From: Candidatus Sericytochromatia bacterium
GTDB taxonomy: Bacteria > Cyanobacteriota > Sericytochromatia > UBA7694 > JACMQJ01
Assembly (NCBI GenBank): GCA_046328015.1
Contig: JAXLXH010000001.1
Span: 2,546,350 to 2,610,349 of the forward strand
DNA length: 64,000 bases
Direction: 5' to 3'
Shown here: one piece after another, positions 1-64,000 of the stretch
Layout of the letters: each line of letters starts with the position of its first letter
How positions within the stretch are numbered: position 1 is the first letter of the stretch
Notes under the pieces: generated by a model
What the model was told of the DNA's origin: nothing
The model's database searches: none
The model's input: the letters and a program-made list of their open reading frames with translations, nothing else
Translations under genes and position numbers: made by a program

Positions 1-2
1 TG

Positions 3-3000
3 ATTGATGTAAATGGAATACAAAAAGATGGCTTACAAGATTGGCAAGGTACTTTAAATGGTTCTATTTCAATAGATGTAAAATCAAAATTAGAAGAAAC
101 TCTTAACAAATTAGATTTACCAAAAGGAACTAGAGTAAATGTTGTTTATGATGAAAAAGCTAAAGAGTTTGATGTTAAATTAAATTATGAAATGATAAGT
201 GAAAGATTTGGAGAACTTACTGCTTTAAGGATAAAACCAGAAGCAGATGGTAGCTTATCTATAAGATCTATGGGTAATTTAGTTAATGCCAATTTAAATT
301 TAACAGATGGTTTAGCTGTAAAAGGTAAAGTAAATGTTCCCTTTGTAGCTTCAGTAGCTGCTGATGGTTCTGTTTCTATGAAAGATATGGATAAAATTGA
401 TGCAAAAGCTGGTGCAGAAGTTGAAATAAAAACACCTTTAACTTTACCAAATATAAAAGTAGGTGCTAATGTAAATCCTAATATGCAAAGAAATACCACT
501 ACTAATAAATTTGATTTTAATCCTAATCTAACTAAAGGTAATGCTAATATCTTTCCAGATTTAAAAGTTGATGGTAAATTAATACCTCAATTTGTTGAAG
601 ATAAAACAGGTTCTTGGGAAACAGATGCTCATAAAGCTATTGCAGGATCAATTATAAGTGTTGCTGAAAGTATGGAAAAAGGTGGGTTTATTGTTCCTCA
701 AAGTATAAAAAATGTAAAAAATAATTTAAAAAATTGGGGTACAGAATCTTATAAATCTCAAGAAGTAAAAGATAAACAAGTTATTAATGATTTTGTAAAT
801 GGAAAAATAAAGTTAGAATACGATATTTCTAAACAAATGAATTTAAAAGGATTTCCTAACGCGAATATTAATCAATTTGATCCTAATATAAAATTTACTG
901 GTGATGGACAAAAATTAAATGTAGTTTTTGATAATTCTAAATTAGTTGCTAGTTCTGATGGTAAATCTACTACAGTAGCAACTCAAGAAGGGAGACCAGA
1001 TGGTTTATCTATAGATGTTTCAGCTAATTTAAATAATACTACTGCTTCTGTAGATGCTAAAGCAAGATTACAAGTAAATATTGATGATAAAGAAAGAAAA
1101 GATTTTTCTAAAAAACTTACTGATATGGGTATGAACCCAAATAAAGCTGAAATTTCTGGTGATTTAACAATTGATACCAAATTACATTCAGAACTAAATA
1201 GTACAGATTTAAGTAAAGTTAATTTGGATGCAACTGTTAATGTAAAAGCTAATGATGTTAGTGTTTTTGACCCAACTACAAATACCAAAATAAGTTTAAG
1301 AAAAGCTAAAGCTGATGGTGATTTAAAAGTAGTTCAGGAAGGTAAAAATACTGTTTTAAAAGCTGATACAAAAGTATCTTTATCAGGATTTAATGTTTAT
1401 AAAGGTAATGAAAGATTAGTAGCTGTAGGTAGTGCAGCTTTTTCTGGAAAGTTATCTTATGAGCATGTACAATCTGAAGATAAAAAATCTCAGAAAACTA
1501 AAGTTTTAGTTCAAGGACATTTAGATGTTAGTAGTGGTAAATATGATGATTTTTCTGTTAAAAATTTAAAGGCTGATGGTTTGGTAGCTTATACAGAAAA
1601 AACAGGTGTAACCTTTGGAGCTACTACAGAAGCCGCTATAAAACTTTCTGGAAATATTACTAACGAAAAAGAAGGTATAAATCTAAATATAAAGAATGTT
1701 TCAGGTTATGGAAAAATAGATGTTGATCAATCTGGTAACATTAAAAGTGCTGATATAAAAGCAGGTGCTTCTGGTAAAAATGAATTTAGAGTAGCTGGAA
1801 AAATAAAAGGTGAAGATTTTATTTTAGAATCAGACTTAAAAGCACATGGTAAAGTAAAAATAGATAAAAATGGAGAAAAAACAACTTTTTCTCTTAAAGG
1901 TGATATAGACAGGTTAAAAACAGGAAATATAGATCTTGAAGATTTTAAAAATATAAATGCTAAAGTAACTTTTGATCCTGTTACAAATTCTGTAACTTTA
2001 AAAGCTGAAACAGGTAAAAACTTAGATTTAAAAGGTAAAATTCAGGGGCAAGAATTTATTTTTAAAGGTGATGCAGAAGTAACTCTACAAGTTGATAAAG
2101 CTACAGGTAAATTTACTCTTACTCCAAATGCTAAAGTAGAACATCTAAAAGTAGGTGATTTTGATTTAAAAGATGCAGAATTAAATGGGGCTAAAATTTC
2201 TGTAGATCCATCTAATGGTAAAAATAAAGTTAGTATAGATTCTTTAGAAAATCAAAATTTGAATTTTAAAGGTGATTTTATAAGCGGTAAAAATAATACT
2301 ACTCATGTAGATATAAAAGGTAAAGGTAGTATTAATTTTGAAGCTACTCCAAATAAAACTACTGGAAAAATGGATTATTCAGTTTCTACTAAAAATGAAT
2401 TTGAAAATTTTGAAATAGGTGATTTTAAACTTAAAAATGCCGTTTTTGATGGTAAAGTAGGTTTTGATGGTCAAAATATTTCTTTAAATGGTAACACTAA
2501 TGAATACCTTAAATTTAAAGGTACTCAAATTAACAAACATACTAATAAAGAAACCAATTTAGATTTTGAAGCAAAAGGAAATTTAACTATTAAAACTGAT
2601 AAAAATGATGGCTTAAATATTTCAATGCAAAATGTAGAACTTAAAAAAGGTTTAATTGATGATTATTTAATAGAAGACACCAAAATAAATGGTAAATTAA
2701 ATTATCAAAAAGCTAAAGATGTAAAAACTCTAAATTTCTCAGGTCTAGATGAGAAAAATCCTAATTTAGAATTATCTGGTAAATTAACAAAAACTTATAA
2801 AGATTTGGAAGGAAAAGAACAAAAATATGTTTCTGAAATTTCAAACTTAGCGTTACAAGGTTCTGTTTCATTAGAAGATAATAAATTAAAATTCCATGAT
2901 TTAAAAACAGAAGTAAAAGGAAAAGTAAATGGTGTTTCTGTAAATAATATTATTGCGGCTAATACCGAAAAAGATGGTTCTTTAGATATAAAACTAGGTA

Positions 3001-4475
3001 ATAGTGTTGATGGTGTTTATTTAGGTGATACCATAAAAGTTAAAGAATTAGAAGATGGCAGATTAAGCTTAAAACCTACTACCAAAAATGGTAGTTTAAA
3101 GATAGGTAGTAGTAAAGATGATATAATATCAATGTTAGATGATTTAAATAAACTTAATTCTGTTAATGCCTCCTCTAATCTTCCTAATGATATAAAAAAT
3201 ATTAAACAACAATTAGCTACATTCTCAACGCTTAATATGAGAGCTGATTTAGATAATTTTAGTATTATTTATGATCCTAAAAATAAAAATATGGTTTTAG
3301 ATTCAGATCTAAATGGTCAAATTGGTACTAAGGTTATAGTTGATCCGAATAATAAAACAGATATCAATTTTAGAAATGTAGATATTACAGGAAAATTAAA
3401 AGCAGATACCGAATCTAATAATTTAACTATTACTAATGGTGTAATGTCAGGTACTACAGATAATATAGAAGATATGATTTTAGGTGCTTTAGCAAAATCT
3501 GGAGCTATACCAAAAGATTATGTAACAGATAAAGAAAAACATAAAATATCTTTTAATATGGGTGGAAAAACTGTTAATATAGATACTAATAAAACAGGTA
3601 TTGGAGAAGATAGTCAAATAGGATTAAAAACTGGAACTAAATTAGCGGGTATCAATTTTAATTATAAAATGAAATCTAAAGTAACAGTTGAAAATATAGC
3701 TCCTAAAGATGCTAAAGAACCTAAAAATGTTATAAAAATACATTTAGATAAAAGTAGCTTAGCAGGTTTGATGACTGTTGATCTAGATGGAAAAGGTAAA
3801 ACTTTAGGTGGTTTGATAAAAGTTAATCTAAATAAACAAATAGAAGGAAATAGAACTCCTTATTTAGATTTTATAGAAACATTAGATAATTTTGATAAAA
3901 ATACCGAAAAAGATTATAAAGAAGCTAAAACTACTTTTGAAAATAAGTTTTTAGCCGAACTTCCTAAAGATACTAGAGAAAAAGAAAAAAATAGAAAATT
4001 AGAAAAAGCTCTAAAAGAAAATAATTTAGATTCTTTTGATAATTATCAAAAACATACAGGTGCGGTGCAATTATTAGATGGAAGAACTATTATTTTTGAT
4101 TTGGAACAATATTTAAAAACTCAAACGGGTGGAAATGCAGATTTTAAAATAGAACCATCTAAAAATGTATTATCAGGTGATAAAGATGCAGATCATTTTA
4201 AATTAGGTTTTTCTGTTACGGTAAAAAATATGGGTCCAGGTAAAGTTGATATTCCTAAAGATGTAAAAGAAGCTAAAAGTGTTACTGATATTATAGAGCA
4301 AGTTCCTGAAATACTTAATCAAACACTAAATGTTACAGAACAAGTAGATAAAGTTGCTAAGGATATAAATACTAATGTTAATAATACTGTAAATACAGTT
4401 AATGCTCAAAAAAATAATGCTTTGGGTCAAATGAGAAATATTAATACTCAGCTAAAAAATAATATAAAAAGATAA
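3..4475 (+). CDS. very large repetitive Lys/Asn/Asp-rich secreted or surface protein (5' end runs off the window; >1490 aa)
   Basis: Open frame without stops from nt 3 to the TAA at 4475; upstream of the M at 192 the same repeat style continues. Beta-rich low-complexity repeats, no Cys, no RTX GGXGXD repeats and no catalytic motif recognised. Confidence 0.6.
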   Translation: MDVNGIQKDGLQDWQGTLNGSISIDVKSKLEETLNKLDLPKGTRVNVVYDEKAKEFDVKLNYEMISERFGELTALRIKPEADGSLSIRSMGNLVNANLNLTDGLAVKGKVNVPFVASVAADGSVSMKDMDKIDAKAGAEVEIKTPLTLPNIKVGANVNPNMQRNTTTNKFDFNPNLTKGNANIFPDLKVDGKLIPQFVEDKTGSWETDAHKAIAGSIISVAESMEKGGFIVPQSIKNVKNNLKNWGTESYKSQEVKDKQVINDFVNGKIKLEYDISKQMNLKGFPNANINQFDPNIKFTGDGQKLNVVFDNSKLVASSDGKSTTVATQEGRPDGLSIDVSANLNNTTASVDAKARLQVNIDDKERKDFSKKLTDMGMNPNKAEISGDLTIDTKLHSELNSTDLSKVNLDATVNVKANDVSVFDPTTNTKISLRKAKADGDLKVVQEGKNTVLKADTKVSLSGFNVYKGNERLVAVGSAAFSGKLSYEHVQSEDKKSQKTKVLVQGHLDVSSGKYDDFSVKNLKADGLVAYTEKTGVTFGATTEAAIKLSGNITNEKEGINLNIKNVSGYGKIDVDQSGNIKSADIKAGASGKNEFRVAGKIKGEDFILESDLKAHGKVKIDKNGEKTTFSLKGDIDRLKTGNIDLEDFKNINAKVTFDPVTNSVTLKAETGKNLDLKGKIQGQEFIFKGDAEVTLQVDKATGKFTLTPNAKVEHLKVGDFDLKDAELNGAKISVDPSNGKNKVSIDSLENQNLNFKGDFISGKNNTTHVDIKGKGSINFEATPNKTTGKMDYSVSTKNEFENFEIGDFKLKNAVFDGKVGFDGQNISLNGNTNEYLKFKGTQINKHTNKETNLDFEAKGNLTIKTDKNDGLNISMQNVELKKGLIDDYLIEDTKINGKLNYQKAKDVKTLNFSGLDEKNPNLELSGKLTKTYKDLEGKEQKYVSEISNLALQGSVSLEDNKLKFHDLKTEVKGKVNGVSVNNIIAANTEKDGSLDIKLGNSVDGVYLGDTIKVKELEDGRLSLKPTTKNGSLKIGSSKDDIISMLDDLNKLNSVNASSNLPNDIKNIKQQLATFSTLNMRADLDNFSIIYDPKNKNMVLDSDLNGQIGTKVIVDPNNKTDINFRNVDITGKLKADTESNNLTITNGVMSGTTDNIEDMILGALAKSGAIPKDYVTDKEKHKISFNMGGKTVNIDTNKTGIGEDSQIGLKTGTKLAGINFNYKMKSKVTVENIAPKDAKEPKNVIKIHLDKSSLAGLMTVDLDGKGKTLGGLIKVNLNKQIEGNRTPYLDFIETLDNFDKNTEKDYKEAKTTFENKFLAELPKDTREKEKNRKLEKALKENNLDSFDNYQKHTGAVQLLDGRTIIFDLEQYLKTQTGGNADFKIEPSKNVLSGDKDADHFKLGFSVTVKNMGPGKVDIPKDVKEAKSVTDIIEQVPEILNQTLNVTEQVDKVAKDINTNVNNTVNTVNAQKNNALGQMRNINTQLKNNIKR

Positions 4476-4590
4476 TTTTTTAAAATTATGTATTAACAGA
4501 GTGTGGCATTATATTGTGGGTATGAGTGTACTTAATTTATAATCTATAAATGAAAATAAAATGATAAAAATTTAATAATAAAATTAAAAA

Positions 4591-6186
4591 GTGAAAAATG
4601 ATTTAAAACCGTTACCACTAGGTAATGCAACATTCAAAAAAGTAATAGAAGAAGGTTGTATTTATGTAGATAAAACAGAAGAAATACATAAATTAATTGG
4701 AGATAATAAACAAAGTAGATATTATTTTTTATCTCGCCCAAGAAGATTTGGTAAATCATTACTTATAAGCACATTAGAAGAAATTTTTAAGGGAAACAAA
4801 GAGCTTTTTAAAGGGTTATATATTTATGATAAAATAGATTTTAAAAAATACCCAGTAATAAAATTAACAATGAATGACTTAAATTATGCTCAAGGAATAA
4901 AAGACTTTGAAAATTCACTTTTATTTCAAATAAAAAATATTTATGAAACATATAATATAGAACTAAAAGAAAATGATTATATTTTATCATTTAAAAGGCT
5001 TATACAAGAATTATCAAAAAAATCAGAACAAGAAAAAGTTGTTTTACTAATAGATGAATATGACAAACCAATTATTGAATATTTGGGTGATAATATTGAA
5101 CGTGCAACAGAAATGAGAAAAATTTTGAAAAATTTTTATGAAACAATAAAAGCGAATGATCAATATCTTCATTTTGTTTTTTTAACAGGAGTTTCTAAAT
5201 TTTCTAAAACTTCAATTTTTTCTAGTTTGAATAATATAACTGATATAACATTAGATAATGAATTTTCAAAAATAGTAGGGATAAATGAAGAACAATTATA
5301 TGATTATTTTGATGAATATATAAAAATTTTGGCAACAGAAAATCAGTATAGTATAGAAAATATAAAAAAAGAATTAAAATTTTGGTACAATGGGTATTCT
5401 TGGGACGGTAAAAACTTTTTATATAACCCTTATTCTCTATTAAGTGTTTTTAGTAAAAAAAATGTCGATAATTATTGGTTTGAAACAGGAACTCCAACTT
5501 TTTTAATAAAAACTATAAAAGAATACAATATTGATGTTCGTAAATTAGAAAAATTAGTTTTATCTTTAAATAGTTTTTCTTCTTTTGATATTGATAATAT
5601 GAATGTATATGCGTTACTTTTTCAAACTGGTTATTTAACTGTAAAAGAAATAATAAAAAATGGCTTAGAAAGAGAATATGTTTTATCTTATCCAAATAAA
5701 GAAGTAAGAATTTCAATGTTAGAACATTTATTAAATGACTATGTAGGAAAAATAGTAGATGATGATATATCAGTTAATGAAATGGTTCGTAAATTAAAAA
5801 ATAATGATATGGATGGTCTAAAAAATATTTTTATTTCTATTTTTGGAACAATAGCAGTAAAAATGCAACCTAATTCTAATACAACTATTCAAGATAAAGA
5901 ATTATATTATCATACTATTTTTTATTTAATTTTTGTGCTTATAGGTTCTAAAATAAAAGCTGAAGTTTCTACAAATAAAGGTTTTATAGATGCAGTAGTA
6001 GAAACAGATAAATATATTTATATTTTTGAATTTAAAATGGGTAGTACAAAATCAGCAATTAGGCAAATTAAAGATAAAGCTTATTATGAGCCATATTTAG
6101 CTAAAAATAAACAAATCTTTTTGGTAGGTGTAAGCTTTGATTCTAAAACAAAAAATATAAAAAAATGGGTTTTGGAAAAATTATGA
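4591..6186 (+). CDS. predicted AAA-ATPase-like protein with C-terminal PD-(D/E)XK nuclease-like domain (PF09820/DUF1703-type architecture)
   Basis: N-terminal 'YFLSRPRRFGKSLL' motif typical of the predicted AAA-ATPase-like family. C-terminal 'DAVVETDKYIYIFEFKMG' has a D...E-x-K arrangement typical of PD-(D/E)XK. Confidence 0.6.
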   Translation: MKNDLKPLPLGNATFKKVIEEGCIYVDKTEEIHKLIGDNKQSRYYFLSRPRRFGKSLLISTLEEIFKGNKELFKGLYIYDKIDFKKYPVIKLTMNDLNYAQGIKDFENSLLFQIKNIYETYNIELKENDYILSFKRLIQELSKKSEQEKVVLLIDEYDKPIIEYLGDNIERATEMRKILKNFYETIKANDQYLHFVFLTGVSKFSKTSIFSSLNNITDITLDNEFSKIVGINEEQLYDYFDEYIKILATENQYSIENIKKELKFWYNGYSWDGKNFLYNPYSLLSVFSKKNVDNYWFETGTPTFLIKTIKEYNIDVRKLEKLVLSLNSFSSFDIDNMNVYALLFQTGYLTVKEIIKNGLEREYVLSYPNKEVRISMLEHLLNDYVGKIVDDDISVNEMVRKLKNNDMDGLKNIFISIFGTIAVKMQPNSNTTIQDKELYYHTIFYLIFVLIGSKIKAEVSTNKGFIDAVVETDKYIYIFEFKMGSTKSAIRQIKDKAYYEPYLAKNKQIFLVGVSFDSKTKNIKKWVLEKL

Positions 6187-6260
6187 TATTTAGTAATATC
6201 AAGATTGAGTTAAAATTTTTACTTGCTTTTATATTTACTTTATTTTTCTTACCCAAACGA

Positions 6261-6420
6261 CTAATTTTATTGATAATTTAAAATCAAGAGCCAGTTCCTT
6301 ATAAACTATCTTTTTTTGATAGACCTGAAGTTCATATTGGTTGAATGATGTTAATGTTTCACCTTTTCAATAACTTTAATAGCTTATGCTTTATATAGTT
6401 GGAGAAAAAATTAAGAGCAT
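6261..6420 (+). pseudogene. collapsed remnant of a paralogue of the glycine-zipper gene at 7865..8254
   Basis: 6261-6287 matches 7898-7926 ('taattttattgataatttaaaatcaa'), then joins directly to a match of 8034-8100 ('gagccagttccttataaa...tttgatagacc.gaagttc.tattgg') and 8215-8245 ('agcttatgctttatatagttgg'). Internal deletions remove the Gly-rich core and the frame is destroyed. Confidence 0.55.
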
Positions 6421-6437
6421 TTTTTATTTACAGATAA

Positions 6438-7445
6438 TTATTTTATATTGTTTATAAATTTTATTATAAGAGGCATAATTTTTTTATTTAGAGGCAAGTT
6501 AGGATTAATATAGGTTTTTAGATTTTCTGATACATCAATTGGTGCATCTTTCAATATATGATTCATATTTTCTATTATTTCTATTTTTGAATTTTTATTT
6601 GATGAATTTAGTTCTATTGCATTAGCAACACTTACTTGTAAATCTGTTGTGCCTTGAATAATTTGAATATCACAATTAAGATTTTTTATCTCTTTTGCAG
6701 GAGAATATTTTAGCCATGAAATTAAATAATTTTGACTTTTTGTCGCAAATACAAATTTTAATGTAGGATCTTTTATATCATTAACAAGTTTACCTTCTTT
6801 AAGATTTTTTATTATATAATTTAATTCTTCTTGATCAATATTAGGTTTTTTTAATTGTTCTAATAATACTTCACCAGCTTCTTTTCCCAAACCTGCTATA
6901 GATACAAACCCATTTACTTTTTCTTTTTCTGCACTAATTATACTTATTAAAGAACCTTCACTATGACCTAATAAAATTATTTTATTAAATCTTTTATCAT
7001 TTTTAAAAAATTTTATAATTGAAATAAGATCATTAATTCCGTCTTCTAAAGTTATATTTGATAAATTAAAATTATTTATTTTTTCAGGGTGAAGATACCT
7101 TTTATCAAATCTAAAAGAGGCTATTTTATCTTTGGCTAGTTCTTGAGATATATATTTATATGAATTAGTATTTAAGTTTATTTTTAAATCATTTCCATCT
7201 CTATTAATTGAACCAGAGCCAGGTACTATTAAAGCTATAGTTCCATTAGTAAAATTATTTGGTAAATTTAAAGTACCTAATATTTTGCCATCTTTTATAT
7301 TTATTTCTAATTCTTTTTCAACATATTCAATATTATTAGATATAAAAGTATCTTTTGATTTTGAATTATCAATATTTGCAAAAGCTTGGTTGAAACTAAT
7401 TAATAAAAAAGAAAAAAATATTAAATGTAATTTTTTTAAATACAT
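6438..7445 (-). CDS. secreted alpha/beta-hydrolase (serine hydrolase)
   Basis: 'LLGHSEGSLI' nucleophile elbow (GxSxG). Signal peptide 'MYLKKLHLIFFSFLLISFNQAFA'. The ORF-track start at 7478 is probably an N-terminal over-extension. Confidence 0.65.
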   Translation of the reverse strand: MYLKKLHLIFFSFLLISFNQAFANIDNSKSKDTFISNNIEYVEKELEINIKDGKILGTLNLPNNFTNGTIALIVPGSGSINRDGNDLKINLNTNSYKYISQELAKDKIASFRFDKRYLHPEKINNFNLSNITLEDGINDLISIIKFFKNDKRFNKIILLGHSEGSLISIISAEKEKVNGFVSIAGLGKEAGEVLLEQLKKPNIDQEELNYIIKNLKEGKLVNDIKDPTLKFVFATKSQNYLISWLKYSPAKEIKNLNCDIQIIQGTTDLQVSVANAIELNSSNKNSKIEIIENMNHILKDAPIDVSENLKTYINPNLPLNKKIMPLIIKFINNIK

Positions 7446-7608
7446 AAATTTTCCAATAAATACAATAAAAAATATCAATAATAATATGATATTAAATTTA
7501 TAAATAATATCTTTGTTTATTAAAAATTAATAGATTATCCTATTTTATATCTATTCCCATTTTTTTAGCATACAAGTTTATAATTATCTATACTTAAAAT
7601 TATTATAA

Positions 7609-7757
7609 ACACACACTTTGTCGTTCCGTAAGATCCTGAATCAAGTTCAGGATGACTAGGGAATCTAGTGTGTTTTTCTTATTTTAAACCTATAAAAAGT
7701 TACTTAGATCCTGAATCAATACTGAATCAAGTTCAGCATGACTTGAGGATGACTATA
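7609..7757. repeat. pair of small palindromic elements carrying the 'gatcctgaatcaagttcaggatgact' hairpin (related to repeat family C)
   Basis: 'cctgaatcaagttcagg' hairpin occurs twice (about 7632 and 7720). The first copy is bracketed by acacact/agtgtgt inverted ends. Confidence 0.5.
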
Positions 7758-7864
7758 AGCAACTTTTATAAGTTCTAAATTATATTTTTATAAAAAATAC
7801 CTTAAAAGCATTAGTTATTAGATTATAATTTAAATTATATAAATAGTAAGTAAATAAAAATATT

Positions 7865-8254
7865 ATGATAAATGCAATTCCTAATTCAAATCCAATAAGT
7901 AATTTTATTGATAATTTAAAATCAAAACCTATTTCTAATAATAATTATACTGCTGTATCAACTTCTTATAAATCAGATGCTTTTACTTTAAATACTAATA
8001 TTACAAAACCTATTCCTACAGATCCTCCTTATCAAGAGCCAGTTCCTTATAAACCTTCTTTTTTTGATAGACCCGAAGTTCGTATTGGTGGTATGATGTT
8101 AGGTGCAGGTGCTGTTGGTGGTGGAATTGGATACGCTGTTGGTTCTGCTTTTGGCAGAGCTAGCTTAGGTACAGCAATAGGTACAGGTGTAGGAGTTACT
8201 GCTCCAATAGCTTTATTAGCTTATGCTTTATATAGTTGGGGTAAAAATAACTAA
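7865..8254 (+). CDS. small membrane protein with C-terminal glycine-zipper (GxxxG-rich) hydrophobic segment and Asn/Pro-rich N-terminus
   Basis: '[23 protein letters not shown]...[22 protein letters not shown]' resembles Gly-zipper_2TM-type segments (established family knowledge). No signal peptide. Confidence 0.5.
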
Positions 8255-9288
8255 GAATATTTCTCTTCAAATAATAATGCTATTTTTACTAAAAATAATA
8301 AAACTGGTACTTCTACTAAAGGTCCAATAACACTTGCAAAAGCCGAACCAGAATTAATTCCAAAAACGGCAATTGATACAGCCAAACCAAGCTCAAAGTT
8401 ATTACCTGCTGCTGTAAAAGCCATAGCAACAGCTTTTTTATAATTAGTTCCCATTTTTATAGTTAAATAAAAAGTTAGGAAAAACATAATAGCAAAATAT
8501 ATACTTAAAGGTATGGCTATACGAATAACATCAAAAGGAATAGTTAGAATTAGATTGCCTTTTAAACTAAACATTACAAAAATGGTAAATAAAAGTGCAA
8601 TTAATGTAAAGGGGCTAATAATAGGGACATATTTTTCTTTAAACCATTTTTCACCTTTAGTTCTAATTAGAAAATATCTAGATGTAAATCCCATTAAAAA
8701 AGGAATTCCTAAATAGATAAAAACAGATTCGGCTACTTGTTTCATTGTTATAGCTACTTCAAATCCTTTTATTCCAAAAAATGGAGGTAAAATAGTTAGA
8801 AAAAACCAAGCATATACAGAATAAAATAAAACTTGGAAAATACTATTAAAAGCAACAAATGAAGCTGCTAAAGTATTATCTCCTTTAGCTAAATCAATCC
8901 AAACTACAACCATAGCAATACAAGGAGCAATTCCCATTAACATCATACCAGTCATATATTCAGGTTTATCTGGTAAAAATAAAATAGCTAAACTAAACAT
9001 TAAAAGTGGAGCTAAGATCCAAACTAGAAAAAATAATAAACTTATAACTTTTATATTTTTAAATACTTTAGTAATTTCAGTATAATTAACTTTTGCTAAT
9101 GGTGGATACATCATAATAATAAGCCCAATAGCAATAGGGATATTTGTGGTTCCAGATTGAAACTTATTCCAAAAAGAAGCTAAAGAAGGTAAAAAATAGC
9201 CTAATATTACTCCCAAAAACATTGCTGAAAAAATCCAAACAGTTAAATATCTATCTAAAAAAGAAAGTTTTTTTGTTAACTCAGACAT
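8251..9288 (-). CDS. acr3: arsenite efflux permease, ACR3 family
   Basis: N-terminus '[13 protein letters not shown]' matches the conserved ACR3/ArsB(YqcL) signature. Polytopic hydrophobic protein. Lies in the ars cluster. Confidence 0.85.
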
Positions 9289-9297
9289 AATTAATAC

Positions 9298-9720
9298 CTA
9301 TTCAAGTTCACTATTATTTTCTAAGGCTCTCTTTAGTATATCCAAACGGTTTTTTATTTGATTTCTTATTTCCCTAAATAAATTCATTTGCTCTTCATCA
9401 GATAAAGAAGGGTTTGCAGGATCAGTTAAAGCCCAATTTAATTTTTTCGTTTTTCCTAAAAAAGTAGGGCAAACTTCTTCGGCACATAAAGTTATAACTA
9501 AATCAATACTATTAGGTTTAATACTTTCAACAGATTTTGATTCTTGTTTACTGATATCAATATCTAATTCAGCTAAAGCTTTTATTGCATAGGGATTAAC
9601 AAATGATGGCTTAGATCCTGCACTTTGAATATGATAATTATTTCCCAAAATATTTTTAGCTAATCCTTCTGCCATCTGACTACGTGCAGAATTTGCTACA
9701 CATAAAAATAGAATATTCAT
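9298..9720 (-). CDS. arsC: arsenate reductase, LMW-PTP (thioredoxin-coupled) type
   Basis: '[16 protein letters not shown]' CX5R P-loop at the N-terminus and distal Cys 'TLCAEEVCP', as in Bacillus/Staphylococcus ArsC. Confidence 0.85.
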
Positions 9721-9756
9721 TTTATTCTCCTTTAGTCTTTATTTTTATTAGATAAT

Positions 9757-9869
9757 ACGGGGGTGTCTAAAAAGTGTGCGTTAATTATAACGCCCATACT
9801 AAAACACTGGCTTTCACCCTAGTCTTTCGTAAAAAAAAGACCTAGAAAAAGCCTTTTTGGACACACCCG
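9757..9869. repeat. family-B-like MITE with terminal inverted repeats (gggtgtctaaaaag ... ctttttggacacaccc)
   Basis: GC-rich element in the AT-rich arsI-arsC spacer. The ends form a perfect inverted repeat of about 14 bp. Related to the 14081 and 22174 copies ('ttttacgaaa' core). Confidence 0.55.
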
Positions 9870-9948
9870 TTTCAGGGGTACGGGAGCAGAGCCACCCATC
9901 CCTTCCTCCTGCGGGGTTGATAACCCGTAGGAAGTCTTAAATTCATTT
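9870..9948. repeat. family-A GC-rich palindromic element (REP/RPE-like), copy 1
   Basis: 'tttcaggggtacggg...cccttcctcctgcggggttgataacccgtaggaagtcttaaattcatt' shares core and terminus with the copies at 12679 and 63459. Confidence 0.75.
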
Positions 9949-10068
9949 ATACTTTATGAACTAGTTTACAATTTATTTGCAAACTAATCCATATTTAGTA
10001 TAATTTTAATTGAATCATTTAAACTTATGTTAGTTGGGTAAAACCCTCTAACAAAGTATTTTATTATT

Positions 10069-10539
10069 TTAAGAACAACATTTAACTTTTTTGGTTAAAC
10101 TTTCTTTTTCATTTGTAGGGCAACAAGCAGAAACATCTTCTGGTTTACTAGTTTCTAACATATCATCTAATAAAACATAAACTTCCCATTTATTTCCATC
10201 AGGATCCATTGCCCAAACTTTATCTTGAAGTGCATAACAGCAAGTAGTATTTTTTTCTTCTAAAGTTAATAAACCTGCTTGTTTTAATCTTAAAACTCCT
10301 TTCTCTACCTCTTCTTTACTAGAAACTTGTATGCCTAAATGACTCAAAGTTCCTTTACCTTGTTCTATATTAGCTTCATTTAAGGCTAGTTTTAAAGGTG
10401 GATTTTGCAAATCAAAATTGGCATATCCTTTACGAGTTTTATGTACTTTTTCACCAAAAAAAGCCTCATAAAATTTAATAGCATTCTCTATGTTAGATAC
10501 ATTAAGAGAAACATGTGTTTTTGCAATTGTACTTGTCAT
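10069..10539 (-). CDS. arsI: ArsI-like C-As lyase (VOC/glyoxalase-fold dioxygenase) with vicinal Cys pair
   Basis: Glyoxalase/bleomycin-resistance-type fold in an ars operon. Vicinal Cys 'TCCYA' in the position where ArsI binds trivalent organoarsenicals, plus a Cys-rich C-terminal tail (ACCP...KCCS). Start is likely at M8 (10539), abutting the arsR stop. Confidence 0.6.
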   Translation of the reverse strand: MTSTIAKTHVSLNVSNIENAIKFYEAFFGEKVHKTRKGYANFDLQNPPLKLALNEANIEQGKGTLSHLGIQVSSKEEVEKGVLRLKQAGLLTLEEKNTTCCYALQDKVWAMDPDGNKWEVYVLLDDMLETSKPEDVSACCPTNEKESLTKKVKCCS

Positions 10540-10898
10540 TTTTTTATACCTCCACAACAAGGACTAATAATTTTTGATAGAAATTTTGAAAGTTGAGAAA
10601 CTTTTTCTTTATTAATAGAATAAAGCATATTTTTACCTTTACGTTCGACATTTATAAGCCCTGCATAACGTAACTCTTTTAGATGATGTGACATAGTGGA
10701 TGTAATATTATTTTCACCAGTTATTGTGCAACATATATCACCTACTGTAATACCACAAACATTTCTAATATTATTTTCGTCATCTAAAGCGAAAGAATCA
10801 CAACAAGAAGCAAGATATTCAAATATTTTTAATCTTGACGGTTCTCCTAACGCTTTTAGTAAAACAGCCATTTCTTTTATTTCTAATTCATTACTCAT
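10536..10898 (-). CDS. arsR: ArsR/SmtB-family metalloregulator with multiple Cys pairs
   Basis: Winged-HTH 'PSRLKIFEYLAS...MSHHLKELRYAGLI' typical of ArsR. Cys pairs ASCC, DICC and a C-terminal PCCGG are possible As(III)/MAs(III) sites. Confidence 0.75.
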   Translation of the reverse strand: MSNELEIKEMAVLLKALGEPSRLKIFEYLASCCDSFALDDENNIRNVCGITVGDICCTITGENNITSTMSHHLKELRYAGLINVERKGKNMLYSINKEKVSQLSKFLSKIISPCCGGIKK

Positions 10899-10996
10899 TT
10901 CTATACTTTCATATTTTTATAACTATAGAAATATTAGAGTATAAAATATAAATTGTCAATGTTTTTTATAAAAATATTTTTACTAAAACGGATATA

Positions 10997-11851
10997 TTAA
11001 TCAAAAACATCAGATGGTTTAAGTGGCGTATCTACATACATATCCAAAGTAATACTAGTAGAAGCATGACCTAAATATTTAGATATACCTTTAATACTTT
11101 TCCCTTCTTGATGTTTTATGGTAGCAAAAGAATGTCTTAAAGTATGAGGATGAACATCTTTTAGCAGTATTTCTTGTCCATATTTATGTATTTCAGCATG
11201 AACATATCTTCTAGAAAAAGGTTCTCCATTTTTATTTATAAATAAATAATCTTTTGATTTATAAGCATTTTTTATTCTTTTTAATAATTCATCTGTTAAA
11301 TATATGGTTCTTTCTTTTCTACCTTTACCAACAACTTTAAAATAATGGAAACCTTGAGATAATTTAGAATTTTTTAATCTTAAGCTTAATAACTCACTAA
11401 CTCTCAAGCCACTAATAGCTAAAGTTTCAATTATTAAGGAGATTTTTTTAGGTGTTTTTTCTATCAAAATATCAATCTCTTCTTTATTTAAAGTATCACC
11501 TTCATAAATAGCTTTATCTATTTTAAACCCCTTTAATTCTTCTTTAAAAAACTCATTTAACATGCTAATAAACATATAACTATCAGATTCTTTGGGTAAA
11601 GTTTTTTTTATGCCCAATTTTAAAGCTTGTTTTTTTACATTTAAAGTTTGAGGACTATAATCTTGTTTTAATAACCACTGCCAAAAAATAGCTAAATTTT
11701 CTCTGGTTAGGGGTAAATTATTATCTTTTAGGTAATTATTAAATTGCTTTATATGGCAATCATAGTTTTTATCATTAATAAAAACCATACCTTCTAATGA
11801 GTTATTATTATTTACTTTTTCTAAAGTATTATCAGATAATATCAAATCCAT
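10997..11851 (-). CDS. tyrosine recombinase (XerD-like / phage-integrase family)
   Basis: C-terminal catalytic box 'HPHTLRHSFAT...LGHASTSITLDMYVD' (R-H-R-Y residues). N-terminal SAM-like core-binding domain. Confidence 0.8.
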   Translation of the reverse strand: MDLILSDNTLEKVNNNNSLEGMVFINDKNYDCHIKQFNNYLKDNNLPLTRENLAIFWQWLLKQDYSPQTLNVKKQALKLGIKKTLPKESDSYMFISMLNEFFKEELKGFKIDKAIYEGDTLNKEEIDILIEKTPKKISLIIETLAISGLRVSELLSLRLKNSKLSQGFHYFKVVGKGRKERTIYLTDELLKRIKNAYKSKDYLFINKNGEPFSRRYVHAEIHKYGQEILLKDVHPHTLRHSFATIKHQEGKSIKGISKYLGHASTSITLDMYVDTPLKPSDVFD

Positions 11852-11855
11852 ATTT

Positions 11856-12806
11856 TTATTCGGTTACAAATATTACTTTCTTCTCTAAAAACTGAGAATT
11901 AAGCTCTTTTTCATATTCTTGAGCATCAAGTTTTTCTAAATCTTTTGCCTTAATATCAAAATAATTTTTAGCAAATTTTTTATTAAAATCTATTTTAATC
12001 ATTTCTTTTATTCTTACAAGAGATTCTTTAAAAACATTATCATCATATTCATAACGAATATTTTCTATTTTTAGTGGAAAATTTAATTTTTTAGAAAACC
12101 AAATATTTATTTTATCAATATATTTACTTTCGCTAAAATATTCTGTTTTGGGGTATATTTTTATGCGTTCTATGTTAAAAACTTCGCAATCATAACCTTT
12201 AAATTTTTCAGTATAAATTTTTTTATGTTTTATATTTTTTAAAAAATTATAAAGCTTTTTGTTATTTTCAAACATTTCATAATCATAAATATTTTCTATA
12301 GCAAAATCAAAAACTTTGGTATCCTTAGTTAAATTTTTATATTCCATACCAAAATCATTATATTTATCTAAAAAACCGTTAAAAGAATAAAAAATATTTT
12401 TATCTTTATCAATAATAATATAATTTCTAGTATTATCATTACCTAAAGTTGTTATTTTTATTTTATTTTTTATAGTGCTATAAACTTCTTTTTGTCCATA
12501 AAAACCATGGTCTTTTAATATTTCAAGTAAATTAGTTTCAGTAATATTTTCTTTTAATTGGGGATAAACCTTAGTATCATAAGTTATTTCAATATTTTCT
12601 GGTAAAGCATAAGCTTTTTGAAAATTTAAAATAATTAAACTAGTAAAACCAAATAAAAAATATTTTATGATTACTAGAGAAGACCTCAGAGCTCCGCTCT
12701 GGGGTTTCAGGGGGTACGGGGGCATAGCCCCCGATCCCTTCCTCCTACGGGGGATCACCCCCGTAGGAGGTCTTAAATTCATTATTAAAGAATTATTTAA
12801 AACCAC
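11856..12806 (-). CDS. hypothetical secreted protein; N-terminal about 40 codons are read through a family-A repeat
   Basis: Hydrophobic signal-like segment 'IIKYFLFGFTSLIILNFQKAYA'. The only in-frame ATG upstream (MPPYPLKPQ...) lies inside the repeat at 12679-12784. No family assignment. Confidence 0.45.
   Translation of the reverse strand: MVLNNSLIMNLRPPTGVIPRRRKGSGAMPPYPLKPQSGALRSSLVIIKYFLFGFTSLIILNFQKAYALPENIEITYDTKVYPQLKENITETNLLEILKDHGFYGQKEVYSTIKNKIKITTLGNDNTRNYIIIDKDKNIFYSFNGFLDKYNDFGMEYKNLTKDTKVFDFAIENIYDYEMFENNKKLYNFLKNIKHKKIYTEKFKGYDCEVFNIERIKIYPKTEYFSESKYIDKINIWFSKKLNFPLKIENIRYEYDDNVFKESLVRIKEMIKIDFNKKFAKNYFDIKAKDLEKLDAQEYEKELNSQFLEKKVIFVTE
12679..12784. repeat. family-A GC-rich palindromic element, copy 2
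   Basis: 'gagctccgctctggggtttcagggggtacgggggcatagcccccgatcccttcctcctacgggggatcacccccgtaggaggtcttaaattcatt' contains the perfect palindrome cctacgggggatcacccccgtagg and gacctc/gaggtc ends. Confidence 0.8.
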
Positions 12807-13951
12807 GATTTAAAAGAATTCCAAGCTGATGAAATACCATTTGATATTTTACCTACAGTATTTCCAACTGCATTAGCTAAACGATCTACTTGTTTTTCTG
12901 CAAAAGCAACAGCCTTACCAACTCCTTCTTTAGCTTTATCGGCTACATAAGTTAAAGCTTTACCTGTTTTTTCTAAGGCAACTCCAACTGTTTTAGAAAC
13001 TTTTGCTACCACTACTTGTCCTGTAGCTTTTACGGTATTTACTACACCACCTTTTTTGAAGTTCTCATCAGCTTTAGCTTCCATTTTATTTCCATAATCT
13101 TGAGCTTTTTTACCAGCTTTTTCAGCTCCTTCGCCTAAAGTTTTCACTCCTTTTATCGCAGCTCCTGCCACTATAGATGTTGCGGCAATAATAGTTTGTC
13201 CTTGAGCTGCTACAGATGAAGCCATTACTCCAGCTACTTTTCCATCTTTTTTAGAAACATTCTCATAAGTTTGTTTTACTTTTGTGCCTACATGTTGTAC
13301 GGCACTTTCATTTTCACCTTTTGCATCTTTAAACCAACCAAATTCCTTAGTTGCTTTATCTCCATAATGAGCTATCTCAGCCCCAGCATAAACAGCTATA
13401 CCAATAGGGCCACTAACCACAGCTGAAGTAACTAAAGCACCACCTTTTACTACATTCCAACCACCATCATAAGTATCTCCTTTTGCTATTTGATAAATTC
13501 CTTTACCTATTTGTAGTGAACCGCCAGCTACGCCTAAAACAGTTAAACCTTTTGATAATCCAGAGGCTAATTTATCATGATTAGCTATAACTAATCTTCC
13601 AATAGAACTTTTTTCAACAAATTGAACAACTTTATTTTCAGTAAGAAAAGTGGCAACATTTTTTACTGTTTTACTTTCCATTACAGCATTTTTTATTTTA
13701 TCTATTTTTCCAGATGCTTCTGCTGGTTCAAAAGTTCCTTGAGCAATCTTTTTTACTTTAGAAGTTGTTTCTATAGCTGTATTACCATTACTAACAACGC
13801 TTTTAGCTGTTTTTACTCCTTGAGAACTTACATCAAATACTTCTTGTGTTTTATCAGCAGATTTTAATGCTTTTTGAGATGCTGTTTTTACATTTCCACC
13901 AAAAGTACTTCCAACTGGAGTTTGAGAAAAAGAAAGAGTTCCACCAGACAT
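12797..13951 (-). CDS. Gly/Ala/Lys-rich protein with central glycine-zipper hydrophobic region and amphipathic-helix repeats (possible membrane-active protein)
   Basis: No signal peptide. 'GLTVLGVAGGSLQIGKGIYQIAKG...GGALVTSAVVSGPIGIAVYAGAEIAHYG' hydrophobic Gly-zipper segment, then KAxxKxxxGVGKAVA-like repeats. Overlaps the start of the downstream ORF by 10 nt, so the two are probably co-transcribed. Confidence 0.5.
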   Translation of the reverse strand: MSGGTLSFSQTPVGSTFGGNVKTASQKALKSADKTQEVFDVSSQGVKTAKSVVSNGNTAIETTSKVKKIAQGTFEPAEASGKIDKIKNAVMESKTVKNVATFLTENKVVQFVEKSSIGRLVIANHDKLASGLSKGLTVLGVAGGSLQIGKGIYQIAKGDTYDGGWNVVKGGALVTSAVVSGPIGIAVYAGAEIAHYGDKATKEFGWFKDAKGENESAVQHVGTKVKQTYENVSKKDGKVAGVMASSVAAQGQTIIAATSIVAGAAIKGVKTLGEGAEKAGKKAQDYGNKMEAKADENFKKGGVVNTVKATGQVVVAKVSKTVGVALEKTGKALTYVADKAKEGVGKAVAFAEKQVDRLANAVGNTVGKISNGISSAWNSFKSWF

Positions 13952-14080
13952 AAAAAACCCTCAAAGATATAAAATAAAATTCCTTATTAATAATAGTAAA
14001 AATTAAAAAAATATTTCTTCATTTAAAGGTTTTTTAACAATTAAATTTTATATAATTCCTGATGGTTTCAAAAAAACATC

Positions 14081-14174
14081 ATTTTTTACGAAAAATATTG
14101 GTGTAAAACCCAGTATTTTCGTAGAGGAAAAGCACTGTTTTGTCCTCTCCGAGACCCCCAAGGTCTTAATTTTA
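14081..14174. repeat. family-B MITE copy
   Basis: 'ttttacgaaaaatattggtgtaaaacccagtattttcgtagaggaaaagcactgttttg...ggtcttaatttt' matches 22190-22283 almost base for base in the core. Confidence 0.75.
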
Positions 14175-14999
14175 AAAAGAGTCAATTTTTTCTATATCTT
14201 CTTTTTCCAGATTAATAGATTTATAAGAAGAAATAGCTAAGTTTATATTTTCTTTTTTAGTGGAACTAATAATAGGTATAATATTTGAACCTTTACTTTT
14301 TATCCATAAAAGAGTAATAATTTCAGAGCTTGTATTATATTTTTTTGCCAATGATTGTAATAAATTATCTAATAAAGTATTATTTCCTTTATGATAAATT
14401 CCATAAGCAAAATATAAAATATTGTTGTCCTTACAATAATCTAATAAACCTGTTTTTAAGTCTTTCTGAAAAAAAGGATTAAGTTTATTTTGTATAGAGT
14501 AAATACCACTAATTTTATCTAAATTTTGAAATTCATATAAATCTATTAAATCTATATTTGATAAGCCAAAATTTAAAATTTTACCTTTTTCTTTTAATTC
14601 TTTAATAGTATTTAAAATTATATTTTTAGCTACTTTTTTATCATAAACATGTAATTGATAAAGAAAAAGCTTTTTTAAATTCAAATTTTCTAAGCTTTTA
14701 TTGCAACAATAATTCAAAAATTCAGGTCTATTATCTATAACAGATTGATTGTTTTTTATATAATAACCGCCTTTAGTAGCAATAAATAATTCTTTTAATT
14801 TTTCACCTAATAAGCTTTCTAAAAATCTTTCATTACCACCAATATCATCATAATTTTTACCATAATAATATGCGGTATCTATAATATTTATATCCGAATC
14901 TAAAACGTGTTTTATAAGCTCTTTACTTTTTAGAGTATCTTCTTGAAGCTTTTTTGATAAAATAAAGCTACCATAAGCAAGATTAGAAATATTATTCAT
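14172..14999 (-). CDS. aldo/keto reductase-family oxidoreductase
   Basis: 'IIDTAYYYG' resembles the AKR 'IDTAxxYG' active-site region. Length and pattern are consistent with an AKR. Confidence 0.55.
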   Translation of the reverse strand: MNNISNLAYGSFILSKKLQEDTLKSKELIKHVLDSDINIIDTAYYYGKNYDDIGGNERFLESLLGEKLKELFIATKGGYYIKNNQSVIDNRPEFLNYCCNKSLENLNLKKLFLYQLHVYDKKVAKNIILNTIKELKEKGKILNFGLSNIDLIDLYEFQNLDKISGIYSIQNKLNPFFQKDLKTGLLDYCKDNNILYFAYGIYHKGNNTLLDNLLQSLAKKYNTSSEIITLLWIKSKGSNIIPIISSTKKENINLAISSYKSINLEKEDIEKIDSF

Positions 15000-15001
15000 A
15001 A

Positions 15002-15787
15002 TTAATTAGCTATATCTATATAATCTGTATGAACATCACAAGGATTTTTCATTTCTTGCATTCTCCAATAATTTCTACCATTATATTTTTTAAAAGTAAA
15101 ATCTCCTAATCTTTGACAAGGCATACCAGAAAAAATATGGTTTATTTGCATAGTAATTTTTCCATTAAAATTTAGTTGGTATTTATCAATACTAGTAAAA
15201 AAACCATCTATTTCTAAAAAATCACCTTTTACTTTTTTTGAATTATATCTACCTTTCATAAAAACTTTATTATCTTTTTCAAAAACCTTGATCTTTTCAT
15301 AATCATTAAAACTTATCCATTGTAAAGATATTTTAGTGTTTTTTAATAAGCTTTTTTTAGCTTTACTGTCTTTTATTATGGTTTTAGTATAATCAGGTGC
15401 TTTTAGATTAAATTTAAGTTCTTTACCTTCTCCTTTTGGTAGCCAAGTTCCAGTAAAATTATTATCTAAAATTTTACCTTCCAAAGAGCCTGTAACTTTT
15501 TCTTTATCAGTAGATTCAGCTACAAAAATATTAGTAAGATTTTTATAAAAATCTCCATCATATCCTCCATCTAAAGTTAAATATTTTATACCCTCAGAAT
15601 CATAAGAATAAAATCCTGTAAGATGAGGATCTTTTTCATTATTATTTTTTATAAGTGTTAATTGAATAGGATATTTGTCCAATTTTCCAGAAAAATATCT
15701 GTAATAAGCACCTGCTGTTTCTTCTGAGAAGGAGTTATTTGTAAATAATAATTGTAAAATACCTATAAATAAAATAGTTTTTTTCAT
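15002..15787 (-). CDS. hypothetical secreted protein
   Basis: Signal peptide 'MKKTILFIGILQLLFTNNSFS'. No family recognised. Its start lies 3 nt from the stop of the AKR gene. Confidence 0.5.
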   Translation of the reverse strand: MKKTILFIGILQLLFTNNSFSEETAGAYYRYFSGKLDKYPIQLTLIKNNNEKDPHLTGFYSYDSEGIKYLTLDGGYDGDFYKNLTNIFVAESTDKEKVTGSLEGKILDNNFTGTWLPKGEGKELKFNLKAPDYTKTIIKDSKAKKSLLKNTKISLQWISFNDYEKIKVFEKDNKVFMKGRYNSKKVKGDFLEIDGFFTSIDKYQLNFNGKITMQINHIFSGMPCQRLGDFTFKKYNGRNYWRMQEMKNPCDVHTDYIDIAN

Positions 15788-15902
15788 AATAATATCCTTT
15801 TATGTTTAATTTTTATTTATAGTATAGAAAAATATACACAAAAGACATATTTTGTAATATAATTTTATTTTAGTAAAAACTTGTTTAAATATTGAGGTAA
15901 AA

Positions 15903-16637
15903 ATGAAAAAGATAATTTCTTCTATTCTTATGACATCTATTCTTTCATACTCGCTAACTTCTTGTACTAACCAAACAGAGAATCTAAATTTAACAGAATT
16001 AAATAATGTTGAAATAGCTAGTTTTTCGTCTAATGATAAAGAAGATATAGACAAAGTTTTTAATTATATAGATACAGATAAAAACTCTAAAATATCTATA
16101 ACAGAATTAAGCAAAGTTTTTAGTATATTAACTTCTGATAATAATGCGTATAAAGAAAAATTTAAATTAGTAGAAAAAGCTTTTCAAAATACAGATCTAG
16201 ATAAAAGTCAAACTTTGGATAAAAAAGAATTTGCTTCGTTTTCTACCGAACTAGATAAATTATCTGGAAAGATAGCTAAAAACTCTTTAGAATCTAAACC
16301 AAATAAAGTTGACCCTCAATATGTGAAAAAAACTTTTGATATGATTAGAGGTTCTGAAGATTATATTAATGAAAAAGCTTTTGTAAAATTTTTAACTAAC
16401 CCTCCAGATGTTACTGCTGGAGATGCTGTTAAAGTTTTTGTTCAATTAGATAAAAATAAAGATAGACAATTAGATTTAAAAGAATTTTCTAAACTTTTTG
16501 ATAAAATGGGTGATACTGTTGATAAAAATGGTATATTAGATGGTGTTAAAAAGGCATTTACTATGGCAGGTTTAATGCTTCTAATGCCTTTAGCATGGTT
16601 AGCTGAAAAGTTAGATATATTTCATAATATAAAATAG
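15903..16637 (+). CDS. EF-hand calcium-binding lipoprotein
   Basis: Lipobox 'SLTSC'. Two canonical EF-hand loops, 'DTDKNSKISITEL' and 'DKNKDRQLDLKEF' (D-x-[DN]-x-[DN]...E). Confidence 0.65.
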   Translation: MKKIISSILMTSILSYSLTSCTNQTENLNLTELNNVEIASFSSNDKEDIDKVFNYIDTDKNSKISITELSKVFSILTSDNNAYKEKFKLVEKAFQNTDLDKSQTLDKKEFASFSTELDKLSGKIAKNSLESKPNKVDPQYVKKTFDMIRGSEDYINEKAFVKFLTNPPDVTAGDAVKVFVQLDKNKDRQLDLKEFSKLFDKMGDTVDKNGILDGVKKAFTMAGLMLLMPLAWLAEKLDIFHNIK

Positions 16638-16655
16638 TTAGGTGAGTAATAAATA

Positions 16656-17885
16656 GTGAAGGTTTGGCATACAAAAAAATTATTTATAGGTTTTATAATT
16701 TTAGCTTTTTCAATAAATATTTCTTGTCAACCAGAATATGGTTATGTAGAGTTACCTAAATATGATTTCCCAGAACCTTCTGCTACACCAAAACCTTCTG
16801 TTAGTCCTAAAGAAGAAGAAGAAACTAAAACTACCACTAAACCTAAAACTGAACCTAAAAAAACTCCAGAAACACCTAAAAATACTTTAGATACTATTTT
16901 TTTAACATCAGAAGTTAAACATAAGTTAGAAAAATATGTAAAAGAAGATTTAAAAAGTACCTTTGATAATAATGGTTATTACCTATACTACAAAAATAAA
17001 GATGAAGAAGGTTTAATGATTAATAAAAAAGGTTCTAATTCTGCTTATTGGGTTCATGCAGATATTTATAAATCTTTTAAACAAGCTGGAGGGATAGAAA
17101 TTCTAGGCTACCCTGTAGCTGAACAAGAATTTATTCATCAAGATAAATTAAAAGATACTGTGGCTAAGCAACTTTTTGAAAAAGGGGTAATTTATTATTT
17201 TAATGATCCAGATTTAGAAAATTTTTATGAAAATACTTTGGTAAGATTATATGATGATTTAAAAATAGATAATATTGATTTTAAGTTTAAAACAGATGCC
17301 AATCTACCTACTTATGCAGAAAAATCTACAGGAAGACAAGGTGATCCTATAAATATAATTTTTATTGCAAAAAATCAAGAGCAAATAGAAAAAGCTTTTG
17401 ATGATTCTAAATGGGTTAAACCAAAATTTGGTTTTAATAATATACCTTTTTCTGAATTACAAGTTTATGGTAGAGGACAAGATTTAGGTTATGCCAGAGA
17501 AACTAGTAATATTTTTACTTTTTATAAAAGAAGACATCATATAAGATTTTGGAATTCTGCTACTAAAGAAAATGATAAAGAAATGTGGGTGGCAGCAGCT
17601 ACTGAAGATGTTGAAGTTAAGTTTAAAAATAAAGATTTAAGACAAGAAGAAAAGAATAATAAAGATCCTGATAGAAAAAATCCTTTAACGCATAAAATAG
17701 ATCCTGATACAGATAAAGAGCGAGAATACGTTAGAAAAACTTTAACAGAAAAAAATCCCAAAATTAAAACTTATTTTGTAAAACACCCCAAAATATCGGA
17801 TAAATTTGTTGATACTACTAATAGTAGTTTAGATTTGGTACTTTGGGATGGTAGAATTTTAGTTGTGGATTTAAGTGATATTTAA
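16656..17885 (+). CDS. lipoprotein with Pro/Thr/Lys-rich linker and an LGFP-like repeat
   Basis: Lipobox 'NISC'. Linker 'PKPSVSPKEEEETKTTTKPKTEPKKTPETPK'. 'GGIEILGYPVAEQEF...QLFEKGVIYYF' fits the LGFP-repeat pattern (LG[FY]P...Q.FE.G.IYW). Confidence 0.5.
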   Translation: MKVWHTKKLFIGFIILAFSINISCQPEYGYVELPKYDFPEPSATPKPSVSPKEEEETKTTTKPKTEPKKTPETPKNTLDTIFLTSEVKHKLEKYVKEDLKSTFDNNGYYLYYKNKDEEGLMINKKGSNSAYWVHADIYKSFKQAGGIEILGYPVAEQEFIHQDKLKDTVAKQLFEKGVIYYFNDPDLENFYENTLVRLYDDLKIDNIDFKFKTDANLPTYAEKSTGRQGDPINIIFIAKNQEQIEKAFDDSKWVKPKFGFNNIPFSELQVYGRGQDLGYARETSNIFTFYKRRHHIRFWNSATKENDKEMWVAAATEDVEVKFKNKDLRQEEKNNKDPDRKNPLTHKIDPDTDKEREYVRKTLTEKNPKIKTYFVKHPKISDKFVDTTNSSLDLVLWDGRILVVDLSDI

Positions 17886-18712
17886 GAAAAATTATGTAGC
17901 TCATAACCTATCATCATTTTTTTCTTACCACTACCCCAATAGTAATTTCCTATCTTACATTCTTTTCTTATAACTCTATGACAAGGAATTAAATAACTAA
18001 TTGGGTTAGAACCAATTGCAGTTCCAACAGCTCTAATTGCTTTAGGGTTTTCTATATGATTCGCAATAGTTTGATAACTTACTAAAATTCCTTCTGGTAT
18101 TTTTAATAAAGCTTCCCAAACTTTTATTTGAAAATTAGTACCTTTTAATAATAGATTTAATTTCCCTTTTTTTAATTCACCATAAAAAATCTTGTTTACA
18201 ATATCTTTGGTGTTTTCTTTATTTTCAATAAAATTACTTAATTCCCATTTTTCTTTTATTTCATTTAGAGCTTTATCATAATCATTGTTTATAACAAAAC
18301 CTAAACCACAAAGCCCTCTTTTTGTAATTGCTACGATACATTCTCCAAAAGGAGTATCATGAAATCCATATTCAATATTTAATCCTTTACCTTTGGTTTT
18401 ATATTCATTAGGTGTCATTGCTTCAATATTAACAAATAAATCATAAACTCTAGATTGAGCAGATAAACCAGCATAGTCTGAAATTTCACAAACATTACTA
18501 ATATCATAAATTTTATTTTTAATGTATTCTATAGTAAGATAACCCAAAAATTTTTTGGGACTAATTCCAACCCAGTTTATAAATTCTTTTTGAAAATTAT
18601 CTGCTTTAAATCCAAATTTTGTAGCAATCTCTTCTATTTTAGGATTATTATTTTTATTATCATAAATATATTTTATGATTTCTTCCATTTTATAATAATT
18701 TTCTTTTTGCAT
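17882..18712 (-). CDS. Ada-like fusion: AraC-type HTH regulator + O6-methylguanine-DNA methyltransferase
   Basis: C-terminal 'IPCHRVIR' is the MGMT active-site PCHR motif. N-terminal AraC-type HTH. Confidence 0.8.
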   Translation of the reverse strand: MQKENYYKMEEIIKYIYDNKNNNPKIEEIATKFGFKADNFQKEFINWVGISPKKFLGYLTIEYIKNKIYDISNVCEISDYAGLSAQSRVYDLFVNIEAMTPNEYKTKGKGLNIEYGFHDTPFGECIVAITKRGLCGLGFVINNDYDKALNEIKEKWELSNFIENKENTKDIVNKIFYGELKKGKLNLLLKGTNFQIKVWEALLKIPEGILVSYQTIANHIENPKAIRAVGTAIGSNPISYLIPCHRVIRKECKIGNYYWGSGKKKMMIGYELHNFS

Positions 18713-18789
18713 AAAATTAACCCTCTAATTTTTTATAGTTTAATTTTAAAATAAAAAAGATTATAACCCAACCTGATTTTAGAAAAAAA

Positions 18790-19224
18790 CTATTTAAGTT
18801 TAATTATTACATTAGGAATCCATAATTTTATCCAACGAGAGATTTTTTCTTCGGCACTTAAAATTTTTGGGGATACATTTAAATTGTCTCCAAAATTTAG
18901 TTTTTGCTCTAAACAACTTAAATTGATATTTCCATAAATACCAGAATTATCTTTAAAAATTACAGCTACAAAAACACCACAGTTTTTACATAAAATAAAA
19001 GAAGCATTATTAGAACCTTGTTGATATTCATGAATACTTTGCTCTTTAGCTTCTATTACTAATTCTCCTAAGGGATCAGAAATATATTTAGCACCATGTT
19101 TTTGACAAAAAGAGCAATCACAAACTCTAGGGTTAATCTCTGATTGCTCTAAATTGGTAGCAAAAGTAAAAGTTATATTTTTACAATAACAACTACCATA
19201 ATGAGTAAATTTTTTTACTGACAT
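18790..19224 (-). CDS. GFA-family (glutathione-dependent formaldehyde-activating-like) zinc-binding protein
   Basis: Cys motifs 'GSCYCKN', 'RVCDCSFCQKHG' and 'CKNCG' are typical of GFA/CENP-V domains. Confidence 0.55.
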   Translation of the reverse strand: MSVKKFTHYGSCYCKNITFTFATNLEQSEINPRVCDCSFCQKHGAKYISDPLGELVIEAKEQSIHEYQQGSNNASFILCKNCGVFVAVIFKDNSGIYGNINLSCLEQKLNFGDNLNVSPKILSAEEKISRWIKLWIPNVIIKLK

Positions 19225-19232
19225 TTAAATTC

Positions 19233-19586
19233 TTATAATTTACATTTTTTTGCTTCATCAATCTCAGGAGTTAAAGCTAAAAAGTCTTTAGCTAATTTTT
19301 CGTATCTAGCTAAATCTTCAGCTGAAACATTAGCAGGGTAAGCTTGAAAAGTCATATAATCATTCATAATAGATTTTTTTTCAGGTTTACTATCAGGCAC
19401 TTTATCTACAATACATTTAAAAAAGGCTAATAAAGTAACTTTATTCAAAGTTCCTGTAGGTGCAGCTGAAGCACTTGGAGCTACACTAGAATTTGGTGTA
19501 GGAGAAGAACTAGAATTTGTAGCTGGAGTTCCATTACAAGCTGTTACGATTAATAAGGTTGATAAGGCTATAATAAATTTTTTCAT
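19233..19586 (-). CDS. small lipoprotein (hypothetical)
   Basis: Lipobox 'IVTAC', Ser/Pro-rich linker, two Cys. Lies between the GFA gene and the P-type ATPase gene. Confidence 0.45.
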   Translation of the reverse strand: MKKFIIALSTLLIVTACNGTPATNSSSSPTPNSSVAPSASAAPTGTLNKVTLLAFFKCIVDKVPDSKPEKKSIMNDYMTFQAYPANVSAEDLARYEKLAKDFLALTPEIDEAKKCKL

Positions 19587-19663
19587 TTTTTGCTCCTTAT
19601 AAAATAATGAATACTTAATTTTATAACTAATATTTTTTAATGCAATATTTTAATAAAAAATAA

Positions 19664-22036
19664 TTACGAAAATTTAGTTTCTAAATCTTTTTTTAAAACT
19701 AGAGAGTTTCTTATAATTAAAAGGCTACTTATTGCCATAAAAGCTGCCGCAAATATTGGTTGTAAAAAACCAAGCATAGCTAATGGTATAGATACAAAAT
19801 TGTAAGAAAAAGCCCAAATAATATTTATCTTAAGGTATTTTAATGATAATTCACTAATATAAAATATCTTTAGTAAGTTATCAAAATCATTTTTCATAAA
19901 AGTAATATCAGATGCTTCTATAGAAATATCACCAGCATTTGATACAGAAACTCCTATATCTGCTTTTACCAAAGAAGGAGCGTCATTTATACCATCACCA
20001 ATCATTAAAATTTTTTCTCCCTTTTTTTGTAAATTACTAATAAAATTTAATTTATCAGCAGGTAATTGTTCATAATAAAATTCTGAAATACCTAAATTTT
20101 TAGCAATATATTCTGCTGAGTTTTTATTATCACCTGTTAGCATTATAACTTTTAAGTTTTTTGCTCTTATATTATCTAAGGTTTCTTTTACTTTTTCTTT
20201 TATATTATCTTCTATAAATAAAGAAGCTACTAGTTTATTATTAATACTACAAAAAACCATAGTTGAAATTGAGTTTTTATTATCATTAGTAGTAATAATA
20301 TTATTGCTGTCTTTTTCAATAAAATTTTTATTACCTATTTTTATATGAAAGTTTTTAAAATTTCCTTCTACTCCTAAACCTTTAGTTATTTGAAAATTTG
20401 TTATATTATCTAAATTTATTTCTTTTTCTTTTACATAATTAACAATAGATTTAGCTATAGGGTGTTCTGAATATTTTTCAATACTTCCAATTAATTTTAA
20501 TACTAAATCTTCTGAATAATCATGATTAGAAAATTCAACTTTGACAACTTTCATTTTACCTTCAGTAAGAGTTCCTGTTTTATCTGTAATAATAGTAGTA
20601 ATTTTATTTAATTCTTCTATTAAATTAGAGTTTTTTATGATAATACCTTTTTCAGCTGATTTATCTAAAGCTGTATGAGTAGCCATAGGTACCGCTAAAC
20701 CTAAAGCACAAGGACAAGCAACTACTAATACTGCAATAGCATTCATAAGAGCTATTGAGTTGTTTTGAGTAAAAAATACCCATAAAACCCAAGTTAGAAT
20801 AGCTAATAAAAATACTATTGGTATAAAATAAGCTGAAATTTTATCTGCAACTTTTTCAAATTCAGTTTTTTCATTTTGAGCTTTTTCCACTAAATCAATT
20901 ATTTTTGCAAGAGTTGTATTTTCAGATGTTTCTGTAACTTTAAATATGAAATAGTTATCTTGATTTATAGTAGCAGAAAAAACTCTGTTACCTACTTTTT
21001 TACTAACAGGCTTATATTCTCCAGTTATCATAGATTCATCTATATGAGATTCGCCTTCAATTATTATGCCATCTAGAGGGATTTTTTCTCCTGCTTTGAC
21101 AATTACAATATCATCTATTTTTATTTCATCAATATTTTTTTCGATTTCTAAGTTATTTTCTATTACTTTAGCTGATTTAGCATTAAGAGTCATAAGTTTT
21201 TTTATAGTTTTACCTGCTTTATTTTTAGCGGAATTTTCTAAAAATTTACCTAATAAAACAAAAGCAATTATCATTGATGCGGTATCATAATAAACATTAA
21301 ATTTTCCATAAAAAGTTTCATATAAGCTATAAAAATAAGAAGTTAGAGTTCCAAAAACAACTAGAGTTTCCATACTTAACTTTTTTTGAGTTAGTTTCAT
21401 GATCGCACTTTTTATTAAAGGATAGCCTAAAACAAAAACAACAATAGTACATAAAAATGCCTGTATGTATATAATAGCTGGTATAACTTCTTTATAGTTA
21501 TCCAATTGTCCATAATATATACCCATACTAAATGACATAATATTCATGGATAAAAACCATACAGAAGCTAATCTTAATAAATACATATCTGTAATATTTT
21601 CAATATCTTCTAAAGAGTTTTTTTCAATTAGAGTATAACCAAATTTTTTTAATTCTTTTTTTGTTTTATTCAGATTAAAATTTTTAGAATCAAAAGATAT
21701 TTTTACTTTTTCAGAAACCAAATTAACCTTAGCTTCTGATACTCCTTCTTGTAAGGTGAGTACTTTTTCTATTATAGGTGAACATGAAGTACAAGTTATT
21801 CCTTTTAAATAAAAACTATCTGTTTTATCAAAGTTTAAATTTTTTTTTTCTTTAATATCAATTTCATTTTTTATGAGATCTTCTAAAAAAGATTCTTTGT
21901 CTTTTACTTCTTCAGAGTTAACTAACTCATAAGCTATAGAGCAACCTAAACAACAAAATTTAAAATCAGTTTCTTTAAACTTTTTTTCTATAAAATTTCC
22001 TTTTATAGGTGTATTACAATGAAAACAATTATTCAA
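19664..22036 (-). CDS. heavy-metal (Cu+-type) translocating P1B-type ATPase with N-terminal Cys-rich zinc-ribbon-like motif
   Basis: 'DKTGTLT' phosphorylation site, 'CPC' in the transmembrane region, 'SEHPIA' HP motif, HMA 'GITCTSCS'. N-terminal 'CFHCNT...FCCLGCS' resembles the FixI/CcoI-type N-termini. Confidence 0.85.
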   Translation of the reverse strand: MNNCFHCNTPIKGNFIEKKFKETDFKFCCLGCSIAYELVNSEEVKDKESFLEDLIKNEIDIKEKKNLNFDKTDSFYLKGITCTSCSPIIEKVLTLQEGVSEAKVNLVSEKVKISFDSKNFNLNKTKKELKKFGYTLIEKNSLEDIENITDMYLLRLASVWFLSMNIMSFSMGIYYGQLDNYKEVIPAIIYIQAFLCTIVVFVLGYPLIKSAIMKLTQKKLSMETLVVFGTLTSYFYSLYETFYGKFNVYYDTASMIIAFVLLGKFLENSAKNKAGKTIKKLMTLNAKSAKVIENNLEIEKNIDEIKIDDIVIVKAGEKIPLDGIIIEGESHIDESMITGEYKPVSKKVGNRVFSATINQDNYFIFKVTETSENTTLAKIIDLVEKAQNEKTEFEKVADKISAYFIPIVFLLAILTWVLWVFFTQNNSIALMNAIAVLVVACPCALGLAVPMATHTALDKSAEKGIIIKNSNLIEELNKITTIITDKTGTLTEGKMKVVKVEFSNHDYSEDLVLKLIGSIEKYSEHPIAKSIVNYVKEKEINLDNITNFQITKGLGVEGNFKNFHIKIGNKNFIEKDSNNIITTNDNKNSISTMVFCSINNKLVASLFIEDNIKEKVKETLDNIRAKNLKVIMLTGDNKNSAEYIAKNLGISEFYYEQLPADKLNFISNLQKKGEKILMIGDGINDAPSLVKADIGVSVSNAGDISIEASDITFMKNDFDNLLKIFYISELSLKYLKINIIWAFSYNFVSIPLAMLGFLQPIFAAAFMAISSLLIIRNSLVLKKDLETKFS

Positions 22037-22173
22037 AATTAACTAAACTAATATCTTATATAAATTAAACTTTTTTAGATAATTTAAGCAGATGATTTAT
22101 AAAAACACAAGTATAACTTAGTTAAAAGTTAGGTGATGTTTTTTATCTTTTCTACCGATATTTTTAAGATTTT

Positions 22174-22283
22174 GGGGTTGTCCAAAAAGACAATTTTTAC
22201 GAAAAACATTGGGAGAAAACCCAGTATTTTAGTAGGGGAAAAGCACTGCTTTGCCCGTTTTTGGACACCCCCGTAGGTGTGAG
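22174..22283. repeat. family-B MITE copy with inverted termini (ggttgtccaaaaag...gtttttggacaccc)
   Basis: Core identical to 14081-14150. The termini are inverted repeats. Confidence 0.75.
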
Positions 22284-22298
22284 TAAAGATAAAAAATA

Positions 22299-23372
22299 TT
22301 AACTATTCATTATTTTATTTTGAATTTCAATTGACTCTGTATGAATACTTTGAAAAATCTCCATAATAAATCTATCTGATAAATGTTTACCTTTTGCTAA
22401 TTCTTGCATTTTATGTAAAATTTCATCCCATCTAGAAGGTTGTAAAATAGTAATATTATTTTCTTTTTTATATTTACCAATTTCACTTACTACTTGCATT
22501 CTAGAACTAAGCATATCAATTAATTGAGTATCTATTTTATTAATTTGACTTCTTAATTCATCCAATTTATTATTAAAATTACTATTATCAGAACTTACTT
22601 TTCTTAAAACTAATTTACTTAATATTTCAGCTAATTCGTCTGGTTTAACTTGTTGTTTTGCATCACTTAAGGCAACTGAAGGATCTCTATGAGATTCTAT
22701 CATTAAACCATCATAATTTAAATCTATAGCTTCTTGAGAAACTTCTTGTAAAAATTTTCTATCCCCTGTAATATGGCTAGGATCGCATATTAAAGGCATT
22801 TCCGGAAATCTTCTTTTTAATTCTATAGGCAATTCCCAATGAGGTTGATTTCTGTATTTTCCTTTTTCATAGCTAGAAAAACCTCTATGTATAGCAGCAA
22901 GTTTTTTTATACCAGAATTATTTAATCTTTCAAAAGCTCCTAACCATAATTCTAAATCAGGGTTAACAGGGTTTTTTACCATTACTGGAATATCAACTCC
23001 TTTTAAGGCATCTGCTATTTCTTGAACTGCAAAAGGGTTAACAGTTGTTCTTGCTCCAATCCATAAAATATCAATTCCAGCTTCCAAAGATTCTTCTACG
23101 TGTTTTGCAGTAGCAACTTCTATAGTTACAGGTAAACCTGTTTCTTTTCCTGCATCTTTTATCCATTTTAGAGCTTCAGTTCCAACTCCTTCAAAGGTAT
23201 TTGGTCTTGTTCTTGGTTTCCAAACTCCTGCACGTAAAATATTTACATTATGTTTTGCCAAATTTACACAAGTTTCCATAACTTGTTCTGGAGATTCGGC
23301 ACTACAAGGACCTGATATGATTATAGGTCTTTTTAAATCACTTTTAAAAGGTTGTTCTAATTCCAATTTCAT
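22299..23372 (-). CDS. bifunctional 3-deoxy-7-phosphoheptulonate synthase / chorismate mutase
   Basis: 'PIIISGPCSAESPEQV' DAHP-synthase (KDO8PS-like class) N-terminus and a C-terminal chorismate-mutase-like helical domain. SD 'aagagga' 9 nt before the ATG at 23372. The longer track start at 23432 lies in a family-B repeat fragment. Confidence 0.8.
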   Translation of the reverse strand: MKLELEQPFKSDLKRPIIISGPCSAESPEQVMETCVNLAKHNVNILRAGVWKPRTRPNTFEGVGTEALKWIKDAGKETGLPVTIEVATAKHVEESLEAGIDILWIGARTTVNPFAVQEIADALKGVDIPVMVKNPVNPDLELWLGAFERLNNSGIKKLAAIHRGFSSYEKGKYRNQPHWELPIELKRRFPEMPLICDPSHITGDRKFLQEVSQEAIDLNYDGLMIESHRDPSVALSDAKQQVKPDELAEILSKLVLRKVSSDNSNFNNKLDELRSQINKIDTQLIDMLSSRMQVVSEIGKYKKENNITILQPSRWDEILHKMQELAKGKHLSDRFIMEIFQSIHTESIEIQNKIMNS

Positions 23373-23426
23373 TTTTTTATTCCTCTTTTTAATATAATAA
23401 ACTTTTTTTATAATTTTTCTTAAAAA

Positions 23427-23460
23427 GGACAAAGCTGTGCTTTTACCCTACGAAAATACT
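23427..23460. repeat. partial family-B repeat (reverse orientation)
   Basis: 'ggacaaagctgtgcttttaccctacgaaaatact' is the reverse complement of the B core 'agtattttcgtag.ggaaaagcac.g.tttgtcc'. Confidence 0.6.
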
Positions 23461-24855
23461 TTATTTTTTCAAAATACCATCTAAAACCCTTCTAATTTCA
23501 TTAGTATCTTTCATATAATCAAAAATTTTATTATATTCTTTATTATCAAGATACTGTTTAAAAACTAAAAGATTTTTTATATATTCATCTAAAGCTGTAG
23601 AAACATTTTCCATATTTTGTTCAAAAATAGGTGTCCACATAGCAGGAGAACTTTTTGCTAATCTAACTGTAGATTCAAAACCGCTACCAGCTAAATTAAA
23701 AATAGTAGTTTCATCTTTTTCTTTTTCTAAAACTGTTGCACCCAAAGCAAAAGAGCTTATATGAGATAAATGAGAAACATATGCTATATGTAAATCATGA
23801 GCTTTAGAATCCATATATAAAATTTTCATACCTAAAACTTGATATATTTTTTCAACTTCTTTCACTGCAAAATCATAGCTTTTTTCTTGATCACAGATAA
23901 TACCTGTTTTTTTTGAAAATAAACCAGAAAAAGCGGCTTTAGGTCCAGAATGTTCTGTACCAGCAATAGGATGTCCTGCTACAAAGTTTTTTCTATTTTT
24001 ATGATTTTCAACAGCAAGACAAATATTTTCTTTTGTCGAGCCTACATCAGTAACTATAGTAGTTTCATTTATTTTATCTAAAACATTTTGTAAAACTTTT
24101 TCTGTTGCATTAACAGGTATAGAAACTAGTACTAAATCAGAGCTTTTTACAGCCTCATCTAGTTCTTTTATTTCATCTACAATATTTAATTCCAAAGCTA
24201 ATTTACAATTTTCTTTATTATTATCTACACCTATTATTTTATCTATATAATTAACTTTTTTTAGATCTAAAGCTATAGAACCACCTATTAAACCAAGACC
24301 AATAACTGTAATAGTTTTTAATTTTTCTTTTCTAGGCATGTTTTCTAAAATACTATTGATAAAAGGAGCTTTTGCATTTGTATATTCTTCTCTTATTAAG
24401 CCTTTACTTTCTAAATCTAATTTTAATTTTTCATATTCTTCAGCTTTATTTGGATTATTATTCATATAATCTCTAAAAAAAATAGTTTTATTATAATCTT
24501 CAGAGTTTAATTCAAACATATGTATATGAAATTTAACTATTTCACCTATAGTTCTAAAATAGTGTCTTTTTTCTATACCAAATTCTCCCATGAATTCATA
24601 ACCAATTTTTTTTAATCCTTCTATACAGTTAAAACCATCATCAAATTTAGTTATTCCTATACATATATCTATAATTGGCTTTGCGGAAATATTTTTTATA
24701 GAGGTACTTCCAACATGATCTATGGTTTTTATATAAGGAGCGATTTCTCTTAGAATTTTATTTTTTTCATTTTCAAATTCTTTTATCCATAGTTCATTAT
24801 GAGGAAATAATTTTATTTCACCTTTTTTTAAACCTATTATATTTTCTTTATTCAT
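23461..24855 (-). CDS. tyrA: GrpB-domain / prephenate dehydrogenase (TyrA) fusion
   Basis: N-terminal GrpB/UPF0157-like domain 'FPHNELW...IDHVGSTSI'. Central Rossmann 'ITVIGLGLIGGSIALDL' and the TyrA catalytic region. Confidence 0.75.
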   Translation of the reverse strand: MNKENIIGLKKGEIKLFPHNELWIKEFENEKNKILREIAPYIKTIDHVGSTSIKNISAKPIIDICIGITKFDDGFNCIEGLKKIGYEFMGEFGIEKRHYFRTIGEIVKFHIHMFELNSEDYNKTIFFRDYMNNNPNKAEEYEKLKLDLESKGLIREEYTNAKAPFINSILENMPRKEKLKTITVIGLGLIGGSIALDLKKVNYIDKIIGVDNNKENCKLALELNIVDEIKELDEAVKSSDLVLVSIPVNATEKVLQNVLDKINETTIVTDVGSTKENICLAVENHKNRKNFVAGHPIAGTEHSGPKAAFSGLFSKKTGIICDQEKSYDFAVKEVEKIYQVLGMKILYMDSKAHDLHIAYVSHLSHISSFALGATVLEKEKDETTIFNLAGSGFESTVRLAKSSPAMWTPIFEQNMENVSTALDEYIKNLLVFKQYLDNKEYNKIFDYMKDTNEIRRVLDGILKK

Positions 24856-24867
24856 ATTTTTATTTTT

Positions 24868-24958
24868 CCTTGTCAGAATCAGGATTCACAAGATTTTAGG
24901 ATTAACAGGATTATTTTTTATTAGAACAACCCAATCCTAAAAATCTTGATTCAGAAAT
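24868..24958. repeat. family-C MITE with terminal inverted repeats (tctgaatcaggatt...aatcctaaaaatcttgattcaga)
   Basis: Termini are inverted and match the 25343-25446 copy. Lies between the tyrA start and the GxxExxY stop. Confidence 0.75.
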
Positions 24959-25329
24959 TATTTTTTACCTTTAAAAATTTTTTTATATTGTAAACTACTA
25001 GAACCAAAATTTATTAATAATCCTATTGGAAAATCATAAGCCACAACATAATTTTTTGCTTGTGCTAAGTGTATATCTTCCAAATTTATTAAAGCTTTTA
25101 ATTCAACTACAACACAATTTTCTACGATAAAATCTGCTCTTCTTGTTCCTACATTTATACCATCATAAAAAATAGGTTGCTCTTTTTCTTTTTCAAAAGA
25201 TAATCCAGCACGTTCAAACTCAATACTTAAACATCTTTGATAAATAACTTCTTGAAAGCCGTTACCCAAAGTATTATGTATTTTCATTGCTCCACCAATA
25301 ATTTTATATGTTATTTCTTCTAATTCCAT
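24958..25329 (-). CDS. GxxExxY-family protein (PD-(D/E)XK-like), bracketed by two family-C MITEs inside the aromatic operon
   Basis: 'KIIGGAMKIHNTLGNGFQEVIYQ' carries the GxxExxY motif. 123 aa. Confidence 0.7.
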   Translation of the reverse strand: MELEEITYKIIGGAMKIHNTLGNGFQEVIYQRCLSIEFERAGLSFEKEKEQPIFYDGINVGTRRADFIVENCVVVELKALINLEDIHLAQAKNYVVAYDFPIGLLINFGSSSLQYKKIFKGKK

Positions 25330-25342
25330 TTTATTTTCCTTT

Positions 25343-25446
25343 GTCTGAATCAGGATTCACTGGATTTTAGGATTAGCAGGATTATTTTGCATTAGATTAA
25401 CCCAATCCTGTAAATCTTTTAATCCTGAAAATCCTGATTCAGACAA
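25343..25446. repeat. family-C MITE copy
   Basis: 'tgtctgaatcaggattcactggattttaggatt...aatcctgaaaatcctgattcagaca' has perfect terminal inverted repeats. Overlaps the aminotransferase stop. Confidence 0.75.
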
Positions 25447-26596
25447 TTATCCTTTCAGAAGCATCTTTTAATCTATCAACACTAGCACATAAAGAAATTC
25501 TTATATATCTTTTTCCATTATTTCCAAAAATAAAACCAGGGGTAATAAAAACATGCTTTTTAGCTAAAATATCTTCTATTAATTCTTCTCCACTGTTTAA
25601 AGCATCTGGAATTTTAGCCCAAAAAAACATACCTTCTTGATTTTCACTATATTTGCAATTTAAAGCATTTAGTATCTCTTTTGCATAAAATTTTCTTTTA
25701 TTATATTCTTCATTTCTTTTGTCATGCCATTCTTCAGAGTTTTTTAAGGCTTCTATTGCTGCATGCTGAACAGGTAAAAACATTCCAGAATCTATATTAC
25801 TTTTGAATTTTAAAATAGTATCAATATATTCTTTTTTTCCAGAAATCCATCCAATTCTCCAACCAGCCATATTATGAGATTTACTAAGAGAATTTAATTC
25901 TAAGCAAACTTCTTTTGCATTAGGTAAAGATAAAATACTAGTAGGTTTGTCAGTATTTAAAACTAAACTATAAGGATTATCATGACATAATAAAAACTTT
26001 TTTTCTAAGGCTAAATTAATTAATTCTTCAAAAACTTTTTTATCAGCTTTTGCTCCTGTAGGCATATTAGGATAGTTCAACCACATAATTTTTACTTTGG
26101 ATAAATCCATAGCTTTTAATTCTTCAATATTTGGTTGCCAATTATTATTTTCGGTTAAATTGTATTTTTTTATAATTCCACCAGCTAAATTAGTTACAGA
26201 AGAATATGTTGGATAAGAAGGATCTGCAATTAATACTTCATCGCCATTATTTAAAAAAGCCATAGAAATATGCAAAATACCTTCTTTAGAACCAATTAAG
26301 GGTAAAAGTTCTGTTTCAGGATTAAGTTCAACTTGATAAGTTTTTTTAGTCCATTCTGCAATAGCTTTTCTAAAATCAGGAATACCTTTATAAGCTTGAT
26401 AACTATGATTTTTAGGATTTTTTGCTGAATTTATTAAGGCATTAACTGTTTCTTCAGATGGAGGCATATCAGGGCTTCCAATACCTAAATTTATAACATC
26501 TAGGCCTTCATCTTGCATTTTTTTTATTTGTGCAAGTTTAGAAACAAAATAATATTCGCTTACATTATCTAATCTTTTGGCTTGTTCAATTATCAT
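25439..26596 (-). CDS. class I/II PLP-dependent aminotransferase (aromatic/aspartate type)
   Basis: 'SLSKSHNMAGWRIGW' PLP-lysine motif. Position between pheA and tyrA. Confidence 0.75.
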   Translation of the reverse strand: MIIEQAKRLDNVSEYYFVSKLAQIKKMQDEGLDVINLGIGSPDMPPSEETVNALINSAKNPKNHSYQAYKGIPDFRKAIAEWTKKTYQVELNPETELLPLIGSKEGILHISMAFLNNGDEVLIADPSYPTYSSVTNLAGGIIKKYNLTENNNWQPNIEELKAMDLSKVKIMWLNYPNMPTGAKADKKVFEELINLALEKKFLLCHDNPYSLVLNTDKPTSILSLPNAKEVCLELNSLSKSHNMAGWRIGWISGKKEYIDTILKFKSNIDSGMFLPVQHAAIEALKNSEEWHDKRNEEYNKRKFYAKEILNALNCKYSENQEGMFFWAKIPDALNSGEELIEDILAKKHVFITPGFIFGNNGKRYIRISLCASVDRLKDASERIIV

Positions 26597-27447
26597 AAAT
26601 ATTTTTCTCCTACTAAATATTCACCCAAAACAGTTAGTTCATTTACAGTTTTATTTACTATTTCTAAGGCTTTTTTATAAATAAAATAATCATTAAATTC
26701 TAAATCTAAATGAAAAAAGTATTCCCATTCTCTTCCTAAGACAGGTAAAGATTGAATCTTAGTTAAATTAATATCCAAACTAGCAAATGATATTAAAATA
26801 TTTGCCAAACTACCACTTTTATGGCTTAAGTTAAAACATATAGAGGCTTTATTTGCTTTATCATTTAAAATTTTAGAGCAGTTATTTTCGTTTATATCTT
26901 CATTTTCTTTTATTATTAAAAATCTAGTATAGTTTCTTTTATTTGTTTCAATGCTTTCAGCTAAAACTTCTAAATCAAAAGCTTCTGCTGCTTCCAAACT
27001 TGCAATAGCTCCAATTCCTTTTAAGTTTTTTTCTCTTATTTCTTTTGCACTTAAAGCTGTATCTGTACTTTCAGCTAATTTTATATTTGGGTAATAAGTT
27101 TCAAAAAAATCTTGGCATTGCAATAAAGCCATTTGATGAGATCTAACTTCTGTTAATTCTTCTATTTTTTGATTTGGTAAAGCCATAAGATTTTGTTGAA
27201 TCCTTAAATAGACTTCTCCTATAATATTTACATTGTAATCTCTTAATAAAGCATAATTAGGTAAAATCGAACCAGCTACAGTATTTTCTATGGCTACAAC
27301 TCCAAAATTAACTTCTTGTCTTTCCAAAGAATTAAAAACTTCTTTGAAAGTTTCGCACATAACTACTGCTATTTCTTTTCCAAAAAACTTATTTGCAGCT
27401 ATTTCATGGAAAGAAGCTCTAAATCCTTGTATTGCTATTTTTTTATT
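26593..27447 (-). CDS. pheA: prephenate dehydratase
   Basis: PDT catalytic domain plus C-terminal ACT. Start 'MNKKIAIQGF' at 27447. The extra 10 codons in the track (MSYESGVKI) and the GGAG of the SD lie inside the family-D repeat. Confidence 0.8.
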   Translation of the reverse strand, partial: NKKIAIQGFRASFHEIAANKFFGKEIAVVMCETFKEVFNSLERQEVNFGVVAIENTVAGSILPNYALLRDYNVNIIGEVYLRIQQNLMALPNQKIEELTEVRSHQMALLQCQDFFETYYPNIKLAESTDTALSAKEIREKNLKGIGAIASLEAAEAFDLEVLAESIETNKRNYTRFLIIKENEDINENNCSKILNDKANKASICFNLSHKSGSLANILISFASLDINLTKIQSLPVLGREWEYFFHLDLEFNDYFIYKKALEIVNKTVNELTVLGEYLVGEKYL

Positions 27448-27466
27448 CATTATCTTAACTCCAGAT

Positions 27467-27563
27467 TCATAACTCATCCCCCTCCCCCCTTCTCTTTGTT
27501 AAAAGAGAAGAGGGAACTAACAATAACTCCCTCTCTTTAGATGAAGAGAGGGTTGGGGTGAGT
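27467..27563. repeat. family-D MITE copy 1 (cataactcatccccctcccccttctctttgttaaaagagaag...agagggttggggtgagtt)
   Basis: Termini are inverted (actcatcccc / ggggtgagt). About 92% identical to 30821-30917, in the same orientation. Confidence 0.8.
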
Positions 27564-27582
27564 TCTGATATATTCAAACAAA

Positions 27583-27612
27583 AAAGCCTCGGTTTAAATC
27601 GAGGCTTTTTGC
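27583..27612. terminator. bidirectional rho-independent terminator
   Basis: 'aaaaagcctcggtttaaatcgaggcttttt' is a 6-bp GC stem with A-run and T-run flanks. Immediately downstream of the minus-strand SEC-C gene. Confidence 0.6.
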
Positions 27613-27811
27613 TATATCTTTTTCTTGGCAACAAAAACTACCACGATTTTTCAATCGAATAATAATAGTAATAATAGTTGCTTTTAAAACTCATTTTAAA
27701 TTTTTTTTAAACTAAAAATAATTTATATATTAGATTTTATCAGAAAATTTTATGCTACGAGTAAAAATATTAAAAAACTTTACAAGTAAGTTTATTTTAC
27801 ATTACTTAATA

Positions 27812-28294
27812 TTAATCCCCACAACATTTTTTATATTTTTTACCACTGCCACAATAACAGGGATCATTTCTTCCTATTTTAGTATTTATTTTATTTTTAG
27901 GATTAATACCATCTACATAAAACCATTTACCTGCTTCTTTTTTAAAAAAGGATAATTCATGTAAAAAATCATTCTCTCCTTTATAATTATAACTAGCAAT
28001 AAATTCTACATAACCTATATTGTCATTAATAAGCCCATCTTTAGTTTTAACTATTTCTAATTTTAACCATTTAGAATTAATAGACCATTCTTCCATACTT
28101 TTATAAGTATATAAACTTTTTTTTGTTTCATGTGTTGTATCTATTAAGTAATTAATTTCTGTTTTTGCATAAGCTGAATATCTTGATCTCATTAATTTTT
28201 CAGCAGTTTCTGGTAATTTTACTTTTTTATGAAAGGGTTCACAACATTCAATATATAATAATTCTGAGCAACAAGGGCATTTTTCTTGGTTCAT
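27812..28294 (-). CDS. SEC-C motif / YchJ-like (UPF0225) metal-binding protein
   Basis: N-terminal 'CPCCS' and C-terminal '[17 protein letters not shown]' SEC-C zinc-binding motifs. Confidence 0.6.
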
Positions 28295-28392
28295 TAAAAA
28301 TATCTAAAAAATATCTAAAAATACTAATTATTAAATATTATACTTAAATATGATAAACTTAGACATCTTATTTTTATTGGTTTTTATAATTT

Positions 28393-30756
28393 ATGTCATC
28401 ATCATTTGATTTTATTTTGAATATAATAAATAAAATTAGTAAAAAACTAAATATAACTAATATTTATTCTTTTAATGAAGATGATTTAATTATTGATTTA
28501 CCTTTAAAAAAAATTGCTTTAAGCAAAGTCATCGAAGAAACTAAAAATGAAGAAGTTTTTATTGGGTTTTTAAAAAATATTCCTATATATACTATAATAA
28601 AAAATTTAAATATAGAAAAAGATCTTTTTCTGATTAATCTAAGTAATATAGAATTATCTTTTGGAATTAAAAATACTTTAAAAAGAAATGACATAAATAT
28701 TTTAAATATAAATCCTGATATTTCTATTATTTATAAAACTAAAAATCAAGTACTTATTGATTTTATAACTAAAATAACTTATTTTTCAAATTTTATAAAT
28801 ACTACTAAAACAGAAACTGATTATCATAATTATATAAATTTAAATTCTGAAAAAATAGATTTATTTAGATCTGATATAAGAATAGCTAATTTATATAACG
28901 ATATAAATTCTGGAAAATATAAAGTCTTATCTATAGATTTTTTTGATACTTTAGTTTTTAGATTATGTTCTATGCCAAATGGATTATTTCTTACTTTATA
29001 TAAAAAACTTTTAAAAGAAGGTCTTATTGAAGATATTTATAATAAAGAAGAATTTATGGTTATAAGACAAGTAGCAGAAGTATCAGCAAGACAAGAATTA
29101 ATAAAAAATGGTGTAGTAGAAATAACAATAGAGCAAATATATGCTAAATTAATTAATTTAATTAGTGATATTCCTAAAGCAATAGATATAGAAAAAAATT
29201 TAGAAATAGAATTTTGTTTTGTTAATCCCTTTTTAGAGTCATTAATAAAATATGCTAAAGCTAAAGGTATAACTATAATTATTACTTCTGATATGTACTT
29301 AGCTCAAACTGATTTAAAAAATATTTTAGCTAATAATAATTTTGATGTATCTTTGATAGATTATTTTTTTGTATCATCAGAATATAATGCTTCTAAATAT
29401 GATAAAACACTTTATTATAAAATTTTTAATTATTTTAATATAAAATCAAATGAATTAATTCATATAGGCGATAATATTGGTTCCGATTATAATAATGCAG
29501 TTGAATTAGGAATAAAATCTTATCTTTACATAGATCATCAGTATTTATTAAATTCAAGACAAGGTGAAGGTTACTTAATTAATCATAAATTAAATGATTA
29601 TTCTAATATAGCTTTTAGAAAAATTTTTTCTAATATGTTTATAAGTGAAGATGTGAAAGAAAATATTCTTTTTAAATTAGGTACAACTACTTTAGCACCA
29701 ATTCTAACCTCTTATATTTATTGGGTATTATTTGAAGCAAAAAGAAAGAATATAAAAAATATTTTAGTAGTAATGAGAGATGGTGATATTTTTGCAGAAA
29801 TGCTTAAAAAAGTATCTTTATCTTTAGACTATGATTTAAATATAGCGTATTTTTATAGTTCCAGATTATCATCTATTTTACCAGCACTTTATGAAGATCT
29901 TTCTATAGATAACTTAATTATTTCTACTAGGTTTTTACTTAATACAGAAAATAAATTTGCAGAAACCAAAACTATTTTAAGTAAATTAAGTTTAACTTTT
30001 TCTGATAGTTTTTTTTATGAACATAAATTACCTAAAATTGTTGAGCTTGATAATGAAAATCTTGGTAATTTTTTTAAAAAAATATTATCTACAGATTTAA
30101 AAGAACAATTAGAATATTTAATAAAAGAAAGAACGTCAAATTTTTTAGAGTACACTTTATCTTTAATAACAGAAAATAACTCTAATGAAAATATAGGTAT
30201 TATTGATTTGGGTTATGGAGGAAGTGTTCAAAGTTTTTTACAAAGAATTTTTAAACATAAAAAAATAAATTATACCTTATATGGATTATATCTATTTACT
30301 AATAAGGGTATATTAGATAAGCCTTTAAAAGAAAAAAGTTTTTATAAGTCTTATTTATCATCTGTATTTTTTTCTAGTAGTTTGATTAATTCTTATTCAA
30401 CCCATTTAGGTGTTTTTGAAACAATATTATCTTCTTTAGTTGGAACGGCTGTCAATTATAATGATAATTTTTTAGGAGTGAATCAAGAATTGGCTGAAGT
30501 AAAAGAAAGTTCTACTTATAAAGTAATTAATAAAATAAAAGAGGGGATTCTTTTATATAATGATTTTTATACTAAAATAGTAAGTTCAAAAAAAGATTTA
30601 TTTTTAAATTATTTTTTTGATAAGAATTATATATTACAAGAAAATTCAGCTATTTTAGCCAGATTCCATGCTATGCCTTTCGAAGAAGAATTAGCTGTTT
30701 TAAATACATTAGATTGTAAAATATGGTTAGAAGAAAGTCTTAAAAATAAAAAATAG
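28393..30756 (+). CDS. 787-aa fusion protein: unknown N-terminal domain + HAD-superfamily hydrolase core + about 400-aa uncharacterised C-terminal domain
   Basis: HAD motif I 'VLSIDFFDTLVFR' (DxDT), motif II 'IITSD', motif IV 'IHIGDNIGSDYNNA'. No match recalled for the flanking domains. Confidence 0.55.
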   Translation: MSSSFDFILNIINKISKKLNITNIYSFNEDDLIIDLPLKKIALSKVIEETKNEEVFIGFLKNIPIYTIIKNLNIEKDLFLINLSNIELSFGIKNTLKRNDINILNINPDISIIYKTKNQVLIDFITKITYFSNFINTTKTETDYHNYINLNSEKIDLFRSDIRIANLYNDINSGKYKVLSIDFFDTLVFRLCSMPNGLFLTLYKKLLKEGLIEDIYNKEEFMVIRQVAEVSARQELIKNGVVEITIEQIYAKLINLISDIPKAIDIEKNLEIEFCFVNPFLESLIKYAKAKGITIIITSDMYLAQTDLKNILANNNFDVSLIDYFFVSSEYNASKYDKTLYYKIFNYFNIKSNELIHIGDNIGSDYNNAVELGIKSYLYIDHQYLLNSRQGEGYLINHKLNDYSNIAFRKIFSNMFISEDVKENILFKLGTTTLAPILTSYIYWVLFEAKRKNIKNILVVMRDGDIFAEMLKKVSLSLDYDLNIAYFYSSRLSSILPALYEDLSIDNLIISTRFLLNTENKFAETKTILSKLSLTFSDSFFYEHKLPKIVELDNENLGNFFKKILSTDLKEQLEYLIKERTSNFLEYTLSLITENNSNENIGIIDLGYGGSVQSFLQRIFKHKKINYTLYGLYLFTNKGILDKPLKEKSFYKSYLSSVFFSSSLINSYSTHLGVFETILSSLVGTAVNYNDNFLGVNQELAEVKESSTYKVINKIKEGILLYNDFYTKIVSSKKDLFLNYFFDKNYILQENSAILARFHAMPFEEELAVLNTLDCKIWLEESLKNKK

Positions 30757-30820
30757 TATTTATATAAAAGTAAATTTAAATATTAAAAAAAGTTGCTAGT
30801 ACACTGTAAAGTAAGTCTTA

Positions 30821-30917
30821 CATAACTCATCCCCCTACCCCTTCTCTTTGTTAAAAGAGAAGGGGAGAAAGTTAAGATACCCCTCTCTAATGACTTAGAG
30901 AGGGGTTGGGGTGAGTT
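30821..30917. repeat. family-D MITE copy 2, itself inserted inside a 12-bp inverted repeat (aagttgctagta / tactagcaactt)
   Basis: Direct repeat of 27467-27563. The flanks at 30790-30801 and 30938-30949 are perfect inverted repeats. Confidence 0.8.
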
Positions 30918-30926
30918 AAGATAAAA

Positions 30927-30964
30927 AGAATTTTTTGATACTAGCAACTTAGATTAATTAAATA
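30927..30964. repeat. about 38-bp element 'atttaat(taat)ctaagttgctagta.aaaaaatt.ttttta' (reverse-complemented here); second copy at 35690..35728
   Basis: Near-identical sequence immediately 3' of two minus-strand genes (flotillin, ddl). Confidence 0.55.
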
Positions 30965-30971
30965 AAAATAC

Positions 30972-33029
30972 TTATTCTGAAATAGAATTCATAATTTTAT
31001 CTTTCATTTTTTTAATTTTTTCATTATCATCTTTTTTATTGGTTAAATCTACTCCCAATTTTTCACTTAAGATTAAAGAGATAAGAGCTTCAAAGGCATT
31101 AAAACTACTATTATTTTCAGCATTTCCTCCCATACTAATAATAGTTTTAGGAACAATATCTATATTACCTTGTTTGATAGCATCAGTAAAACGAACCATT
31201 ATATCTTGCATAATTTGATATTTAGCTCCACCATAAGCATTAACTTGTTCTTCCATTGCTATAGCTTTGCCTATACCTACTTGAGCTTCTTTTTCAGCTT
31301 CAGCTTCAGCTATTTTTTTAATTTTTTCTGATTCTCCATCAGCTAAAATTCTTATTTTTTCAGCCTCACCATTTGCAAGGGTTCTTATTTTCTCTGCTTC
31401 GGCAGAAGCTAATATTTTTATTTTTTCAGCTTCTTGTGTTGCTTTTTTATATTCAGCTTTACCTTTATTTTCTTCTACTTCTATATCTATAGATGAAGCT
31501 GTAAGATTTTTTTGTTGTTCAGCTTTGGCTTCAGATTCTCTTAATTCCCTTTCTTTAGTAGCAGCTCTTTGTTGAACTTCATAGGTTTTTACTTTTTCTT
31601 CTGCAATTTGTCTTTCTCTTAGTTGAGTAAGTATAGTTTCTATTTTAGTATCATTAGGAGAACTGCTAGGAGTACCTATTAAAACTTCTTCTAATTCTAA
31701 ATTATATCTATCAAATTTTTCAGCCATTTCTGTATGAGCTATATCTTGTAATTCTCTTCTATTATGAATTAACTCAATTAAAGTTTTAGTTTGACCAATA
31801 TTTTTGAAATAAGAACTTATCATAGGATCTAAAGATTGTTCAACTAATTTTGTAATATCTCCAAATCTTTGTATAACTAAGGGAGCTTTTTTATAATCTA
31901 TATGTATTACTATACTAAGAGGTAGTAAAGGTTCAAAAGCATCTTTGGTTATAAGAGAAACTTCTTTTAAGTTTTCATCGTATTTATGTGTTCCAAATTG
32001 AGTACTAATCCATTTTAAAATAATATTGGTAGTTGGAACTGGAATTATTTTACCAGAATAAGTGTTAAAAGCATATTTACCAGGCATTAAAGGTTCACTC
32101 CAAACACCACTATAACCTTTTTCTACTAATTCTCCATGAGTGTAAGCATCCCCTGATTGATCTGTTCCTTTTTCTCCGGTATAAGATACAACTACTCCTA
32201 CATAACCAACATCAATTATAGTTTTATTTATTAGTTCAACAGTAGCAAAAAGTCTATTAATATAATAAGTTCCATCTACTAAAACGTGATGTTGTCTTCC
32301 TCTAAAACCTCCAGCTAATAAAAATTTTTCTATATCTTGAAAATTATTATGATAAGTAGCTTGGTTATTAGGATTATCTCCAACAATAGGAGCTATAATT
32401 TGTCCATTTGGTAAAGATTTACCATCATGAGTAGTTAATATTCCAATTTTATCTTCATTTCCTCTTATTACTATAGGATAAAAAGCATCTCTAGCTAATA
32501 ATACTTTATGCATGTTATCTACAGCATCTTTTTCTGTTGTATTTTCTAGAGGAAAATAATAAACTCTATTCGATGTAAATATTATAAATTGAGCAAGATT
32601 AAAAGCATAAGTTCCTTCTCTTACGATTTCTCTTTGTTGTCCTTTTTGTCCACCATTATATAAAAAACCTCTAACATCTTGAAAGTTATTTCCTTTACTT
32701 ACAACTTTAGCTAAAGTTTGTGTTGGATCTAAAGGTTTTCCATCTCTTGCAAATACATATCCTATTTGTCCTTGTGGAATAGTAACAAGTGGTAAAATAT
32801 GTATTTTATACATAATAGGAGATCTAAAATGGATACCTCCTCTTAAAACTTCTGCTTGAATACCAGCTTCTCCATCTAAAGCTATAATTTTATCACTTAA
32901 AGAGCCTTTTGGTGACCACCATTTTTCTACAATTCCTATTTTATTGTTAGGTATAATTCTAAGTCCCATAATTTTTAAAACAATAAAACTTATACCTATA
33001 AAAGTAATTAAAAAAACTAAAAAATTCAT
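30972..33029 (-). CDS. flotillin / SPFH (band-7) family membrane protein, long form
   Basis: N-terminal TM, SPFH domain, C-terminal 'EAEKIR..ADGE.EKI' flotillin repeats and 'MGG' tail. No adjacent NfeD partner. Confidence 0.75.
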   Translation of the reverse strand: MNFLVFLITFIGISFIVLKIMGLRIIPNNKIGIVEKWWSPKGSLSDKIIALDGEAGIQAEVLRGGIHFRSPIMYKIHILPLVTIPQGQIGYVFARDGKPLDPTQTLAKVVSKGNNFQDVRGFLYNGGQKGQQREIVREGTYAFNLAQFIIFTSNRVYYFPLENTTEKDAVDNMHKVLLARDAFYPIVIRGNEDKIGILTTHDGKSLPNGQIIAPIVGDNPNNQATYHNNFQDIEKFLLAGGFRGRQHHVLVDGTYYINRLFATVELINKTIIDVGYVGVVVSYTGEKGTDQSGDAYTHGELVEKGYSGVWSEPLMPGKYAFNTYSGKIIPVPTTNIILKWISTQFGTHKYDENLKEVSLITKDAFEPLLPLSIVIHIDYKKAPLVIQRFGDITKLVEQSLDPMISSYFKNIGQTKTLIELIHNRRELQDIAHTEMAEKFDRYNLELEEVLIGTPSSSPNDTKIETILTQLRERQIAEEKVKTYEVQQRAATKERELRESEAKAEQQKNLTASSIDIEVEENKGKAEYKKATQEAEKIKILASAEAEKIRTLANGEAEKIRILADGESEKIKKIAEAEAEKEAQVGIGKAIAMEEQVNAYGGAKYQIMQDIMVRFTDAIKQGNIDIVPKTIISMGGNAENNSSFNAFEALISLILSEKLGVDLTNKKDDNEKIKKMKDKIMNSISE

Positions 33030-33594
33030 AAATTTTCTACCTCATAAACAATATAGATGATTTTTAGACAAAACAAATAAATTAGTTAATAAAAACTATA
33101 TTTATAACTATATTTATTTTTATTCGAAATGATTACATATAACTTGATTTGAAGATTCTAAAAAGTTTAAACTACTTTAGGATCTTTATTATTAATGCAT
33201 GATTTTGTTTTAAATTAACTCAGGACTAATATTGATTTTAAGTGTAATTTCATAAAAAGATTTTTTATTATACCTACATTAGGTATATAATTTTTTTTAG
33301 AGCCCTTAATCTTTTTGTAGCTAATAATAGCTTTCATTTTTTTACCTATACTTAGTTGTTACTATGTTGAACAACTTATAATTATTATATCACTTTAAAA
33401 AAAAATTTAAATAGTTTTTTATTTGTTTTTTACTAATATAAATAATAATATATTTATTTATATTAAAAATTTAGCTGTTAATCTTAAAGATAAAAAAATA
33501 AGCTTAATTTATTAATAATATAAGATATTTTTTTACTTATTTAAAATGTAAATTTTTATATACAATCAATTTAAGACATTATTTAAGTTTAATT

Positions 33595-35247
33595 TTATTT
33601 TTTATCTTTAATTAATTTTTCAGTTTGCCCAGTTCTCATATATAAGTTAATTAGGTTACTATAGGCTTTACTAAAATTTGGATCTAATTTTAAAGCTTCA
33701 TTATAAAACTTTTCTGCTCTTTTATCATTTTTATTCATTTCATAACAAAAACCTATATTATTATAAGCAGTTGCATTTTTTTTAATATTTAGAGCCTTTT
33801 CTGAAAATTTTATACAATTTAAAGCATCTTTATTTTCTAAATAAGCAAAACCTAAATTAATAAAATCTGATTCATTTTTAGAACCTAATTCTATACTTTT
33901 TAAATAATAAGGAATTGATTCTTTATATTTATTTTGATTTATATAATTATCTCCTATTAAAGAGGTAATATTATAATTTTTTGAATCAAGTTTTAAAGCT
34001 TTTATTAAATAGGTTTCACTATCTCTAAATTGAGAAAATCTTTTATATAAATCAGCTATTTCTAAATAAATTGAAGTATTTTTATTCTTATTAGATAATT
34101 CTTTTTCATTTAAAAGATATTTTTCATAAAAAAATTCAGCTTTATCAAGGTTATTTGTTACGTTATAAAAATAAGCTAATTCATAATTTATTTTATTTGT
34201 TTTTTCTTTGGATAATAAATTTTTAGTTATTTTGTTAAATATTTGATCATTATTTAAAATAGAAAATAGATATAATTTTAAAAGTTCTTTATTATTATCA
34301 AATTTTATTAGCTCAAGCCCTTTTTTTATTAATGAAGTATTTTTACTTAGTTTATTAGTTATATCATAATATTTTTTACTATTTTCTTTATCATTAATTA
34401 AATAATAAAAAGAAGCTAGACAAAAATATCCATAAGGACTTTTGGGAAAAATATTAACAAATTCTTTCATATGATTTATAGCTTTATTTATATTGTTTTC
34501 TTCTAAATATATAAATGATATGTTATAAAAAGCTTCAAACGATTTTTTATTTATTTTTATTAGTTTTTCATAATATTGAATGGCTTGATTATTATTATTA
34601 TCCAATTGTTCTGAATAAGCTAAAAAAAGTAAAGCATTCTGGTTATCAGGATTATTTAAAAGTAATTCTTCAGACATTTTTTTGCAGAAAAATATATAAT
34701 TTTTATTTTTTAAATTACTTTCTTCTAAAAAAAATGAAATTAATTCTTCTAAATCTTTGGTATTATTTGATTTATTTAAAAAATTTTCAGCTGTTTTTAT
34801 AAATAAATCATTTGAATATAATTGATTTTCTACTTCTTTTAAAGATTTTATATTATTAATTACTTCATTATATTTTTTGTCTAATAAAAAAATTTGAGAT
34901 TTAATTAAATAAGCTTCTTTATTTTTTTTATTTAAACTGATACATTTATCTATAAATTTTAAAGCTTTATCGTATTCATTTTTTTCTAAATATATTCTAC
35001 CTATTTCTAAATTTGTATAATAATAAAATTCATTTATAAATTCTTCTTTTTTATTTGAATTTTTTTCTATAAGTCCAAATTTTAAAGGGAAAATATTTTT
35101 TTCTAAACTTTTTTCTAAATAGAATAAACATTTATTTTTTTCATTTAAGTTTTTATAGGCATTAGCTAAAATAAATAGTTCTATAGAATTAAGAGTTTCT
35201 TTTTTATTTTCTATTAAATCAATAGTTTTTTTGTAATAACCCATCAT
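33595..35247 (-). CDS. TPR-repeat protein; 5' region (35248..35590) appears frameshifted
   Basis: Multiple TPR-like 'A..Y.' repeats. Upstream in other frames there is a signal peptide (MNKKFILTLSSILFCFF at about 35590) and further TPR-like sequence, separated by at least 2 frame breaks. Confidence 0.6.
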   Translation of the reverse strand: MMGYYKKTIDLIENKKETLNSIELFILANAYKNLNEKNKCLFYLEKSLEKNIFPLKFGLIEKNSNKKEEFINEFYYYTNLEIGRIYLEKNEYDKALKFIDKCISLNKKNKEAYLIKSQIFLLDKKYNEVINNIKSLKEVENQLYSNDLFIKTAENFLNKSNNTKDLEELISFFLEESNLKNKNYIFFCKKMSEELLLNNPDNQNALLFLAYSEQLDNNNNQAIQYYEKLIKINKKSFEAFYNISFIYLEENNINKAINHMKEFVNIFPKSPYGYFCLASFYYLINDKENSKKYYDITNKLSKNTSLIKKGLELIKFDNNKELLKLYLFSILNNDQIFNKITKNLLSKEKTNKINYELAYFYNVTNNLDKAEFFYEKYLLNEKELSNKNKNTSIYLEIADLYKRFSQFRDSETYLIKALKLDSKNYNITSLIGDNYINQNKYKESIPYYLKSIELGSKNESDFINLGFAYLENKDALNCIKFSEKALNIKKNATAYNNIGFCYEMNKNDKRAEKFYNEALKLDPNFSKAYSNLINLYMRTGQTEKLIKDKK

Positions 35248-35689
35248 ATTTAATGAATTATAGTAATTAATTGGATATTCTAATTTTATATTATTATTAA
35301 TAGCTTTTTCAGAATAATATAAAGCTTTATTATATCTACTATTTTCAGAATAAGTTGTTTGCTAATTTTTCATAAATATCTTTATTATTTTTATTTTCAT
35401 TTAGAGTTTTTTCTAAATATTCTATAGAAGTATAATATTCTTCTTTTTCAAATAATTCTATACCTTTTATAATTATTTTCTGTTTTATTTTGAATATTTA
35501 TATTATTAGATTTTGAGTAGCTAATATTAGAATAATTAAAAAAACAAAATAAAATAGAACTTAAAGTTAAAATAAATTTTTTATTCATAATAAAACCAAA
35601 AAAAGATAATATAAAATTGTACTTTAATTTTAATATTTTTAAAAGTAATAAAATAGATTGAATAAAAATTCAATCTATTTAGTTTATAT

Positions 35690-35728
35690 ATTTAATCTAA
35701 GTTGCTAGTATAAAAAAAATTTTTTATA
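35690..35728. repeat. second copy of the 'aagttgctagta'-containing 3' element
   Basis: 'atttaatctaagttgctagtataaaaaaaattttttat', compare 30927..30964. Preceded by the hairpin 'agattgaataaaaattcaatct'. Confidence 0.5.
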
Positions 35729-35737
35729 TTATAGATT

Positions 35738-36809
<1,072 letters not shown>

Positions 36810-37280
36810 ATTAACCTCAAATTTTTTATGTTTCAAATTTATCTAAAAAATCATTTAACCATAAATCAGCTTCTTCTAATGAATTAAAGTATTCAGATTC
36901 CAAGATTCTTTATCAGATATAGAAGAAAAAATTTAACATAAAAAACTTTTTTTCCGCTATTTCCAAAACTAAAAGCTTTATCACCAACTTTAGCTTCTAA
37001 TATTTCTGTTTTATAAATGTAATCTAAATTATATCTAGTAGTTTCATCTATTCTTAAAAATTTTGCCATAATAAAAACCATAAAAAACATTTTATATCTA
37101 CATTCTAGAATTTTATCATAGTATAGTTTTTAATTATTTTTTTTGGAAAAAATGTTTATAATTTTTTAGTACGATATATCATATTTTAAGTAATAATATG
37201 TTTCTTAAAGAAACCTTAACCTAAAAGGATTATTATAATTTTTACTGGTATAATATATATTTGAAGGGAGGTGATTTAAA

Positions 37281-37355
37281 ATGGGATGGACAACCATAAT
37301 ACAAATGTTTACTGGAATGTCTAGTTTAGTCTCAGTAGAAAAAGAGGAAAATTAA
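37281..37355 (+). CDS. 24-aa small peptide ORF (MGWTTIIQMFTGMSSLVSVEKEEN) behind a perfect Shine-Dalgarno; Fst-like type I toxin candidate
   Basis: 'GGGAGGTGA' 9 nt upstream of the ATG. Hydrophobic core with an acidic tail. A GC hairpin lies 140 nt downstream (37496-37520). Confidence 0.3.
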   Translation: MGWTTIIQMFTGMSSLVSVEKEEN

Positions 37356-37495
37356 TAAACTAGAAAAATTTCATTACAACGGCGTAATGATTCAAAAAAA
37401 ATTCAAAAAATTGCAAAAACTTTTAAGACTAAAAATATAATCAAAAAAATATCAAAATGTTGTATAATTAAATAAGAATTACTTTTTTAGAGAAG

Positions 37496-37520
37496 AAACT
37501 TGTTTCCGCGCTGGAAACTT
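37496..37520. repeat. GC-rich hairpin 'aaacttgtttccgcgctggaaactt' (family E)
   Basis: Isolated GC palindrome in the AT desert. Paralogous to 40488..40510. Confidence 0.6.
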
Positions 37521-39666
37521 AAAACTATATTTATTTGCTAAAAATTAAAAAAATCTACTTAATATTTCTATTATTAATCCAAAAAAAATGATAATATTTA
37601 TAGGAAATAAAGGAAATGAAAAAAATATAATAATAAAAATATCAAACTTATTATAAAAAATTTTATTGAAAATATATTGAATTGTAAAAAAAGAGAGAAC
37701 ATATATAAAGTAAAAAATAATGAAAAAAATATAGTTTCATCTAACATATTAAAAAAACTATATTTTTTAATAAAAAAAGTATTAATATCTATTATTTCTT
37801 CTTTTTCTTATAGAAAAAAATAATTTATTATGTACAATAATAAAAATATAAAAAAATAATAGAATAAATTTATTACTGTTAAACTAAAAGAAAATTTAAA
37901 CAGTTTATCTAAATTTTCTTTTGCTTCAAAAACATTTATTAATAATTCTCTTTTTACTTTATTTATTAAAATAATTATATAAGTTGATATAAAAGGAGAT
38001 AATATTAATCCATAAAAAAGTGTTTCTAAGCTTCTATCTCTAATATTTTTAACCTGATTTCTATTATTTTTTAATTATAACAAAATTTTTTTATAAAATC
38101 TGAAAAGATTTTTCAATGAAAAAACTTTAGTGATCATTATAACTAAAATTAAAAAATAGGTTTTTATTAGTGAATATATTAGTTTAAATAAAAATGTATT
38201 GATAAAGATATTTTTATTCTGAAACTTAATTTAAATTAATTAGTATGCTAATTAAATATGTATAGTTTAAAATTTATAATCCTTATAATAAAAGTTACTT
38301 TTGTTTTTTAAGGAAAATTTATTTTAAAATAATAAGGAAAGTTTTTTTATTTAATATATAGAGTCTTAGAATATAAATAAACTAGAAATATAAGATATAA
38401 AAGTTTGTCTAAAATTTTTTTTACAAAAAAAATTTTAGACAAATAAAGTATTTTTATAAAGTGAGAACGCCTTTCTTTGTAGTTTTTTTGAGAGACAATA
38501 ATGTAAATAAAAAAATGTTGATAATTATAAAACTAATTAGAATAACTATGATTATAGTTTTATTTAATTTTTCAGGATTAAATTATAAAATGTTTTTTAT
38601 AGAGGAAAAATATATAAAGTAAAATTTTCACGAAGAAAAACTTTTGTTTATTTTATAATAAAAATACTAGGTATAAGTTTTTTTGGAATAAAATGAATTT
38701 TTTTATATACAAAAAAATAAATTATCAATAATAGCTATAAGTTTATATAATCAATGTATTAAACTTTCCATTATTGATAATTCATATTATCAATAATAGA
38801 AATATCGTTCAAATATATAATTATAACAGCCTTTTATTTTAGTTTTCTCAAGAAAAATTTTTTATTTTTAAAACAAAATCTATTTGATAAAATAAAATTA
38901 AACAAAAGAAAAATAGTGATTTAAATAACAATATAATTTATTTTTGATTTTTAAAATACTTTTTTCTTATTTAATAAGAATATATTCAGAAATTAAATTA
39001 CTTTCTTATAATTAATTTAAATTAATTAGTAAACTAACTATATTAGGTTTTCATGATTAACTTTTACCTAAAAAAGAGTTATAATAAAATTATTCTAATT
39101 TAAATAATAAAATTGAGTGGAAATTTACCTAAAAAAATAATTTAAATAATATAGAATTAAATGGAAATATTTTCATATTTAATTCTATTGATATAGATTT
39201 ACTAATATATTTTTTGCCTATTAGTAAAAATATTGATTTTTTTCTTCAAGGAAAAAACTAATTCCTAATCAATATGATTTTAAAAGCTTTAAAATATAAA
39301 GGTAAAAATAAATACAAATTTACTCTAAAAATATAAAAATAATACTTATGTTTTTGATATTCATGATGAAAAGAAAAATTTTATTTATAATATAAATGTA
39401 TTTATTAATGATAAATTAGAACTTTCTGAAAAATAAATTATAAAAATAATAATAATCTATCTATAAATTTTGCAGTAAGTTTTTTCAAAAAACAATATTA
39501 ATTTTTTTAGGTATATTAATTTACCTTTTTATTCAAAAATAATAAATGATTTTATAATAATAATATATATACTTATTTTTTATATGATACTCTCACCTTT
39601 TTATATTTTATATAAAGAGCATATTTTAGTAAAAAAAGAATTAGATTTTATTTTAATAAAAATATT

Positions 39667-40368
39667 ATGAATATAAAAAAAATTAAATGTGAAATTAAAA
39701 ATATAACAAAAAATTTTTCAAAAGGAAAAATATTAGATTTATGTACAGGAAATGGAGATTTTATAGATTTTATAAAAGATGAATTAAAAAACTTTTCTGA
39801 AATTATTGGAGTAGATATTCATAATAGAAATATTGAAAAAGAAAATTTTATTTATAGAAAAATGGATATTTATAATTTAAATTTTCCTCAAAATTACTTT
39901 GATATAATAACCATATCAAATTCTTTGCATCATATAGAAAATTTAGAAATAATATTTTCTTCAGTAAAAAAATATTTAAAAGAAGATGGTTTTTTTATAA
40001 TAAATGAGATGTTTTCTGACAACCAAAGTTCTCCACAGCAAACTCATGTTCTATTACATCATTTTTCAGCAGAAATAAATAAATTAGAAAATATTTATCA
40101 TAGAGAAACCTATAAAAAAGATGAAATTAAAAATATTATAAAAACAAATAATTTTATTATTGAAAACAAATTTGAATTTTATTTTAAAGAAAGTATCGCA
40201 GGAAATCAAATTTCAGAACTTATAGATAATTTATTAAAAAAAGTTCCGCAAGAAAAAAAAGAAGAGTTTACAACTAAATCAAAATATATAATAGAAAATT
40301 ATTTATTTTATGGTTTTCAAAATGCAACTCAATTATTATTAATAACAAAACCTAATAAAAGTATTTAA
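39667..40368 (+). CDS. class I SAM-dependent methyltransferase
   Basis: Motif I 'ILDLCTGNGDF', post-I 'IIGVDI', 'ISNSLHH'. Substrate unknown. Confidence 0.65.
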   Translation: MNIKKIKCEIKNITKNFSKGKILDLCTGNGDFIDFIKDELKNFSEIIGVDIHNRNIEKENFIYRKMDIYNLNFPQNYFDIITISNSLHHIENLEIIFSSVKKYLKEDGFFIINEMFSDNQSSPQQTHVLLHHFSAEINKLENIYHRETYKKDEIKNIIKTNNFIIENKFEFYFKESIAGNQISELIDNLLKKVPQEKKEEFTTKSKYIIENYLFYGFQNATQLLLITKPNKSI

Positions 40369-40487
40369 ATCACAAAAAGCTATATTTTAAAGAATAAAAT
40401 ATTTTATTTTATTTTTATTAGTTTTATAAGGAAGAATAAAATTATAAAAGTATTTCTAAATTATAAAAGTCAACTTTTAGAATACAT

Positions 40488-40510
40488 AAGTTTCCGCGCG
40501 GAAACTTGTA
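40488..40510. repeat. GC-rich palindrome 'aagtttccgcgcggaaacttgta' (family E); probable bidirectional terminator between convergent genes
   Basis: Perfect 9-bp stem gtttccgcg/cgcggaaac. Located between the 40368 (+) stop and the 40527 (-) stop. Confidence 0.55.
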
Positions 40511-40526
40511 TCTTCTAGATCAAATT

Positions 40527-40982
40527 TTACTCGTAAGTTTTACCTTTTACTTTTATATATCCACTAGGATGTTTTGGATTATCTGACTTATGTGTCCAAT
40601 GTAAAACCATTTCTGGTTGAGCATTTATAATTAAATCACCTTTTATTTCTACATTATCATTTACTTCTAATGGAACATAAGGTGCATAAGTTGTATCATG
40701 AGCAACTTTTATTATTTTTCCAGCATATTTTCCTTGAGTAAACTTAATTTTAAAAAGCTCATGTTTTAGTCCATCATTATCATCTGGTAATTTTTCAGTA
40801 ACTGTACCAAAATAAATACCATGTTCTATTATACTTTGAGGATTTCCTTTTTTTGCCTGAATAATAGTCTGAGCTAAAGTTTGATTCTGCTCTAAATTTT
40901 GCTCAGGTAAAATTTGTAAACTCTCTTGATTAGAACAACTAATTAAAAATAATGTTAAAATAAATAATGATATTTTTTTCAT
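40527..40982 (-). CDS. hypothetical lipoprotein
   Basis: Lipobox 'LFLISCSNQ'. No family recognised. Confidence 0.5.
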   Translation of the reverse strand: MKKISLFILTLFLISCSNQESLQILPEQNLEQNQTLAQTIIQAKKGNPQSIIEHGIYFGTVTEKLPDDNDGLKHELFKIKFTQGKYAGKIIKVAHDTTYAPYVPLEVNDNVEIKGDLIINAQPEMVLHWTHKSDNPKHPSGYIKVKGKTYE

Positions 40983-41088
40983 AAACTATTCCTATAATAA
41001 TACACATATTTATCTTAACAAAAATAGCTTAATTTAATATTATTTAGATATTAAGTTTTATAGTAAAAAGGGGAATTCCCCCTTTTTA

Positions 41089-41631
41089 CTATTTTTTTAA
41101 AGGCATTATACTTTCTATAATATCTCTTTCTACTTCTATATTTTTAGTTTCATCGCCATCTTGCCAATATAAAATATAAGCAGCGAAATTATTAGAACTA
41201 TTTGGATCAATAAAACCTAATACAGCAAAATTTACTCCTTTTCCATTTAAAAATCCTTCTCCTAAAATTTCATAACCGCTAAAACCATTTAAATTTCTTT
41301 TTTTATCAGATGTTATTTTAAGACCTTTTTTATCTAAACCTAAATCTTCAAATGCAGCTTGAGCTACATCATGTTCATTTACAGTATTATCTTTCCAAGG
41401 ATAAATTTCAAAAGTTAAACTTTTATTTTCTGCTATATATTTAGTTGTAGTATTTTCTGTTTCTTTCAAATCTGATGGTAAAGAAAATTTTAAATTATAT
41501 TGAGTCCAATTAACATCTTCCCAAGCAGTATCTGTTCTTGGTCCAGCATTTGCAACTGAAGTCATAATAATAAAAGGAGAAATTAAAGCTACTAAATACT
41601 TAGAAATTTTTTTTGATTTAAAAAAGTTCAA
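41089..41631 (-). CDS. hypothetical secreted protein
   Basis: Signal peptide ending '...MTSVANA'. No family recognised. Confidence 0.5.
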   Translation of the reverse strand: MNFFKSKKISKYLVALISPFIIMTSVANAGPRTDTAWEDVNWTQYNLKFSLPSDLKETENTTTKYIAENKSLTFEIYPWKDNTVNEHDVAQAAFEDLGLDKKGLKITSDKKRNLNGFSGYEILGEGFLNGKGVNFAVLGFIDPNSSNNFAAYILYWQDGDETKNIEVERDIIESIMPLKK

Positions 41632-41758
41632 GGTAAAATCCTCTTTGATAAATATAAAGATAAATTAATATTATTTCTTTGAAGCAATTAAGTCAATATT
41701 AAATTTCTTATTTAGATAAAAATATGTGATAATTAATTAGTAAAATTATAGTTTTTTA

Positions 41759-43255
41759 GTGAAAATGAAAAAAGATTTTGAAACTTACAATCAATTCAAT
41801 GATATTTTAAATAAAGAAAAACATAAAACAAAAGATAATAAATTAAATTCTCATGAAAGATTAGCTATTTTATTTGATAATGGAGAATTTAAAGAAATAT
41901 TCAAATATTCAAGTTTATCTAATTTTGCTGAAAATTTTAACGATGGAGTAGTTTGTGCTTTTGGTAATGTAAATAATAAACCTATTATGGCTTATGCTAC
42001 AGATTTTTCTTTTGAAGGTGGCAGTATTGGAATTCATCAAGCTAAACAAATATCAGAAATTTATAGATTAGCAAAAAATCATGGAATACCTATAGTTGGT
42101 TTACTAGAATCTGGTGGGGCAAAACTAACTGAATCTATTCATATTATGGAATCTTATGCAGGTATTTTAAAAGATGCTGTTTTTGCTTCAGGTTATATAC
42201 CACAAATAGCTTGTACATTTGGTCATTGCATAGGAGCTACAGCTTTTTTAGCCTTATTAAATGATTTTATAGTTATGGAAAAAAATTCTAATATATCAAT
42301 AGCCGGAGCTAATATAAATAAACAAGCTACAGGAGAAGATCTTACTCAAGAAGAAATAGGTGGAACTGATATTCATACTAAACATTCTGGAGCAGCTCAT
42401 TTTGTTGAACTTGGAGAAGAAAATAGTATTAAAAAAGTAAGAGAAATACTAAGTTGGTTACCTCAAAATAACAAAGAAAAAAGTTTTATAAAAATAACAG
42501 AAGATTCTGAAAATAGAGAAGAAGAAAGTATTTTTAATATTTTACCAGAAGATGAAATGAAACCATTTGACATAAAAAAATTAGTTAAATTATTTACAGA
42601 TAATAATGAATTTTTAGAAATACAAAAAGATTTTGCTAAAAATATAATAATAGGTTTTGCCAGATTTTCAGGTATTCCTGTTGGAATAATAGCTAATCAA
42701 CCAGCTTATATGGGTGGGGCTTTAGATAGTAAAGCTTTTAAAAAAGTAACTAAATTTATAAATATATTATCAAATTATAATTTACCTATGATTAGTTTTG
42801 TAGATGTACCTGGTGCAGTACCAACATCTGAAGAACATAAAAAAGGTATTTTAAATTTAGGAGCTGCTTATTTACAAGCTTTGGGACATCATAAAGAATT
42901 AAAATTAAGTATTCTTGTAAGAAAATGTTTTGGTGGAACATATAGTATGATTAACCCTAAAATTTCAGGTGGTGATATTATTTATGCTTATCCTAATGCT
43001 TCAGTTGGAATAATGAGTGAAAGAGCTATGGCTACTATATTAGGTGAAAATTCAAAAATAAAACAAAAAATGGATCTATTACATGAAAAAGGATTAAGAT
43101 TAGATCATCCTGTTTTTGCTGTATCATCATCATATATAGATGATATTATTGATCCTAAAAAAACTAGAATTGAAATAATAAAGGTATTAAAAGCATTTAA
43201 AAATAAATATTTAATTGATATTCCAGATAAAAAAGTTTTTAATTTCCCTTTATAA
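41759..43255 (+). CDS. acyl-CoA carboxylase carboxyltransferase subunit (propionyl-CoA carboxylase beta / methylmalonyl-CoA decarboxylase alpha type)
   Basis: Two crotonase-like carboxyltransferase halves with Gly-rich oxyanion regions ('LLESGGAKL', 'VDVPGAVP'). Length is about 500 aa. Confidence 0.75.
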   Translation: MKMKKDFETYNQFNDILNKEKHKTKDNKLNSHERLAILFDNGEFKEIFKYSSLSNFAENFNDGVVCAFGNVNNKPIMAYATDFSFEGGSIGIHQAKQISEIYRLAKNHGIPIVGLLESGGAKLTESIHIMESYAGILKDAVFASGYIPQIACTFGHCIGATAFLALLNDFIVMEKNSNISIAGANINKQATGEDLTQEEIGGTDIHTKHSGAAHFVELGEENSIKKVREILSWLPQNNKEKSFIKITEDSENREEESIFNILPEDEMKPFDIKKLVKLFTDNNEFLEIQKDFAKNIIIGFARFSGIPVGIIANQPAYMGGALDSKAFKKVTKFINILSNYNLPMISFVDVPGAVPTSEEHKKGILNLGAAYLQALGHHKELKLSILVRKCFGGTYSMINPKISGGDIIYAYPNASVGIMSERAMATILGENSKIKQKMDLLHEKGLRLDHPVFAVSSSYIDDIIDPKKTRIEIIKVLKAFKNKYLIDIPDKKVFNFPL

Positions 43256-43422
43256 ATTAGATTAGTTTTTAAAATAATCTTAAATTTTCGCTAAAAAACT
43301 ACTAATTATCTACTAATAATTTTTTAAGCTTTATTATGATATAATCCTATATATAAAATATAAATGATTATATTTAGTATTTAAATATTTATAGTGTATA
43401 AAACACTGGAGAATATTATTTT

Positions 43423-44241
43423 ATGAGTAATAAAAAATTAATTTTAAGTATTAGTTTATTTCTGTTTATTTTTTCTTGTTCAAATCCTAATCAATTAAAT
43501 TTACTTCAGACTGATAAAGCCTCATTATTAAAAGTAAACACTACAGATTCTAATAAAAATAACGAAGTTTTAAATAAATTAAAAGATATTTTAGAAAAAA
43601 ATGGGAAAATATCTGATGAAGATATAAATATAACAGTATATAATTCTGTTGTTGCTTCTGTTGTTGGTATTAATACAACAAGTGTAGAAAAAGGTTTTTT
43701 TAGACAAAATGTGGTAAAAGGTTCTGGTTCTGGTTTTATTATAAGTAAAAAGGGACATATTTTAACAAATTACCATGTAGTTAATAATACTACCAAATTA
43801 CAAGTAGTTTTATCTAATAAAAAAGCCTATTCTGCTAAAGTTATAGGTGGAAATGAAATTACTGATGTGGCTGTTATAAAAATAGAAGCTTCTGAAAGTG
43901 AATTAAATTCAGCTAATTTAGGTGATTCTTCAAATATTTCAGTTGGACAAAAAGTTCTAGCTATTGGTAGTCCTTATGGGTTGTTAGGAACTTTAACCAC
44001 AGGAATTATAAGTTCCATTAATAGAAAATTACCTACTGAAGATGGTACTGAACTAGAAGGAATTATCCAAACTGATGCAGCTATTAATCCTGGTAATTCA
44101 GGTGGACCTTTAATTAATTCAAAAGGTGAAATAATTGGAATAAACACAGCTATATTTTCTCCTAATGGTGGAAGTGTGGGTATAGGATTTGCTATTCCTA
44201 TTAATAAGGTAAAAGATTTTCTAAAAACAATATCTTTATAA
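43423..44241 (+). CDS. trypsin-like serine protease lipoprotein (S1C-like, no PDZ)
   Basis: Lipobox 'FIFSCS'. Catalytic His 'LTNYHVV', Asp 'ITDVAVIKI', Ser 'GNSGGPL'. Confidence 0.75.
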   Translation: MSNKKLILSISLFLFIFSCSNPNQLNLLQTDKASLLKVNTTDSNKNNEVLNKLKDILEKNGKISDEDINITVYNSVVASVVGINTTSVEKGFFRQNVVKGSGSGFIISKKGHILTNYHVVNNTTKLQVVLSNKKAYSAKVIGGNEITDVAVIKIEASESELNSANLGDSSNISVGQKVLAIGSPYGLLGTLTTGIISSINRKLPTEDGTELEGIIQTDAAINPGNSGGPLINSKGEIIGINTAIFSPNGGSVGIGFAIPINKVKDFLKTISL

Positions 44242-44244
44242 TAA

Positions 44245-44910
44245 ATGGAAAATATAAAAGAAAATAAAAGTTATTACAATGTTAATAGCTTTTATTTATT
44301 ATTTTTTAAAAGATTTTTTGATATTATATTATCTATTAGTTTAATTACTTTATTTTTACCTTTTTTTATTTTAATTCCAATATGTATAAAATTATCATCA
44401 AAAGGTAATATTTTTTTTAAACAAGAAAGGGTAACTCAAAATAACAAAAAATTTTATATGTATAAATTTAGATCTATGATTGAAAATGCAGAATTAGATA
44501 CAGGTCCCATATTTGCTGATAATAATGATAAAAGATGTACAAAAATAGGTTTAATTTTAAGAAAATTAAGTTTAGATGAAATACCGCAATTTTTTAATGT
44601 TTTAAAAGGAGATATGAGTTTAGTTGGTCCAAGACCAGAAAGACCTTATTATATAGATATTTTTAGTAAAGATATACCTAATTATAACAATAGACATTCA
44701 GTTAAAACAGGTATAACTGGATTATCTCAAATAAAAGGATTAAGGGGTAAAACTTCAATAAAAGAAAGAACTAAATATGATTTAGATTATATAAATAAAA
44801 TAAGCCTTTTTTATGATTTAAATATTATTTTTAATACAATAATTATTATTTTAGTTGAATTTATTAAATTTATTAAAACCATTTTATTGAGTCAAAAAAA
44901 AATTTTATAA
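44245..44910 (+). CDS. small bacterial sugar transferase (PglC/WbaP C-terminal-domain type, phosphoglycosyltransferase)
   Basis: 'DEIPQFFNVLKGDMSLVGPRPERP' signature of the bacterial sugar transferase family. N-terminal re-entrant helix. Confidence 0.8.
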   Translation: MENIKENKSYYNVNSFYLLFFKRFFDIILSISLITLFLPFFILIPICIKLSSKGNIFFKQERVTQNNKKFYMYKFRSMIENAELDTGPIFADNNDKRCTKIGLILRKLSLDEIPQFFNVLKGDMSLVGPRPERPYYIDIFSKDIPNYNNRHSVKTGITGLSQIKGLRGKTSIKERTKYDLDYINKISLFYDLNIIFNTIIIILVEFIKFIKTILLSQKKIL

Positions 44911-44971
44911 CTTATTAATATACTTATATTGTATAATAATAAGTGAAAATATGTTTTTTTAGGTAATTAAA

Positions 44972-46018
44972 GTGAAAGAAACAAAAGAAACTGATGCTTT
45001 ATTTAGTAAGTTTCTAATAAAAAAAGGGTATCTAACAACTGATAAATTAATGAAATGCATTGATTTTCAAACTAATTTAGACAGAAGAAATTGGATTCCT
45101 ATTGGCGATATTTTACTTAGATATAACTACATTACAGAAGAAAAATTAAACCATGCTAAAAATGAATTTAATAAAGAAAATGAAAGTAGTTCAAATCCTA
45201 ATAATAATTTTAGAGGAACTATTAATTCTAAGGAACAAGATGCTGAAATAAAAAATGCTTTAAATAAAATTCAAAAAACTTCTAATGATTTTAGAACCAC
45301 TAATTTGTCAAATAAAAATGCAAATGAAATAAAAAGTGCTATAAATAATTTACCTCAAACTAATAAACCAAATTTACCAGTACAAACTCCACCTACTGTA
45401 AACAAAGTAAACTTAGTTAATCCTCAACAAAATCAATTAGTTAAACCAATTTTACCTAATACAAATATACAACCTAATCAAAATTTAGGTCGAATTACAT
45501 TAGGTAATTCACAACAAAATGATACTAAAAATATTCAAGAAGAAGTTAAAAAATATGCTACACCAAATAAAACAGTTCCACCACCCCCTCCTGTAGCTAT
45601 GCAAAATGCTACAAATAACCAAGTTATTAGAAAACCTATTGGAGAAATTTTAATAGAAAAAGGAATTATTACTAGATACCAATTAAGTAATGCGTTACAA
45701 TATCAATCTTCTTTAAATCCAACTAATTATAAACCCATTGGTGAAGTTATGATAGAAATGGGTTTTCTAAGTAAAACTCAATTAGATGATGCTTTAAAAG
45801 AACAACCAGAAAAAACAGGTAACGCAATTGGTGAAATATTAAAAAAATTAGGATTTATTAATGAAGCTCAACTAGCTGCTGTTTTATCTCAACAACATTC
45901 TGTTAGTGGTAAACCTATATTAATTGGAGAATTACTTGTTCAACATGGGTTTATTAGTCCAGAACAATTAGATCAAGCATTAAAAGTCCAAAAATCTATA
46001 AACAATAAGGCTATATGA
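44972..46018 (+). CDS. protein with 4-5 tandem MshEN/T2SSE_N-like repeats (putative c-di-GMP-binding modules) and Pro/Asn/Gln-rich linker
   Basis: Repeats of 'PIGE(I/V)L(I/V)E.G.I...QL..AL..Q' at five positions, matching the MshEN c-di-GMP-binding motif. GTG start. The stop overlaps the dnaE ATG. Confidence 0.65.
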   Translation: MKETKETDALFSKFLIKKGYLTTDKLMKCIDFQTNLDRRNWIPIGDILLRYNYITEEKLNHAKNEFNKENESSSNPNNNFRGTINSKEQDAEIKNALNKIQKTSNDFRTTNLSNKNANEIKSAINNLPQTNKPNLPVQTPPTVNKVNLVNPQQNQLVKPILPNTNIQPNQNLGRITLGNSQQNDTKNIQEEVKKYATPNKTVPPPPPVAMQNATNNQVIRKPIGEILIEKGIITRYQLSNALQYQSSLNPTNYKPIGEVMIEMGFLSKTQLDDALKEQPEKTGNAIGEILKKLGFINEAQLAAVLSQQHSVSGKPILIGELLVQHGFISPEQLDQALKVQKSINNKAI

Positions 46019-49000
46019 ACTACGATTTTGTCCATTGTAACTTACATTCAGAGTACTCACTTTTATCAGCTTCAAGTAAAGTTAAAGATATAGTAAAAAC
46101 CGCTAAAAATGCTGGTATGAGTGCTATCGCCATAACAGATCATAATGTTATGTATGGAGCTATAGAATTTTATAAAGCTGCTAAAGAAGCTCAAATAAAA
46201 CCTATTATAGGTTATGAAGCTTATTTAGCACCTAAAGGCATGTCTGATAAAACCACAAAAGAATATTATAATTTAGTTTTATTAGCTAAAAGCTACGAAG
46301 GTTACCAAAATTTAACTCAAATATTATCAGCTAGTTATACTGATGGATTTTATTATGTACCTAGAATTGATATGGAACTTTTATCCAAACATCATAAAGA
46401 TGTTATTGCTTTATCAGCTTGTTCTAATGGAGAAATTTTTTCATCTTTATTAAGAGGTAATTATGAAAAAGCGTTAAATATAGCTTCTAATTATAAAGAT
46501 ATTTTTGGAGATAACTATTATTTAGAAATAGAAGATCATGGAATGCAATCTCAAAAAAAAGTAAACCCCATGATTTTAAAACTTGGTAAAGAACTTGGTA
46601 TAAAAGTTGTAGCTACTAATGATTGTCATTATACAAAAAAAGATGATGCTCTAGCTTGGGAAGTTTTAACTTGTATAAAAAATGGTGTAAAACTAGATGA
46701 TAATAAGAATCCTTTAGAAGGTGAAGAACATTATATAAAAACGCCTCAAGAAATGTTTGGTGTTTTTCATGAAATACCTGAAGTTTTAAAAACTAGTTTA
46801 GAAATAGCTGAAAAATGTCATGTAATAATACCTATGGGAAAATCTATTTTACCTCATTTCCCTCTACCTCCTAACCATACAGCTGAAAGTTATTTACAAC
46901 AAACTTCATTAGAAGGTTTAAAAAGAAGATATAAAGAAATAACACCTGAAATAAATAAAAGGTTTTTTTATGAAATAGAAATAATTAATAAAATGGGTTT
47001 TGCTGCATATTTTTTAATAGTTTGGGATTATATTAATTATGCTAGAACAAAAAACATTCAAGTTGGACCAGGTAGAGGATCAGCTGCTGGTTCTATAGTA
47101 GCTTTTGCTTTGGGAATTACAGACTTAGATCCTTTACCATACAATTTACTTTTTGAAAGATTTCTTAACCCTGAAAGAATATCAATGCCCGATGTTGATA
47201 CCGATTTTTGTATTGATCGTAGAGGTGAAGTTATTCAGTATGTTACTGAAAAATATGGAGCTAAACAAGTAAGTCAAATTGTTACATTAGGAACTTTAGG
47301 GGCTAAACAAGTAATACGAGATGTTTCTAAAGTTATGGGTTATGCTGTTTCAGATTCTGAAAGATTATCAAAAATGTTACCTAAAGGGTTAAATGTTAAA
47401 TTAAAAGATGCTTTAGAAGATGGTCAAGAATTAAAAAAAGAAGTTGATAATAACCCTAAAACAAAAGAAATAGTAGATTTAGCTTTAAAATTAGAAGGTC
47501 TTTCTAGACATTCAAGTATTCATGCTGCTGGGGTTGTTATTTCTAAAGATCCTTTAGATACGATAGTTCCTTTAGAAAAAGGAAAAGAAGGAGGTTTAGT
47601 TGCCCAATTTCAGATGAGCGATTTAGATAAATTAGGTCTTTTAAAAATGGACTTTTTAGGTCTAAGAAATTTAACTATGATTGCAAGCTCTTTGGAAATC
47701 ATAAAAGAAACTAGAGGATTTGATTTAGATATAAATAATGTTCCCTTTGATGATAAAAAAACTTACGATTTATTAGAATCTGGTCAAACTATTGGGGTAT
47801 TCCAATTGGAATCACAAGGTATGCAAAAGCTTGTATCTCAATTACAACCAAACCTTTTTGAAGAAATTATCGCTCTTATAGCACTTTATCGTCCTGGTCC
47901 TTTGGGCAGTGGAATGGTTGAGGATTTTGTTGAAAGAAAACATGGCAGACAAGAAATAAAATATCCTCATCCTAGTATAGAAAATGTTTTAAAAGATACT
48001 TATGGTCTTATAATCTATCAAGAACAGATAATGCAAATATCTCAAATAATTGCTGGTTATACATTAGGGCAAGCTGATATTTTAAGAAAAGCTATGGGTA
48101 AAAAGCAACTTGATGAAATGATGAAGCAAAGAGAAACATTTTTATCCGGTTCTTCTAAAAATGGCATAGCTACAGAATTAGCAAATAGTCTTTTTGACAC
48201 TATGGAAAAATTTGCTGAATATGGTTTTAATAAATCTCATAGTGCTGCTTATGCTGTTGTTACTTACAGAACAGCTTATTTAAAAGCTAATTATCCTGTT
48301 GAATATATGGCTGCTTTAATATCTAGTGTTATGAACAACCCAGATAAAGTACCTCTTTATACTTCTGAAGCAAGAAGAATGGGAATTGAAATTTTACCAC
48401 CAGATGTAAATTCTAGTGATTTAGGTTTTAAGGTATCAAAAAATTCTATAAGATTTGGTTTGAAAGCTATAAAAGGAGTAGGTGAAAATGTTATTGAATC
48501 TATTATAGAAGTTCGAAAGAAAAATGGTAATTATAAGTCTTTATATGATTTTTGTAAAAATGTTAAAGGTGGCATAAATAAAAGAGGTTTGGAATCTCTT
48601 ATAAAAGGTGGTGCTTTTGATTCTATTAATAAAAATAGAAAACAATTATTAGAAGGTTTAAGCCTTACTTATGAAACAGCTGTAAAAAAGCAAAAAGAAG
48701 AAGCTTCAGGACAAACCTCTTTATTTGGAATGACTCAAGAAGATGGAACTAATTTTGATGAAGCTCCAGAATTACCTAATGTAGAACCCTATCATGAAGA
48801 AGAAAAATTAAAAATAGAAAAAGAAGTATTAGGTTTATTTGTTTCTGGACATCCTTTGGATAAATGTAGAGGACAAATAGAAAAATTTTGTACTCAAAAA
48901 GTATCAGATTTAGCTGAATTAGCAGATGGAGCTAATGTTACTATAGGTGGAATGATAAATGGTTATAGAACCATACTTACTAAAAAAATGGATACTATGG

Positions 49001-49404
49001 CTGTTTTTACTTTAGAAGATCTTACTGGTTCTATAGAAGTTGTTGTTTATCCTGATACTTGGAATAAATTTAATCAGTTTTTGGCTAATGATGAAAAAAT
49101 AATGATAACAGGTAAATTATCTTCGAAAGAAGATGAATTAAAAATATTTTTATCTTCTACAAATAGTTTGAATAAAATACAATATTTAGAAATAATGTTA
49201 GATGAATTAATTACTCCTATGAAATTAGTATCTATGAGAGCAGTACTTCAAGAAAGTAATGGAGATATTCCTGTTATTATTAATTACCCTTCTCATAATA
49301 TAGAAATTATTACTAGTAAAGATTTTTGGATTAAACCTACTGTTGAAATATTAAACAAATTAAAAGAAGAACTTGGTGAAGACAAGGTTTTACTAAAAAC
49401 TTAA
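46015..49404 (+). CDS. dnaE: DNA polymerase III alpha subunit
   Basis: PHP domain (CNLHSEYS..AITDHN), palm 'PDVDTDF', fingers, OB-fold. 1129 aa. Confidence 0.95.
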   Translation: MNYDFVHCNLHSEYSLLSASSKVKDIVKTAKNAGMSAIAITDHNVMYGAIEFYKAAKEAQIKPIIGYEAYLAPKGMSDKTTKEYYNLVLLAKSYEGYQNLTQILSASYTDGFYYVPRIDMELLSKHHKDVIALSACSNGEIFSSLLRGNYEKALNIASNYKDIFGDNYYLEIEDHGMQSQKKVNPMILKLGKELGIKVVATNDCHYTKKDDALAWEVLTCIKNGVKLDDNKNPLEGEEHYIKTPQEMFGVFHEIPEVLKTSLEIAEKCHVIIPMGKSILPHFPLPPNHTAESYLQQTSLEGLKRRYKEITPEINKRFFYEIEIINKMGFAAYFLIVWDYINYARTKNIQVGPGRGSAAGSIVAFALGITDLDPLPYNLLFERFLNPERISMPDVDTDFCIDRRGEVIQYVTEKYGAKQVSQIVTLGTLGAKQVIRDVSKVMGYAVSDSERLSKMLPKGLNVKLKDALEDGQELKKEVDNNPKTKEIVDLALKLEGLSRHSSIHAAGVVISKDPLDTIVPLEKGKEGGLVAQFQMSDLDKLGLLKMDFLGLRNLTMIASSLEIIKETRGFDLDINNVPFDDKKTYDLLESGQTIGVFQLESQGMQKLVSQLQPNLFEEIIALIALYRPGPLGSGMVEDFVERKHGRQEIKYPHPSIENVLKDTYGLIIYQEQIMQISQIIAGYTLGQADILRKAMGKKQLDEMMKQRETFLSGSSKNGIATELANSLFDTMEKFAEYGFNKSHSAAYAVVTYRTAYLKANYPVEYMAALISSVMNNPDKVPLYTSEARRMGIEILPPDVNSSDLGFKVSKNSIRFGLKAIKGVGENVIESIIEVRKKNGNYKSLYDFCKNVKGGINKRGLESLIKGGAFDSINKNRKQLLEGLSLTYETAVKKQKEEASGQTSLFGMTQEDGTNFDEAPELPNVEPYHEEEKLKIEKEVLGLFVSGHPLDKCRGQIEKFCTQKVSDLAELADGANVTIGGMINGYRTILTKKMDTMAVFTLEDLTGSIEVVVYPDTWNKFNQFLANDEKIMITGKLSSKEDELKIFLSSTNSLNKIQYLEIMLDELITPMKLVSMRAVLQESNGDIPVIINYPSHNIEIITSKDFWIKPTVEILNKLKEELGEDKVLLKT

Positions 49405-49476
49405 TTATAGGCTATTGTTTTTTATCTTTTATCATCTTATAATTGTGTAAACATAGAGTTTTTATAAGGAGTATTT

Positions 49477-49821
49477 ATGGCAAACGTACCACAAAGACCA
49501 CAACCAGCTCAACCACCTCAAGCTAAACCTCAAGCTCAGCCAGCAGGAGGCGGTGGTAATTCACAAGGTTTAACACCAGATGATTTACTTGCTAGAGACT
49601 TTAATACTTTAGCTAAACCTGCTAATTTATTCAGATTTAGAATAGACAAAGATAATGTTGTTATCGATTTTGGTTATTTACCTCCTATTATTCAAAACGA
49701 AATTGATAGATTAACAAAAGATGTTGTTAACGTTCATACAAGAATTGCTATTCAATTTGAATTAGCTAAACAAATGGCTGAAAAATTAGTTGAAACTATA
49801 AAAGAAGCTGAAGAAATGTAA
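49477..49821 (+). CDS. hypothetical protein with Pro/Gln-rich N-terminus
   Basis: SD 'aaggag'. ORF ends at the terminator at 49822-49856. Confidence 0.45.
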   Translation: MANVPQRPQPAQPPQAKPQAQPAGGGGNSQGLTPDDLLARDFNTLAKPANLFRFRIDKDNVVIDFGYLPPIIQNEIDRLTKDVVNVHTRIAIQFELAKQMAEKLVETIKEAEEM

Positions 49822-49856
49822 AAAAAAAAGATGCTTATACAGCATCTTTTTTTTAA
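49822..49856. terminator. bidirectional rho-independent terminator between convergent genes
   Basis: 'aaaaaaaaagatgcttatacagcatctttttttt' is a hairpin aagatgct/agcatctt flanked by A9 and T8. Confidence 0.75.
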
Positions 49857-50182
49857 ATATTTATTTCTCCCAAAACTTCTAACTTATAGTTAGGAGGAAC
49901 TTCCATATAAGATATAACTTGAATTCTTGGATATTTTCTTTCTATTAATCTTCTAAAATATAATCTTATATCTGGTTTACAAATAATAGGAACACCTTTT
50001 AAACCAACAGATAATAATATTTCTTCTTTTTCATCTATACTTTTATATAAATTTACGCTTTCAACTCCACTTATCTCTATTCTAGTTCCATTATCATCTC
50101 TAATAATTTTATTTCTTAATAAATCTTCTAAACTTTGAGAAAGAGTTAAAACTTTTAGTGGAATTCTATTATCTTCAGACAT
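49853..50182 (-). CDS. hypothetical protein (109 aa)
   Basis: ORF with a coding-like composition. Ends at the terminator. No family recognised. Confidence 0.45.
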   Translation of the reverse strand: MSEDNRIPLKVLTLSQSLEDLLRNKIIRDDNGTRIEISGVESVNLYKSIDEKEEILLSVGLKGVPIICKPDIRLYFRRLIERKYPRIQVISYMEVPPNYKLEVLGEINI

Positions 50183-50257
50183 TTTATAAAATCTATAATA
50201 TAAATATTTTAAAGTATTTTATTATACATTAAATAAAAAAAATTAGATACTAAAAAA

Positions 50258-51319
50258 CTATAAAACATGACACCAATTAAAAATATCCTCTTTTTCTCCA
50301 TATTGAATATCAGTAATCTCTTTATAGATTTTTTTTGCTAATTCACCATTTTCATTATTATTTATAATTATTTCTTTATCTTGGTGTCTTATTTTTCCAA
50401 TAGGAGAAATTATAGCTGCTGTACCAGAACCAAAAGCATCTTTTAATTTACCTTTAGCTGAAGCTTCTAAAACTTCATCTATAGATATTCTTCTTTCATT
50501 AACTTTTATACCCATGTTTTTTGCTAAATTTATAACAGAATCTCTAGTTACACCATCTAATATAGTGCCATCTAATGGAGGCGTAATTAATTCATCATCT
50601 ATAAAAAAGAAAATATTAGAAGTTCCTATTTCATCTATGTATTTCCTTTCTATTCCATCTAACCAAATAACTTGAGTATAACCTTGTTCTTTTGCTAACA
50701 TAGAAGGATATAAACTTGCTGCATAATTAGCAGGAGTTTTAGCCTCGCCTAAACCACCTTTTACTGCTCTTACATAATCACCTGAAGTAATTAAACTAAT
50801 AGGGTTTAAACCTCCTTTATAGTATGCACCTACAGGGCAAGTTATTACCATATATTTAAAAGTATCAGAAACTTTTAGACCCAAAAACTCTTCAGTTGCA
50901 AAAGTAAAAGGTCTTATATATAAAGAATTACCTCTTTTTTTAGGTATCCATTCCAAATCAACTTCTAATAAAGTTTCTAATGATTTTATAAATACATCAT
51001 AAGATACTTCTGGAATGCAAATTCTTTTATGAGAAGTATTTAATCTTTTATGATGTTTTTCAGGTCTGAAAAGTCTATGTTTACCATCAACACCTGTAAA
51101 AGCTTTCATTCCTTCAAAAACAGCTTGTCCATAATGTAAAGTAGCTAAAGATGGATAAAAACTTATTTTTTCAAAAGGTATTATGGAAGGATTACCCCAA
51201 ACGTTATTTTCATAATCCATTGAAACCATATGATCTGAAAAAATATGCCCAAAGCCTAAATTATCAAAATCTACTGTTTTTAAAATACTATTATTTGTTT
51301 TTCTAATATCTATTTGCAT
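50258..51319 (-). CDS. ilvE: branched-chain amino acid aminotransferase
   Basis: 'FSDHMV...YGQAVFEGMKAF' BCAT class IV signature. Confidence 0.9.
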   Translation of the reverse strand: MQIDIRKTNNSILKTVDFDNLGFGHIFSDHMVSMDYENNVWGNPSIIPFEKISFYPSLATLHYGQAVFEGMKAFTGVDGKHRLFRPEKHHKRLNTSHKRICIPEVSYDVFIKSLETLLEVDLEWIPKKRGNSLYIRPFTFATEEFLGLKVSDTFKYMVITCPVGAYYKGGLNPISLITSGDYVRAVKGGLGEAKTPANYAASLYPSMLAKEQGYTQVIWLDGIERKYIDEIGTSNIFFFIDDELITPPLDGTILDGVTRDSVINLAKNMGIKVNERRISIDEVLEASAKGKLKDAFGSGTAAIISPIGKIRHQDKEIIINNNENGELAKKIYKEITDIQYGEKEDIFNWCHVL

Positions 51320-51334
51320 TTATTTTACCTGTAT

Positions 51335-51420
51335 ATAGTGAAGCGTGAAGCGTGAGTCGTGAATAGATTTTTAATTTAGTTACAACTCACGGATAACTTT
51401 TCACGATTAACGCTTTATTA
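51335..51420. repeat. imperfect long inverted repeat with tandem 'gtgaagc' units between cysS and ilvE
   Basis: 'gtgaagcgtgaagcgtgagtcgtgaa...ttcacgattaacgcttt'. The arms pair (aagcgt.a.tcgtgaa). Relatively GC-rich for this DNA. Confidence 0.45.
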
Positions 51421-52810
51421 TTTCATAGCTATCTTTAGAATCTTTTACATCAAAACCTTTTTCATGTATCAAAGCTCTTATTCTATCTGATTCTTTCCAA
51501 TCTTTATTTTTTCTTGCAGTCCATCTTTCTTCAGCTAAAAGTAAAATTTCCTCAGGAACTTCTATTTTTTCATCTAAATCAGAAAAATCAAATAAATTTA
51601 AGCTAAAAATATCATCATATTTTTTTATTAATTCAATTTTATTTTTATTACCTAATTTATCTGAACCAATCATTTCCCAAAAAAATCCAATTGCTTTAGG
51701 TACATTCAGATCATCTAATAAAGAATCTAATATTTCTTTGTCAAAAGCTAATTGAATATCATTTCCAAATTCATCTTCTTTTGTAGAAATATTTCTTACA
51801 GCTTTTTTTAAATTAAAATAAGCATTTTGAGCTGATTTTAAAATATCATTAGAAAAAGTTAAGAAATTTCTATAATGAGATGTTAAGGCTAAGTATCTAT
51901 AAGCTAAAGGGTTAAAACCTGCATCTATTATAGTTTGAAGTGTTATAAAATTCCTTCCTGACTTAGCCATTTTTATAGTTTCTAAAACTAAAAAAGCACC
52001 ATGCAACCAATAATTTACAAATTTTTTTCCTGAACAACATTCAGATTGAGCTATTTCATTAGTATGATGAATTTGTATATGATCTGTTCCTCCTGAATGT
52101 ATATCAATATGTTCACCTAATTCAGCAAAAACCATAGCACTACATTCAATATGCCACCCAGGAAAACCAACTCCCCAAGGGCTATCCCACTCCATTTGTC
52201 TTTTTTTATCTGTTGGACTAAGTTTCCACAAAGCAAAATCTGTTTTATTTCTTTTTTCTTTAAAATCAACTCTTTGCCCTTCATTTAATCCTTCTATATC
52301 AAGTTTTGCCATTTTTCCATAATCATTGAATTTAGCAGTATCAAAATAAACACCATCTGAAGTTAGATAAGTAAAGCCTTTTTCTTCTAAAGTTTTTACC
52401 ATATTTATTTGCTCTTTTATATATTCTGTCGCATAAGTAAACTTTGAAGGGAAAGTTATATTTAAAAGTGATATATCTCTTTTAAAAGCTTCTGCATAAT
52501 ATTTTGATAATTCCCAAGCATTAGTACCTTTTTCTGCGGCTGCTTTTTCTACTTTATCCTCACCAAAATCTTCATCTGTAGTATTATGACCAACATCTGT
52601 AAAATTCATTATTTGTTTAACATTATATCCAGCTAATTTTAAGACTTTTTTTAAAATATCTGGAAAAATATAAGAACGTAAATTTCCTATATGTGCATAA
52701 TTATATACAGTTGGACCACAAGTATACATAGTTACTATATCTTCATTTATAGGAACAAAAAGCTCTTTTGTTCTACTTAGTGTATTATAAAGTTTTAGTT
52801 GTTTTTTCAT
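51407..52810 (-). CDS. cysS: cysteinyl-tRNA synthetase
   Basis: 'MYTCGPTVYNYAHIGN' HIGH region, 'KMAKS' KMSKS variant. 467 aa. Confidence 0.95.
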   Translation of the reverse strand: MKKQLKLYNTLSRTKELFVPINEDIVTMYTCGPTVYNYAHIGNLRSYIFPDILKKVLKLAGYNVKQIMNFTDVGHNTTDEDFGEDKVEKAAAEKGTNAWELSKYYAEAFKRDISLLNITFPSKFTYATEYIKEQINMVKTLEEKGFTYLTSDGVYFDTAKFNDYGKMAKLDIEGLNEGQRVDFKEKRNKTDFALWKLSPTDKKRQMEWDSPWGVGFPGWHIECSAMVFAELGEHIDIHSGGTDHIQIHHTNEIAQSECCSGKKFVNYWLHGAFLVLETIKMAKSGRNFITLQTIIDAGFNPLAYRYLALTSHYRNFLTFSNDILKSAQNAYFNLKKAVRNISTKEDEFGNDIQLAFDKEILDSLLDDLNVPKAIGFFWEMIGSDKLGNKNKIELIKKYDDIFSLNLFDFSDLDEKIEVPEEILLLAEERWTARKNKDWKESDRIRALIHEKGFDVKDSKDSYEIIKR

Positions 52811-52997
52811 ATATCAATTACAATTCTACTTTTTTAATTTATGTACATTTTATCATATATTAAATAGTAACTAATACAGAGGTAAAAACAAAGTTAAAGC
52901 AAAAATTTATAAGAATAAAACATAAAATTTATAAAATTATTTTTATCAATATAAAAAACTATGAGATAATTATAATCGTTTTTTATATAAAAAAATT

Positions 52998-54404
52998 TTG
53001 GTGATTAAAGATATGGATATAGAAAAAGTAATCTCTTTTGCTAAAACTAACAAAGAAGAATTTAAAAATAATTTGATAAAAATGGCAAAAATACCTAGTG
53101 TTAGTGCTGATGGATACCCACCTGAAGAAGTTGCAAAATCGGCTGAAGAAGTTGCTAATCAAATGAAATTCGCTGGTTTAACTAATGTTGAAGTAATTAC
53201 TTTTCCAAATGCACACCCATATGCTTATGGAGAATATATTTTTGATGATAAAGCTCCTACTATTTTATTATATGCACATCATGATGTTCAACCTCCTGGA
53301 AAACTTGATAAATGGATAACAGGAAGCCCTTGGGAACCTAAAGAAATTGATGGAAGATTATATGGTAGAGGTGTTGTTGATGATAAAGCAGGTGCTATGA
53401 TACATTTAGCAGCTATTAGATCTTATATACAAACAGAAAACAAATTACCTATTAATATAAAAATGATTGTTGAAGGAGAAGAAGAAATAGGATCTACACA
53501 TTTATCTCAATTTATTGAAAAATACAAAGATAAATTAAATGCTGATTGTATTGTATTAACCGATACTGCTAATTTATATGAAGGTTTACCATCTATTACT
53601 TATTTACTTAGAGGACAAGTTGGAGTTGATATAGAAGTAAAAGCACTTAAACAACAAGTTCATAGTGGAATTTTAGGCGGTCCATTACCAGATTCTGCAA
53701 TGGCTTTATGTCAATTATTAGCAACCTTAAAAGATGATCAAGGTAATTTAACTATAGATGGTATAAACAATGGTGTAAAAATTTTAACAAAAGAAGAAAG
53801 AGATAGATTAAATGCACTCCCATTTGATAAAAAAGTATTTGAAGATGATGCAGGGTTATTAGATGGAGCTAAAATGCATGAATATGAAGGAATATCTGTT
53901 TATGAACAATTATGGCACAAACCAGCTTTAACTGTAACAGCTTTAGAAAGTTGTACTTTAAAAGAATCAGCAAATCAAATTAGTGAAAGTGCCAAAGCTA
54001 GACTTGGATTAAGAATTGTTCCTAATCAAAATCCTAAAGAAATAAGAGATATTTTAATAAAACATTTAGAAAAAAATAAACCCGAAGGAGTTTTGTTAGA
54101 AATTACTCCTACTAAATCTTCTACTTGGTGGTTTACTGACTATAATCATAAAGCTTTTGACTTAGCTTGTAATGCCTTAGAAAAAGGATATAATAAAAAA
54201 CCTGTTTTTATAGGTTGTGGAGGAACTATTCCTTTTGTAAAACCATTTTCTGATAATTTAGGTGGGGTCCCTTGCTTATTATTAGGATTAGAAGATCCTA
54301 TTTGTCATGCACATTCTGAAAATGAAAGCTTATCATTAAGTGATTTTTATAAAGCTATTGATTCAGCTATTTATTTGTATGAGGAATTAGCTAAATTGAG
54401 TTAA
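52998..54404 (+). CDS. M20-family metallopeptidase (dipeptidase/deacylase)
   Basis: 'YAHHDVQPP', 'GRGVVDDKAG', 'EGEEEIGS' metal-binding motifs of M20. The start may instead be the ATG at 53013. Confidence 0.8.
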   Translation: MVIKDMDIEKVISFAKTNKEEFKNNLIKMAKIPSVSADGYPPEEVAKSAEEVANQMKFAGLTNVEVITFPNAHPYAYGEYIFDDKAPTILLYAHHDVQPPGKLDKWITGSPWEPKEIDGRLYGRGVVDDKAGAMIHLAAIRSYIQTENKLPINIKMIVEGEEEIGSTHLSQFIEKYKDKLNADCIVLTDTANLYEGLPSITYLLRGQVGVDIEVKALKQQVHSGILGGPLPDSAMALCQLLATLKDDQGNLTIDGINNGVKILTKEERDRLNALPFDKKVFEDDAGLLDGAKMHEYEGISVYEQLWHKPALTVTALESCTLKESANQISESAKARLGLRIVPNQNPKEIRDILIKHLEKNKPEGVLLEITPTKSSTWWFTDYNHKAFDLACNALEKGYNKKPVFIGCGGTIPFVKPFSDNLGGVPCLLLGLEDPICHAHSENESLSLSDFYKAIDSAIYLYEELAKLS

Positions 54405-54483
54405 AAGATTTTGAGTTATAAGTTAGAAGAAAATAATATCTATTAACTCATTAACTCTTAGCTTTTAATTAATAGAGGTTTAA

Positions 54484-55650
54484 ATGTTAAAATATCAAAT
54501 AACACAAAATGGAAATAAAATAGACTATGTTCTATTAGTAATGGTTTTAGCTCTTGTTGTTGTAGGTATTTTTGCTGTTTTTAGTTCTAGTGCTTATGTA
54601 GCTCAATTTAAATATAATAACAGTGCCTATTTTTTAATAAGACAAGTTATTTACACAATCGTTGGTTTAATAGGAATGTTTGTTGCGATGAAATTGGATT
54701 TTTATCATCTAAGAAAATATTCCAAAGTTATGATTATAGGTAATGCTTTTTTATTAATGTGTACCTATTTTTCTTTTTTAGGTGGAACTGTAGTTAATGG
54801 AGCTAATGGTTGGATAATAATACCTGTTATAAATCAAGGATTTCAACCATCTGAAATAGCAAAAATTGTAGCCTTAATATATGTAGCTAATATACTAGCT
54901 TACCCTAATTATAAAAATTTAGATATATTTACTAGAATTCTAACTACAATACCTATTGCTGGATTATTAGGAATAGTGGTTTTTCAACCAGATATGGGAA
55001 ATACCTCTATTATTACTATGGCTGTGTTATCAGTTTATTTTTCTGCTGGATTAAGTAAAAAATTAATTTTATCTGTAATGAGCTTTGTAGGCGTTTTAGT
55101 TACAGCCATAATTGCTTCAAACCCTTATCAATTAGATAGAGTTTTATTTTTTTTAAATCCTTGGCAAGACCCACAAGGAAAAGGATTTCAACTAATACAA
55201 TCTTTATTAGCAGTTGGTTCTGGTGGTATTACAGGTAGAGGTTTGGGACAAAGTATTCAAAAATTATTTTATTTGCCTGAAAGTCATAACGATTTCATTT
55301 TTGCTGTTTTTGCAGAAGAAACTGGTCTTATAGGAACTTTAACTATGATATTTTTCTTCTTTGTAGTACTAACAAGAGGACTTAATATAGCTGTAAAAAA
55401 TAAAGATAGTTTTATAAAATTGTTATGTACTGGTATAACTATACTAATCACAGGTCAAACATTTATGAACATAGGGGTTGTAACTGGTATTTTGCCAACA
55501 ACAGGAATAACGCTACCTTTTATAAGTTCAGGAGGAACATCTATGATTGTAAATTTATTTTGTATAGGTTTATTATTAAACGCCTCTAGTTATACTTATA
55601 CAGATTGGGAAGTTATAGAAGGTAATTCTAATAATAATGAAAATTTTTAA
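54484..55650 (+). CDS. SEDS-family peptidoglycan glycosyltransferase (FtsW/RodA)
   Basis: 10-TM pattern and conserved 'GQSIQKLFYLPESHNDFIFAV...LPFISSGG' SEDS motifs. Confidence 0.85.
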   Translation: MLKYQITQNGNKIDYVLLVMVLALVVVGIFAVFSSSAYVAQFKYNNSAYFLIRQVIYTIVGLIGMFVAMKLDFYHLRKYSKVMIIGNAFLLMCTYFSFLGGTVVNGANGWIIIPVINQGFQPSEIAKIVALIYVANILAYPNYKNLDIFTRILTTIPIAGLLGIVVFQPDMGNTSIITMAVLSVYFSAGLSKKLILSVMSFVGVLVTAIIASNPYQLDRVLFFLNPWQDPQGKGFQLIQSLLAVGSGGITGRGLGQSIQKLFYLPESHNDFIFAVFAEETGLIGTLTMIFFFFVVLTRGLNIAVKNKDSFIKLLCTGITILITGQTFMNIGVVTGILPTTGITLPFISSGGTSMIVNLFCIGLLLNASSYTYTDWEVIEGNSNNNENF

Positions 55651-55742
55651 GTTTTATTAAATTAAATTTACTGTTAAGAATGTTTTTCTATTTTTTTACT
55701 ATCTAATTAGCATATTTTATTTTTTATATAGGAAGTAAATTT

Positions 55743-56759
55743 ATGTCTGGGATAGATATTATAGGGAAAACAAATTCTTTACATGACGCAAGAGAATTAG
55801 CTAGAAAAAACTCAGGAAATGAAGCCATAATAAAAAATAATGATGGATCATATAGTGTACAAAAACTAACAATAAAAGAAACTAATAATATTGAAAGTAA
55901 AGCAGATGCAAATTTTGGGCCTTCAGTTGTAGAATTTTCTTTAGAAAAAAATGGGAAAGAAGAAATAATAATAAACCCTAACACAACATTTATTAATAAA
56001 TTAGAAAGCAAAACTGTTAATGCTCAAGAAGTTGGAATAGGAATAGCAAAATATTTAACAGATAAAGGCGAAAAGACCTTAAAAAAAGGAAACGAAGTTG
56101 TTCAATATATAGAAAATAAAGGAGATGAAATAGTTAAAGAAGTAAAAAAAGATTTAAAAGAAGCTATTAATAAATTTGAAAATTTTATAACACCTTTATC
56201 AGGCGATATAAAAAATTTCTTTTCACAAAAATCACCTGTTTTAAGAAGTTGGGAATCTAATTGTGGTCCAACTTGTGGAGCTAATATAGCTGAAATGTTT
56301 ATACCAGGAATATCAAAAGGAAATCCTAATTTTATTTTAAAAATTAGAGATATTGATGGACCTAAAGAACATGCTTTAACTGAACAAGAAATTATAAATG
56401 GAGTCAAAATAGCAACTAATGGAAAAGTTAAAGGAAAAGTTATTGATACAAATTATAAAAGTAATGAAAAAAATAATTTAATAAATGATATTAAAAAAGA
56501 ACTAAGTAAAGGTAATTTACTTATGCTATGTACAGGTTTTGGTAAACCAACTGAAAAGAAACCTGTCCCATCTAGACATTATATAGCAATAGTTGGTATA
56601 GATAAAAATGGTAATTTATTAGTATCTGACCCTTATAAAAAATCCCCTGGTTCTGATTTAGATGTTTGGACTCCTGAACAGTTACAAGACAGGATGAATA
56701 GAGCTACAAAAACTTCAAGTGGTGTAAGTAGCCTAACCTCTTTTGAAAAAGTAAAATAA
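55743..56759 (+). CDS. protein with C-terminal papain-fold cysteine peptidase domain (Peptidase_C39_2-like)
   Basis: 'WESNCGPTCGANIAEM' (Cys), 'RHYIAIVGID' (His), 'LVSDPY' (Asp). No signal peptide. Confidence 0.5.
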   Translation: MSGIDIIGKTNSLHDARELARKNSGNEAIIKNNDGSYSVQKLTIKETNNIESKADANFGPSVVEFSLEKNGKEEIIINPNTTFINKLESKTVNAQEVGIGIAKYLTDKGEKTLKKGNEVVQYIENKGDEIVKEVKKDLKEAINKFENFITPLSGDIKNFFSQKSPVLRSWESNCGPTCGANIAEMFIPGISKGNPNFILKIRDIDGPKEHALTEQEIINGVKIATNGKVKGKVIDTNYKSNEKNNLINDIKKELSKGNLLMLCTGFGKPTEKKPVPSRHYIAIVGIDKNGNLLVSDPYKKSPGSDLDVWTPEQLQDRMNRATKTSSGVSSLTSFEKVK

Positions 56760-56832
56760 ATTTGAAATTATTTAGTTTTTATTATAAAATATAAACTTAT
56801 AAAACTTTATAAATTTAATGTAAAGGAGAGTC

Positions 56833-57888
56833 ATGAAAAAACAAAACATTTTTTCTTTATTAATTTGCTCAGTTATAGTATTAAGTACTAGTATTGTAGA
56901 TTCTAAAGAAATAACTATAAATTCTAAATCTATAAAAAAAATTCAAGATAAATCTCTAAAAGAAAATGCTGAAAAGGCTTTTAAAAATAAAGAATTTAAT
57001 GATGCTGTAAAATACTATAGAGATTTGGTAAAAAAAGATAATTCTAATGAAGAATATATATATAAGTTAGCTATATCTCTATATGAAGTAGAAAATTATA
57101 AAGATTCAGAAACCTATTTTAATTATTTAAATGAATCTTCTAGTAATAGTAAATATTTATCAGATGCTAAAAATTATTTAGCTATAATAAAATCTGGAAA
57201 TTTTCCTAAAAAAAATAATAAAAAAAGTTTAATAAGTGTTCAAAGTAATTCAAGCGAAGATAATTTTGTAGAATTATCTGATAATGATAATCATTATTTG
57301 TGTAATCCTGATATAAATCAAAGAACTATTTTAAAAGAAGGAAATTTTGTAAGATGGGATGAAAGTGATTTCCCTTTAAAAATATATATTCCTAAAGTAC
57401 CAGAAAAATATCAAGGTGATTCTAAAGTTAATTATGCTGAAGTAGCAAAATCTAGTATGAGACAATGGGCTAACAGAGCTCCTAATATTGTAAAATTATC
57501 CTTTGTAAGTAGTGCCTCTTCAGCTAATGTAGTCGTCGAGTGGTTAGAATATTTTAAAGATGAAGCTTGGGGTAAAGCACATTTACCAGAATTTGATCCA
57601 TCAAAAGGAAAAAGATTTTCTAGAATATTATTAGCTACCAAAGCAAAACCAGGTAGTGCTTTATTTTCTAGTGACGCAACAAACTTTGGGGATGATGAAT
57701 TTAATAAATTGGTTGTTCATGAGTTTGGACATACATTAGGTTTAGTTCATAGCTATAAATCTGATGATAATTTAGATATTATGGCACCTGTATTTAGTTT
57801 ATTTAAAAGAGATATATCTGATAGAGATTTAGCCTCATTAAAAAAATTATATTCTTTACCTAAAGATAGTAAAGTTATCTGTAAATAG
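56833..57888 (+). CDS. secreted TPR + matrixin-like (M10) zinc metalloprotease
   Basis: Signal peptide. 'HEFGHTLGLVHS' HExxHxxGxxH zincin motif followed by a Met-turn region 'DIMAP'. Confidence 0.7.
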   Translation: MKKQNIFSLLICSVIVLSTSIVDSKEITINSKSIKKIQDKSLKENAEKAFKNKEFNDAVKYYRDLVKKDNSNEEYIYKLAISLYEVENYKDSETYFNYLNESSSNSKYLSDAKNYLAIIKSGNFPKKNNKKSLISVQSNSSEDNFVELSDNDNHYLCNPDINQRTILKEGNFVRWDESDFPLKIYIPKVPEKYQGDSKVNYAEVAKSSMRQWANRAPNIVKLSFVSSASSANVVVEWLEYFKDEAWGKAHLPEFDPSKGKRFSRILLATKAKPGSALFSSDATNFGDDEFNKLVVHEFGHTLGLVHSYKSDDNLDIMAPVFSLFKRDISDRDLASLKKLYSLPKDSKVICK

Positions 57889-58103
57889 TTTTAAAAGATA
57901 ATTATAAAAATACTTTTAGAATAAATTCTTAACTTGATAAGAACTATTCTATTTTTATATTAGTAACTTAGATTAATTAATAATATCACTTTTATAAATT
58001 ATTATAAAAGGTTATAATATAAATAATTTGTATAATACTTAGCTATAAAAATAAAATAATAAATTATTTATTTTGTAAATATTAGTATCAATAAAATTAA
58101 AAC

Positions 58104-58165
58104 CTACTTCAGGGTTCAATACCACGAAGCAGAGCTTTGAGGAATTCTATAAGATTAAATTTTAT
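58104..58165. repeat. partial family-A-like repeat upstream of the histidine-kinase gene
   Basis: 'cttcagggttcaataccacgaagcagagctttgaggaattctataagattaaatttta' aligns to the reverse complement of 63500-63578. Confidence 0.45.
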
Positions 58166-58232
58166 TCAAATAATACAAATAAAAATAAATAACTAAATAA
58201 ATTTGTTTTTAAATATAATAAAAAATTAGAGT

Positions 58233-59726
58233 ATGGAAGAAAAAAAAGTTTTTTTTATAGGAAGCAATGATTTAAAATTAAAAATATCTGATTATTTTGA
58301 AAAAATTAGTTTTGATAAAAAATTACTTTTTTTAGACTTTAATAATGAATTTAAGAACTCCTATGGTTTATCAACAAAGCTGGAGGCAGCTGAGGTATTC
58401 TCTAATAAGAATAAAATTAAGCTAAAAAAAGAACAAGAATCTAATTTTGAAGAATTAAATACAAAAAATAATCAAATAGCTATCATAGAATTAAATGATA
58501 ATGAAAAATTATTTGAATATATTAATCATATAAAAAATAATTTTTTTATTTTTATTATTAAGACATATAATAATAATTTTATTAGTAATCTTGCAAGCAT
58601 AGATAAAAAATTATTTATTTTTTTAGATAAAGAAGAAAAATATTTTGAGTTTCTGATAGTAAATATAACAAATTATTTAAATTTAATTGATGAACTAAGC
58701 ACAACAAAAAAAGCTTTAGAAGAAAAAAGAAAAAAATATATTTCTCTATTAGAGAACAATCCTATAGGTATTTTATTAGCAGATATAAAAGGTAATATTC
58801 TAGAAGTTAATGAATGTATGATAAAAATGTTAGGTTCACCTTCTAAAGAAGCTACAAAAAAATTAAATTTACTTACTTTACAAAAATTAGTTGAAGTAGG
58901 ATTTTCTGATGACTTACTAAATTGTATTAAGTTTAAAACAGCTATTACAAATGAATATCCTTATAAAACAGTTTGGGGCAAAGATGTTGTAATTAAATAT
59001 ATTATGAACCCATTAACAGATGAAAGTAATCAAGTAGTAGGAATTTATTGCTTATTTGAAGATATAACAGAAAAGAAAAAAATAGAAGAAGCCATAATAG
59101 AATCTTTACATGAAAAAGAAACCTTATTAAAAGAAATTCATCATAGAGTAAAAAATAATCTTCAGATAATTTCAAGCCTAATAAATTTACAGGCTAATAA
59201 AATAAAAGATAAAAGAATTACAGATATTTTTAGAGAAAGTCAAAATAGAATTAAAGCTATGTCAATTGTACATGAAGAACTTTATCAAAATAAAAAACTT
59301 ATCTCTATAAACTTAGAATCTTATATAAAAAACTTAACTTATTCTTTATATAAGTCTTATCGTTTAGACAATATAGATGTTAAATTTGATGTTTCAGTAA
59401 ATGATATTAATATAGATATTGAAAATATTATCCCAATTGCTTTAATATTAAATGAAACTATATCTAACTCATTAAAATATGCTTTTATAAATAAAAATAA
59501 AGAAGATAATAAAATAACTATAAATTTTTATTCGCAAAATTTAGATTTTATTATTATAATTAAAGATAATGGAATTGGTTTACCATCTAATATTGAAGAA
59601 CTAAAAACTAAATCTTTAGGATTATCTCTTATAGAAAGTCTAACTTCTCAAATAGGTGGAAGTTTAGAAATAGATTGTAATAATGGAACTTGTTACAAAA
59701 TAACATTTCCTATAAATCAAGAGTGA
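58233..59726 (+). CDS. cytoplasmic sensor histidine kinase, HisKA_2 type (degenerate receiver-like N-domain, PAS, HisKA_2, HATPase)
   Basis: 'EIHHRVKNNLQIISSLINLQ' HisKA_2 H-box. PAS region 'NPIGILLADIKGNILEVNE'. C-terminal HATPase 'IIIKDNGIGLP'. Confidence 0.75.
   Translation: MEEKKVFFIGSNDLKLKISDYFEKISFDKKLLFLDFNNEFKNSYGLSTKLEAAEVFSNKNKIKLKKEQESNFEELNTKNNQIAIIELNDNEKLFEYINHIKNNFFIFIIKTYNNNFISNLASIDKKLFIFLDKEEKYFEFLIVNITNYLNLIDELSTTKKALEEKRKKYISLLENNPIGILLADIKGNILEVNECMIKMLGSPSKEATKKLNLLTLQKLVEVGFSDDLLNCIKFKTAITNEYPYKTVWGKDVVIKYIMNPLTDESNQVVGIYCLFEDITEKKKIEEAIIESLHEKETLLKEIHHRVKNNLQIISSLINLQANKIKDKRITDIFRESQNRIKAMSIVHEELYQNKKLISINLESYIKNLTYSLYKSYRLDNIDVKFDVSVNDINIDIENIIPIALILNETISNSLKYAFINKNKEDNKITINFYSQNLDFIIIIKDNGIGLPSNIEELKTKSLGLSLIESLTSQIGGSLEIDCNNGTCYKITFPINQE
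58377..58419. repeat. repeat fragment 'aaagctggaggcagctgaggtattctctaataagaataaaatt' embedded in-frame in the kinase CDS
   Basis: 23 nt are identical to 63556-63578 and the upstream part resembles the family-A 'gcagctttgg' region. Encodes KLEAAEVFSNKNKI. Confidence 0.55.
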
Positions 59727-59733
59727 GGATAGT

Positions 59734-61116
59734 ATGATTAAAGAACATCCAAAAGTCCTTATAGTTGAAGATCAAAATATTGTTGCATTAGATCTAGAAA
59801 ATTCTTTAAGATCTTTAAAATATAATGTTACAGGTATAGCTTTTTCTGGAGCTGGAGCTATAAAAAAAACTCAAGAGACTTTACCAGATATAATTTTAAT
59901 GGATATTACCTTAAAAGGAGATATGGATGGTATTAATGCTGCACAAGAAATAAAAAAAAGATTTGATATACCTATAATATACTTAACTGCTTACACTGAT
60001 TCTGCTACTATTGAAAGAGCAAAAAAAACAGAACCATTAGGTTATTTAATAAAACCATTTGAAGAAAAAGAGTTAAATAGAGTAATAGAACTAGCTTTAT
60101 ATAAGCACAAAATAGATAAAAAAACTAAAGAGAAAGAAGTTATTAGCAAAAGCATCTTAAATTCTTTAGATTCTGCTATTATTAGATTAAATAAAGATTT
60201 AAATATTATTTTTGCTAATAAAAAATTTTTAGAAATTTCTGAATATACTGAAAAAGAACTATATAATAAAAGTTTAAAAGAACTTTTTATATCTCTAAAT
60301 TTAGATGGTGCTTATAATGATAAAGAAGTTATTTTAATAACTAGATCTGGTGATAATAAATTACTATCATTAAAAATTAATTATGATAATGATGATAATG
60401 ACTTAATGATAGGAATAAATATTATATTAGATGAACTAAAAGAAAATAATACATTGTTCAGCTTAAAATATATAGAAAAAAGCATAAACTTACTTTTAGA
60501 TATATGCAACAATCATGCAGATGGTATTTTTAATACTTTAACTGGATTAAAATTTAATTTTAGTGTAATAGAAAAAAATAATAATAATGAACTAATAATT
60601 AATAATATTAATTTTATGAAAGAATATGGTATTAAATTAGAAAAAAATATTAGTAATCTTTTTGAATTTTCTCAAAAAACTTTTATTATAAAAGAAACTG
60701 TACCTTTATTAAATATTTTAGAAAAAGTTTTAAAAAAAATTAAATATGATAATTTTGAGATAGATATTTCTAATAAAGATATTGTGTATTGTGATATAGA
60801 AAGTATTTCAGAAGCAATATATCAAATAATTCTAAATGCTTTAGAAGCATCAGAATATGACTCAAAAATAAGTTTATTTACAAACAAAATTATTATTAAT
60901 AATCAAAGTTTTTTAAAATTTTCTATAAAAGACGAAGGTATAGGAATAGAAGAAAAAAACTTGAATAAAATATTTGAGCCATACTTTTCAACTAAATGTA
61001 AAAAAGGAATTGGTTTAACAAAAGCTATGATAAATATAAGTAAAAATGATGGATTTATAACTTTTGAACAAAACTATCCTTCTGGAGTTATTTTTAACAT
61101 ATTTATTCCAATATAA
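59734..61116 (+). CDS. response-regulator receiver fused to PAS-like and HATPase-like C-terminal domains (hybrid)
   Basis: REC with 'ILMDITLKGDMDG' phospho-acceptor Asp and 'YLTAY...LIKP'. C-terminal 'IKDEGIGIEEKNLNKIFEPYFSTK..GIGL' G1/G2-like boxes. Confidence 0.65.
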   Translation: MIKEHPKVLIVEDQNIVALDLENSLRSLKYNVTGIAFSGAGAIKKTQETLPDIILMDITLKGDMDGINAAQEIKKRFDIPIIYLTAYTDSATIERAKKTEPLGYLIKPFEEKELNRVIELALYKHKIDKKTKEKEVISKSILNSLDSAIIRLNKDLNIIFANKKFLEISEYTEKELYNKSLKELFISLNLDGAYNDKEVILITRSGDNKLLSLKINYDNDDNDLMIGINIILDELKENNTLFSLKYIEKSINLLLDICNNHADGIFNTLTGLKFNFSVIEKNNNNELIINNINFMKEYGIKLEKNISNLFEFSQKTFIIKETVPLLNILEKVLKKIKYDNFEIDISNKDIVYCDIESISEAIYQIILNALEASEYDSKISLFTNKIIINNQSFLKFSIKDEGIGIEEKNLNKIFEPYFSTKCKKGIGLTKAMINISKNDGFITFEQNYPSGVIFNIFIPI

Positions 61117-61171
61117 GCTCAAAATACTAAGAAAGATAACTGATATAGCTAATCTCTTATAGTTATCCTAA

Positions 61172-61208
61172 AGTTATTCTGAACTAGATTCAGGATCTTA
61201 CAGAATAA
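61172..61208. repeat. hairpin 'gttattctgaactagattcaggatcttacagaataac' (family-C-related motif)
   Basis: 9-bp inverted ends. Contains 'ttcaggat'. Confidence 0.45.
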
Positions 61209-61281
61209 CAAAGTATATTTTTATAATAATTTTAAGTATAGCTAATTATAAACTTATAGCTATTGATTTAAATATACTAAA

Positions 61282-61380
61282 AAAGAATTGGTTTGCATTT
61301 TTTCAATCAGTGAGTCTATAGATGAAACAGTTGGTTGCAACCAACTGTTTCAGGGGAATATGATTTTGAAAAAATGCAAC
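61282..61380. repeat. nested palindrome: outer 'gcattttttcaatca/tgattttgaaaaaatgc' arms around a perfect 28-bp palindrome 'gaaacagttggttgcaaccaactgtttc'
   Basis: Read directly. Lies between convergent genes (61116 + end, 61381 - end). Confidence 0.65.
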
Positions 61381-63438
61381 CTATAAAATATTAACTATAG
61401 AAAATCTTTTTACATCTTCTCTATCATTTTTTAGGTGTTTTATAATTATAATTCCTTTTCTAAGATAAATATCTTTAAAGACAACCTCTATTTGTTGATT
61501 AACTTCTAAGCGACCTACCCAATCTTTCATTAAAGGTAACTCAATAAGAATTTCTGGTAAATGTACTATATATTTATCATCACTAGAATCTACCACAATA
61601 GCAGTAGTTTTATAACCTAAAAATTCCTTTAAATATTTACATAACCAATATCTAATAGTACTTCTTTGAATAATATTACATACATTTAGAGAATGTTCTG
61701 TAAAATTAATTATTTCTTTTATCTCAGCTTCATTATAAAAAGGTTTTCCTTCTCTGAGAAAAGATTTTATTTGTCTATGAATAACCAAATCACTATATCT
61801 TCTAATTGGTGAGGTCATTTGACAATAATAATCTATGCCTAAACCATTATGTTTATCTGGAACTGTAGATACTTCTGATTTTTTCATCAGTCTTCTTTGT
61901 TGATAAAGTTTTACAATTTCACTAACATTTGGAGCAAACTCTAAAACTTCTGAAGGTTCTTCTTGAGATCTAAAAATAGCAGGGATCTTATTTTTATATA
62001 AAAATTCTGCTACCAGATAATTTGTAAGAATCATTAATTCTGATACTAAACCTTGTGTTGGGCTATTATTTTTATATTTACCAATAAAAATATTTTTATT
62101 CTCATCAACTTTTAATTTTAACTCTACAAAATTTAAAATTACAGCTCCATTATTAATTCTTTTTTCTTTTAAAAATTCCGATATTTGAAATAATTTAGAT
62201 AATCTTTTATCTTCAAAACAAATTTCATCTGCATAATTATAAGATAGTTTTTTATCTACATTTATAAGAGATTCAAAAACAGTTGAACCTATAATATTAT
62301 TATCATGATCAAAATTAACTAAAAGAGTTAAAGCTGGTCTATCTTCTGATTCAACTAAGCTACAAACAATTTCAGAAAGATTTTGTGGTAACATTTCTAT
62401 TTTTCTATCTGGTAAATAAATAGTAGTAGCTCTTGAAAAAGCTTCTTTATCTACTAAAGAATCTTTTTCTATAAAACTAGCTGCATCAGCTATATGAATA
62501 TAAACGTCATAACCATTTTCTGTTTCTTCTATAGAAATAGCATCATCTATATCTTTTGTTTCCTCATCATCTATAGTTATGGTATATAAACTTCTTAAAT
62601 CTTTTCTGTATTGTGTATCTCCAACTAAATCAAATTTTATAGTTTCAATATAATCTAAAACAGTTTTAGAAAAAGTAGTTGGTATTTTGTATTCTCTTAA
62701 TAATAAGTTTTCATCAGGATCAAAAATATTAGCTTTTACTAATAAATCTATTAAAAAATCTTGCATATTAGGAATATTATGATTAATTTCTGTCATTAAA
62801 GCTGCAACTTCAGGGTATTTTTCATCTCTAGAATCTAAGACAGCCGAACTAATTAACATATCTAAAGTTTTATCTGCTCCTTGTGGTTTTTCTATATTAT
62901 TATTTCCAGAAATAATACCTTTCAACCATTCTATAGTAAGCTTTTTTTGTTGTTCTCTTTCTTCTTCAAGTTTTTTTTGTTGAATAATTTGATTTACAAC
63001 TTTTTCTTCTTTAGGGGTAAAAAAACCTTCAGCTTTTTGTTCGAAATAAATACCATCTTCTATTAAGGCTCTAAACATAGAAGCTTTTTTATAGGTATCA
63101 TCAGCTTCAGAAAAATATAAATCTGTTAATTGAGCTACATCATATTTTTCAGTTTCTTCATCTTTTAATAATTCCCATAAATCTACTAAATTTATTTCTT
63201 CAACAAATTCTTCAGCTTTATCTGTATATTCTCGTAAGCTTTCTATTAGTTCAAATCTTGCTCTGTTAGTATTTAAGACTTTATTAGTAATATGTCCTAT
63301 CTTATTTATAGGCAAATTAAACTCTTTATTAGATTCATTTACTACCCTTAAAGTTTTTGATTCAACTTTTAAACAAACAACACTAGTAACTTTCTTTTTA
63401 TCTCTAAATTCTATTACTAGCCCCTCTTTTATAGACAT
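61381..63438 (-). CDS. rnr: RNase II/R-family 3'-5' exoribonuclease
   Basis: RNB catalytic region 'IDDAISIEE...HIADAASFI', 'LPDRKIEMLP'. C-terminal S1-like region. Confidence 0.85.
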   Translation of the reverse strand: MSIKEGLVIEFRDKKKVTSVVCLKVESKTLRVVNESNKEFNLPINKIGHITNKVLNTNRARFELIESLREYTDKAEEFVEEINLVDLWELLKDEETEKYDVAQLTDLYFSEADDTYKKASMFRALIEDGIYFEQKAEGFFTPKEEKVVNQIIQQKKLEEEREQQKKLTIEWLKGIISGNNNIEKPQGADKTLDMLISSAVLDSRDEKYPEVAALMTEINHNIPNMQDFLIDLLVKANIFDPDENLLLREYKIPTTFSKTVLDYIETIKFDLVGDTQYRKDLRSLYTITIDDEETKDIDDAISIEETENGYDVYIHIADAASFIEKDSLVDKEAFSRATTIYLPDRKIEMLPQNLSEIVCSLVESEDRPALTLLVNFDHDNNIIGSTVFESLINVDKKLSYNYADEICFEDKRLSKLFQISEFLKEKRINNGAVILNFVELKLKVDENKNIFIGKYKNNSPTQGLVSELMILTNYLVAEFLYKNKIPAIFRSQEEPSEVLEFAPNVSEIVKLYQQRRLMKKSEVSTVPDKHNGLGIDYYCQMTSPIRRYSDLVIHRQIKSFLREGKPFYNEAEIKEIINFTEHSLNVCNIIQRSTIRYWLCKYLKEFLGYKTTAIVVDSSDDKYIVHLPEILIELPLMKDWVGRLEVNQQIEVVFKDIYLRKGIIIIKHLKNDREDVKRFSIVNIL

Positions 63439-63458
63439 TTATACCTCTTTCTATAATC

Positions 63459-63578
63459 AATTTAAGACCTCATGCAGGGGGGACACCCTGTAGGAGGAGG
63501 GCAGCTTTGGCTCTGCCTATATACCACCCTGAAAACCTAGAGCATAGCTCTTAGATATTCTCTAATAAGAATAAAATT
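63459..63578. repeat. family-A GC-rich element copy 3 (reverse orientation) with 'attctctaataagaataaaatt' tail
   Basis: Reverse complement aligns to 12679-12784 ('gagct.tgctct.gg.tttcaggg.gg.a...cctcctac.ggg...cc.tg.a.gaggtcttaaatt'). Confidence 0.75.
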
Positions 63579-63711
63579 TCCTACATTGTAACAAAAAAAT
63601 TAATTGTTATGAATAGCTAAATTAGTATATTTAGCTTATTTTTTCTAGCATTAAAGTTACTATATTGTTAAAATATAAGATAATTTAATATTTTAATTTA
63701 AAAAATAAAAA

Positions 63712-64000
63712 GTGAAAAACATACTAATAATTATTATATTTTTATTCTTTTTCTCATCTAATGCAAATGCAGATGAAGCAAAAAGATATTTATTAAAAGA
63801 TCAAAAAGTTACAGAAGTACTAGTTTTACCTTTTAATTATAAAGATAAAAAAATAAGCGATAAAGTTACAGAATTTTTTATAAACGAATTACAAAAAAAT
63901 AAAAATAATATATCTATTACTAAAGAAGCAACTTATTTAAAGTTAGGATTTCATAATAGTTCTAAAAGATTGGATACTTTTTTATTAAGAAATAGTACTA
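63712..64000 (+). CDS. 5' part of a secreted hypothetical protein (runs off window end)
   Basis: GTG start after 'aaaaag'. Signal peptide 'MKNILIIIIFLFFFSSNANA'. Open to the window end. Confidence 0.35.
   Translation, partial: MKNILIIIIFLFFFSSNANADEAKRYLLKDQKVTEVLVLPFNYKDKKISDKVTEFFINELQKNKNNISITKEATYLKLGFHNSSKRLDTFLLRNST

Follow-up and report, generated by a model that had tools for sequence, protein, structure and literature searches.

Two like-oriented intergenic repeats near pheA in a Candidatus Sericytochromatia genome as probable inverted pairs of BoxC-like triplex motifs

Gene content of the locus and anatomy of the repeats

The window, by which we mean the whole 64,000-nucleotide stretch of DNA that was analysed, carries a pheA gene for prephenate dehydratase (26593..27450, minus strand) and a flotillin-type gene that the Pfam scan assigned to SPFH/Band 7 (YqiK-like; 30972..33029, minus strand). 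Two large genes lie between them. One is a YchJ-like or SEC-C motif gene of 160 aa, recognized in the same scan (27812..28294, minus strand), and the other codes for a 787-aa HAD-like protein (28393..30756, plus strand) whose HAD matches are weak, falling just below the Pfam cut-offs. Elsewhere, the same 3.55-Mb contig carries a 51% paralogue of the 787-aa gene. The Pfam scan covered seven large ORFs from 23461 to 33029, ending short of the ORF at 33595-35247, and no recombinase, transposase or integrase was found among those seven.

Smaller features are also present. A Tyr-rich leader peptide ORF of the pheA operon occupies 27638..27694 on the minus strand (MSFKSNYYYYYYSIEKSW and a stop codon; 18 codons), and is followed by the leader attenuator, an intrinsic terminator hairpin at 27581..27610. 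The hairpin is palindromic, and although the scan called it on the plus strand, a T-run also follows it on the minus strand, to which we assign it.

Two copies of a repeat that we call family D are located between pheA and the flotillin-type gene, as the preliminary description of this DNA had placed them. Copy 1 (27471..27564, plus strand) occupies the part of the pheA 5′ leader that separates the attenuator from the Shine-Dalgarno sequence (SD), and copy 2 (30824..30917, plus strand) is flanked by the 787-aa gene and the flotillin-type gene, which are convergent; the two copies score 76 and 91 bits, respectively, with a covariance model of the family. That description had reported 97-bp direct repeats of about 92% identity at 27467-27563 and 30821-30917. 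Their shared orientation stands, but each G/C-rich copy extends for about 94 nt, and the two are only 80-81% identical, with a longest shared exact run of 25 nt. The inverted termini noted earlier are present in both copies as ACTCATCCCC / GGGGTGAGT. The 12-mer AACTCATCCCCC occurs at only two sites in the window, one in each copy, where 0.02 matches would be expected by chance. The copies agree at their termini, over the stem and loop of hairpin 1 and in the hairpin-2 stem; they diverge in the linker and in the loop of hairpin 2. A Y-shaped fold, composed of an outer stem and two hairpins, is predicted for both (-45 and -55 kcal/mol; z = -5.9 and -7.7). The family is G/C-rich inside an A/T-rich genome.

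Copy 1 in the leader of the pheA operon

All five homologues aligned to PheA begin with MN or MK in register with M10 of the long ORF, and for this reason we place the pheA start at ATG 27450. This start is preceded by its own SD, GGAG at 27460-27463, with an 8-nt spacer and outside the element. Contrary to the earlier proposal, therefore, the SD of pheA is not supplied by copy 1.

An empty-site comparison had been suggested for this locus, and relatives provide one at pheA. In L033 and L034, whose PheA is 80% identical, the same leader peptide, attenuator and operon are found in the absence of the element. More generally, relatives with 64-81% identical PheA keep the leader and attenuator and lack the element; the leader peptide is conserved in L033, L037 and L039, the last two likewise having Tyr-rich leaders. 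Given that the surrounding leader is retained in these relatives while the element is absent, we infer that copy 1 arose by insertion into the pheA 5′ leader. It would have landed in the leader of a pheA-aminotransferase-tyrA operon, past the Tyr-leader attenuator and ahead of the SD, and the operon transcript would then carry copy 1 in antisense, as a stable structure.

The interval between the two copies

The two direct copies were originally read as the boundaries of a 3.3-kb unit, comprising the YchJ-like and HAD-like genes, that could move as a composite element or be deleted when the repeats recombine. The copies do bracket this block in direct orientation, and the region is variable, since each relative examined has different genes upstream of the pheA leader. 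In one public locus (L029), a single gene between dnaE and thrS is likewise flanked by two direct family D copies. Moreover, sites of the Escherichia coli motif TM_ECO, considered below, have been linked to local rearrangement (PMC4666352), and MITE-flanked mobile units are present in Acinetobacter (PMC10969869).

However, the copies do not bracket exactly two genes, as had been stated. The two large genes are there, but so are the leader ORF, the attenuator and what is presumably the pheA operon's promoter, and the leader and attenuator are conserved with relatives. It is on this point that the reading fails, because excision of the interval would strip the operon of both its promoter and its leader. 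The similarity to L033 and L034 does not break off at the element (27564); it spans the attenuator and the leader peptide, and only upstream of the latter, toward the YchJ-like gene (27812), does it fade. The flanking copies are far from near-identical: at 81% identity and with exact runs of at most 25 nt, they give no sign of homogenization. By inspection of the outer flanks, no target-site duplication surrounds the composite, and the scanned ORFs from 23461 to 33029 are free of integrases and transposases. The HAD-like gene has its paralogue in the same genome, and its low G+C content is common to other poorly conserved genes, such as those at 33.1-35.8 kb. We consequently give very little credence to a mobile or deletable cassette. 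The two copies would instead be independent occupants of two intergenic sites, and the interval between them neither mobile nor readily deletable. Nevertheless, given the arrangement at L029, D-type elements and variable segments may be linked in some way.

Copy 2 and the surrounding inverted repeat

The preliminary description also placed copy 2 in the centre of a 12-bp perfect inverted repeat, and this observation is borne out. The left arm (AAGTTGCTAGTA) is at 30790..30801 on the plus strand and the right arm at 30939..30950 on the minus strand, nearly symmetric about the copy, and an inverted repeat of at least 12 bp was obtained in just 31 of 5000 random placements in the window. A TTTTTTT run follows the complete hairpin on the minus strand, and thus the outer hairpin is probably the terminator of the flotillin-type gene with copy 2 at its apex. 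This arrangement fits insertion into an existing hairpin, as had been suggested, and copy 2 also appears to have originated by insertion, which would have left it at the tip of the terminator-like structure found downstream of the flotillin-type gene. Flotillin synteny yielded no empty site for copy 2; the closest usable relative (L015, 76% identity) is non-syntenic, with unrelated sequence downstream.

Distribution and genomic contexts of family D

A search of public genomes and metagenomes with an exact pattern returned 29 further loci (14 genomic and 15 metagenomic) with G+C contents from 36 to 66%, including metagenome-assembled genomes (MAGs) assigned to several phyla. In addition, a variant of the family carried by plasmids of the cyanobacterium Pseudanabaena was recovered by blastn. 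Near-identical stems occur in genomes ranging from 25% to 66% G+C. Family D is thus a dispersed repeat, and the concern that it might be merely a local tandem duplication does not hold. No copy was found in the viral contigs searched, and a literature search with the raw sequence strings of the termini returned only noise.

The copies occur in every kind of gene-orientation context, between convergent and divergent gene pairs included. Some public copies form tandem arrays with spacers of about 11 nt or contain nested hairpin insertions.

Triplex-type units and the mirror rule

We searched for a triplex-type unit defined as a pyrimidine arm, a loop and a purine arm, which together form a hairpin, with a third block, mirror-symmetric to the purine arm, 1-3 nt further on. 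Under the mirror rule, G stands opposite G, and either A or T stands opposite A, corresponding to G.G:C, A.A:T and T.A:T triplets. Both halves of each family D copy read as such a unit. In copy 1, the first half lies on the minus strand at 27471..27514 (CCCTCTTCTCTT / AAGAGAAGGGGG / GGGGGATGAGTT; 12 positions, one hairpin mismatch and no triplet mismatches) and the second on the plus strand at 27528..27564 (TCCCTCTCTT / AAGAGAGGGT / GGGGTGAGTT; 10 positions). In copy 2, the corresponding units are at 30823..30865 on the minus strand (CCCCTTCTCTTT / AAAGAGAAGGGG / GGGGATGAGTTA; 12 positions, no mismatches) and at 30880..30917 on the plus strand (CCCCTCTCTA / TAGAGAGGGG / GGGGTGAGTT; 10 positions). 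These four units, each of 10-12 positions with at most one mismatch, are the only motifs in the 64-kb window with a G+C content of 50% or more in the purine arm. The remaining 20 matches are 8-9 nt long with at most 38% G+C, and most are nearly pure A/T. The same scan found no triplex-type motif in about 91 kb of relatives' loci.

Among the 29 pattern-derived public loci, 27 satisfy the mirror rule in both halves of the element, and at least one half passes in every public copy; since the termini of these 29 copies were set by the search pattern, independent evidence for the rule comes from the hairpin arms and the blastn-found variants only. The hairpin-2 half alone passes in L004 and L009, and in L029 it is the hairpin-2 half of each of its two copies that scores. 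In variants, the third block changes along with the purine arm, giving the pairs AAGAGAGGGG/GGGGTGAGTT, GGAGAGGGG/GGGGTGAGG, AAGGGGAGGG/GGGAGGGGTT and GGGGAAGGG/GGGATGGGG.

The mirror rule also accounts for the form of the termini and of the fold. The inverted termini are imperfect because the 5′ terminus, AACTCA-T-CCCC, has an extra T, the mirror counterpart of an extra A in hairpin 1 (AAGAGA-A-GGGG). Likewise, the termini are inverted and the element folds as a Y because the two units are inverted relative to one another, with third blocks that are mutually complementary. Judged from sequence, each family D element is therefore likely to consist of two units of the BoxC/PIT/TM_ECO kind, each potentially able to form an intrastrand purine-motif triplex, inverted and facing head-to-head. 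What is conserved would then be folding of single-stranded DNA, for which the modelling performed here predicts the Watson-Crick component only. Alternatively, the Y-shaped Watson-Crick fold, which is predicted to be very stable by itself, could be the structure under selection, in either DNA or RNA.

Inverted termini and the possibility of a MITE

The copies had been labelled MITEs, that is, non-autonomous transposons mobilized in trans by a transposase that recognizes the inverted termini, and the two copies would then represent independent insertions. Several attributes of the family agree with this label. It is small (94 nt) and non-coding, its terminal inverted repeats (AACTCATCCCC / GGGGTGAGTT) are of 10/11 nt, and its copies are dispersed over many genomes. 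The empty pheA site in relatives, the tandem arrays with their nested hairpin insertions and the larger palindrome enclosing copy 2 are likewise compatible with transposition. However, target-site duplication is absent: in 25 unique copies, the mean best flank match is 1.64 nt, compared to 1.91 nt in shuffled pairings. Visual inspection of the naive ORFs adjoining the 14 genome copies picked out no transposase-like product, and none has been found for BoxC either (Holder et al., PMC4666352). Conservation covers whole stems rather than the termini alone, and the mirror relation of the termini to the internal hairpins, which explains the inverted termini, is not predicted by a model in which a transposase binds them. 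We therefore replace the MITE label with the triplex-motif interpretation, and consider it unlikely that family D is a true MITE.

Structured RNA as an alternative

Some attributes of family D would suit an RNA element, for example a three-way junction with a cis-regulatory or stabilizing function in transcripts, and not a repeat that acts at the DNA level. The predicted RNA folds of the copies are very stable on both strands, and copy 1 is also predicted to fold within its pheA leader context. Furthermore, the antisense orientation is favoured by 7 to 2 in co-directional contexts, as judged by naive gene calls, and both of the Pseudanabaena loci inspected are antisense. However, copies in all orientations and contexts, including convergent and divergent ones, do not conform to such a role. 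Rfam searches at permissive thresholds gave no match other than a spurious one to BTnc231, whose best score (28.8 bits, against a threshold of 80.4) was driven by the adjacent terminator. The stems are conserved as sequence, with compensatory changes in only 3 of 30 pairs and a covariation term of +0.08, and the junction nucleotides are not conserved. In addition, RNA does not support purine-motif triplexes, according to work cited in PMC4666352. Taken together, we regard a function as structured RNA as highly improbable. Counts of G.U versus C.A pairs did not single out a functional strand. A hammerhead- or twister-type ribozyme was ruled out on the basis of the unconserved junction nucleotides.

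Implications

With the two copies interpreted as triplex-motif pairs, the tempting annotation of a mobile cassette is removed, and the repeats become likely relatives of BoxC/PIT triplex motifs, a class that after 30 years is without a known function or route of spread. The filled and empty versions of an attenuator-controlled operon leader offer a concrete site at which effects on transcription or replication, and the route of insertion, can be tested. There is also a lesson for annotation: like-oriented repeats around genes do not by themselves make a cassette, and small regulatory features lying between them need to be checked first.

A far more speculative proposal is that head-to-head pairs of triplex units constitute one DNA element spreading horizontally across phyla, with E. 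coli BoxC as one branch, that inserts into hairpins and leaders in a structure-dependent but transposase-independent manner and thereby seeds local gene turnover. We judge this to be quite improbable. If true, element-promoted insertion would have produced the blocks that lie between direct copies, among them the YchJ/HAD segment and the L029 gene between dnaE and thrS.

Comparison with known elements

Integron attC sites are defined by core sites R″ and R′ (RYYYAAC ... GTTRRRY) and have an intI integrase gene nearby. Like family D, they are structured, imperfect palindromes of about 60-140 nt that lie in direct orientation between genes, and the AAC...GTT ends are superficially similar. Unlike in attC, the bases past GTT in family D do not form GTTRRRY, the Pseudanabaena variant ends in GAGGG, no intI is present among the scanned neighbours, the supposed cassette here comprises two divergent genes with a promoter and a leader, and copies can occur in tandem with spacers of about 11 nt. 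An attC site or integron cassette is thus ruled out by its core-site sequence and by the lack of an integrase among the scanned ORFs. REP/BIME and REPIN elements, which are mobilized by RAYT transposases, are also short palindromic intergenic repeats that sometimes form inverted pairs and fold in single-stranded DNA. In contrast, family D has no GTAG/CGTC-type tag apparent by inspection and no RAYT gene seen near its copies, and consists of two hairpins plus termini rather than a single palindrome.

Bacterial MITEs such as Correia, Nezha and Chunjie (reviewed in PMC10969869) resemble family D in being small, non-coding and intergenic, with terminal inverted repeats, stable hairpin-type folds and a presence that varies among relatives; Chunjie can even sit inside operons without destroying them (PMC10969869). 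Family D differs in lacking target-site duplications and a known parent IS, in being G/C-rich within an A/T-rich genome, and in having conserved internal stems that are mirror-related to its termini.

The closest likeness is to BoxC/PIT/TM_ECO motifs, on which Bachellier in the 1990s and Hoyne and Maher in 2000 and 2002 reportedly worked. BoxC-type elements are dispersed intergenic DNA repeats that are patchy among relatives and are not known to have a transposase. The published pattern, CCCTCNCCC-N3-6-GGGNGAGGG-N3-GGGNGAGGG, has conserved stems and free loops (Holder et al. 2015, PMC4666352). TM_ECO sites are always intergenic and without strand bias, have no associated mobility genes and have flanks that vary more than those of control sites; 5 of the 18 sites in E. 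coli MG1655 form inverted pairs, and G/C-rich motifs of this kind are reported to be abundant in Cyanobacteria (PMC4666352). Family D has the same unit order (pyrimidine arm, loop, purine arm, short loop and mirror-image purine-rich third block) and a nearly identical core, ...GAGAGGG(G)-TT(A)-(G)GGGTGAG.... It shares the retention of stems with free loops, the strictly intergenic location, the lack of a consistent orientation or gene class, the frequent inverted pairs, the patchiness among relatives and the absence of mobility genes.

There are also differences. The stems of family D end in A/T (AAGAG... / ...GAGTT) and comprise 10-12 positions rather than 9, and its second loop is 1-3 nt. 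Its hosts are Sericytochromatia together with MAGs assigned to Aminicenantes, Patescibacteria, Chrysiogenia, Acidobacteriota and Bacteroidetes. The literal TM_ECO consensus has no match in the window, where the family D arms read CCCCTCTCTT / AAGAGAGGGG / GGGGTGAGTT, and the covariance model of family D scores the E. coli BoxC pair at only 16 bits and does not recover BoxC. Homology between the two thus remains an architectural argument, with convergence on one structural rule as the alternative to common descent. Every family D element is an inverted pair that is permuted relative to its E. coli counterpart: the units are head-to-head and their outside third blocks pair as an outer stem to give the Y, whereas the E. 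coli hrpB-mrcB pair is tail-to-tail. With this permutation in mind, family D probably belongs to the known class of dispersed intergenic repeats represented by BoxC-like triplex motifs.

Family D elements in the window

Family D elements are G/C-rich repeats of ~94 nt, and the window, whose overall G+C content is 24.5%, carries two of them on the plus strand, copy 1 at 27471–27564 and copy 2 at 30824–30917, in the same orientation as a model working from the sequence alone had stated in a preliminary description. The 12-mer AACTCATCCCCC is present in the window at these two sites only (chance expectation, 0.02 matches), and a covariance model trained on 15 copies (the two from the window and 13 public ones) recovered nothing in the 64 kb besides these two. 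Each copy is predicted to fold into a Y shape (z-scores of −5.9 and −7.7) comprising an outer stem (ACTCATCCCC/GGGGTGAGT), hairpin 1 (CCCCTTCTCTT/AAGAGAAGGGG) and hairpin 2 (CCCCTCTCT/AGAGAGGGG). The termini, hairpin 1 including its loop and the hairpin 2 stem are common to both copies, and the linker and hairpin 2 loop are unlike. Their identity was measured at 80–81% (longest exact run, 25 nt) and not at the ~92% first reported. Further G/C-rich intergenic repeat families lie at 9839–9944, 12665–12784, 63455–63548, 14073–14171 and 22184–22292, one of which (...CCTACGGGG...CCCGTAGGAGGTCTTAAATTC) is found in both orientations; our own triplex scan found no repeat of the triplex-motif type among them.

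Copy 1 lies in the leader of the pheA operon

Pfam searches agreed with the gene identities originally assigned, namely pheA (26593–27450, minus strand), a YchJ/SEC-C gene, a 787-aa HAD-like gene and an SPFH/Band 7 (flotillin-type) gene (30972–33029, minus strand). The pheA product carries a PDT domain, and the 787-aa protein gives weak HAD matches just under the Pfam cut-offs.

In a search table, the PheA proteins of two relatives' loci (L033 and L034) are 80% identical to that of the window, and their operons run pheA–aminotransferase–GrpB–tyrA–DAHP synthase/chorismate mutase. Upstream of pheA, each has a short ORF (MNFVNKNYYYYYYTIKKSW-stop) followed by a terminator hairpin with a T-run, with the pheA start ~60 nt further on. 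The same arrangement is found in the window, where a Tyr-rich leader ORF (MSFKSNYYYYYYSIEKSW-stop; 27694–27638, minus strand) precedes a terminator hairpin (27610–27581, minus strand), and the alignment with L033 and L034 is convincing across both. Two more distant relatives (L037 and L039) likewise have a terminator after a Tyr/Phe-rich leader ORF. In all, four Sericytochromatia-type contigs conserve a Tyr-rich leader and an intrinsic terminator ahead of pheA (at 4164–4280 in L033). Rfam returned weak Phe_leader/Thr_leader-type matches only. Judging from these sequence features, the region looks like a classical leader-peptide attenuator of an aromatic amino-acid operon, the attenuated operon apparently being pheA–aminotransferase–tyrA–aroG/CM.

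Because the leader and attenuator align, we consider the hairpin at 27581–27610 to be the pheA attenuator and not simply the terminator of the YchJ-like gene. By the same alignment, the interval between the D copies holds the presumed pheA promoter, the leader and the attenuator besides the two genes, which makes the earlier statement that exactly two genes are bracketed incomplete. Copy 1 separates the attenuator from the pheA ribosome-binding site, an insertion that the window alone has, and no triplex-type motif was found in ~91 kb of DNA from relatives of the window organism. Copy 1 had also been credited with donating the pheA Shine–Dalgarno (SD) sequence. All five of the five aligned PheA homologues start with MN or MK, matching Met-10 of the long ORF, and we therefore place the pheA start at ATG 27450; the upstream candidate, ATG 27477 within the element, arises only from choosing the longest ORF. 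The SD, GGAG at 27463–27460 with an 8-nt spacer, falls outside the element.

Elsewhere in the operon, GrpB and prephenate dehydrogenase are encoded by one fused 464-aa ORF in the window (23461–24855); GrpB and tyrA are separate adjacent genes in L033 and L034, and GrpB is absent from L037 and L039. A PD-(D/E)XK (PDDEXK_3) gene of 123 aa (24958–25329), within a unit at 24856–25438 placed between the aminotransferase and GrpB–tyrA genes, is flanked by direct repeats of ~90 nt that are 87% identical (24858–24947 and 25329–25418), each a hairpin ending in an SD. Given that the aminotransferase and GrpB genes overlap in L033 and L034 with nothing in between, this 583-bp unit is a genuine insertion into the operon, flanked by repeats.

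The interval between the two copies

The preliminary description was largely right in its sequence observations, and went on to interpret the YchJ-like and HAD-like genes as a cassette, bounded by the D copies, that may be mobile or deletable, an interpretation that our analysis does not support. The copies are indeed in direct orientation, which has an even prior given only two copies in the window, and each relative has a different gene ahead of the pheA leader: L033 carries a lipoprotein-like ORF, L037 TacA1 and L039 a kinase. There is also a parallel in L029, a locus on a 256-kb metagenome contig, where a lone gene of 394 aa between dnaE and thrS has a D-type copy on either side (3214–3328 and 4561–4676), the two copies being near-identical, direct and longer in their outer stems (GGGGAAAACTCA...). 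However, the interval takes in conserved parts of the pheA operon, namely its promoter, leader and attenuator, and similarity to L033 and L034 continues past the end of copy 1 (27564) across the attenuator and the leader peptide before fading upstream of the leader towards the YchJ-like gene (27812). Inspection of the outer flanks revealed no duplication around the composite, and a Pfam scan of the large ORFs in 23461–33029 revealed no recombinase. A 51% paralogue of the HAD-like gene exists elsewhere in the same genome, and other poorly conserved genes in the vicinity share its low G+C content (15–22%). Moreover, 81% identity with exact runs of at most 25 nt lies at the lower bound of what RecA-dependent recombination requires, and this divergence shows that the copies have coexisted without homogenisation. 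Deletion between them is physically possible and would strip pheA of its promoter and leader.

Copy 2 and its surrounding inverted repeat

The 12-bp perfect inverted repeat described around copy 2 is present (30790–30801/30939–30950); random placement in this A/T-rich window gave inverted repeats of at least 12 bp in only 0.6% of cases. On the minus strand, the flotillin stop codon is followed by one 12-bp arm, 21 nt, copy 2, 22 nt, the other arm and TTTTTTT, and the whole is predicted to fold at −76.9 kcal/mol (z = −10.3). In the simplest reading, copy 2 would occupy the apex of the flotillin terminator hairpin. Because no homologous site lacking copy 2 was found downstream of flotillin in relatives, its proposed insertion into a pre-existing hairpin can only be inferred. 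The 20-mer TTAATCTAAGTTGCTAGTAT, with an A-run after it, is found on the minus strand in two places, at the right arm (30936–30957) and in an unrelated intergenic region (35690–35711), and could represent a further small repeat or a common signal.

Distribution of D-type elements

An exact-pattern search that specified the two termini only yielded 14 loci from species-representative genomes and another 15 from JGI metagenomes, with no D locus in viral contigs. With 29 public loci outside the window, family D is a dispersed repeat and not a local duplication. The genome loci come from MAGs that bear the names Chrysiogenia, Aminicenantes, Magasanikbacteria/Patescibacteria, Bacteroidetes and Acidobacteriota, locus G+C content ranges from 36 to 66%, and copies are found in every gene context. 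Contigs assigned to different phyla (e.g. Chrysiogenales and Patescibacteria) share nearly identical flanks (L010/L011/L019, L008/L013/L017 and L002/L012), which points to mis-binning or to the same organism or locus, and therefore the phylum count is an upper bound. The internal hairpin stems, left free in the pattern, are identical in sequence to those of the window in almost all public loci; loops and linker are free to vary, and essentially no compensatory change is seen in the stems of the copies compared. A variant found by blastn on Pseudanabaena plasmids (CCCTCATCCCCC...GGAGAAGGGG...GGAGAGGGG-CTA-GGGGTGAGGG) scores 64–69 bits under the D covariance model.

Tandem D-type elements with ~11-nt spacers occur among L020/L022/L024 (e.g. 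7147–7345 of L024), L007, L023 and L014/L027, some with an unrelated hairpin nested within hairpin 1, and L014 and L027 hold clusters of several triplex-type units differing in sequence. Where flanking genes are co-directional, the plus form of D is antisense in 7 of 9 naive calls, a small sample in which most loci have crude gene calls; both Pseudanabaena loci inspected are antisense too.

The MITE label originally given to family D suits its terminal inverted repeats and small size, but not its flanks, where the best match averages 1.64 nt over 25 unique copies versus 1.91 nt for shuffled pairings, revealing no target-site duplication. No transposase-like product stood out when naive ORFs adjoining the copies were inspected without a family scan. 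D behaves as mobile, or at least gained-and-lost, DNA.

Triplex-motif anatomy and comparison with BoxC

The Pseudanabaena variant string led to the report of Holder et al. 2015 (PMC4666352) on the E. coli repeat BoxC (also PIT or TM_ECO), a potential intrastrand purine-motif triplex of the form 5'-CCCTCNCCC-N3–6-GGGNGAGGG-N3-GGGNGAGGG-3' with conserved stems and variable loops. Following the published logic, we scanned for a pyrimidine arm, a 3–9-nt loop, a complementary purine arm, a 1–6-nt loop and an antiparallel third block with G opposite G and A or T opposite A, allowing at most one mismatch in each of the two comparisons. Purine arms reach 50% G+C in only four matches within the 64 kb, all with stems 10–12 positions long, and these are the halves of the D elements: 27471–27514 (minus) and 27528–27564 (plus) in copy 1, and 30823–30865 (minus; 12 positions, no mismatches) and 30880–30917 (plus) in copy 2. 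The remaining matches span 8–9 nt, do not exceed 38% G+C and consist mostly of near-pure A/T.

Both halves pass this rule in 27 of the 29 public loci; the hairpin 2 half alone passes in L004 and L009, and in each of the two copies of L029. Variants whose third block changes with the purine arm also pass (GGAGAGGGG/GGGGTGAGG, AAGGGGAGGG/GGGAGGGGTT and GGGGAAGGG/GGGATGGGG). The sole asymmetry of the inverted termini, an extra T in AACTCA-T-CCCC, mirrors the extra A that sets hairpin 1 (AAGAGAAGGGG) apart from hairpin 2 (AAGAGAGGGG), a match that a plain stem model gives no reason to expect. These results lead us to describe the D element as the reverse complement of unit 1, a linker and unit 2, an arrangement in which the complementary third blocks of the inverted units would pair as the outer stem and give the Y fold. 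On this sequence evidence, D is a newly found member of the BoxC-like triplex-motif repeats and a potential triplex.

TM_ECO is always intergenic, lacks strand bias, forms inverted pairs at 5 of 18 sites in E. coli MG1655, and shows no association with transposons, phages or plasmids, and its neighbourhoods are rearranged more than control sites (PMC4666352). That no transposase-like product stood out next to D copies agrees with these findings for BoxC. However, the E. coli BoxC pair at hrpB–mrcB has the opposite order (unit, 16 nt, reverse complement of the unit) and scores only 16 bits under the D covariance model, and the literal TM_ECO pattern has no match in the window; D is therefore filed as BoxC-like and not as TM_ECO itself. 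This class is known and mechanistically unexplained, and what is new and most useful here is the comparison of filled and empty sites in an attenuated operon leader, together with the wide spread of the head-to-head variant.

Follow-up and report, generated by a model that had tools for sequence, protein, structure and literature searches.

We describe here a 348-aa protein, encoded directly 5' of dnaE within the 64-kb window (the whole stretch of 64,000 nucleotides that was analysed), which is probably a stand-alone c-di-GMP receptor or adaptor with multiple sites, composed of MshEN_N units only and lacking an ATPase or any other output domain. Its sequence exactly matches that of a hypothetical protein from a Candidatus Sericytochromatia MAG, and 45 more homologs were found; this conservation, together with a 16-member alignment, rules out that the interval contains no gene. 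The location immediately upstream of dnaE is as first reported, apart from the end of the open reading frame (ORF), which had been placed at 46030 and lies at 46018 (Table 1).

Table 1. Positions in the window of the 348-aa ORF, its subregions and the neighbouring features discussed in the text
Feature	Position	Strand	Basis
Small phosphoglycosyl (sugar) transferase, 221 aa, PF02397	44245..44910	+	Pfam, E 6.9e-67
348-aa ORF, GTG start, six MshEN_N-type motifs, stand-alone	44972..46018	+	ORF call; NF053729, 139 bits
N-terminal motif pair, residues 10-33 and 43-66, 9-aa spacer	44999..45169	+	Motif scan
Pro/Asn/Gln-rich low-complexity linker, residues 67-221 (~155 aa), predicted disordered	45170..45634	+	pLDDT, alignment
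C-terminal four-motif block, residues 222-245, 255-278, 285-308 and 317-340	45635..45991	+	Motif scan, phmmer
ATGA stop/start overlap with dnaE; AAGG 4 nt upstream of ATG	46015..46018	+	Sequence
dnaE, 1129 aa; PHP, Pol III alpha, finger, HhH and OB domains	46015..49404	+	Pfam
114-aa ORF after dnaE, no Pfam match	49477..49821	+	ORF call
Bidirectional terminator-like hairpin, 14-bp stem, T runs on flanks	49822..49854	.	Terminator scan

The initial annotation had read the repeats as MshEN-type c-di-GMP motifs and had asked for a profile search as a check; the matches to NF053729, and those obtained with phmmer and Foldseek, bear this reading out. The NCBIfam model NF053729 ('c-di-GMP_motif, MshE-related') matches the protein far above chance, with 138.9 bits where the cutoff is 38 (E 3.2e-41); of the 4 matching stretches, the best (residues 255-308) spans the entire profile (positions 1-53 of 53). 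In a phmmer search against the PDB, PilF (6f8l, 1.6e-14) was the best match and c-di-GMP-bound MshE (5htl) was recovered at 1.8e-6, both within the C-terminal block. Pfam returned neither PF05157 nor an ATPase domain at E<=1, in keeping with the reported absence of an ATPase; the PF05157 model is functional in the same setting, where even the weakest homolog, P0046, matches it. Neither an MshEN_C subdomain nor a downstream GspE/PilB-type ATPase was found by Pfam. Two Pfam matches, FumaraseC_C (42.8 bits) and DUF4388 (35.3 bits), were rejected: no single stretch passes alone and each covers about 23 residues of one helix-turn-helix, so we treat both as repeat-summing artefacts, a verdict that extends to the automatic labels FumaraseC_C and DUF4388/PatA_N on the family as a whole.

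A motif scan located six motif copies where five had been counted before. The Pro/Asn/Gln-rich linkers thought to separate them amount to one long linker (residues ~67-221) and do not occur between every copy; the remaining spacers are short, with 9 residues in the N-terminal pair and then 9, 6 and 8 residues within the C-terminal block. The canonical 5-residue spacer of MshEN_N is thus absent from every pair, the 6 residues between motifs 4 and 5 coming nearest. Position 1 of motifs 1-6 is occupied by L, P, P, P, A and L, with Arg or Lys in none, and just two of the six fit the published relaxed pattern. Motifs 3-6 all retain G3, L17, L21 and Q24. The N-terminal pair is degenerate, with S12 in place of G, K63 in place of L and F66 in place of Q, at motif positions 3, 21 and 24, respectively. 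Every other ORF of the window shows at most one loose match to the motif.

For the full-length protein, AlphaFold2 predicts, with confidence, two helical modules that are joined by a disordered linker, with block-mean pLDDT values of 90-95 for residues 11-70, below 50 across most of residues 79-217, above 90 over most of both folded modules and between 77 and 96 across the C-terminal block; when residues 215-348 were modelled alone, the mean pLDDT dropped to 78. In the predicted structure, the helix-turn-helix units show the four-helix bundle fold for each motif pair. The top Foldseek matches in the PDB are 5htl and the GSPII-B and GSPII-A domains of PilF with c-di-GMP, at probabilities of 0.92-1.00 and with E-values that are weak (0.03-2) because the domain has only about 57 residues. 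Local superpositions on the MshE and PilF GSPII domains gave 1.7-2.3 Å over 56-58 columns, and the model of residues 215-348 fits c-di-GMP-bound PilF GSPII-B at 1.7-1.8 Å over 57-58 columns.

The protein belongs to a small family from Sericytochromatia, Melainabacteria and Blackallbacteria (P0001-P0017). The 16 full-length members aligned (alignment A1) measure 226-348 aa, are 36-52 % identical to the 348-aa protein and have in common a motif pair, a variable Pro-rich linker and four C-terminal motifs; the linker differs in length among homologs and is gapped and poorly conserved, with recurrent polyproline tracts. Per-position counts show that, in each motif, 11-16 of the 16 sequences keep G3, L17, L21 and Q24, with only two motif positions at which fewer than 14 do so; S12, K63 and F66 are each found in the 348-aa protein only. 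Motif copies resemble their orthologous counterparts (similarity up to 0.74) more closely than their paralogous ones (0.21-0.54), which argues that each copy is individually constrained and rules out a recent internal duplication. A search with the family profile among 1.84 billion representatives recovered 8946 proteins at E<=0.001, many with 3-6 matched stretches, but the full-length layout in only about five 50 %-identity clusters.

The motif itself is known from MshEN of Vibrio cholerae (5HTL, PMC5013675), where MshEN_N consists of two consecutive 24-residue RLGxx(L/V/I)(L/V/I)xxG(L/V/I)(L/V/I)xxxxLxxxLxxQ motifs and the ligand is contacted by Arg/Lys at position 1, which stacks on guanine, and by Leu2, Gly3, Leu17, Leu21 and Gln24 (Wang et al. 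2016). The family of the 348-aa protein shares with it the tandem 24-residue motif, in which a Gly turn connects a short to a long helix, as well as the conserved G3, L17, L21 and Q24. In contrast to MshE, the 348-aa protein contains MshEN_N only, without MshEN_C or a T2SS/T4P ATPase, and has six motifs instead of two, spacers of 6-9 instead of 5 residues and no Arg at position 1. PilF of Thermus thermophilus (6F8L, 8PDK, 9G1W; PMC12002112) likewise carries several MshEN-type modules per polypeptide, but each of these has a C-terminal subdomain and feeds into the ATPase. MshEN domains fused to REC, HD-GYP, kinase and glycosyltransferase domains are known (Wang et al. 2016). Such fusions, the glycosyltransferase NfrB (PMC8669469) and MshEN_N-only or (MshEN_N)2 proteins resemble the 348-aa protein in being portable c-di-GMP sensors without a secretion ATPase. 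MshEN-only tandem proteins are therefore already known, and the 348-aa protein adds a member of that kind, which differs from them in the layout of its family: a motif pair, a long disordered Pro-rich linker and four further motifs.

We propose a model in which (i) consecutive motif pairs would form four-helix bundles; (ii) as seen for MshE and PilF, each bundle would hold a single c-di-GMP monomer in extended form, so that the C-terminal block could provide up to two sites, through pairing of motifs 3+4 and 5+6 or through the near-canonical pair 4+5; and (iii) binding would order the C-terminal block and alter its engagement of a partner. In the N-terminal pair of the 348-aa protein, binding has probably been lost or weakened, judging from S12, K63 and F66, and this pair may act as an interaction or output end. 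For the MshEN_N subdomain on its own, the KD for c-di-GMP is 0.35 µM, architectures with (MshEN_N)2 and fusions are known, and Pro is permitted at position 1 of the relaxed motif (Wang et al. 2016, PMC5013675); PilF GSPII-C is reported to bind the ligand with a KD of 12 nM (PMC12002112). In three family loci (L007, L010, L011), a GGDEF gene is found four genes upstream of the ortholog, which points to production of c-di-GMP in the lineage. Within the window itself, neither diguanylate cyclase nor phosphodiesterase motifs were found, and the neighbours at family loci include no conserved gene that points to a target.

A protein with such repeats might instead be a pure protein-binding scaffold without nucleotide binding, comparable to the N-domains of XpsE and of PilF GSPII-A, and we regard this as unlikely. 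Non-binding homologs are documented (PMC5013675; PMC12002112): GSPII-A, one of the three PilF modules, is a close MshEN homolog that fails to bind through small deviations, a warning that homology alone proves no binding. The missing Arg at position 1 in all six motifs, the non-canonical spacers and the three unique substitutions of ligand-contact residues in the N-terminal pair fit the same view. However, Gln24 is kept in 12-16 of the 16 sequences in every motif; in MshE and PilF, this residue touches the ribose-phosphate backbone of the ligand, and we see no obvious structural role for it. Gly3 is kept in 14-16, and the four C-terminal motifs of the 348-aa protein are intact. Moreover, PilF also combines a long spacer with Pro at position 1 in its third phmmer stretch (residues 303-385, in the GSPII-C range given in PMC12002112), which falls in a module reported to bind c-di-GMP: there, as in the 348-aa protein, a long 'Q-x-LP-x-KP(I/L)GE' spacer, of 7 residues in PilF, leads into a second motif beginning with Pro (phmmer alignment). 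Under the receptor reading that we favour, a family of hypothetical proteins from non-photosynthetic cyanobacteria would become candidate c-di-GMP receptors, and the six-motif MshEN_N array would offer a clean test system for the number of ligands bound per array and for the tolerance of Pro, Ala or Leu at position 1.

A second possibility concerns the partner. The gene for a small phosphoglycosyl transferase ends 61 bp before the 348-aa ORF starts, and the 348-aa protein might be the detached regulatory half of a c-di-GMP-controlled transferase: it would bind the enzyme and, on a rise in c-di-GMP, activate the step that initiates an exported polysaccharide. In two fusion proteins, P0043 and P0044, four MshEN motifs come directly after a transferase domain of the same kind, and P0043 is encoded in a polysaccharide cluster of the typical Wzz/Wzy/ABC-transporter type. 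Compared with the transferase portion of P0043, the enzyme of the window shows 42 % identity, which, as we judge it, may simply stem from both belonging to this transferase family. MshEN-mediated control of a glycosyltransferase by c-di-GMP is established for NfrB (PMC8669469), EpsW-EpsZ is a case of an initiating transferase controlled by a small partner protein (PMC12802240), and no terminator-like site separates the transferase gene from the 348-aa ORF. Against this, the adjacency occurs in this window only among the family loci, no other of which has a PF02397 gene nearby, and the window transferase lies outside any polysaccharide cluster, with a carboxyltransferase and a trypsin-like protease as neighbours. 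The fusions are single polypeptides, in contrast to the two genes of the window, and their MshEN part is also built differently: its motifs have canonical 5-residue spacers, and it has neither the N-terminal pair nor the linker. Joint mention of MshEN and phosphoglycosyl transferase was not found among the best 12 literature matches. Taken together, we consider a transferase partnership of the 348-aa protein doubtful; the fusions themselves, in which c-di-GMP may control the first committed step of polysaccharide synthesis, are possibly the more useful lead.

The initial annotation had suggested a c-di-GMP-responsive scaffold co-expressed with DnaE; on such a reading, the protein would work together with DnaE, or adjust how much DnaE is made, and in this way couple the level of the second messenger to replication. 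The TGA of the 348-aa ORF (46016-46018) and the dnaE ATG (46015-46017) do overlap as ATGA, and the dnaE start is correctly placed: the N-terminus agrees residue for residue with that of a DnaE of equal length and 80 % identity (locus L092), with the PHP domain beginning at residue 7. Since the ORFs overlap, co-transcription is likely, and dnaE may be translated by ribosomes finishing the upstream ORF. In addition, the strongest plus-strand terminator-like site is the hairpin after the 114-aa ORF, and a promoter scan neither shows nor excludes an internal dnaE promoter. In contrast, the check on gene-order conservation, set beforehand, failed: dnaE is present in none of the 91 MshEN-family loci, and an MshEN-family or PF02397 gene in none of the 80 related dnaE loci. 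Family members occupy about ten distinct loci with other, unrelated neighbours, never dnaE, and none of 13 neighbour proteins from the four loci L001, L007, L013 and L092 has a homolog in the window. Upstream of the 80 % identical DnaE lies a 292-aa ORF that is membrane-protein-like in appearance, and upstream of a 65 % identical one a 184-aa ORF resembling cyclophilin; in the genome with the 80 % identical DnaE, the family ortholog is located on a separate contig of the same sample, with an equal coverage label and similar GC. Joint mention of c-di-GMP with DnaE or the replisome was not found among the best 10 of 156 full-text literature matches. Tight packing is common in this genome (24.5 % GC), and 11 of the 34 same-strand neighbour pairs of the window have 4-base overlaps or gaps below 20 bp, so the ATGA overlap is no special mark. 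The suggested DnaE scaffold is therefore not borne out and appears highly improbable; the overlap is a lineage-specific outcome of compact packing, provides no evidence of a replisome function and opens no new link between c-di-GMP and DNA replication. That a c-di-GMP receptor was captured in front of dnaE in this one lineage and joined to it by the stop/start overlap, with DnaE synthesis or activity tracking c-di-GMP, would amount to a second-messenger input into replication elongation for which no precedent has been described, and seems to us barely conceivable.

Rfam and tRNA scans of the window gave no matches, and the promoter scan of 43300-50300 yielded 40 sites compared with 47.2 ± 7.6 in shuffles, which is uninformative on promoters of dnaE and of the 348-aa ORF. 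A perfect TATAAT (44932-44937) without a -35 partner precedes the GTG by 35 nt and is not counted as evidence, because such hexamers are expected often at this GC content. Downstream of 43300, no plus-strand terminator stronger than the hairpin following the 114-aa ORF was found, the sole other being a weak 8-bp stem inside dnaE; the 114-aa ORF is probably the last gene of the dnaE transcription unit.

The product of the 348-aa ORF upstream of dnaE is an uncharacterised addition to a known class, the MshEN_N-only c-di-GMP receptor candidates, with a layout specific to its family: two motifs, then a disordered linker, then a block of four. The observation made in the initial annotation was largely right. 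A motif scan located six 24-residue copies (residues 10-33, 43-66, 222-245, 255-278, 285-308 and 317-340) with spacers of 9, 9, 6 and 8 residues; one P/N/Q-rich stretch (residues 67-221, about 155 in all) parts the second copy from the third. The initial description of five copies, each set apart by a low-complexity linker, thus holds only in part. The NCBIfam model NF053729 ('c-di-GMP_motif, MshE-related'; 53 residues, curated cutoff 38 bits) matched four stretches at 138.9 bits (E 3.2e-41), which confirms the MshEN assignment; weaker secondary NCBIfam matches were to the glycosyltransferase NfrB, the kinase EpsG and PilB. The Pfam MshEN model PF05157, which includes the C-terminal subdomain, gave no match, and the Pfam search found no ATPase domain, in agreement with the initial annotation. 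Pfam matches to FumaraseC_C and DUF4388 were rejected as artefacts of summed weak repeat matches, since no stretch was significant alone. No other ORF in the window contained more than one loose match in the motif scan.

Among PDB sequences, phmmer matched Thermus PilF (6f8l, in three stretches, 1.6e-14) and Vibrio MshE in complex with c-di-GMP (5htl, 1.8e-6). In the full-length AlphaFold2 model, block-mean pLDDT exceeded 90 over most of the helical modules (residues 11-70 and 221-348), with values of 77-96 in the C-terminal block and mostly below 50 in the linker. A separate model of residues 215-348 (mean pLDDT 78) comprises eight helices, arranged as four units of short helix, turn and long helix. 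The top Foldseek match in the PDB was MshE with c-di-GMP; next came PilF GSPII-B, for the most part in c-di-GMP-bound states, and apo GSPII-A. The MshE and PilF matches had probabilities of 0.92-1.00 and weak E-values, as expected for a domain of only about 57 residues. Local superpositions on MshE and PilF gave 1.7-2.3 Å over 56-58 columns at 30-34 % identity.

Binding of c-di-GMP by the protein is a well-founded prediction rather than a result, because the evidence points both ways. Wang et al. 2016 (PMC5013675) showed a KD of 0.35 uM for c-di-GMP with the isolated MshEN_N subdomain, described (MshEN_N)2 and many fusion architectures, and accepted Pro at position 1 in a relaxed motif. In the phmmer alignment, PilF residues 303-385 have a 7-residue spacer and a second motif with Pro at position 1, features much like those of motifs 3 and 4; this stretch falls inside GSPII-C, which is reported to bind c-di-GMP at 12 nM (PMC12002112). 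Against binding, position 1 is neither Arg nor Lys in any of the six motifs, just two of them pass the published relaxed pattern, and GSPII-A of PilF, a close homolog, is non-binding through small deviations (PMC12002112).

An identical database sequence is a hypothetical protein from a Candidatus Sericytochromatia MAG (3.56-Mb contig), and the named sources of 45 more homologs are Sericytochromatia, 'Cyanobacteriota', Blackallbacteria and Melainabacteria. The full layout recurs in sixteen members; in their alignment the linker is of variable length and often includes polyproline. When a profile built from these 16 sequences was searched against 1.84 billion representative proteins, 8946 matches reached E<=0.001; these represent the general MshEN_N superfamily, and many have 3-6 stretches. 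Only 26 reached E<=1e-30, and about five representatives matched from end to end. Per-position counts showed that Gly3, Leu17, Leu21 and Gln24, the c-di-GMP contacts in MshE (PMC5013675), are retained across all six motifs in 11-16 of the 16 sequences, and in at least 14 except at two motif positions. Similarity between orthologous copies (0.67-0.74 in motifs 3, 5 and 6) exceeds that between copies of one protein (0.21-0.54), so the array is old and every copy separately constrained. Unique to the window protein among the 16 are S12 (position 3 in motif 1), K63 and F66 (positions 21 and 24 in motif 2). Its N-terminal module has probably degenerated, and these changes at ligand-contact positions suggest lineage-specific loss of one candidate binding site; the four C-terminal motifs are intact.

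The initial annotation had further proposed a c-di-GMP-responsive scaffold co-expressed with DnaE. The ORF length and the ATGA overlap (TGA 46016-46018, dnaE ATG from 46015) are borne out by the sequence, with the ORF ending 12 nt before the 46030 originally assigned. The dnaE start is correct, since a relative's DnaE, 80 % identical, shares its length and first residues; the GTG start agrees with the family alignment, in which every member begins 6-13 residues ahead of the first motif. Of the 34 same-strand neighbour pairs in the window, 11 overlap or lie within 18 bp, and another 4-base overlap occurs at 26593-26596. The protease, transferase, MshEN and dnaE genes and the 114-aa ORF (no Pfam match) may form one mixed operon, because, of the two + strand terminator-like sites downstream of 43300, the stronger follows the last of these and the other, an 8-bp stem within dnaE, is weak. 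A promoter scan of 43300-50300 gave 40 sites, a count within the range of shuffled sequence (47.2 +/- 7.6). The MshEN gene is likely to be co-transcribed with dnaE and may also be translationally coupled to it, neither of which implies a common function.

Coordinates of features in the window and at loci of relatives (L handles)
Feature	Location	Strand	Basis or context
PF02397 sugar transferase, 221 aa	ends 61 bp upstream of MshEN ORF		Pfam
MshEN ORF, 348 aa, GTG start	44972..46018	+	ORF call
N-terminal motif pair with S12, K63, F66	44999-45169		per-position family counts
dnaE, complete, 1129 aa; PHP, Pol III alpha, finger, HhH, OB domains	from 46015	+	Pfam
114-aa ORF, N-terminus Pro/Gln/Ala-rich	49477-49821	+	ORF call
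Hairpin, strongest terminator-like site downstream of 43300	49822-49854	+	after 114-aa ORF
Stand-alone 109-aa ORF	49853-50182	-	FHIPEP/FlhA export-gate family match
Stand-alone GGDEF protein, 179 aa	L007 3259-3798; L010 4331-4870; L011 639-1178		conserved block
Tandem multi-MshEN genes, 442-495 aa then 285-295 aa	L004 4533-6888; L014 7971-10330; L176 3005-5439
PF02397 phosphoglycosyl transferase-MshEN fusions P0043, P0044	L172 8001-9080; L173 5196-6275

The scaffold proposal is unsupported by the relatives, whose loci, sampled in both directions, lack the MshEN-dnaE order: tblastn found neither the window DnaE nor the sugar transferase at 91 MshEN loci, whose contexts vary, and none of 80 dnaE loci from metagenomes carried an MshEN-family or PF02397 gene. 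In the closest full-length relatives (P0003-P0005), the order is GGDEF, NuoB-like (opposite strand), rpiB, a 251-aa ORF and the MshEN gene, followed by DUF2071 in two of the three. The GGDEF protein, encoded four genes upstream of these orthologs, may serve the candidate receptor as its local cyclase; none of the genes of this block was found in the window. The homolog gene P0002 is convergent with murD, members from Blackallbacteria and high-GC Sericytochromatia adjoin a longer paralog, an Rce1-like protease and leucyl aminopeptidase, and further members adjoin lptF/G, a ferredoxin and GT2 glycosyltransferase, or unknown genes. In the Blackallbacteria and high-GC Sericytochromatia, the tandem MshEN pair adjoins the Rce1-like protease in a neighbourhood conserved across L004, L014 and L176, with the aminopeptidase beside it in L014, L176 and L005 (the same place as L004). 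At the closest dnaE locus (L092, DnaE 80 % identical), a 292-aa membrane-protein-like ORF lies 123 bp upstream and the downstream gene, a 557-aa ORF, differs from that in the window; at the next (65 % identical), a 184-aa cyclophilin-like ORF lies upstream. L092 and the P0002 contig come from one sample with the same coverage label and similar GC (27.0 % vs 26.7 %), from which we infer that one organism very probably keeps dnaE and the MshEN gene apart.

A weaker alternative is that the protein partners the upstream sugar transferase. In two homolog clusters (P0043, P0044) such a domain is fused to four MshEN motifs whose spacers have the canonical 5 residues, P0043 lying within a Wzz/Wzy/ABC-transporter polysaccharide cluster; glycosyltransferase activity under MshEN control is known from NfrB (PMC8669469), and activation of an initiating transferase by a partner protein from EpsW-EpsZ (PMC12802240). 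However, the MshEN-transferase pairing was seen at none of the other family loci, the window lacks a polysaccharide cluster, and the 42 % identity between its transferase and the fused one may reflect mere shared family membership. In the fusions themselves, c-di-GMP may control an initiating transferase directly; among the matches listed in a literature search, none named MshEN together with phosphoglycosyl transferases.

Two further features of the window were recorded. Positions 36119-39666 (about 3.5 kb) contain no ORF above 65 aa, no Rfam match at E<=0.1, no tRNA and a single tiny tandem repeat; the stretch is extremely AT-rich and non-coding, with GC down to 12-16 % over 37400-39600 vs 24.5 % window-wide. 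The 109-aa ORF matches the FHIPEP/FlhA model at its end alone (positions 565-656 of 657, ~90 positions); it is a remnant of a gene or else a free C-terminal subdomain of FlhA.

Follow-up and report, generated by a model that had tools for sequence, protein, structure and literature searches.

The window analysed here is the whole stretch of 64,000 nucleotides, and the locus of interest consists of two neighboring genes on its + strand. ORF A (MFN8672604.1; 55743..56759) encodes a leaderless, modular papain-like (Peptidase_C39_2) protein of 338 residues, and ORF B (MFN8672605.1; 56833..57888) encodes a protein of 351 residues that combines a TPR module with a matrixin-like zinc metalloprotease domain and is predicted to be exported. 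The two genes are separated by 73 nt. The gene for the SEDS peptidoglycan polymerase FtsW (54484..55650, + strand; TIGR02614, 357 bits vs a cut-off of 337.5) ends 92 nt before the start of A, in the same orientation, and is mentioned here as genomic context only. The ATG of A is the earliest possible start downstream of the preceding stop codon and has a Shine-Dalgarno-like sequence (AGGAAG) upstream; the ATG of B is likewise preceded by such a sequence (AAGGAGA). Homologues of A and B in other metagenomes share 35-62% identity with invariant catalytic residues and, thus, A and B are real, conserved genes rather than chance motifs. An earlier reading of the locus from its sequence only (the sequence-only reading) had given the span 55743-57888, to which the two ORFs correspond exactly, and the three strings that it reported in A, i.e. 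CGPTC (C174-C178), HYIAIVG (starting at H279) and SDPY (containing D296), are all present. NCBI already names both proteins by family, and these names are correct.

A is built from three parts, i.e. an N-terminal module of ~80 residues, a flexible helical linker and a papain-fold cysteine peptidase domain. The catalytic domain spans residues 150-338 (56190..56756, +) and matches Pfam Peptidase_C39_2 (E 3.6e-8; 34.5 bits vs a gathering score of 24), with profile positions 13-143 of 143 aligned to residues 171-298. Four residues, Q162 (56226-56228), C174 (56262-56264), H279 (56577-56579) and D296 (56628-56630; all +), are invariant across seven sequences of the A family. In the AF2 model of A, the helix comprising residues 174-186 begins at C174 with Q162 farther upstream, H279 is just ahead of the strand 280-286, and D296 follows directly after the strand 292-295. 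The Cys/His/Asp triad can therefore be modelled onto a papain fold, in agreement with the sequence-only reading, which had made its assignment depend on this point. In Foldseek searches of the PDB, A matched the papain-like proteins Alr0975, ZUFSP, Lpg2622, CdiA-CT and staphopain with a probability of 1.0, all of these matches being weak (TM-score ~0.5; identity 10-17%). Based on the profile match and the model, we assign the domain to the papain fold and to the Peptidase_C39_2 family. In this domain, C174 would be the likely nucleophile and H279 the general base, with D296 orienting the His and Q162 contributing to the oxyanion hole. The Lys/Glu-rich linker (residues 83-147; 55989..56183, +) has pLDDT values below 50 at residues 98-147, varies in length between family members by indels, and gave a sub-threshold phasin-related match (E 0.0012). 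The highest Kyte-Doolittle mean of any 12-residue segment in the first 45 residues of A is 0.27; therefore, A lacks a signal peptide, as had been claimed.

The N-terminal module (residues 5-80; 55755..55982, +) is modelled by AF2 with a pLDDT of ~85 as a strand-helix-strand-strand-helix-strand-strand arrangement and has the core motif sLxxAxxxAxKxxGxEAIvKxxDGsYSV...VVEFS. No Pfam family matches it above threshold. A faint similarity to DUF2188 (PF09954) is detected in A at 13.3 bits (E 0.097), below the gathering score of 22 bits; similar matches, at or below threshold, occur in seven of 29 module copies (best E 2.3e-4), and the best full-length score is that of P0050, with 22.1 bits vs the cut-off of 22. 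This match spans only the helix-hairpin part of the module. According to the literature, DUF2188 has no known function, and its proposed association with defence operons is unproven. The A family itself comprises seven clusters with 44-59% identity. When 1.84 billion representatives were searched exhaustively with a profile, 74 relatives were recovered, a number that refers to clusters at 50% identity. Their N-terminal part is either the module similar to DUF2188 or a sequence resembling an EF-hand. In ~20 of the 74, the module is at the N-terminus and is followed by a different C-terminus; the partners are NlpC/P60 in seven proteins, NAGPA in one and a weak CHAP match in one, as well as long helical regions. 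A protein has one to three copies, often in tandem, according to the module HMM, and up to four matched stretches with the full-length profile. The module is confined to the Sericytochromatia and Obscuribacterales, i.e. to non-photosynthetic Cyanobacteriota, and a signal peptide was found neither in A nor in any of the 74 relatives. The genome that contains A also encodes a module/CHAP-like protein (P0063) next to a module/papain-like protein (P0025) and three further C39_2 paralogues with other N-termini. The NlpC/P60 part of P0017 resembles tail lysins, the only such case in our check for phage origin; a lysozyme-like assignment of the C-terminus of P0022 was dropped, as it had neither PDB nor PHROG support. 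Phage origin of A itself is not supported (no relative in IMG/VR and no meaningful PHROG match), nor is membership of a defence system (no PADLOC matches of note). The new finding is that the N-terminal ~80 residues of A, faintly similar to DUF2188, recur as a module in other proteins. This module probably serves in targeting or binding.

ORF B begins with a predicted Sec-type signal peptide (residues 1-24; 56833..56904, +), and B would be exported by Sec. The hydrophobic core has a mean of 3.08, vs 2.2-2.4 in four homologues in which the hydrophobic N-terminus is conserved. The predicted cut is after VDS24 and before KE; the cleavage-like site ...S|[KQS]E is conserved in the homologues, with S24 and E26 of B invariant, and a lipobox is unlikely because C12 is not conserved. 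The signal sequence is followed by a TPR module (residues 34-121; 56932..57195, +) with five helices at AF2 pLDDT values of 77-94. Single-sequence Pfam TPR matches are below threshold, but over residues 47-115 the family profile matches designed TPR proteins (E 1e-8 to 1e-13) and consensus TPR proteins (E 4e-13 to 3e-8). Both the signal peptide and the TPR assignment had been proposed previously and are borne out. A pre-catalytic segment with the sequence YLCN (residues 143-169; 57259..57339, +; C157 at 57301-57303) leads into the matrixin-like catalytic domain (residues 170-351; 57340..57885, +), which contains R174-W175 at its start and matches Pfam Peptidase_M10 at residues 227-340 (E 1.6e-7; 31.7 bits vs a gathering score of 24). 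The zinc motif HEFGHTLGLVH (H296-H306; 57718-57750) is followed by S307, the Met-turn M317 (57781-57783) and C350 (57880-57882; all +).

The B family consists of five close clusters and the outgroups P0012 and L015. H296, E297, H300, G303, H306, S307, M317 and P319 are invariant in the five B sequences, the zinc motif having the family form HEFGHxLGLxHS, and both outgroups retain this motif; the conservation of this motif among homologues, on which the matrixin assignment had been made to hinge, is therefore found. In our model for B, H296, H300 and H306 would bind the zinc above the Met-turn with M317, and E297 would act as general base. The claim that such a domain is uncommon in bacteria was overstated: a pattern scan with HEFGH[TA]LG gave at least 600 metagenome matches, "matrixin family metalloprotease" is a standard NCBI name, and MMPs are listed in bacteria (PMC6949598). 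The top Foldseek matches of B are karilysin (4in9/2xs4) of Tannerella forsythia and human MMP-1, -3, -8, -12 and -13 (E 7e-7 to 5e-5; target-normalised TM-score 0.55-0.70). With karilysin and the vertebrate MMPs (MEROPS M10A), B shares HExxHxxGxxHS, the Met-turn, the C-terminal helix and RW at the start of the domain. MMP structures also have calcium sites and a second, structural zinc site, whose ligands in the S-loop are an Asp and three His. By contrast, B lacks the conserved His/Asp set for structural zinc, with no invariant His beyond the three catalytic ones among the five B sequences, and its S-loop region aligns poorly with MMP-1 (hand-entered MMP-1 sequence). It also lacks a hemopexin domain and a PG_binding pro-domain, and has the N-terminal TPR module and the C157/C350 pair instead. 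As judged from these alignments, B represents a matrixin-like enzyme in minimal form that lacks the structural-zinc site of MMPs.

The short gap between A and B on the same strand, and the absence of any terminator-like site between them, suggest that the two genes might be co-transcribed in this genome; the scan for promoters and terminators is uninformative in this AT-rich DNA (31 promoter-like sites vs 28 +/- 6 in shuffles). The sequence-only reading had proposed a secreted effector or protease pair. In such a pair, A and B would be co-expressed and share an extracellular target, and one protein would activate or help the other. Both proteins are proteases and both families are similarly narrow (~6-7 clusters each), which fits this idea. 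We searched for A-B synteny from both sides by looking up exact proteins, by a genome scan and by tblastn of all loci. No homologue of B was found in the loci with an A homologue (L001-L006, L013 and L014), and no homologue of A in those with a B homologue (L007-L012); in other words, the adjacency is missing from every other informative locus of either family. In the sample SRR22388076, which contains homologues of both, these are on separate contigs (L003 and L012). When the ORFs located within 6 kb were compared with one another by BLASTP, no conserved neighbor of A or B such as an immunity, holin or transporter gene emerged, and ORFs are common to contexts only in the closely related pair L011/L012. 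Moreover, A is leaderless while B is predicted to be Sec-exported, placing them in different predicted compartments, and the nearby secretion-system genes that the pair proposal called for are not among the annotated ORFs of the window, except for an isolated 109-residue FHIPEP (export-gate) fragment. Thus, synteny largely refutes a functional pair, which we regard as very improbable, and A and B are independent genes that are neighbors by chance in this genome and do not form a conserved pair.

Our preferred reading, to which we assign a probability of about 55%, is that A and B are independent chance neighbors, that A is a wall-hydrolase-like enzyme with an envelope bond as its substrate, and that B is a Sec-exported zinc protease, probably stapled by a disulfide. 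We infer the substrate of A from the company that its module keeps: because the module also occurs in combination with NlpC/P60, CHAP-like and NAGPA domains, and because of the resemblance to phage wall lysins, the likeliest substrate would be a peptide or isopeptide bond in the envelope, i.e. a peptidoglycan stem peptide or cross-link. A is therefore most likely a cell-wall-directed peptidase, and may act as a modular cell-wall hydrolase rather than as a C39 peptidase of bacteriocin leaders. The best BFVD matches of A are a cyanophage lysozyme and an endolysin, the lysin domain of a tape-measure protein and a phi29-type wall hydrolase, and Peptidase_C39_2 is listed among the enzymatically active domains of phage lysins (PMC8223927). 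The likeness of A to Peptidase_C39_2 (PF13529) proteins, phage endolysin domains included, consists of the HMM match, the papain-like Gln/Cys/His/Asp fold and the lysin neighbors in structure space. A differs from them in that it lacks any known type of domain for binding the cell wall, a signal peptide and a phage context, and in that it has the lineage-restricted module, for which there is no Pfam match above threshold. Two module-bearing hydrolases are encoded beside SEDS genes, i.e. A in the window and P0024 in L095, where the SEDS gene is a different paralogue. Modular wall hydrolases with NlpC/P60 and CHAP domains, such as MepS of E. coli and LytE and CwlO of B. subtilis, resemble A in that a targeting module, which is often repeated, is joined through a linker to a cysteine peptidase of the papain clan; the likeness includes the fusion of A's module to such domains in its relatives and the two SEDS-adjacent cases. 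However, these hydrolases carry a signal peptide or a lipobox and are targeted by LysM, SH3 or coiled-coil domains, while A and its relatives are leaderless and A is of the C39_2 type.

The missing leader and the structural matches also allow other functions for A. Because A is leaderless, a periplasmic wall target would need some export route, and a substrate in the cytoplasm would fit this property just as well. Against a role in the wall, the best PDB match of A is not a wall enzyme but the glutathione-cleaving primitive phytochelatin synthase Alr0975 of Nostoc (2btw/2bu3; E 1.8e-5; probability 1.0), and the A orthologues in L003, L004 and L014 lack consistent SEDS or wall-gene neighbors. 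A could accordingly be pictured as a cytoplasmic amidase that acts on a small gamma-glutamyl or stem-peptide substrate, similarly to cytoplasmic NlpC/P60 enzymes and primitive phytochelatin synthases, with candidate roles in murein-peptide recycling, trimming of peptidoglycan precursors or turnover of glutathione-like thiols. Alr0975 is cyanobacterial, has a Cys/His/Asp papain-like site and makes an acyl-enzyme with glutathione; the NlpC/P60 and CHAP families found as fusion partners include cytoplasmic gamma-glutamyl amidases, e.g. YkfC of B. subtilis and glutathionylspermidine amidase; and a class-IV (D-amino-acid type) aminotransferase and an M20 peptidase are, together with ftsW, in the neighborhood of A. 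On the other hand, Alr0975 is only 15% identical to A at a TM-score of ~0.5 and lacks the N-terminal module, the Pfam Phytochelatin family has no match in A, the viral structures matched are lysins, and the NAGPA partner and the tandem modules on long helical proteins fit binding to, or targeting of, a polymer better. We therefore consider a cytoplasmic amidase rather unlikely. A classical C39 peptidase that trims the double-glycine leaders of exported peptides such as bacteriocins, in line with the earlier suggestion of a toxin-processing peptidase, is scarcely credible: the NCBI name of A ("C39 family peptidase"), the Peptidase_C39_2 match and weak Peptidase_C39 (PF03412) matches in two paralogues of A speak for it, but PF03412 is absent among the matches of A itself at E <= 1, A is not fused to an ABC transporter, no ABC exporter or precursor peptide gene adjoins it in any of five contexts (the window, L001, L003, L004 and L014), and C39 transporter peptidase domains are not among the best 50 PDB matches by Foldseek. 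Instead, the fusion partners and the viral matches suggest wall hydrolysis.

The modularity of the superfamily could also be read as that of a weapon. According to this idea, A would be one of a repertoire of leaderless, domain-shuffled effectors that are exported independently of Sec and directed against competitors, prey or a eukaryotic host, the delivery signal being either the module at the N-terminus or the polar residues at its very tip. A conserved module combined with variable hydrolase "warheads", the presence of several paralogues per genome and the fact that every relative is leaderless would fit such a system, and the structural neighbors of A include CdiA-CT papain-like toxins, a protease of a toxin/immunity pair and the Legionella effector Lpg2622. 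The extreme N-termini are rich in Ser, Thr, Asn and Gln and have few charges; their second residue is Cys in 10 of 77 cases (p ~1e-9) and Ser, Thr or Cys in 41 of 77, but these 77 are non-independent samples and an AT-rich genome by itself favors termini rich in Asn, Ser, Ile and Lys. Moreover, no immunity-like gene or other conserved neighbor of A was found among the contexts compared; secretion-system, Rhs, VgrG, PAAR and LXG-type genes are absent from the ORFs of the window and from the other annotated loci, the FHIPEP fragment excepted; and the A family behaves as a vertically inherited set of single-copy orthologues, at the identities given above and in scattered housekeeping contexts. 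We consider this explanation unlikely for A. For the superfamily as a whole (~74 clusters in Sericytochromatia and Obscuribacterales), the corresponding proposal is that it represents an unrecognised effector-like repertoire in which the polar, low-charge N-terminus, whose second residue is Cys, Ser or Thr, would be a signal for non-Sec export or acylation, and wall-degrading enzymes would be sent either to the cell's own septal and elongation machinery or to prey and competitors; this broader version strikes us as a little less likely still.

For B, the two cysteines C157 and C350 call for an explanation. Y155, L156, C157 and N158 are invariant in the five B sequences, while among relatives the residue aligned with C157 is Cys, Asp or Ala. 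In all six proteins with Cys at this position, a C-terminal Cys is also present, and both cysteines are missing in all seven aligned relatives that have Asp or Ala here. Based on this covariation, C157 and C350 probably form a disulfide that would staple B. Alternatively, B might be a latent zymogen of the MMP type, in which the TPR region is the pro-domain and C157 blocks the zinc as a cysteine switch until the pro-domain is cleaved off. Several comparisons favor this, some of them with a hand-entered MMP-1 sequence: BLASTP aligns B from C157 onwards with the switch Cys of pro-MMP-1 (E 6e-10), placing LCNPD of B opposite RCGVPD of MMP-1, the spacing to the RW/PRW motif is 18 residues in B vs 17 in MMP-1, and the phmmer alignment of 1su3_A begins at residue 159 of B. 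The invariance of YLCN across the B family fits a switch, as does the Asp in some relatives, since Asp is the other known switch residue and is used by karilysin on a pro-peptide of 14 residues (PMC6949598). Against a switch, Ala is at the aligned position in four relatives, the B family profile leaves this region unaligned to pro-MMPs, and a 74-residue segment alone has no significant PDB match. Because Cys at position 157 is always accompanied by the C-terminal Cys (6/6), the disulfide fits better, and we regard a cysteine switch as possible but doubtful. Returning to the Sec-exported protease with a probable disulfide, its TPR module would most plausibly dock a protein partner or a substrate in the envelope. 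The TPR region has faint matches to models of BepA, BamD and PgaA. BepA, a metalloprotease of the periplasm, is an exported zinc protease with a TPR interaction module as B is predicted to be; the resemblance is a functional analogy only and no homology is claimed. BepA is a gluzincin of family M48, B is an M10-like metzincin, and the order of the domains is reversed.

As a protease pair, A and B matter little, since they adjoin each other by local chance and are ordinary members of families after which they are already correctly named. B adds a further example of a stripped-down bacterial matrixin that lacks the structural zinc site and has a TPR module, and will mainly be of interest to metzincin specialists. 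The useful by-product of the analysis is the unannotated N-terminal 80 residues of A, which define a module limited to poorly known, non-photosynthetic relatives of cyanobacteria. This module has been shuffled among at least four types of hydrolase domains, sometimes within one genome and always in leaderless proteins. If these proteins are indeed enzymes that remodel or attack the cell wall, they would point to an export route, or to a wall-peptide pathway in the cytoplasm, that is undescribed in this lineage.

The contig from which the window is taken (3.55 Mb, ~25% G+C) belongs to a Candidatus Sericytochromatia MAG and encodes A (55743-56759, +; 338 aa; MFN8672604.1) and B (56833-57888, +; 351 aa; MFN8672605.1) as consecutive NCBI proteins, and a Shine-Dalgarno-like sequence precedes each gene. 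The positions of both ORFs match exactly those of the sequence-only reading of this DNA. Both proteins are already named correctly at the family level in the public record, i.e. 'C39 family peptidase' for A and 'matrixin family metalloprotease' for B. A scores 34.5 bits against Pfam Peptidase_C39_2 and B 31.7 bits against Peptidase_M10 (gathering score 24 for both), and the strings CGPTC, HYIAIVG and SDPY in A and HEFGHTLGLVH in B were all found. The start codon of A is the first possible one and its top hydrophobic N-terminal 12-mer has a mean of 0.27, bearing out the suggestion that this product is made without a signal peptide. The N-terminus of B is hydrophobic (mean 3.08), and a clear signal peptide is predicted, which is kept in four homologues with a conserved junction (...S|[KQS]E).

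In the seven members of the A family, Q162, C174, H279 and D296 are invariant. The AlphaFold model of A, obtained from the seven-member alignment (mean pLDDT 74), has three parts: a strand-helix-strand-strand-helix-strand-strand domain at residues ~5-80 (pLDDT ~85), a low-confidence helical Lys/Glu-rich linker at residues 98-147, the length of which varies among homologues, and a C-terminal domain with C174 at the start of a helix, H279 directly before a strand and D296 directly after the next strand. As modelled, this layout is the papain arrangement; the Cys/His/Asp spacing models onto it and, together with the Pfam score and the three strings, upholds the papain-like domain that had been read from the sequence. 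Foldseek searches of the PDB returned papain-clan enzymes with a probability of 1.0, the first being the Nostoc primitive phytochelatin synthase Alr0975 (E 1.8e-5), followed by ZUFSP deubiquitinase, Legionella Lpg2622, UfSP, a papain-like toxin, CdiA-CT toxins and staphopain. With a TM-score of ~0.5 and an identity of 10-17%, the similarity is weak; the matches establish what fold A has but not what it does. Because A has no match to the classical Peptidase_C39 model, and neither an ABC exporter gene nor one for a precursor peptide lies near A or its homologues in any context examined, a role in bacteriocin processing is unlikely.

When 1.84 billion representatives were searched exhaustively with the A profile, only 74 relatives of A were obtained at E <= 1e-3; by source name, their hosts belong to Ca. 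Sericytochromatia and Ca. Obscuribacterales. About 20 of the 74 match the N-terminal part of A alone. According to a module HMM, one to three copies of this N-module (residues 5-80 of A) occupy the extreme N-terminus; in two long proteins, the full-length A profile matches up to four stretches. The module is fused to an NlpC/P60 C-terminal part in seven proteins, to a NAGPA phosphodiester glycosidase in P0059, to a region with a weak CHAP match in P0063 and to long helical or low-complexity regions (700-1000 aa) in several proteins, while most relatives of the catalytic domain are ~350 aa long and have another N-terminus with an EF-hand-like 'DG[KR]I..E...L'. Because the module recurs with other C-termini and the catalytic domain with other N-termini, A is, judging from these comparisons, one product of lineage-specific domain shuffling. 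The sole recurrent Pfam similarity of the module is to DUF2188, an uncharacterised family; it is seen in 7/29 copies, at or below threshold, and spans only the helix-hairpin 'AxxxAxKxxGxEAIvKxxDGsYSV'.

The 3.55-Mb contig encodes at least A, P0025 (module and papain-like domain), the directly adjoining P0063 (module and CHAP-like domain) and the C39_2 paralogues P0015, P0019 and P0027; tblastn of P0015, P0019, P0063 and the N-terminal and catalytic parts of A finds only A within the window. The P0025/P0063 tandem (MFN8670778.1/MFN8670779.1; L094 1-1076) lies in the same genome outside the window, and the gene after it runs past the end of the L094 contig with at least 1598 codons read. P0079 (782 aa) and P0081 (996 aa) are leaderless and have two to three modules by the module HMM and four stretches by the full-length profile; Ser/Asn-rich and helical regions follow, neither protein has a Pfam match, and by eye both share a C-terminal segment (...KFREII..LD.....K...........KFS..LKENRDRW.KLD).

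In B, H296, E297, H300, G303, H306, S307, M317 and P319 are invariant. The HExxHxxGxxH motif, with the matrixin-typical Ser after it and a Met-turn further on, is thus retained throughout the homologues. In the model of B (mean pLDDT 73), five helices at 34-121 form the TPR region, a disordered linker follows, and the catalytic domain begins at ~170; in the PDB, this model is closest to karilysin and to human MMP-1, -3, -8, -12 and -13 (E ~1e-6, target-normalised TM-score 0.55-0.70). Compared with consensus TPR proteins, the family profile confirms that the TPR repeats are genuine (E down to 4e-13), and it also shows similarity to MMPs at the zinc helix, at the Met-turn and in the C-terminal helix. 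The same TPR-plus-catalytic architecture is present in the more distant P0012 and at L015. The description of B as a signal-peptide TPR protein with a matrixin-like motif was therefore sound. B differs from classical matrixins in that its only invariant His residues are the three catalytic ones, and therefore the structural-zinc site is missing; moreover, B has neither a hemopexin nor a PG-binding pro-domain, whereas a TPR module is its N-terminal partner. We suggest that B is most likely a Sec-exported zinc endopeptidase of the envelope or extracellular space, in which the TPR module would dock a protein partner or substrate. BepA is a periplasmic protease with a TPR domain; the likeness to B, i.e. 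an exported protease with a TPR module, is a functional analogy and not homology. That matrixins are uncommon in bacteria was overstated: the zinc-motif pattern alone has at least 600 metagenome matches, with at least 79 confirmed relatives, and MMPs have been reported across bacteria (PMC6949598).

In B, the catalytic domain starts with an RW, and a conserved YLC157N motif is found 18 residues upstream of it. BLASTP aligns this motif with the PRCGVPD switch of pro-MMP-1, the MMP-1 sequence used being consistent with the 1su3_A stretch. Across a broader alignment, the residue equivalent to C157 is Cys in six proteins, all with a C-terminal Cys (C350 in B), Asp in three and Ala in four, and the C-terminal Cys is present in 0/3 and 0/4 of these, respectively. 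Because the two cysteines co-occur, we favour a C157-C350 disulfide staple. A cysteine or aspartate switch at this position is a live alternative, and both mechanisms are documented in metzincins (PMC6949598).

The sequence-only reading also took A and B for a secreted effector or protease pair. Both families are tiny, with six to seven clusters each at 90% identity among 5.8 billion proteins. We compared the surroundings of three A homologues (L001-L002; L003; L004-L006) and four B homologues (L007-L009; L010; L011; L012), and a scan of one genome per species supplied two further loci (L013 and L014). By tblastn of both proteins against all of these loci, no locus has both. Informative flanks of A homologues are an amino-acid permease (L003), a ComEC-like gene with the ATP synthase operon (L004) and phospholipase D with an ECF sigma factor (L014), while B homologues adjoin aldehyde dehydrogenase, metallophosphatase or unknown genes; in sample SRR22388076, the homologues of A and B occupy separate contigs (L003, L012). 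In all-against-all BLASTP of ORFs within 6 kb, no neighbour is common to the contexts of either gene except in L011/L012, which are closely related to each other. Of the 51 window ORFs of >=100 aa, 26 were Pfam-scanned, and these include housekeeping genes (DnaE, P-type ATPase, RNase II, ACC carboxyltransferase, TyrA, CysRS), one sensor kinase, one hybrid response regulator/kinase and several without a match, and no secretion-system gene bar an isolated FHIPEP fragment. With adjacency missing at every other locus examined and no conserved neighbour, the pair reading is not supported by these comparisons. The M20 peptidase gene, ftsW (54484-55650, +), A and B follow one another on one strand, separated by 79, 92 and 73 nt, and no terminator-like site was seen between them; they may therefore be co-transcribed in this organism, but the arrangement is not conserved.

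The FHIPEP fragment (49853-50182, -) is a lone 109-aa ORF matching only the last ~90 positions of this family of type III export gates (FlhA/InvA; PF00771, E 2e-11, profile positions 565-656 of 657), and because it sits between an unrelated class-IV aminotransferase and a 114-aa ORF, it does not look like part of a split gene. After a 344-nt AT-rich gap 3' of B, 58233-61116 (+) encodes a histidine kinase of the PAS/HisKA_2 type and a hybrid protein in which a response-regulator receiver is joined to PAS and HATPase domains; no connection of these to A or B was found. Elsewhere in the window, 35738-39667 may hold a gene region in decay. The ORF at 35738-36118 (-) covers just the C-terminal half of D-Ala-D-Ala ligase (PF07478, profile positions 91-204); over the next 3.5 kb upstream, ORFs of >=100 aa are lacking, the G+C content drops to 14.5-21%, and neither an Rfam family nor a tRNA or tandem repeat is present. 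A 1427-aa ORF (192-4475, +) has no Pfam match at E <= 1e-4. Upstream of P0002, the closest A homologue, L001 1413-7900 encodes proteins of 1785, 81 and 278 aa, all without a Pfam match, with a transposase pair and a Phage_lysozyme gene farther upstream; the contig stops directly after P0002.

The following evidence leads us to favour A as a cell-wall-directed cysteine peptidase. The module partners NlpC/P60, CHAP and NAGPA are typical domains of cell-envelope hydrolases, and Peptidase_C39_2 is counted among the enzymatically active domains of phage lysins (PMC8223927). Among predicted viral structures, the model of A best matches a cyanophage 'lysozyme' (E 4e-6), and other top matches are a tape-measure lysin domain, a cyanophage endolysin and a phi29-type wall hydrolase; the A family itself was not found in viral contigs. 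Finally, genes of the SEDS family of peptidoglycan polymerases adjoin two module-bearing hydrolases, i.e. A, downstream of the FtsW-type gene, and P0024 (two modules and NlpC/P60), next to a paralogue 31% identical to the window FtsW. By a rough post-hoc reckoning this double adjacency is improbable by chance; the orthologues of A do not show it. At L095 8494-11047, P0024 is divergent from the 426-aa SEDS (FtsW/RodA family) gene, and 5-7 kb upstream of P0024 there are SepF and a YggS-like gene. In the favoured reading, the N-module would target A and the linker would lend the catalytic domain reach.

The chief objection to this reading is that A, like all 74 relatives, lacks a signal peptide. 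These proteins would either act in the cytoplasm, e.g. on stem-peptide or gamma-glutamyl substrates, as the structural match to Alr0975 might hint, or leave the cell by a non-Sec route. In samples that are not independent and in an AT-rich genome that skews composition, the relatives of A have Cys at residue 2 in 10/77 cases (binomial p about 1e-9; background Cys frequency 0.83%), Ser, Thr or Cys there in 41/77 versus 10/47 other window proteins (Fisher p = 3.5e-4), fewer acidic (mean 0.49 versus 1.02) and basic (0.74 versus 1.70) residues in the first 12, and a larger S/T/N/Q share in the first 25 (34% versus 24%). This bias holds over different N-terminal domain types. We consider it unlikely that the A superfamily is a leaderless effector-like repertoire with a common non-Sec signal. 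For A as a polymorphic toxin we found no support: its neighbours include neither an immunity-like gene nor one for secretion, and no trafficking domain of a known type was found.

Beyond the family names, there are two modest additions. B is a matrixin-like enzyme reduced to its essentials and linked to a TPR module, and it is probably stapled by a disulfide. The N-module of A, which has no Pfam match above threshold, is confined to non-photosynthetic Cyanobacteriota, where it has been shuffled among wall-hydrolase-type domains in leaderless proteins.
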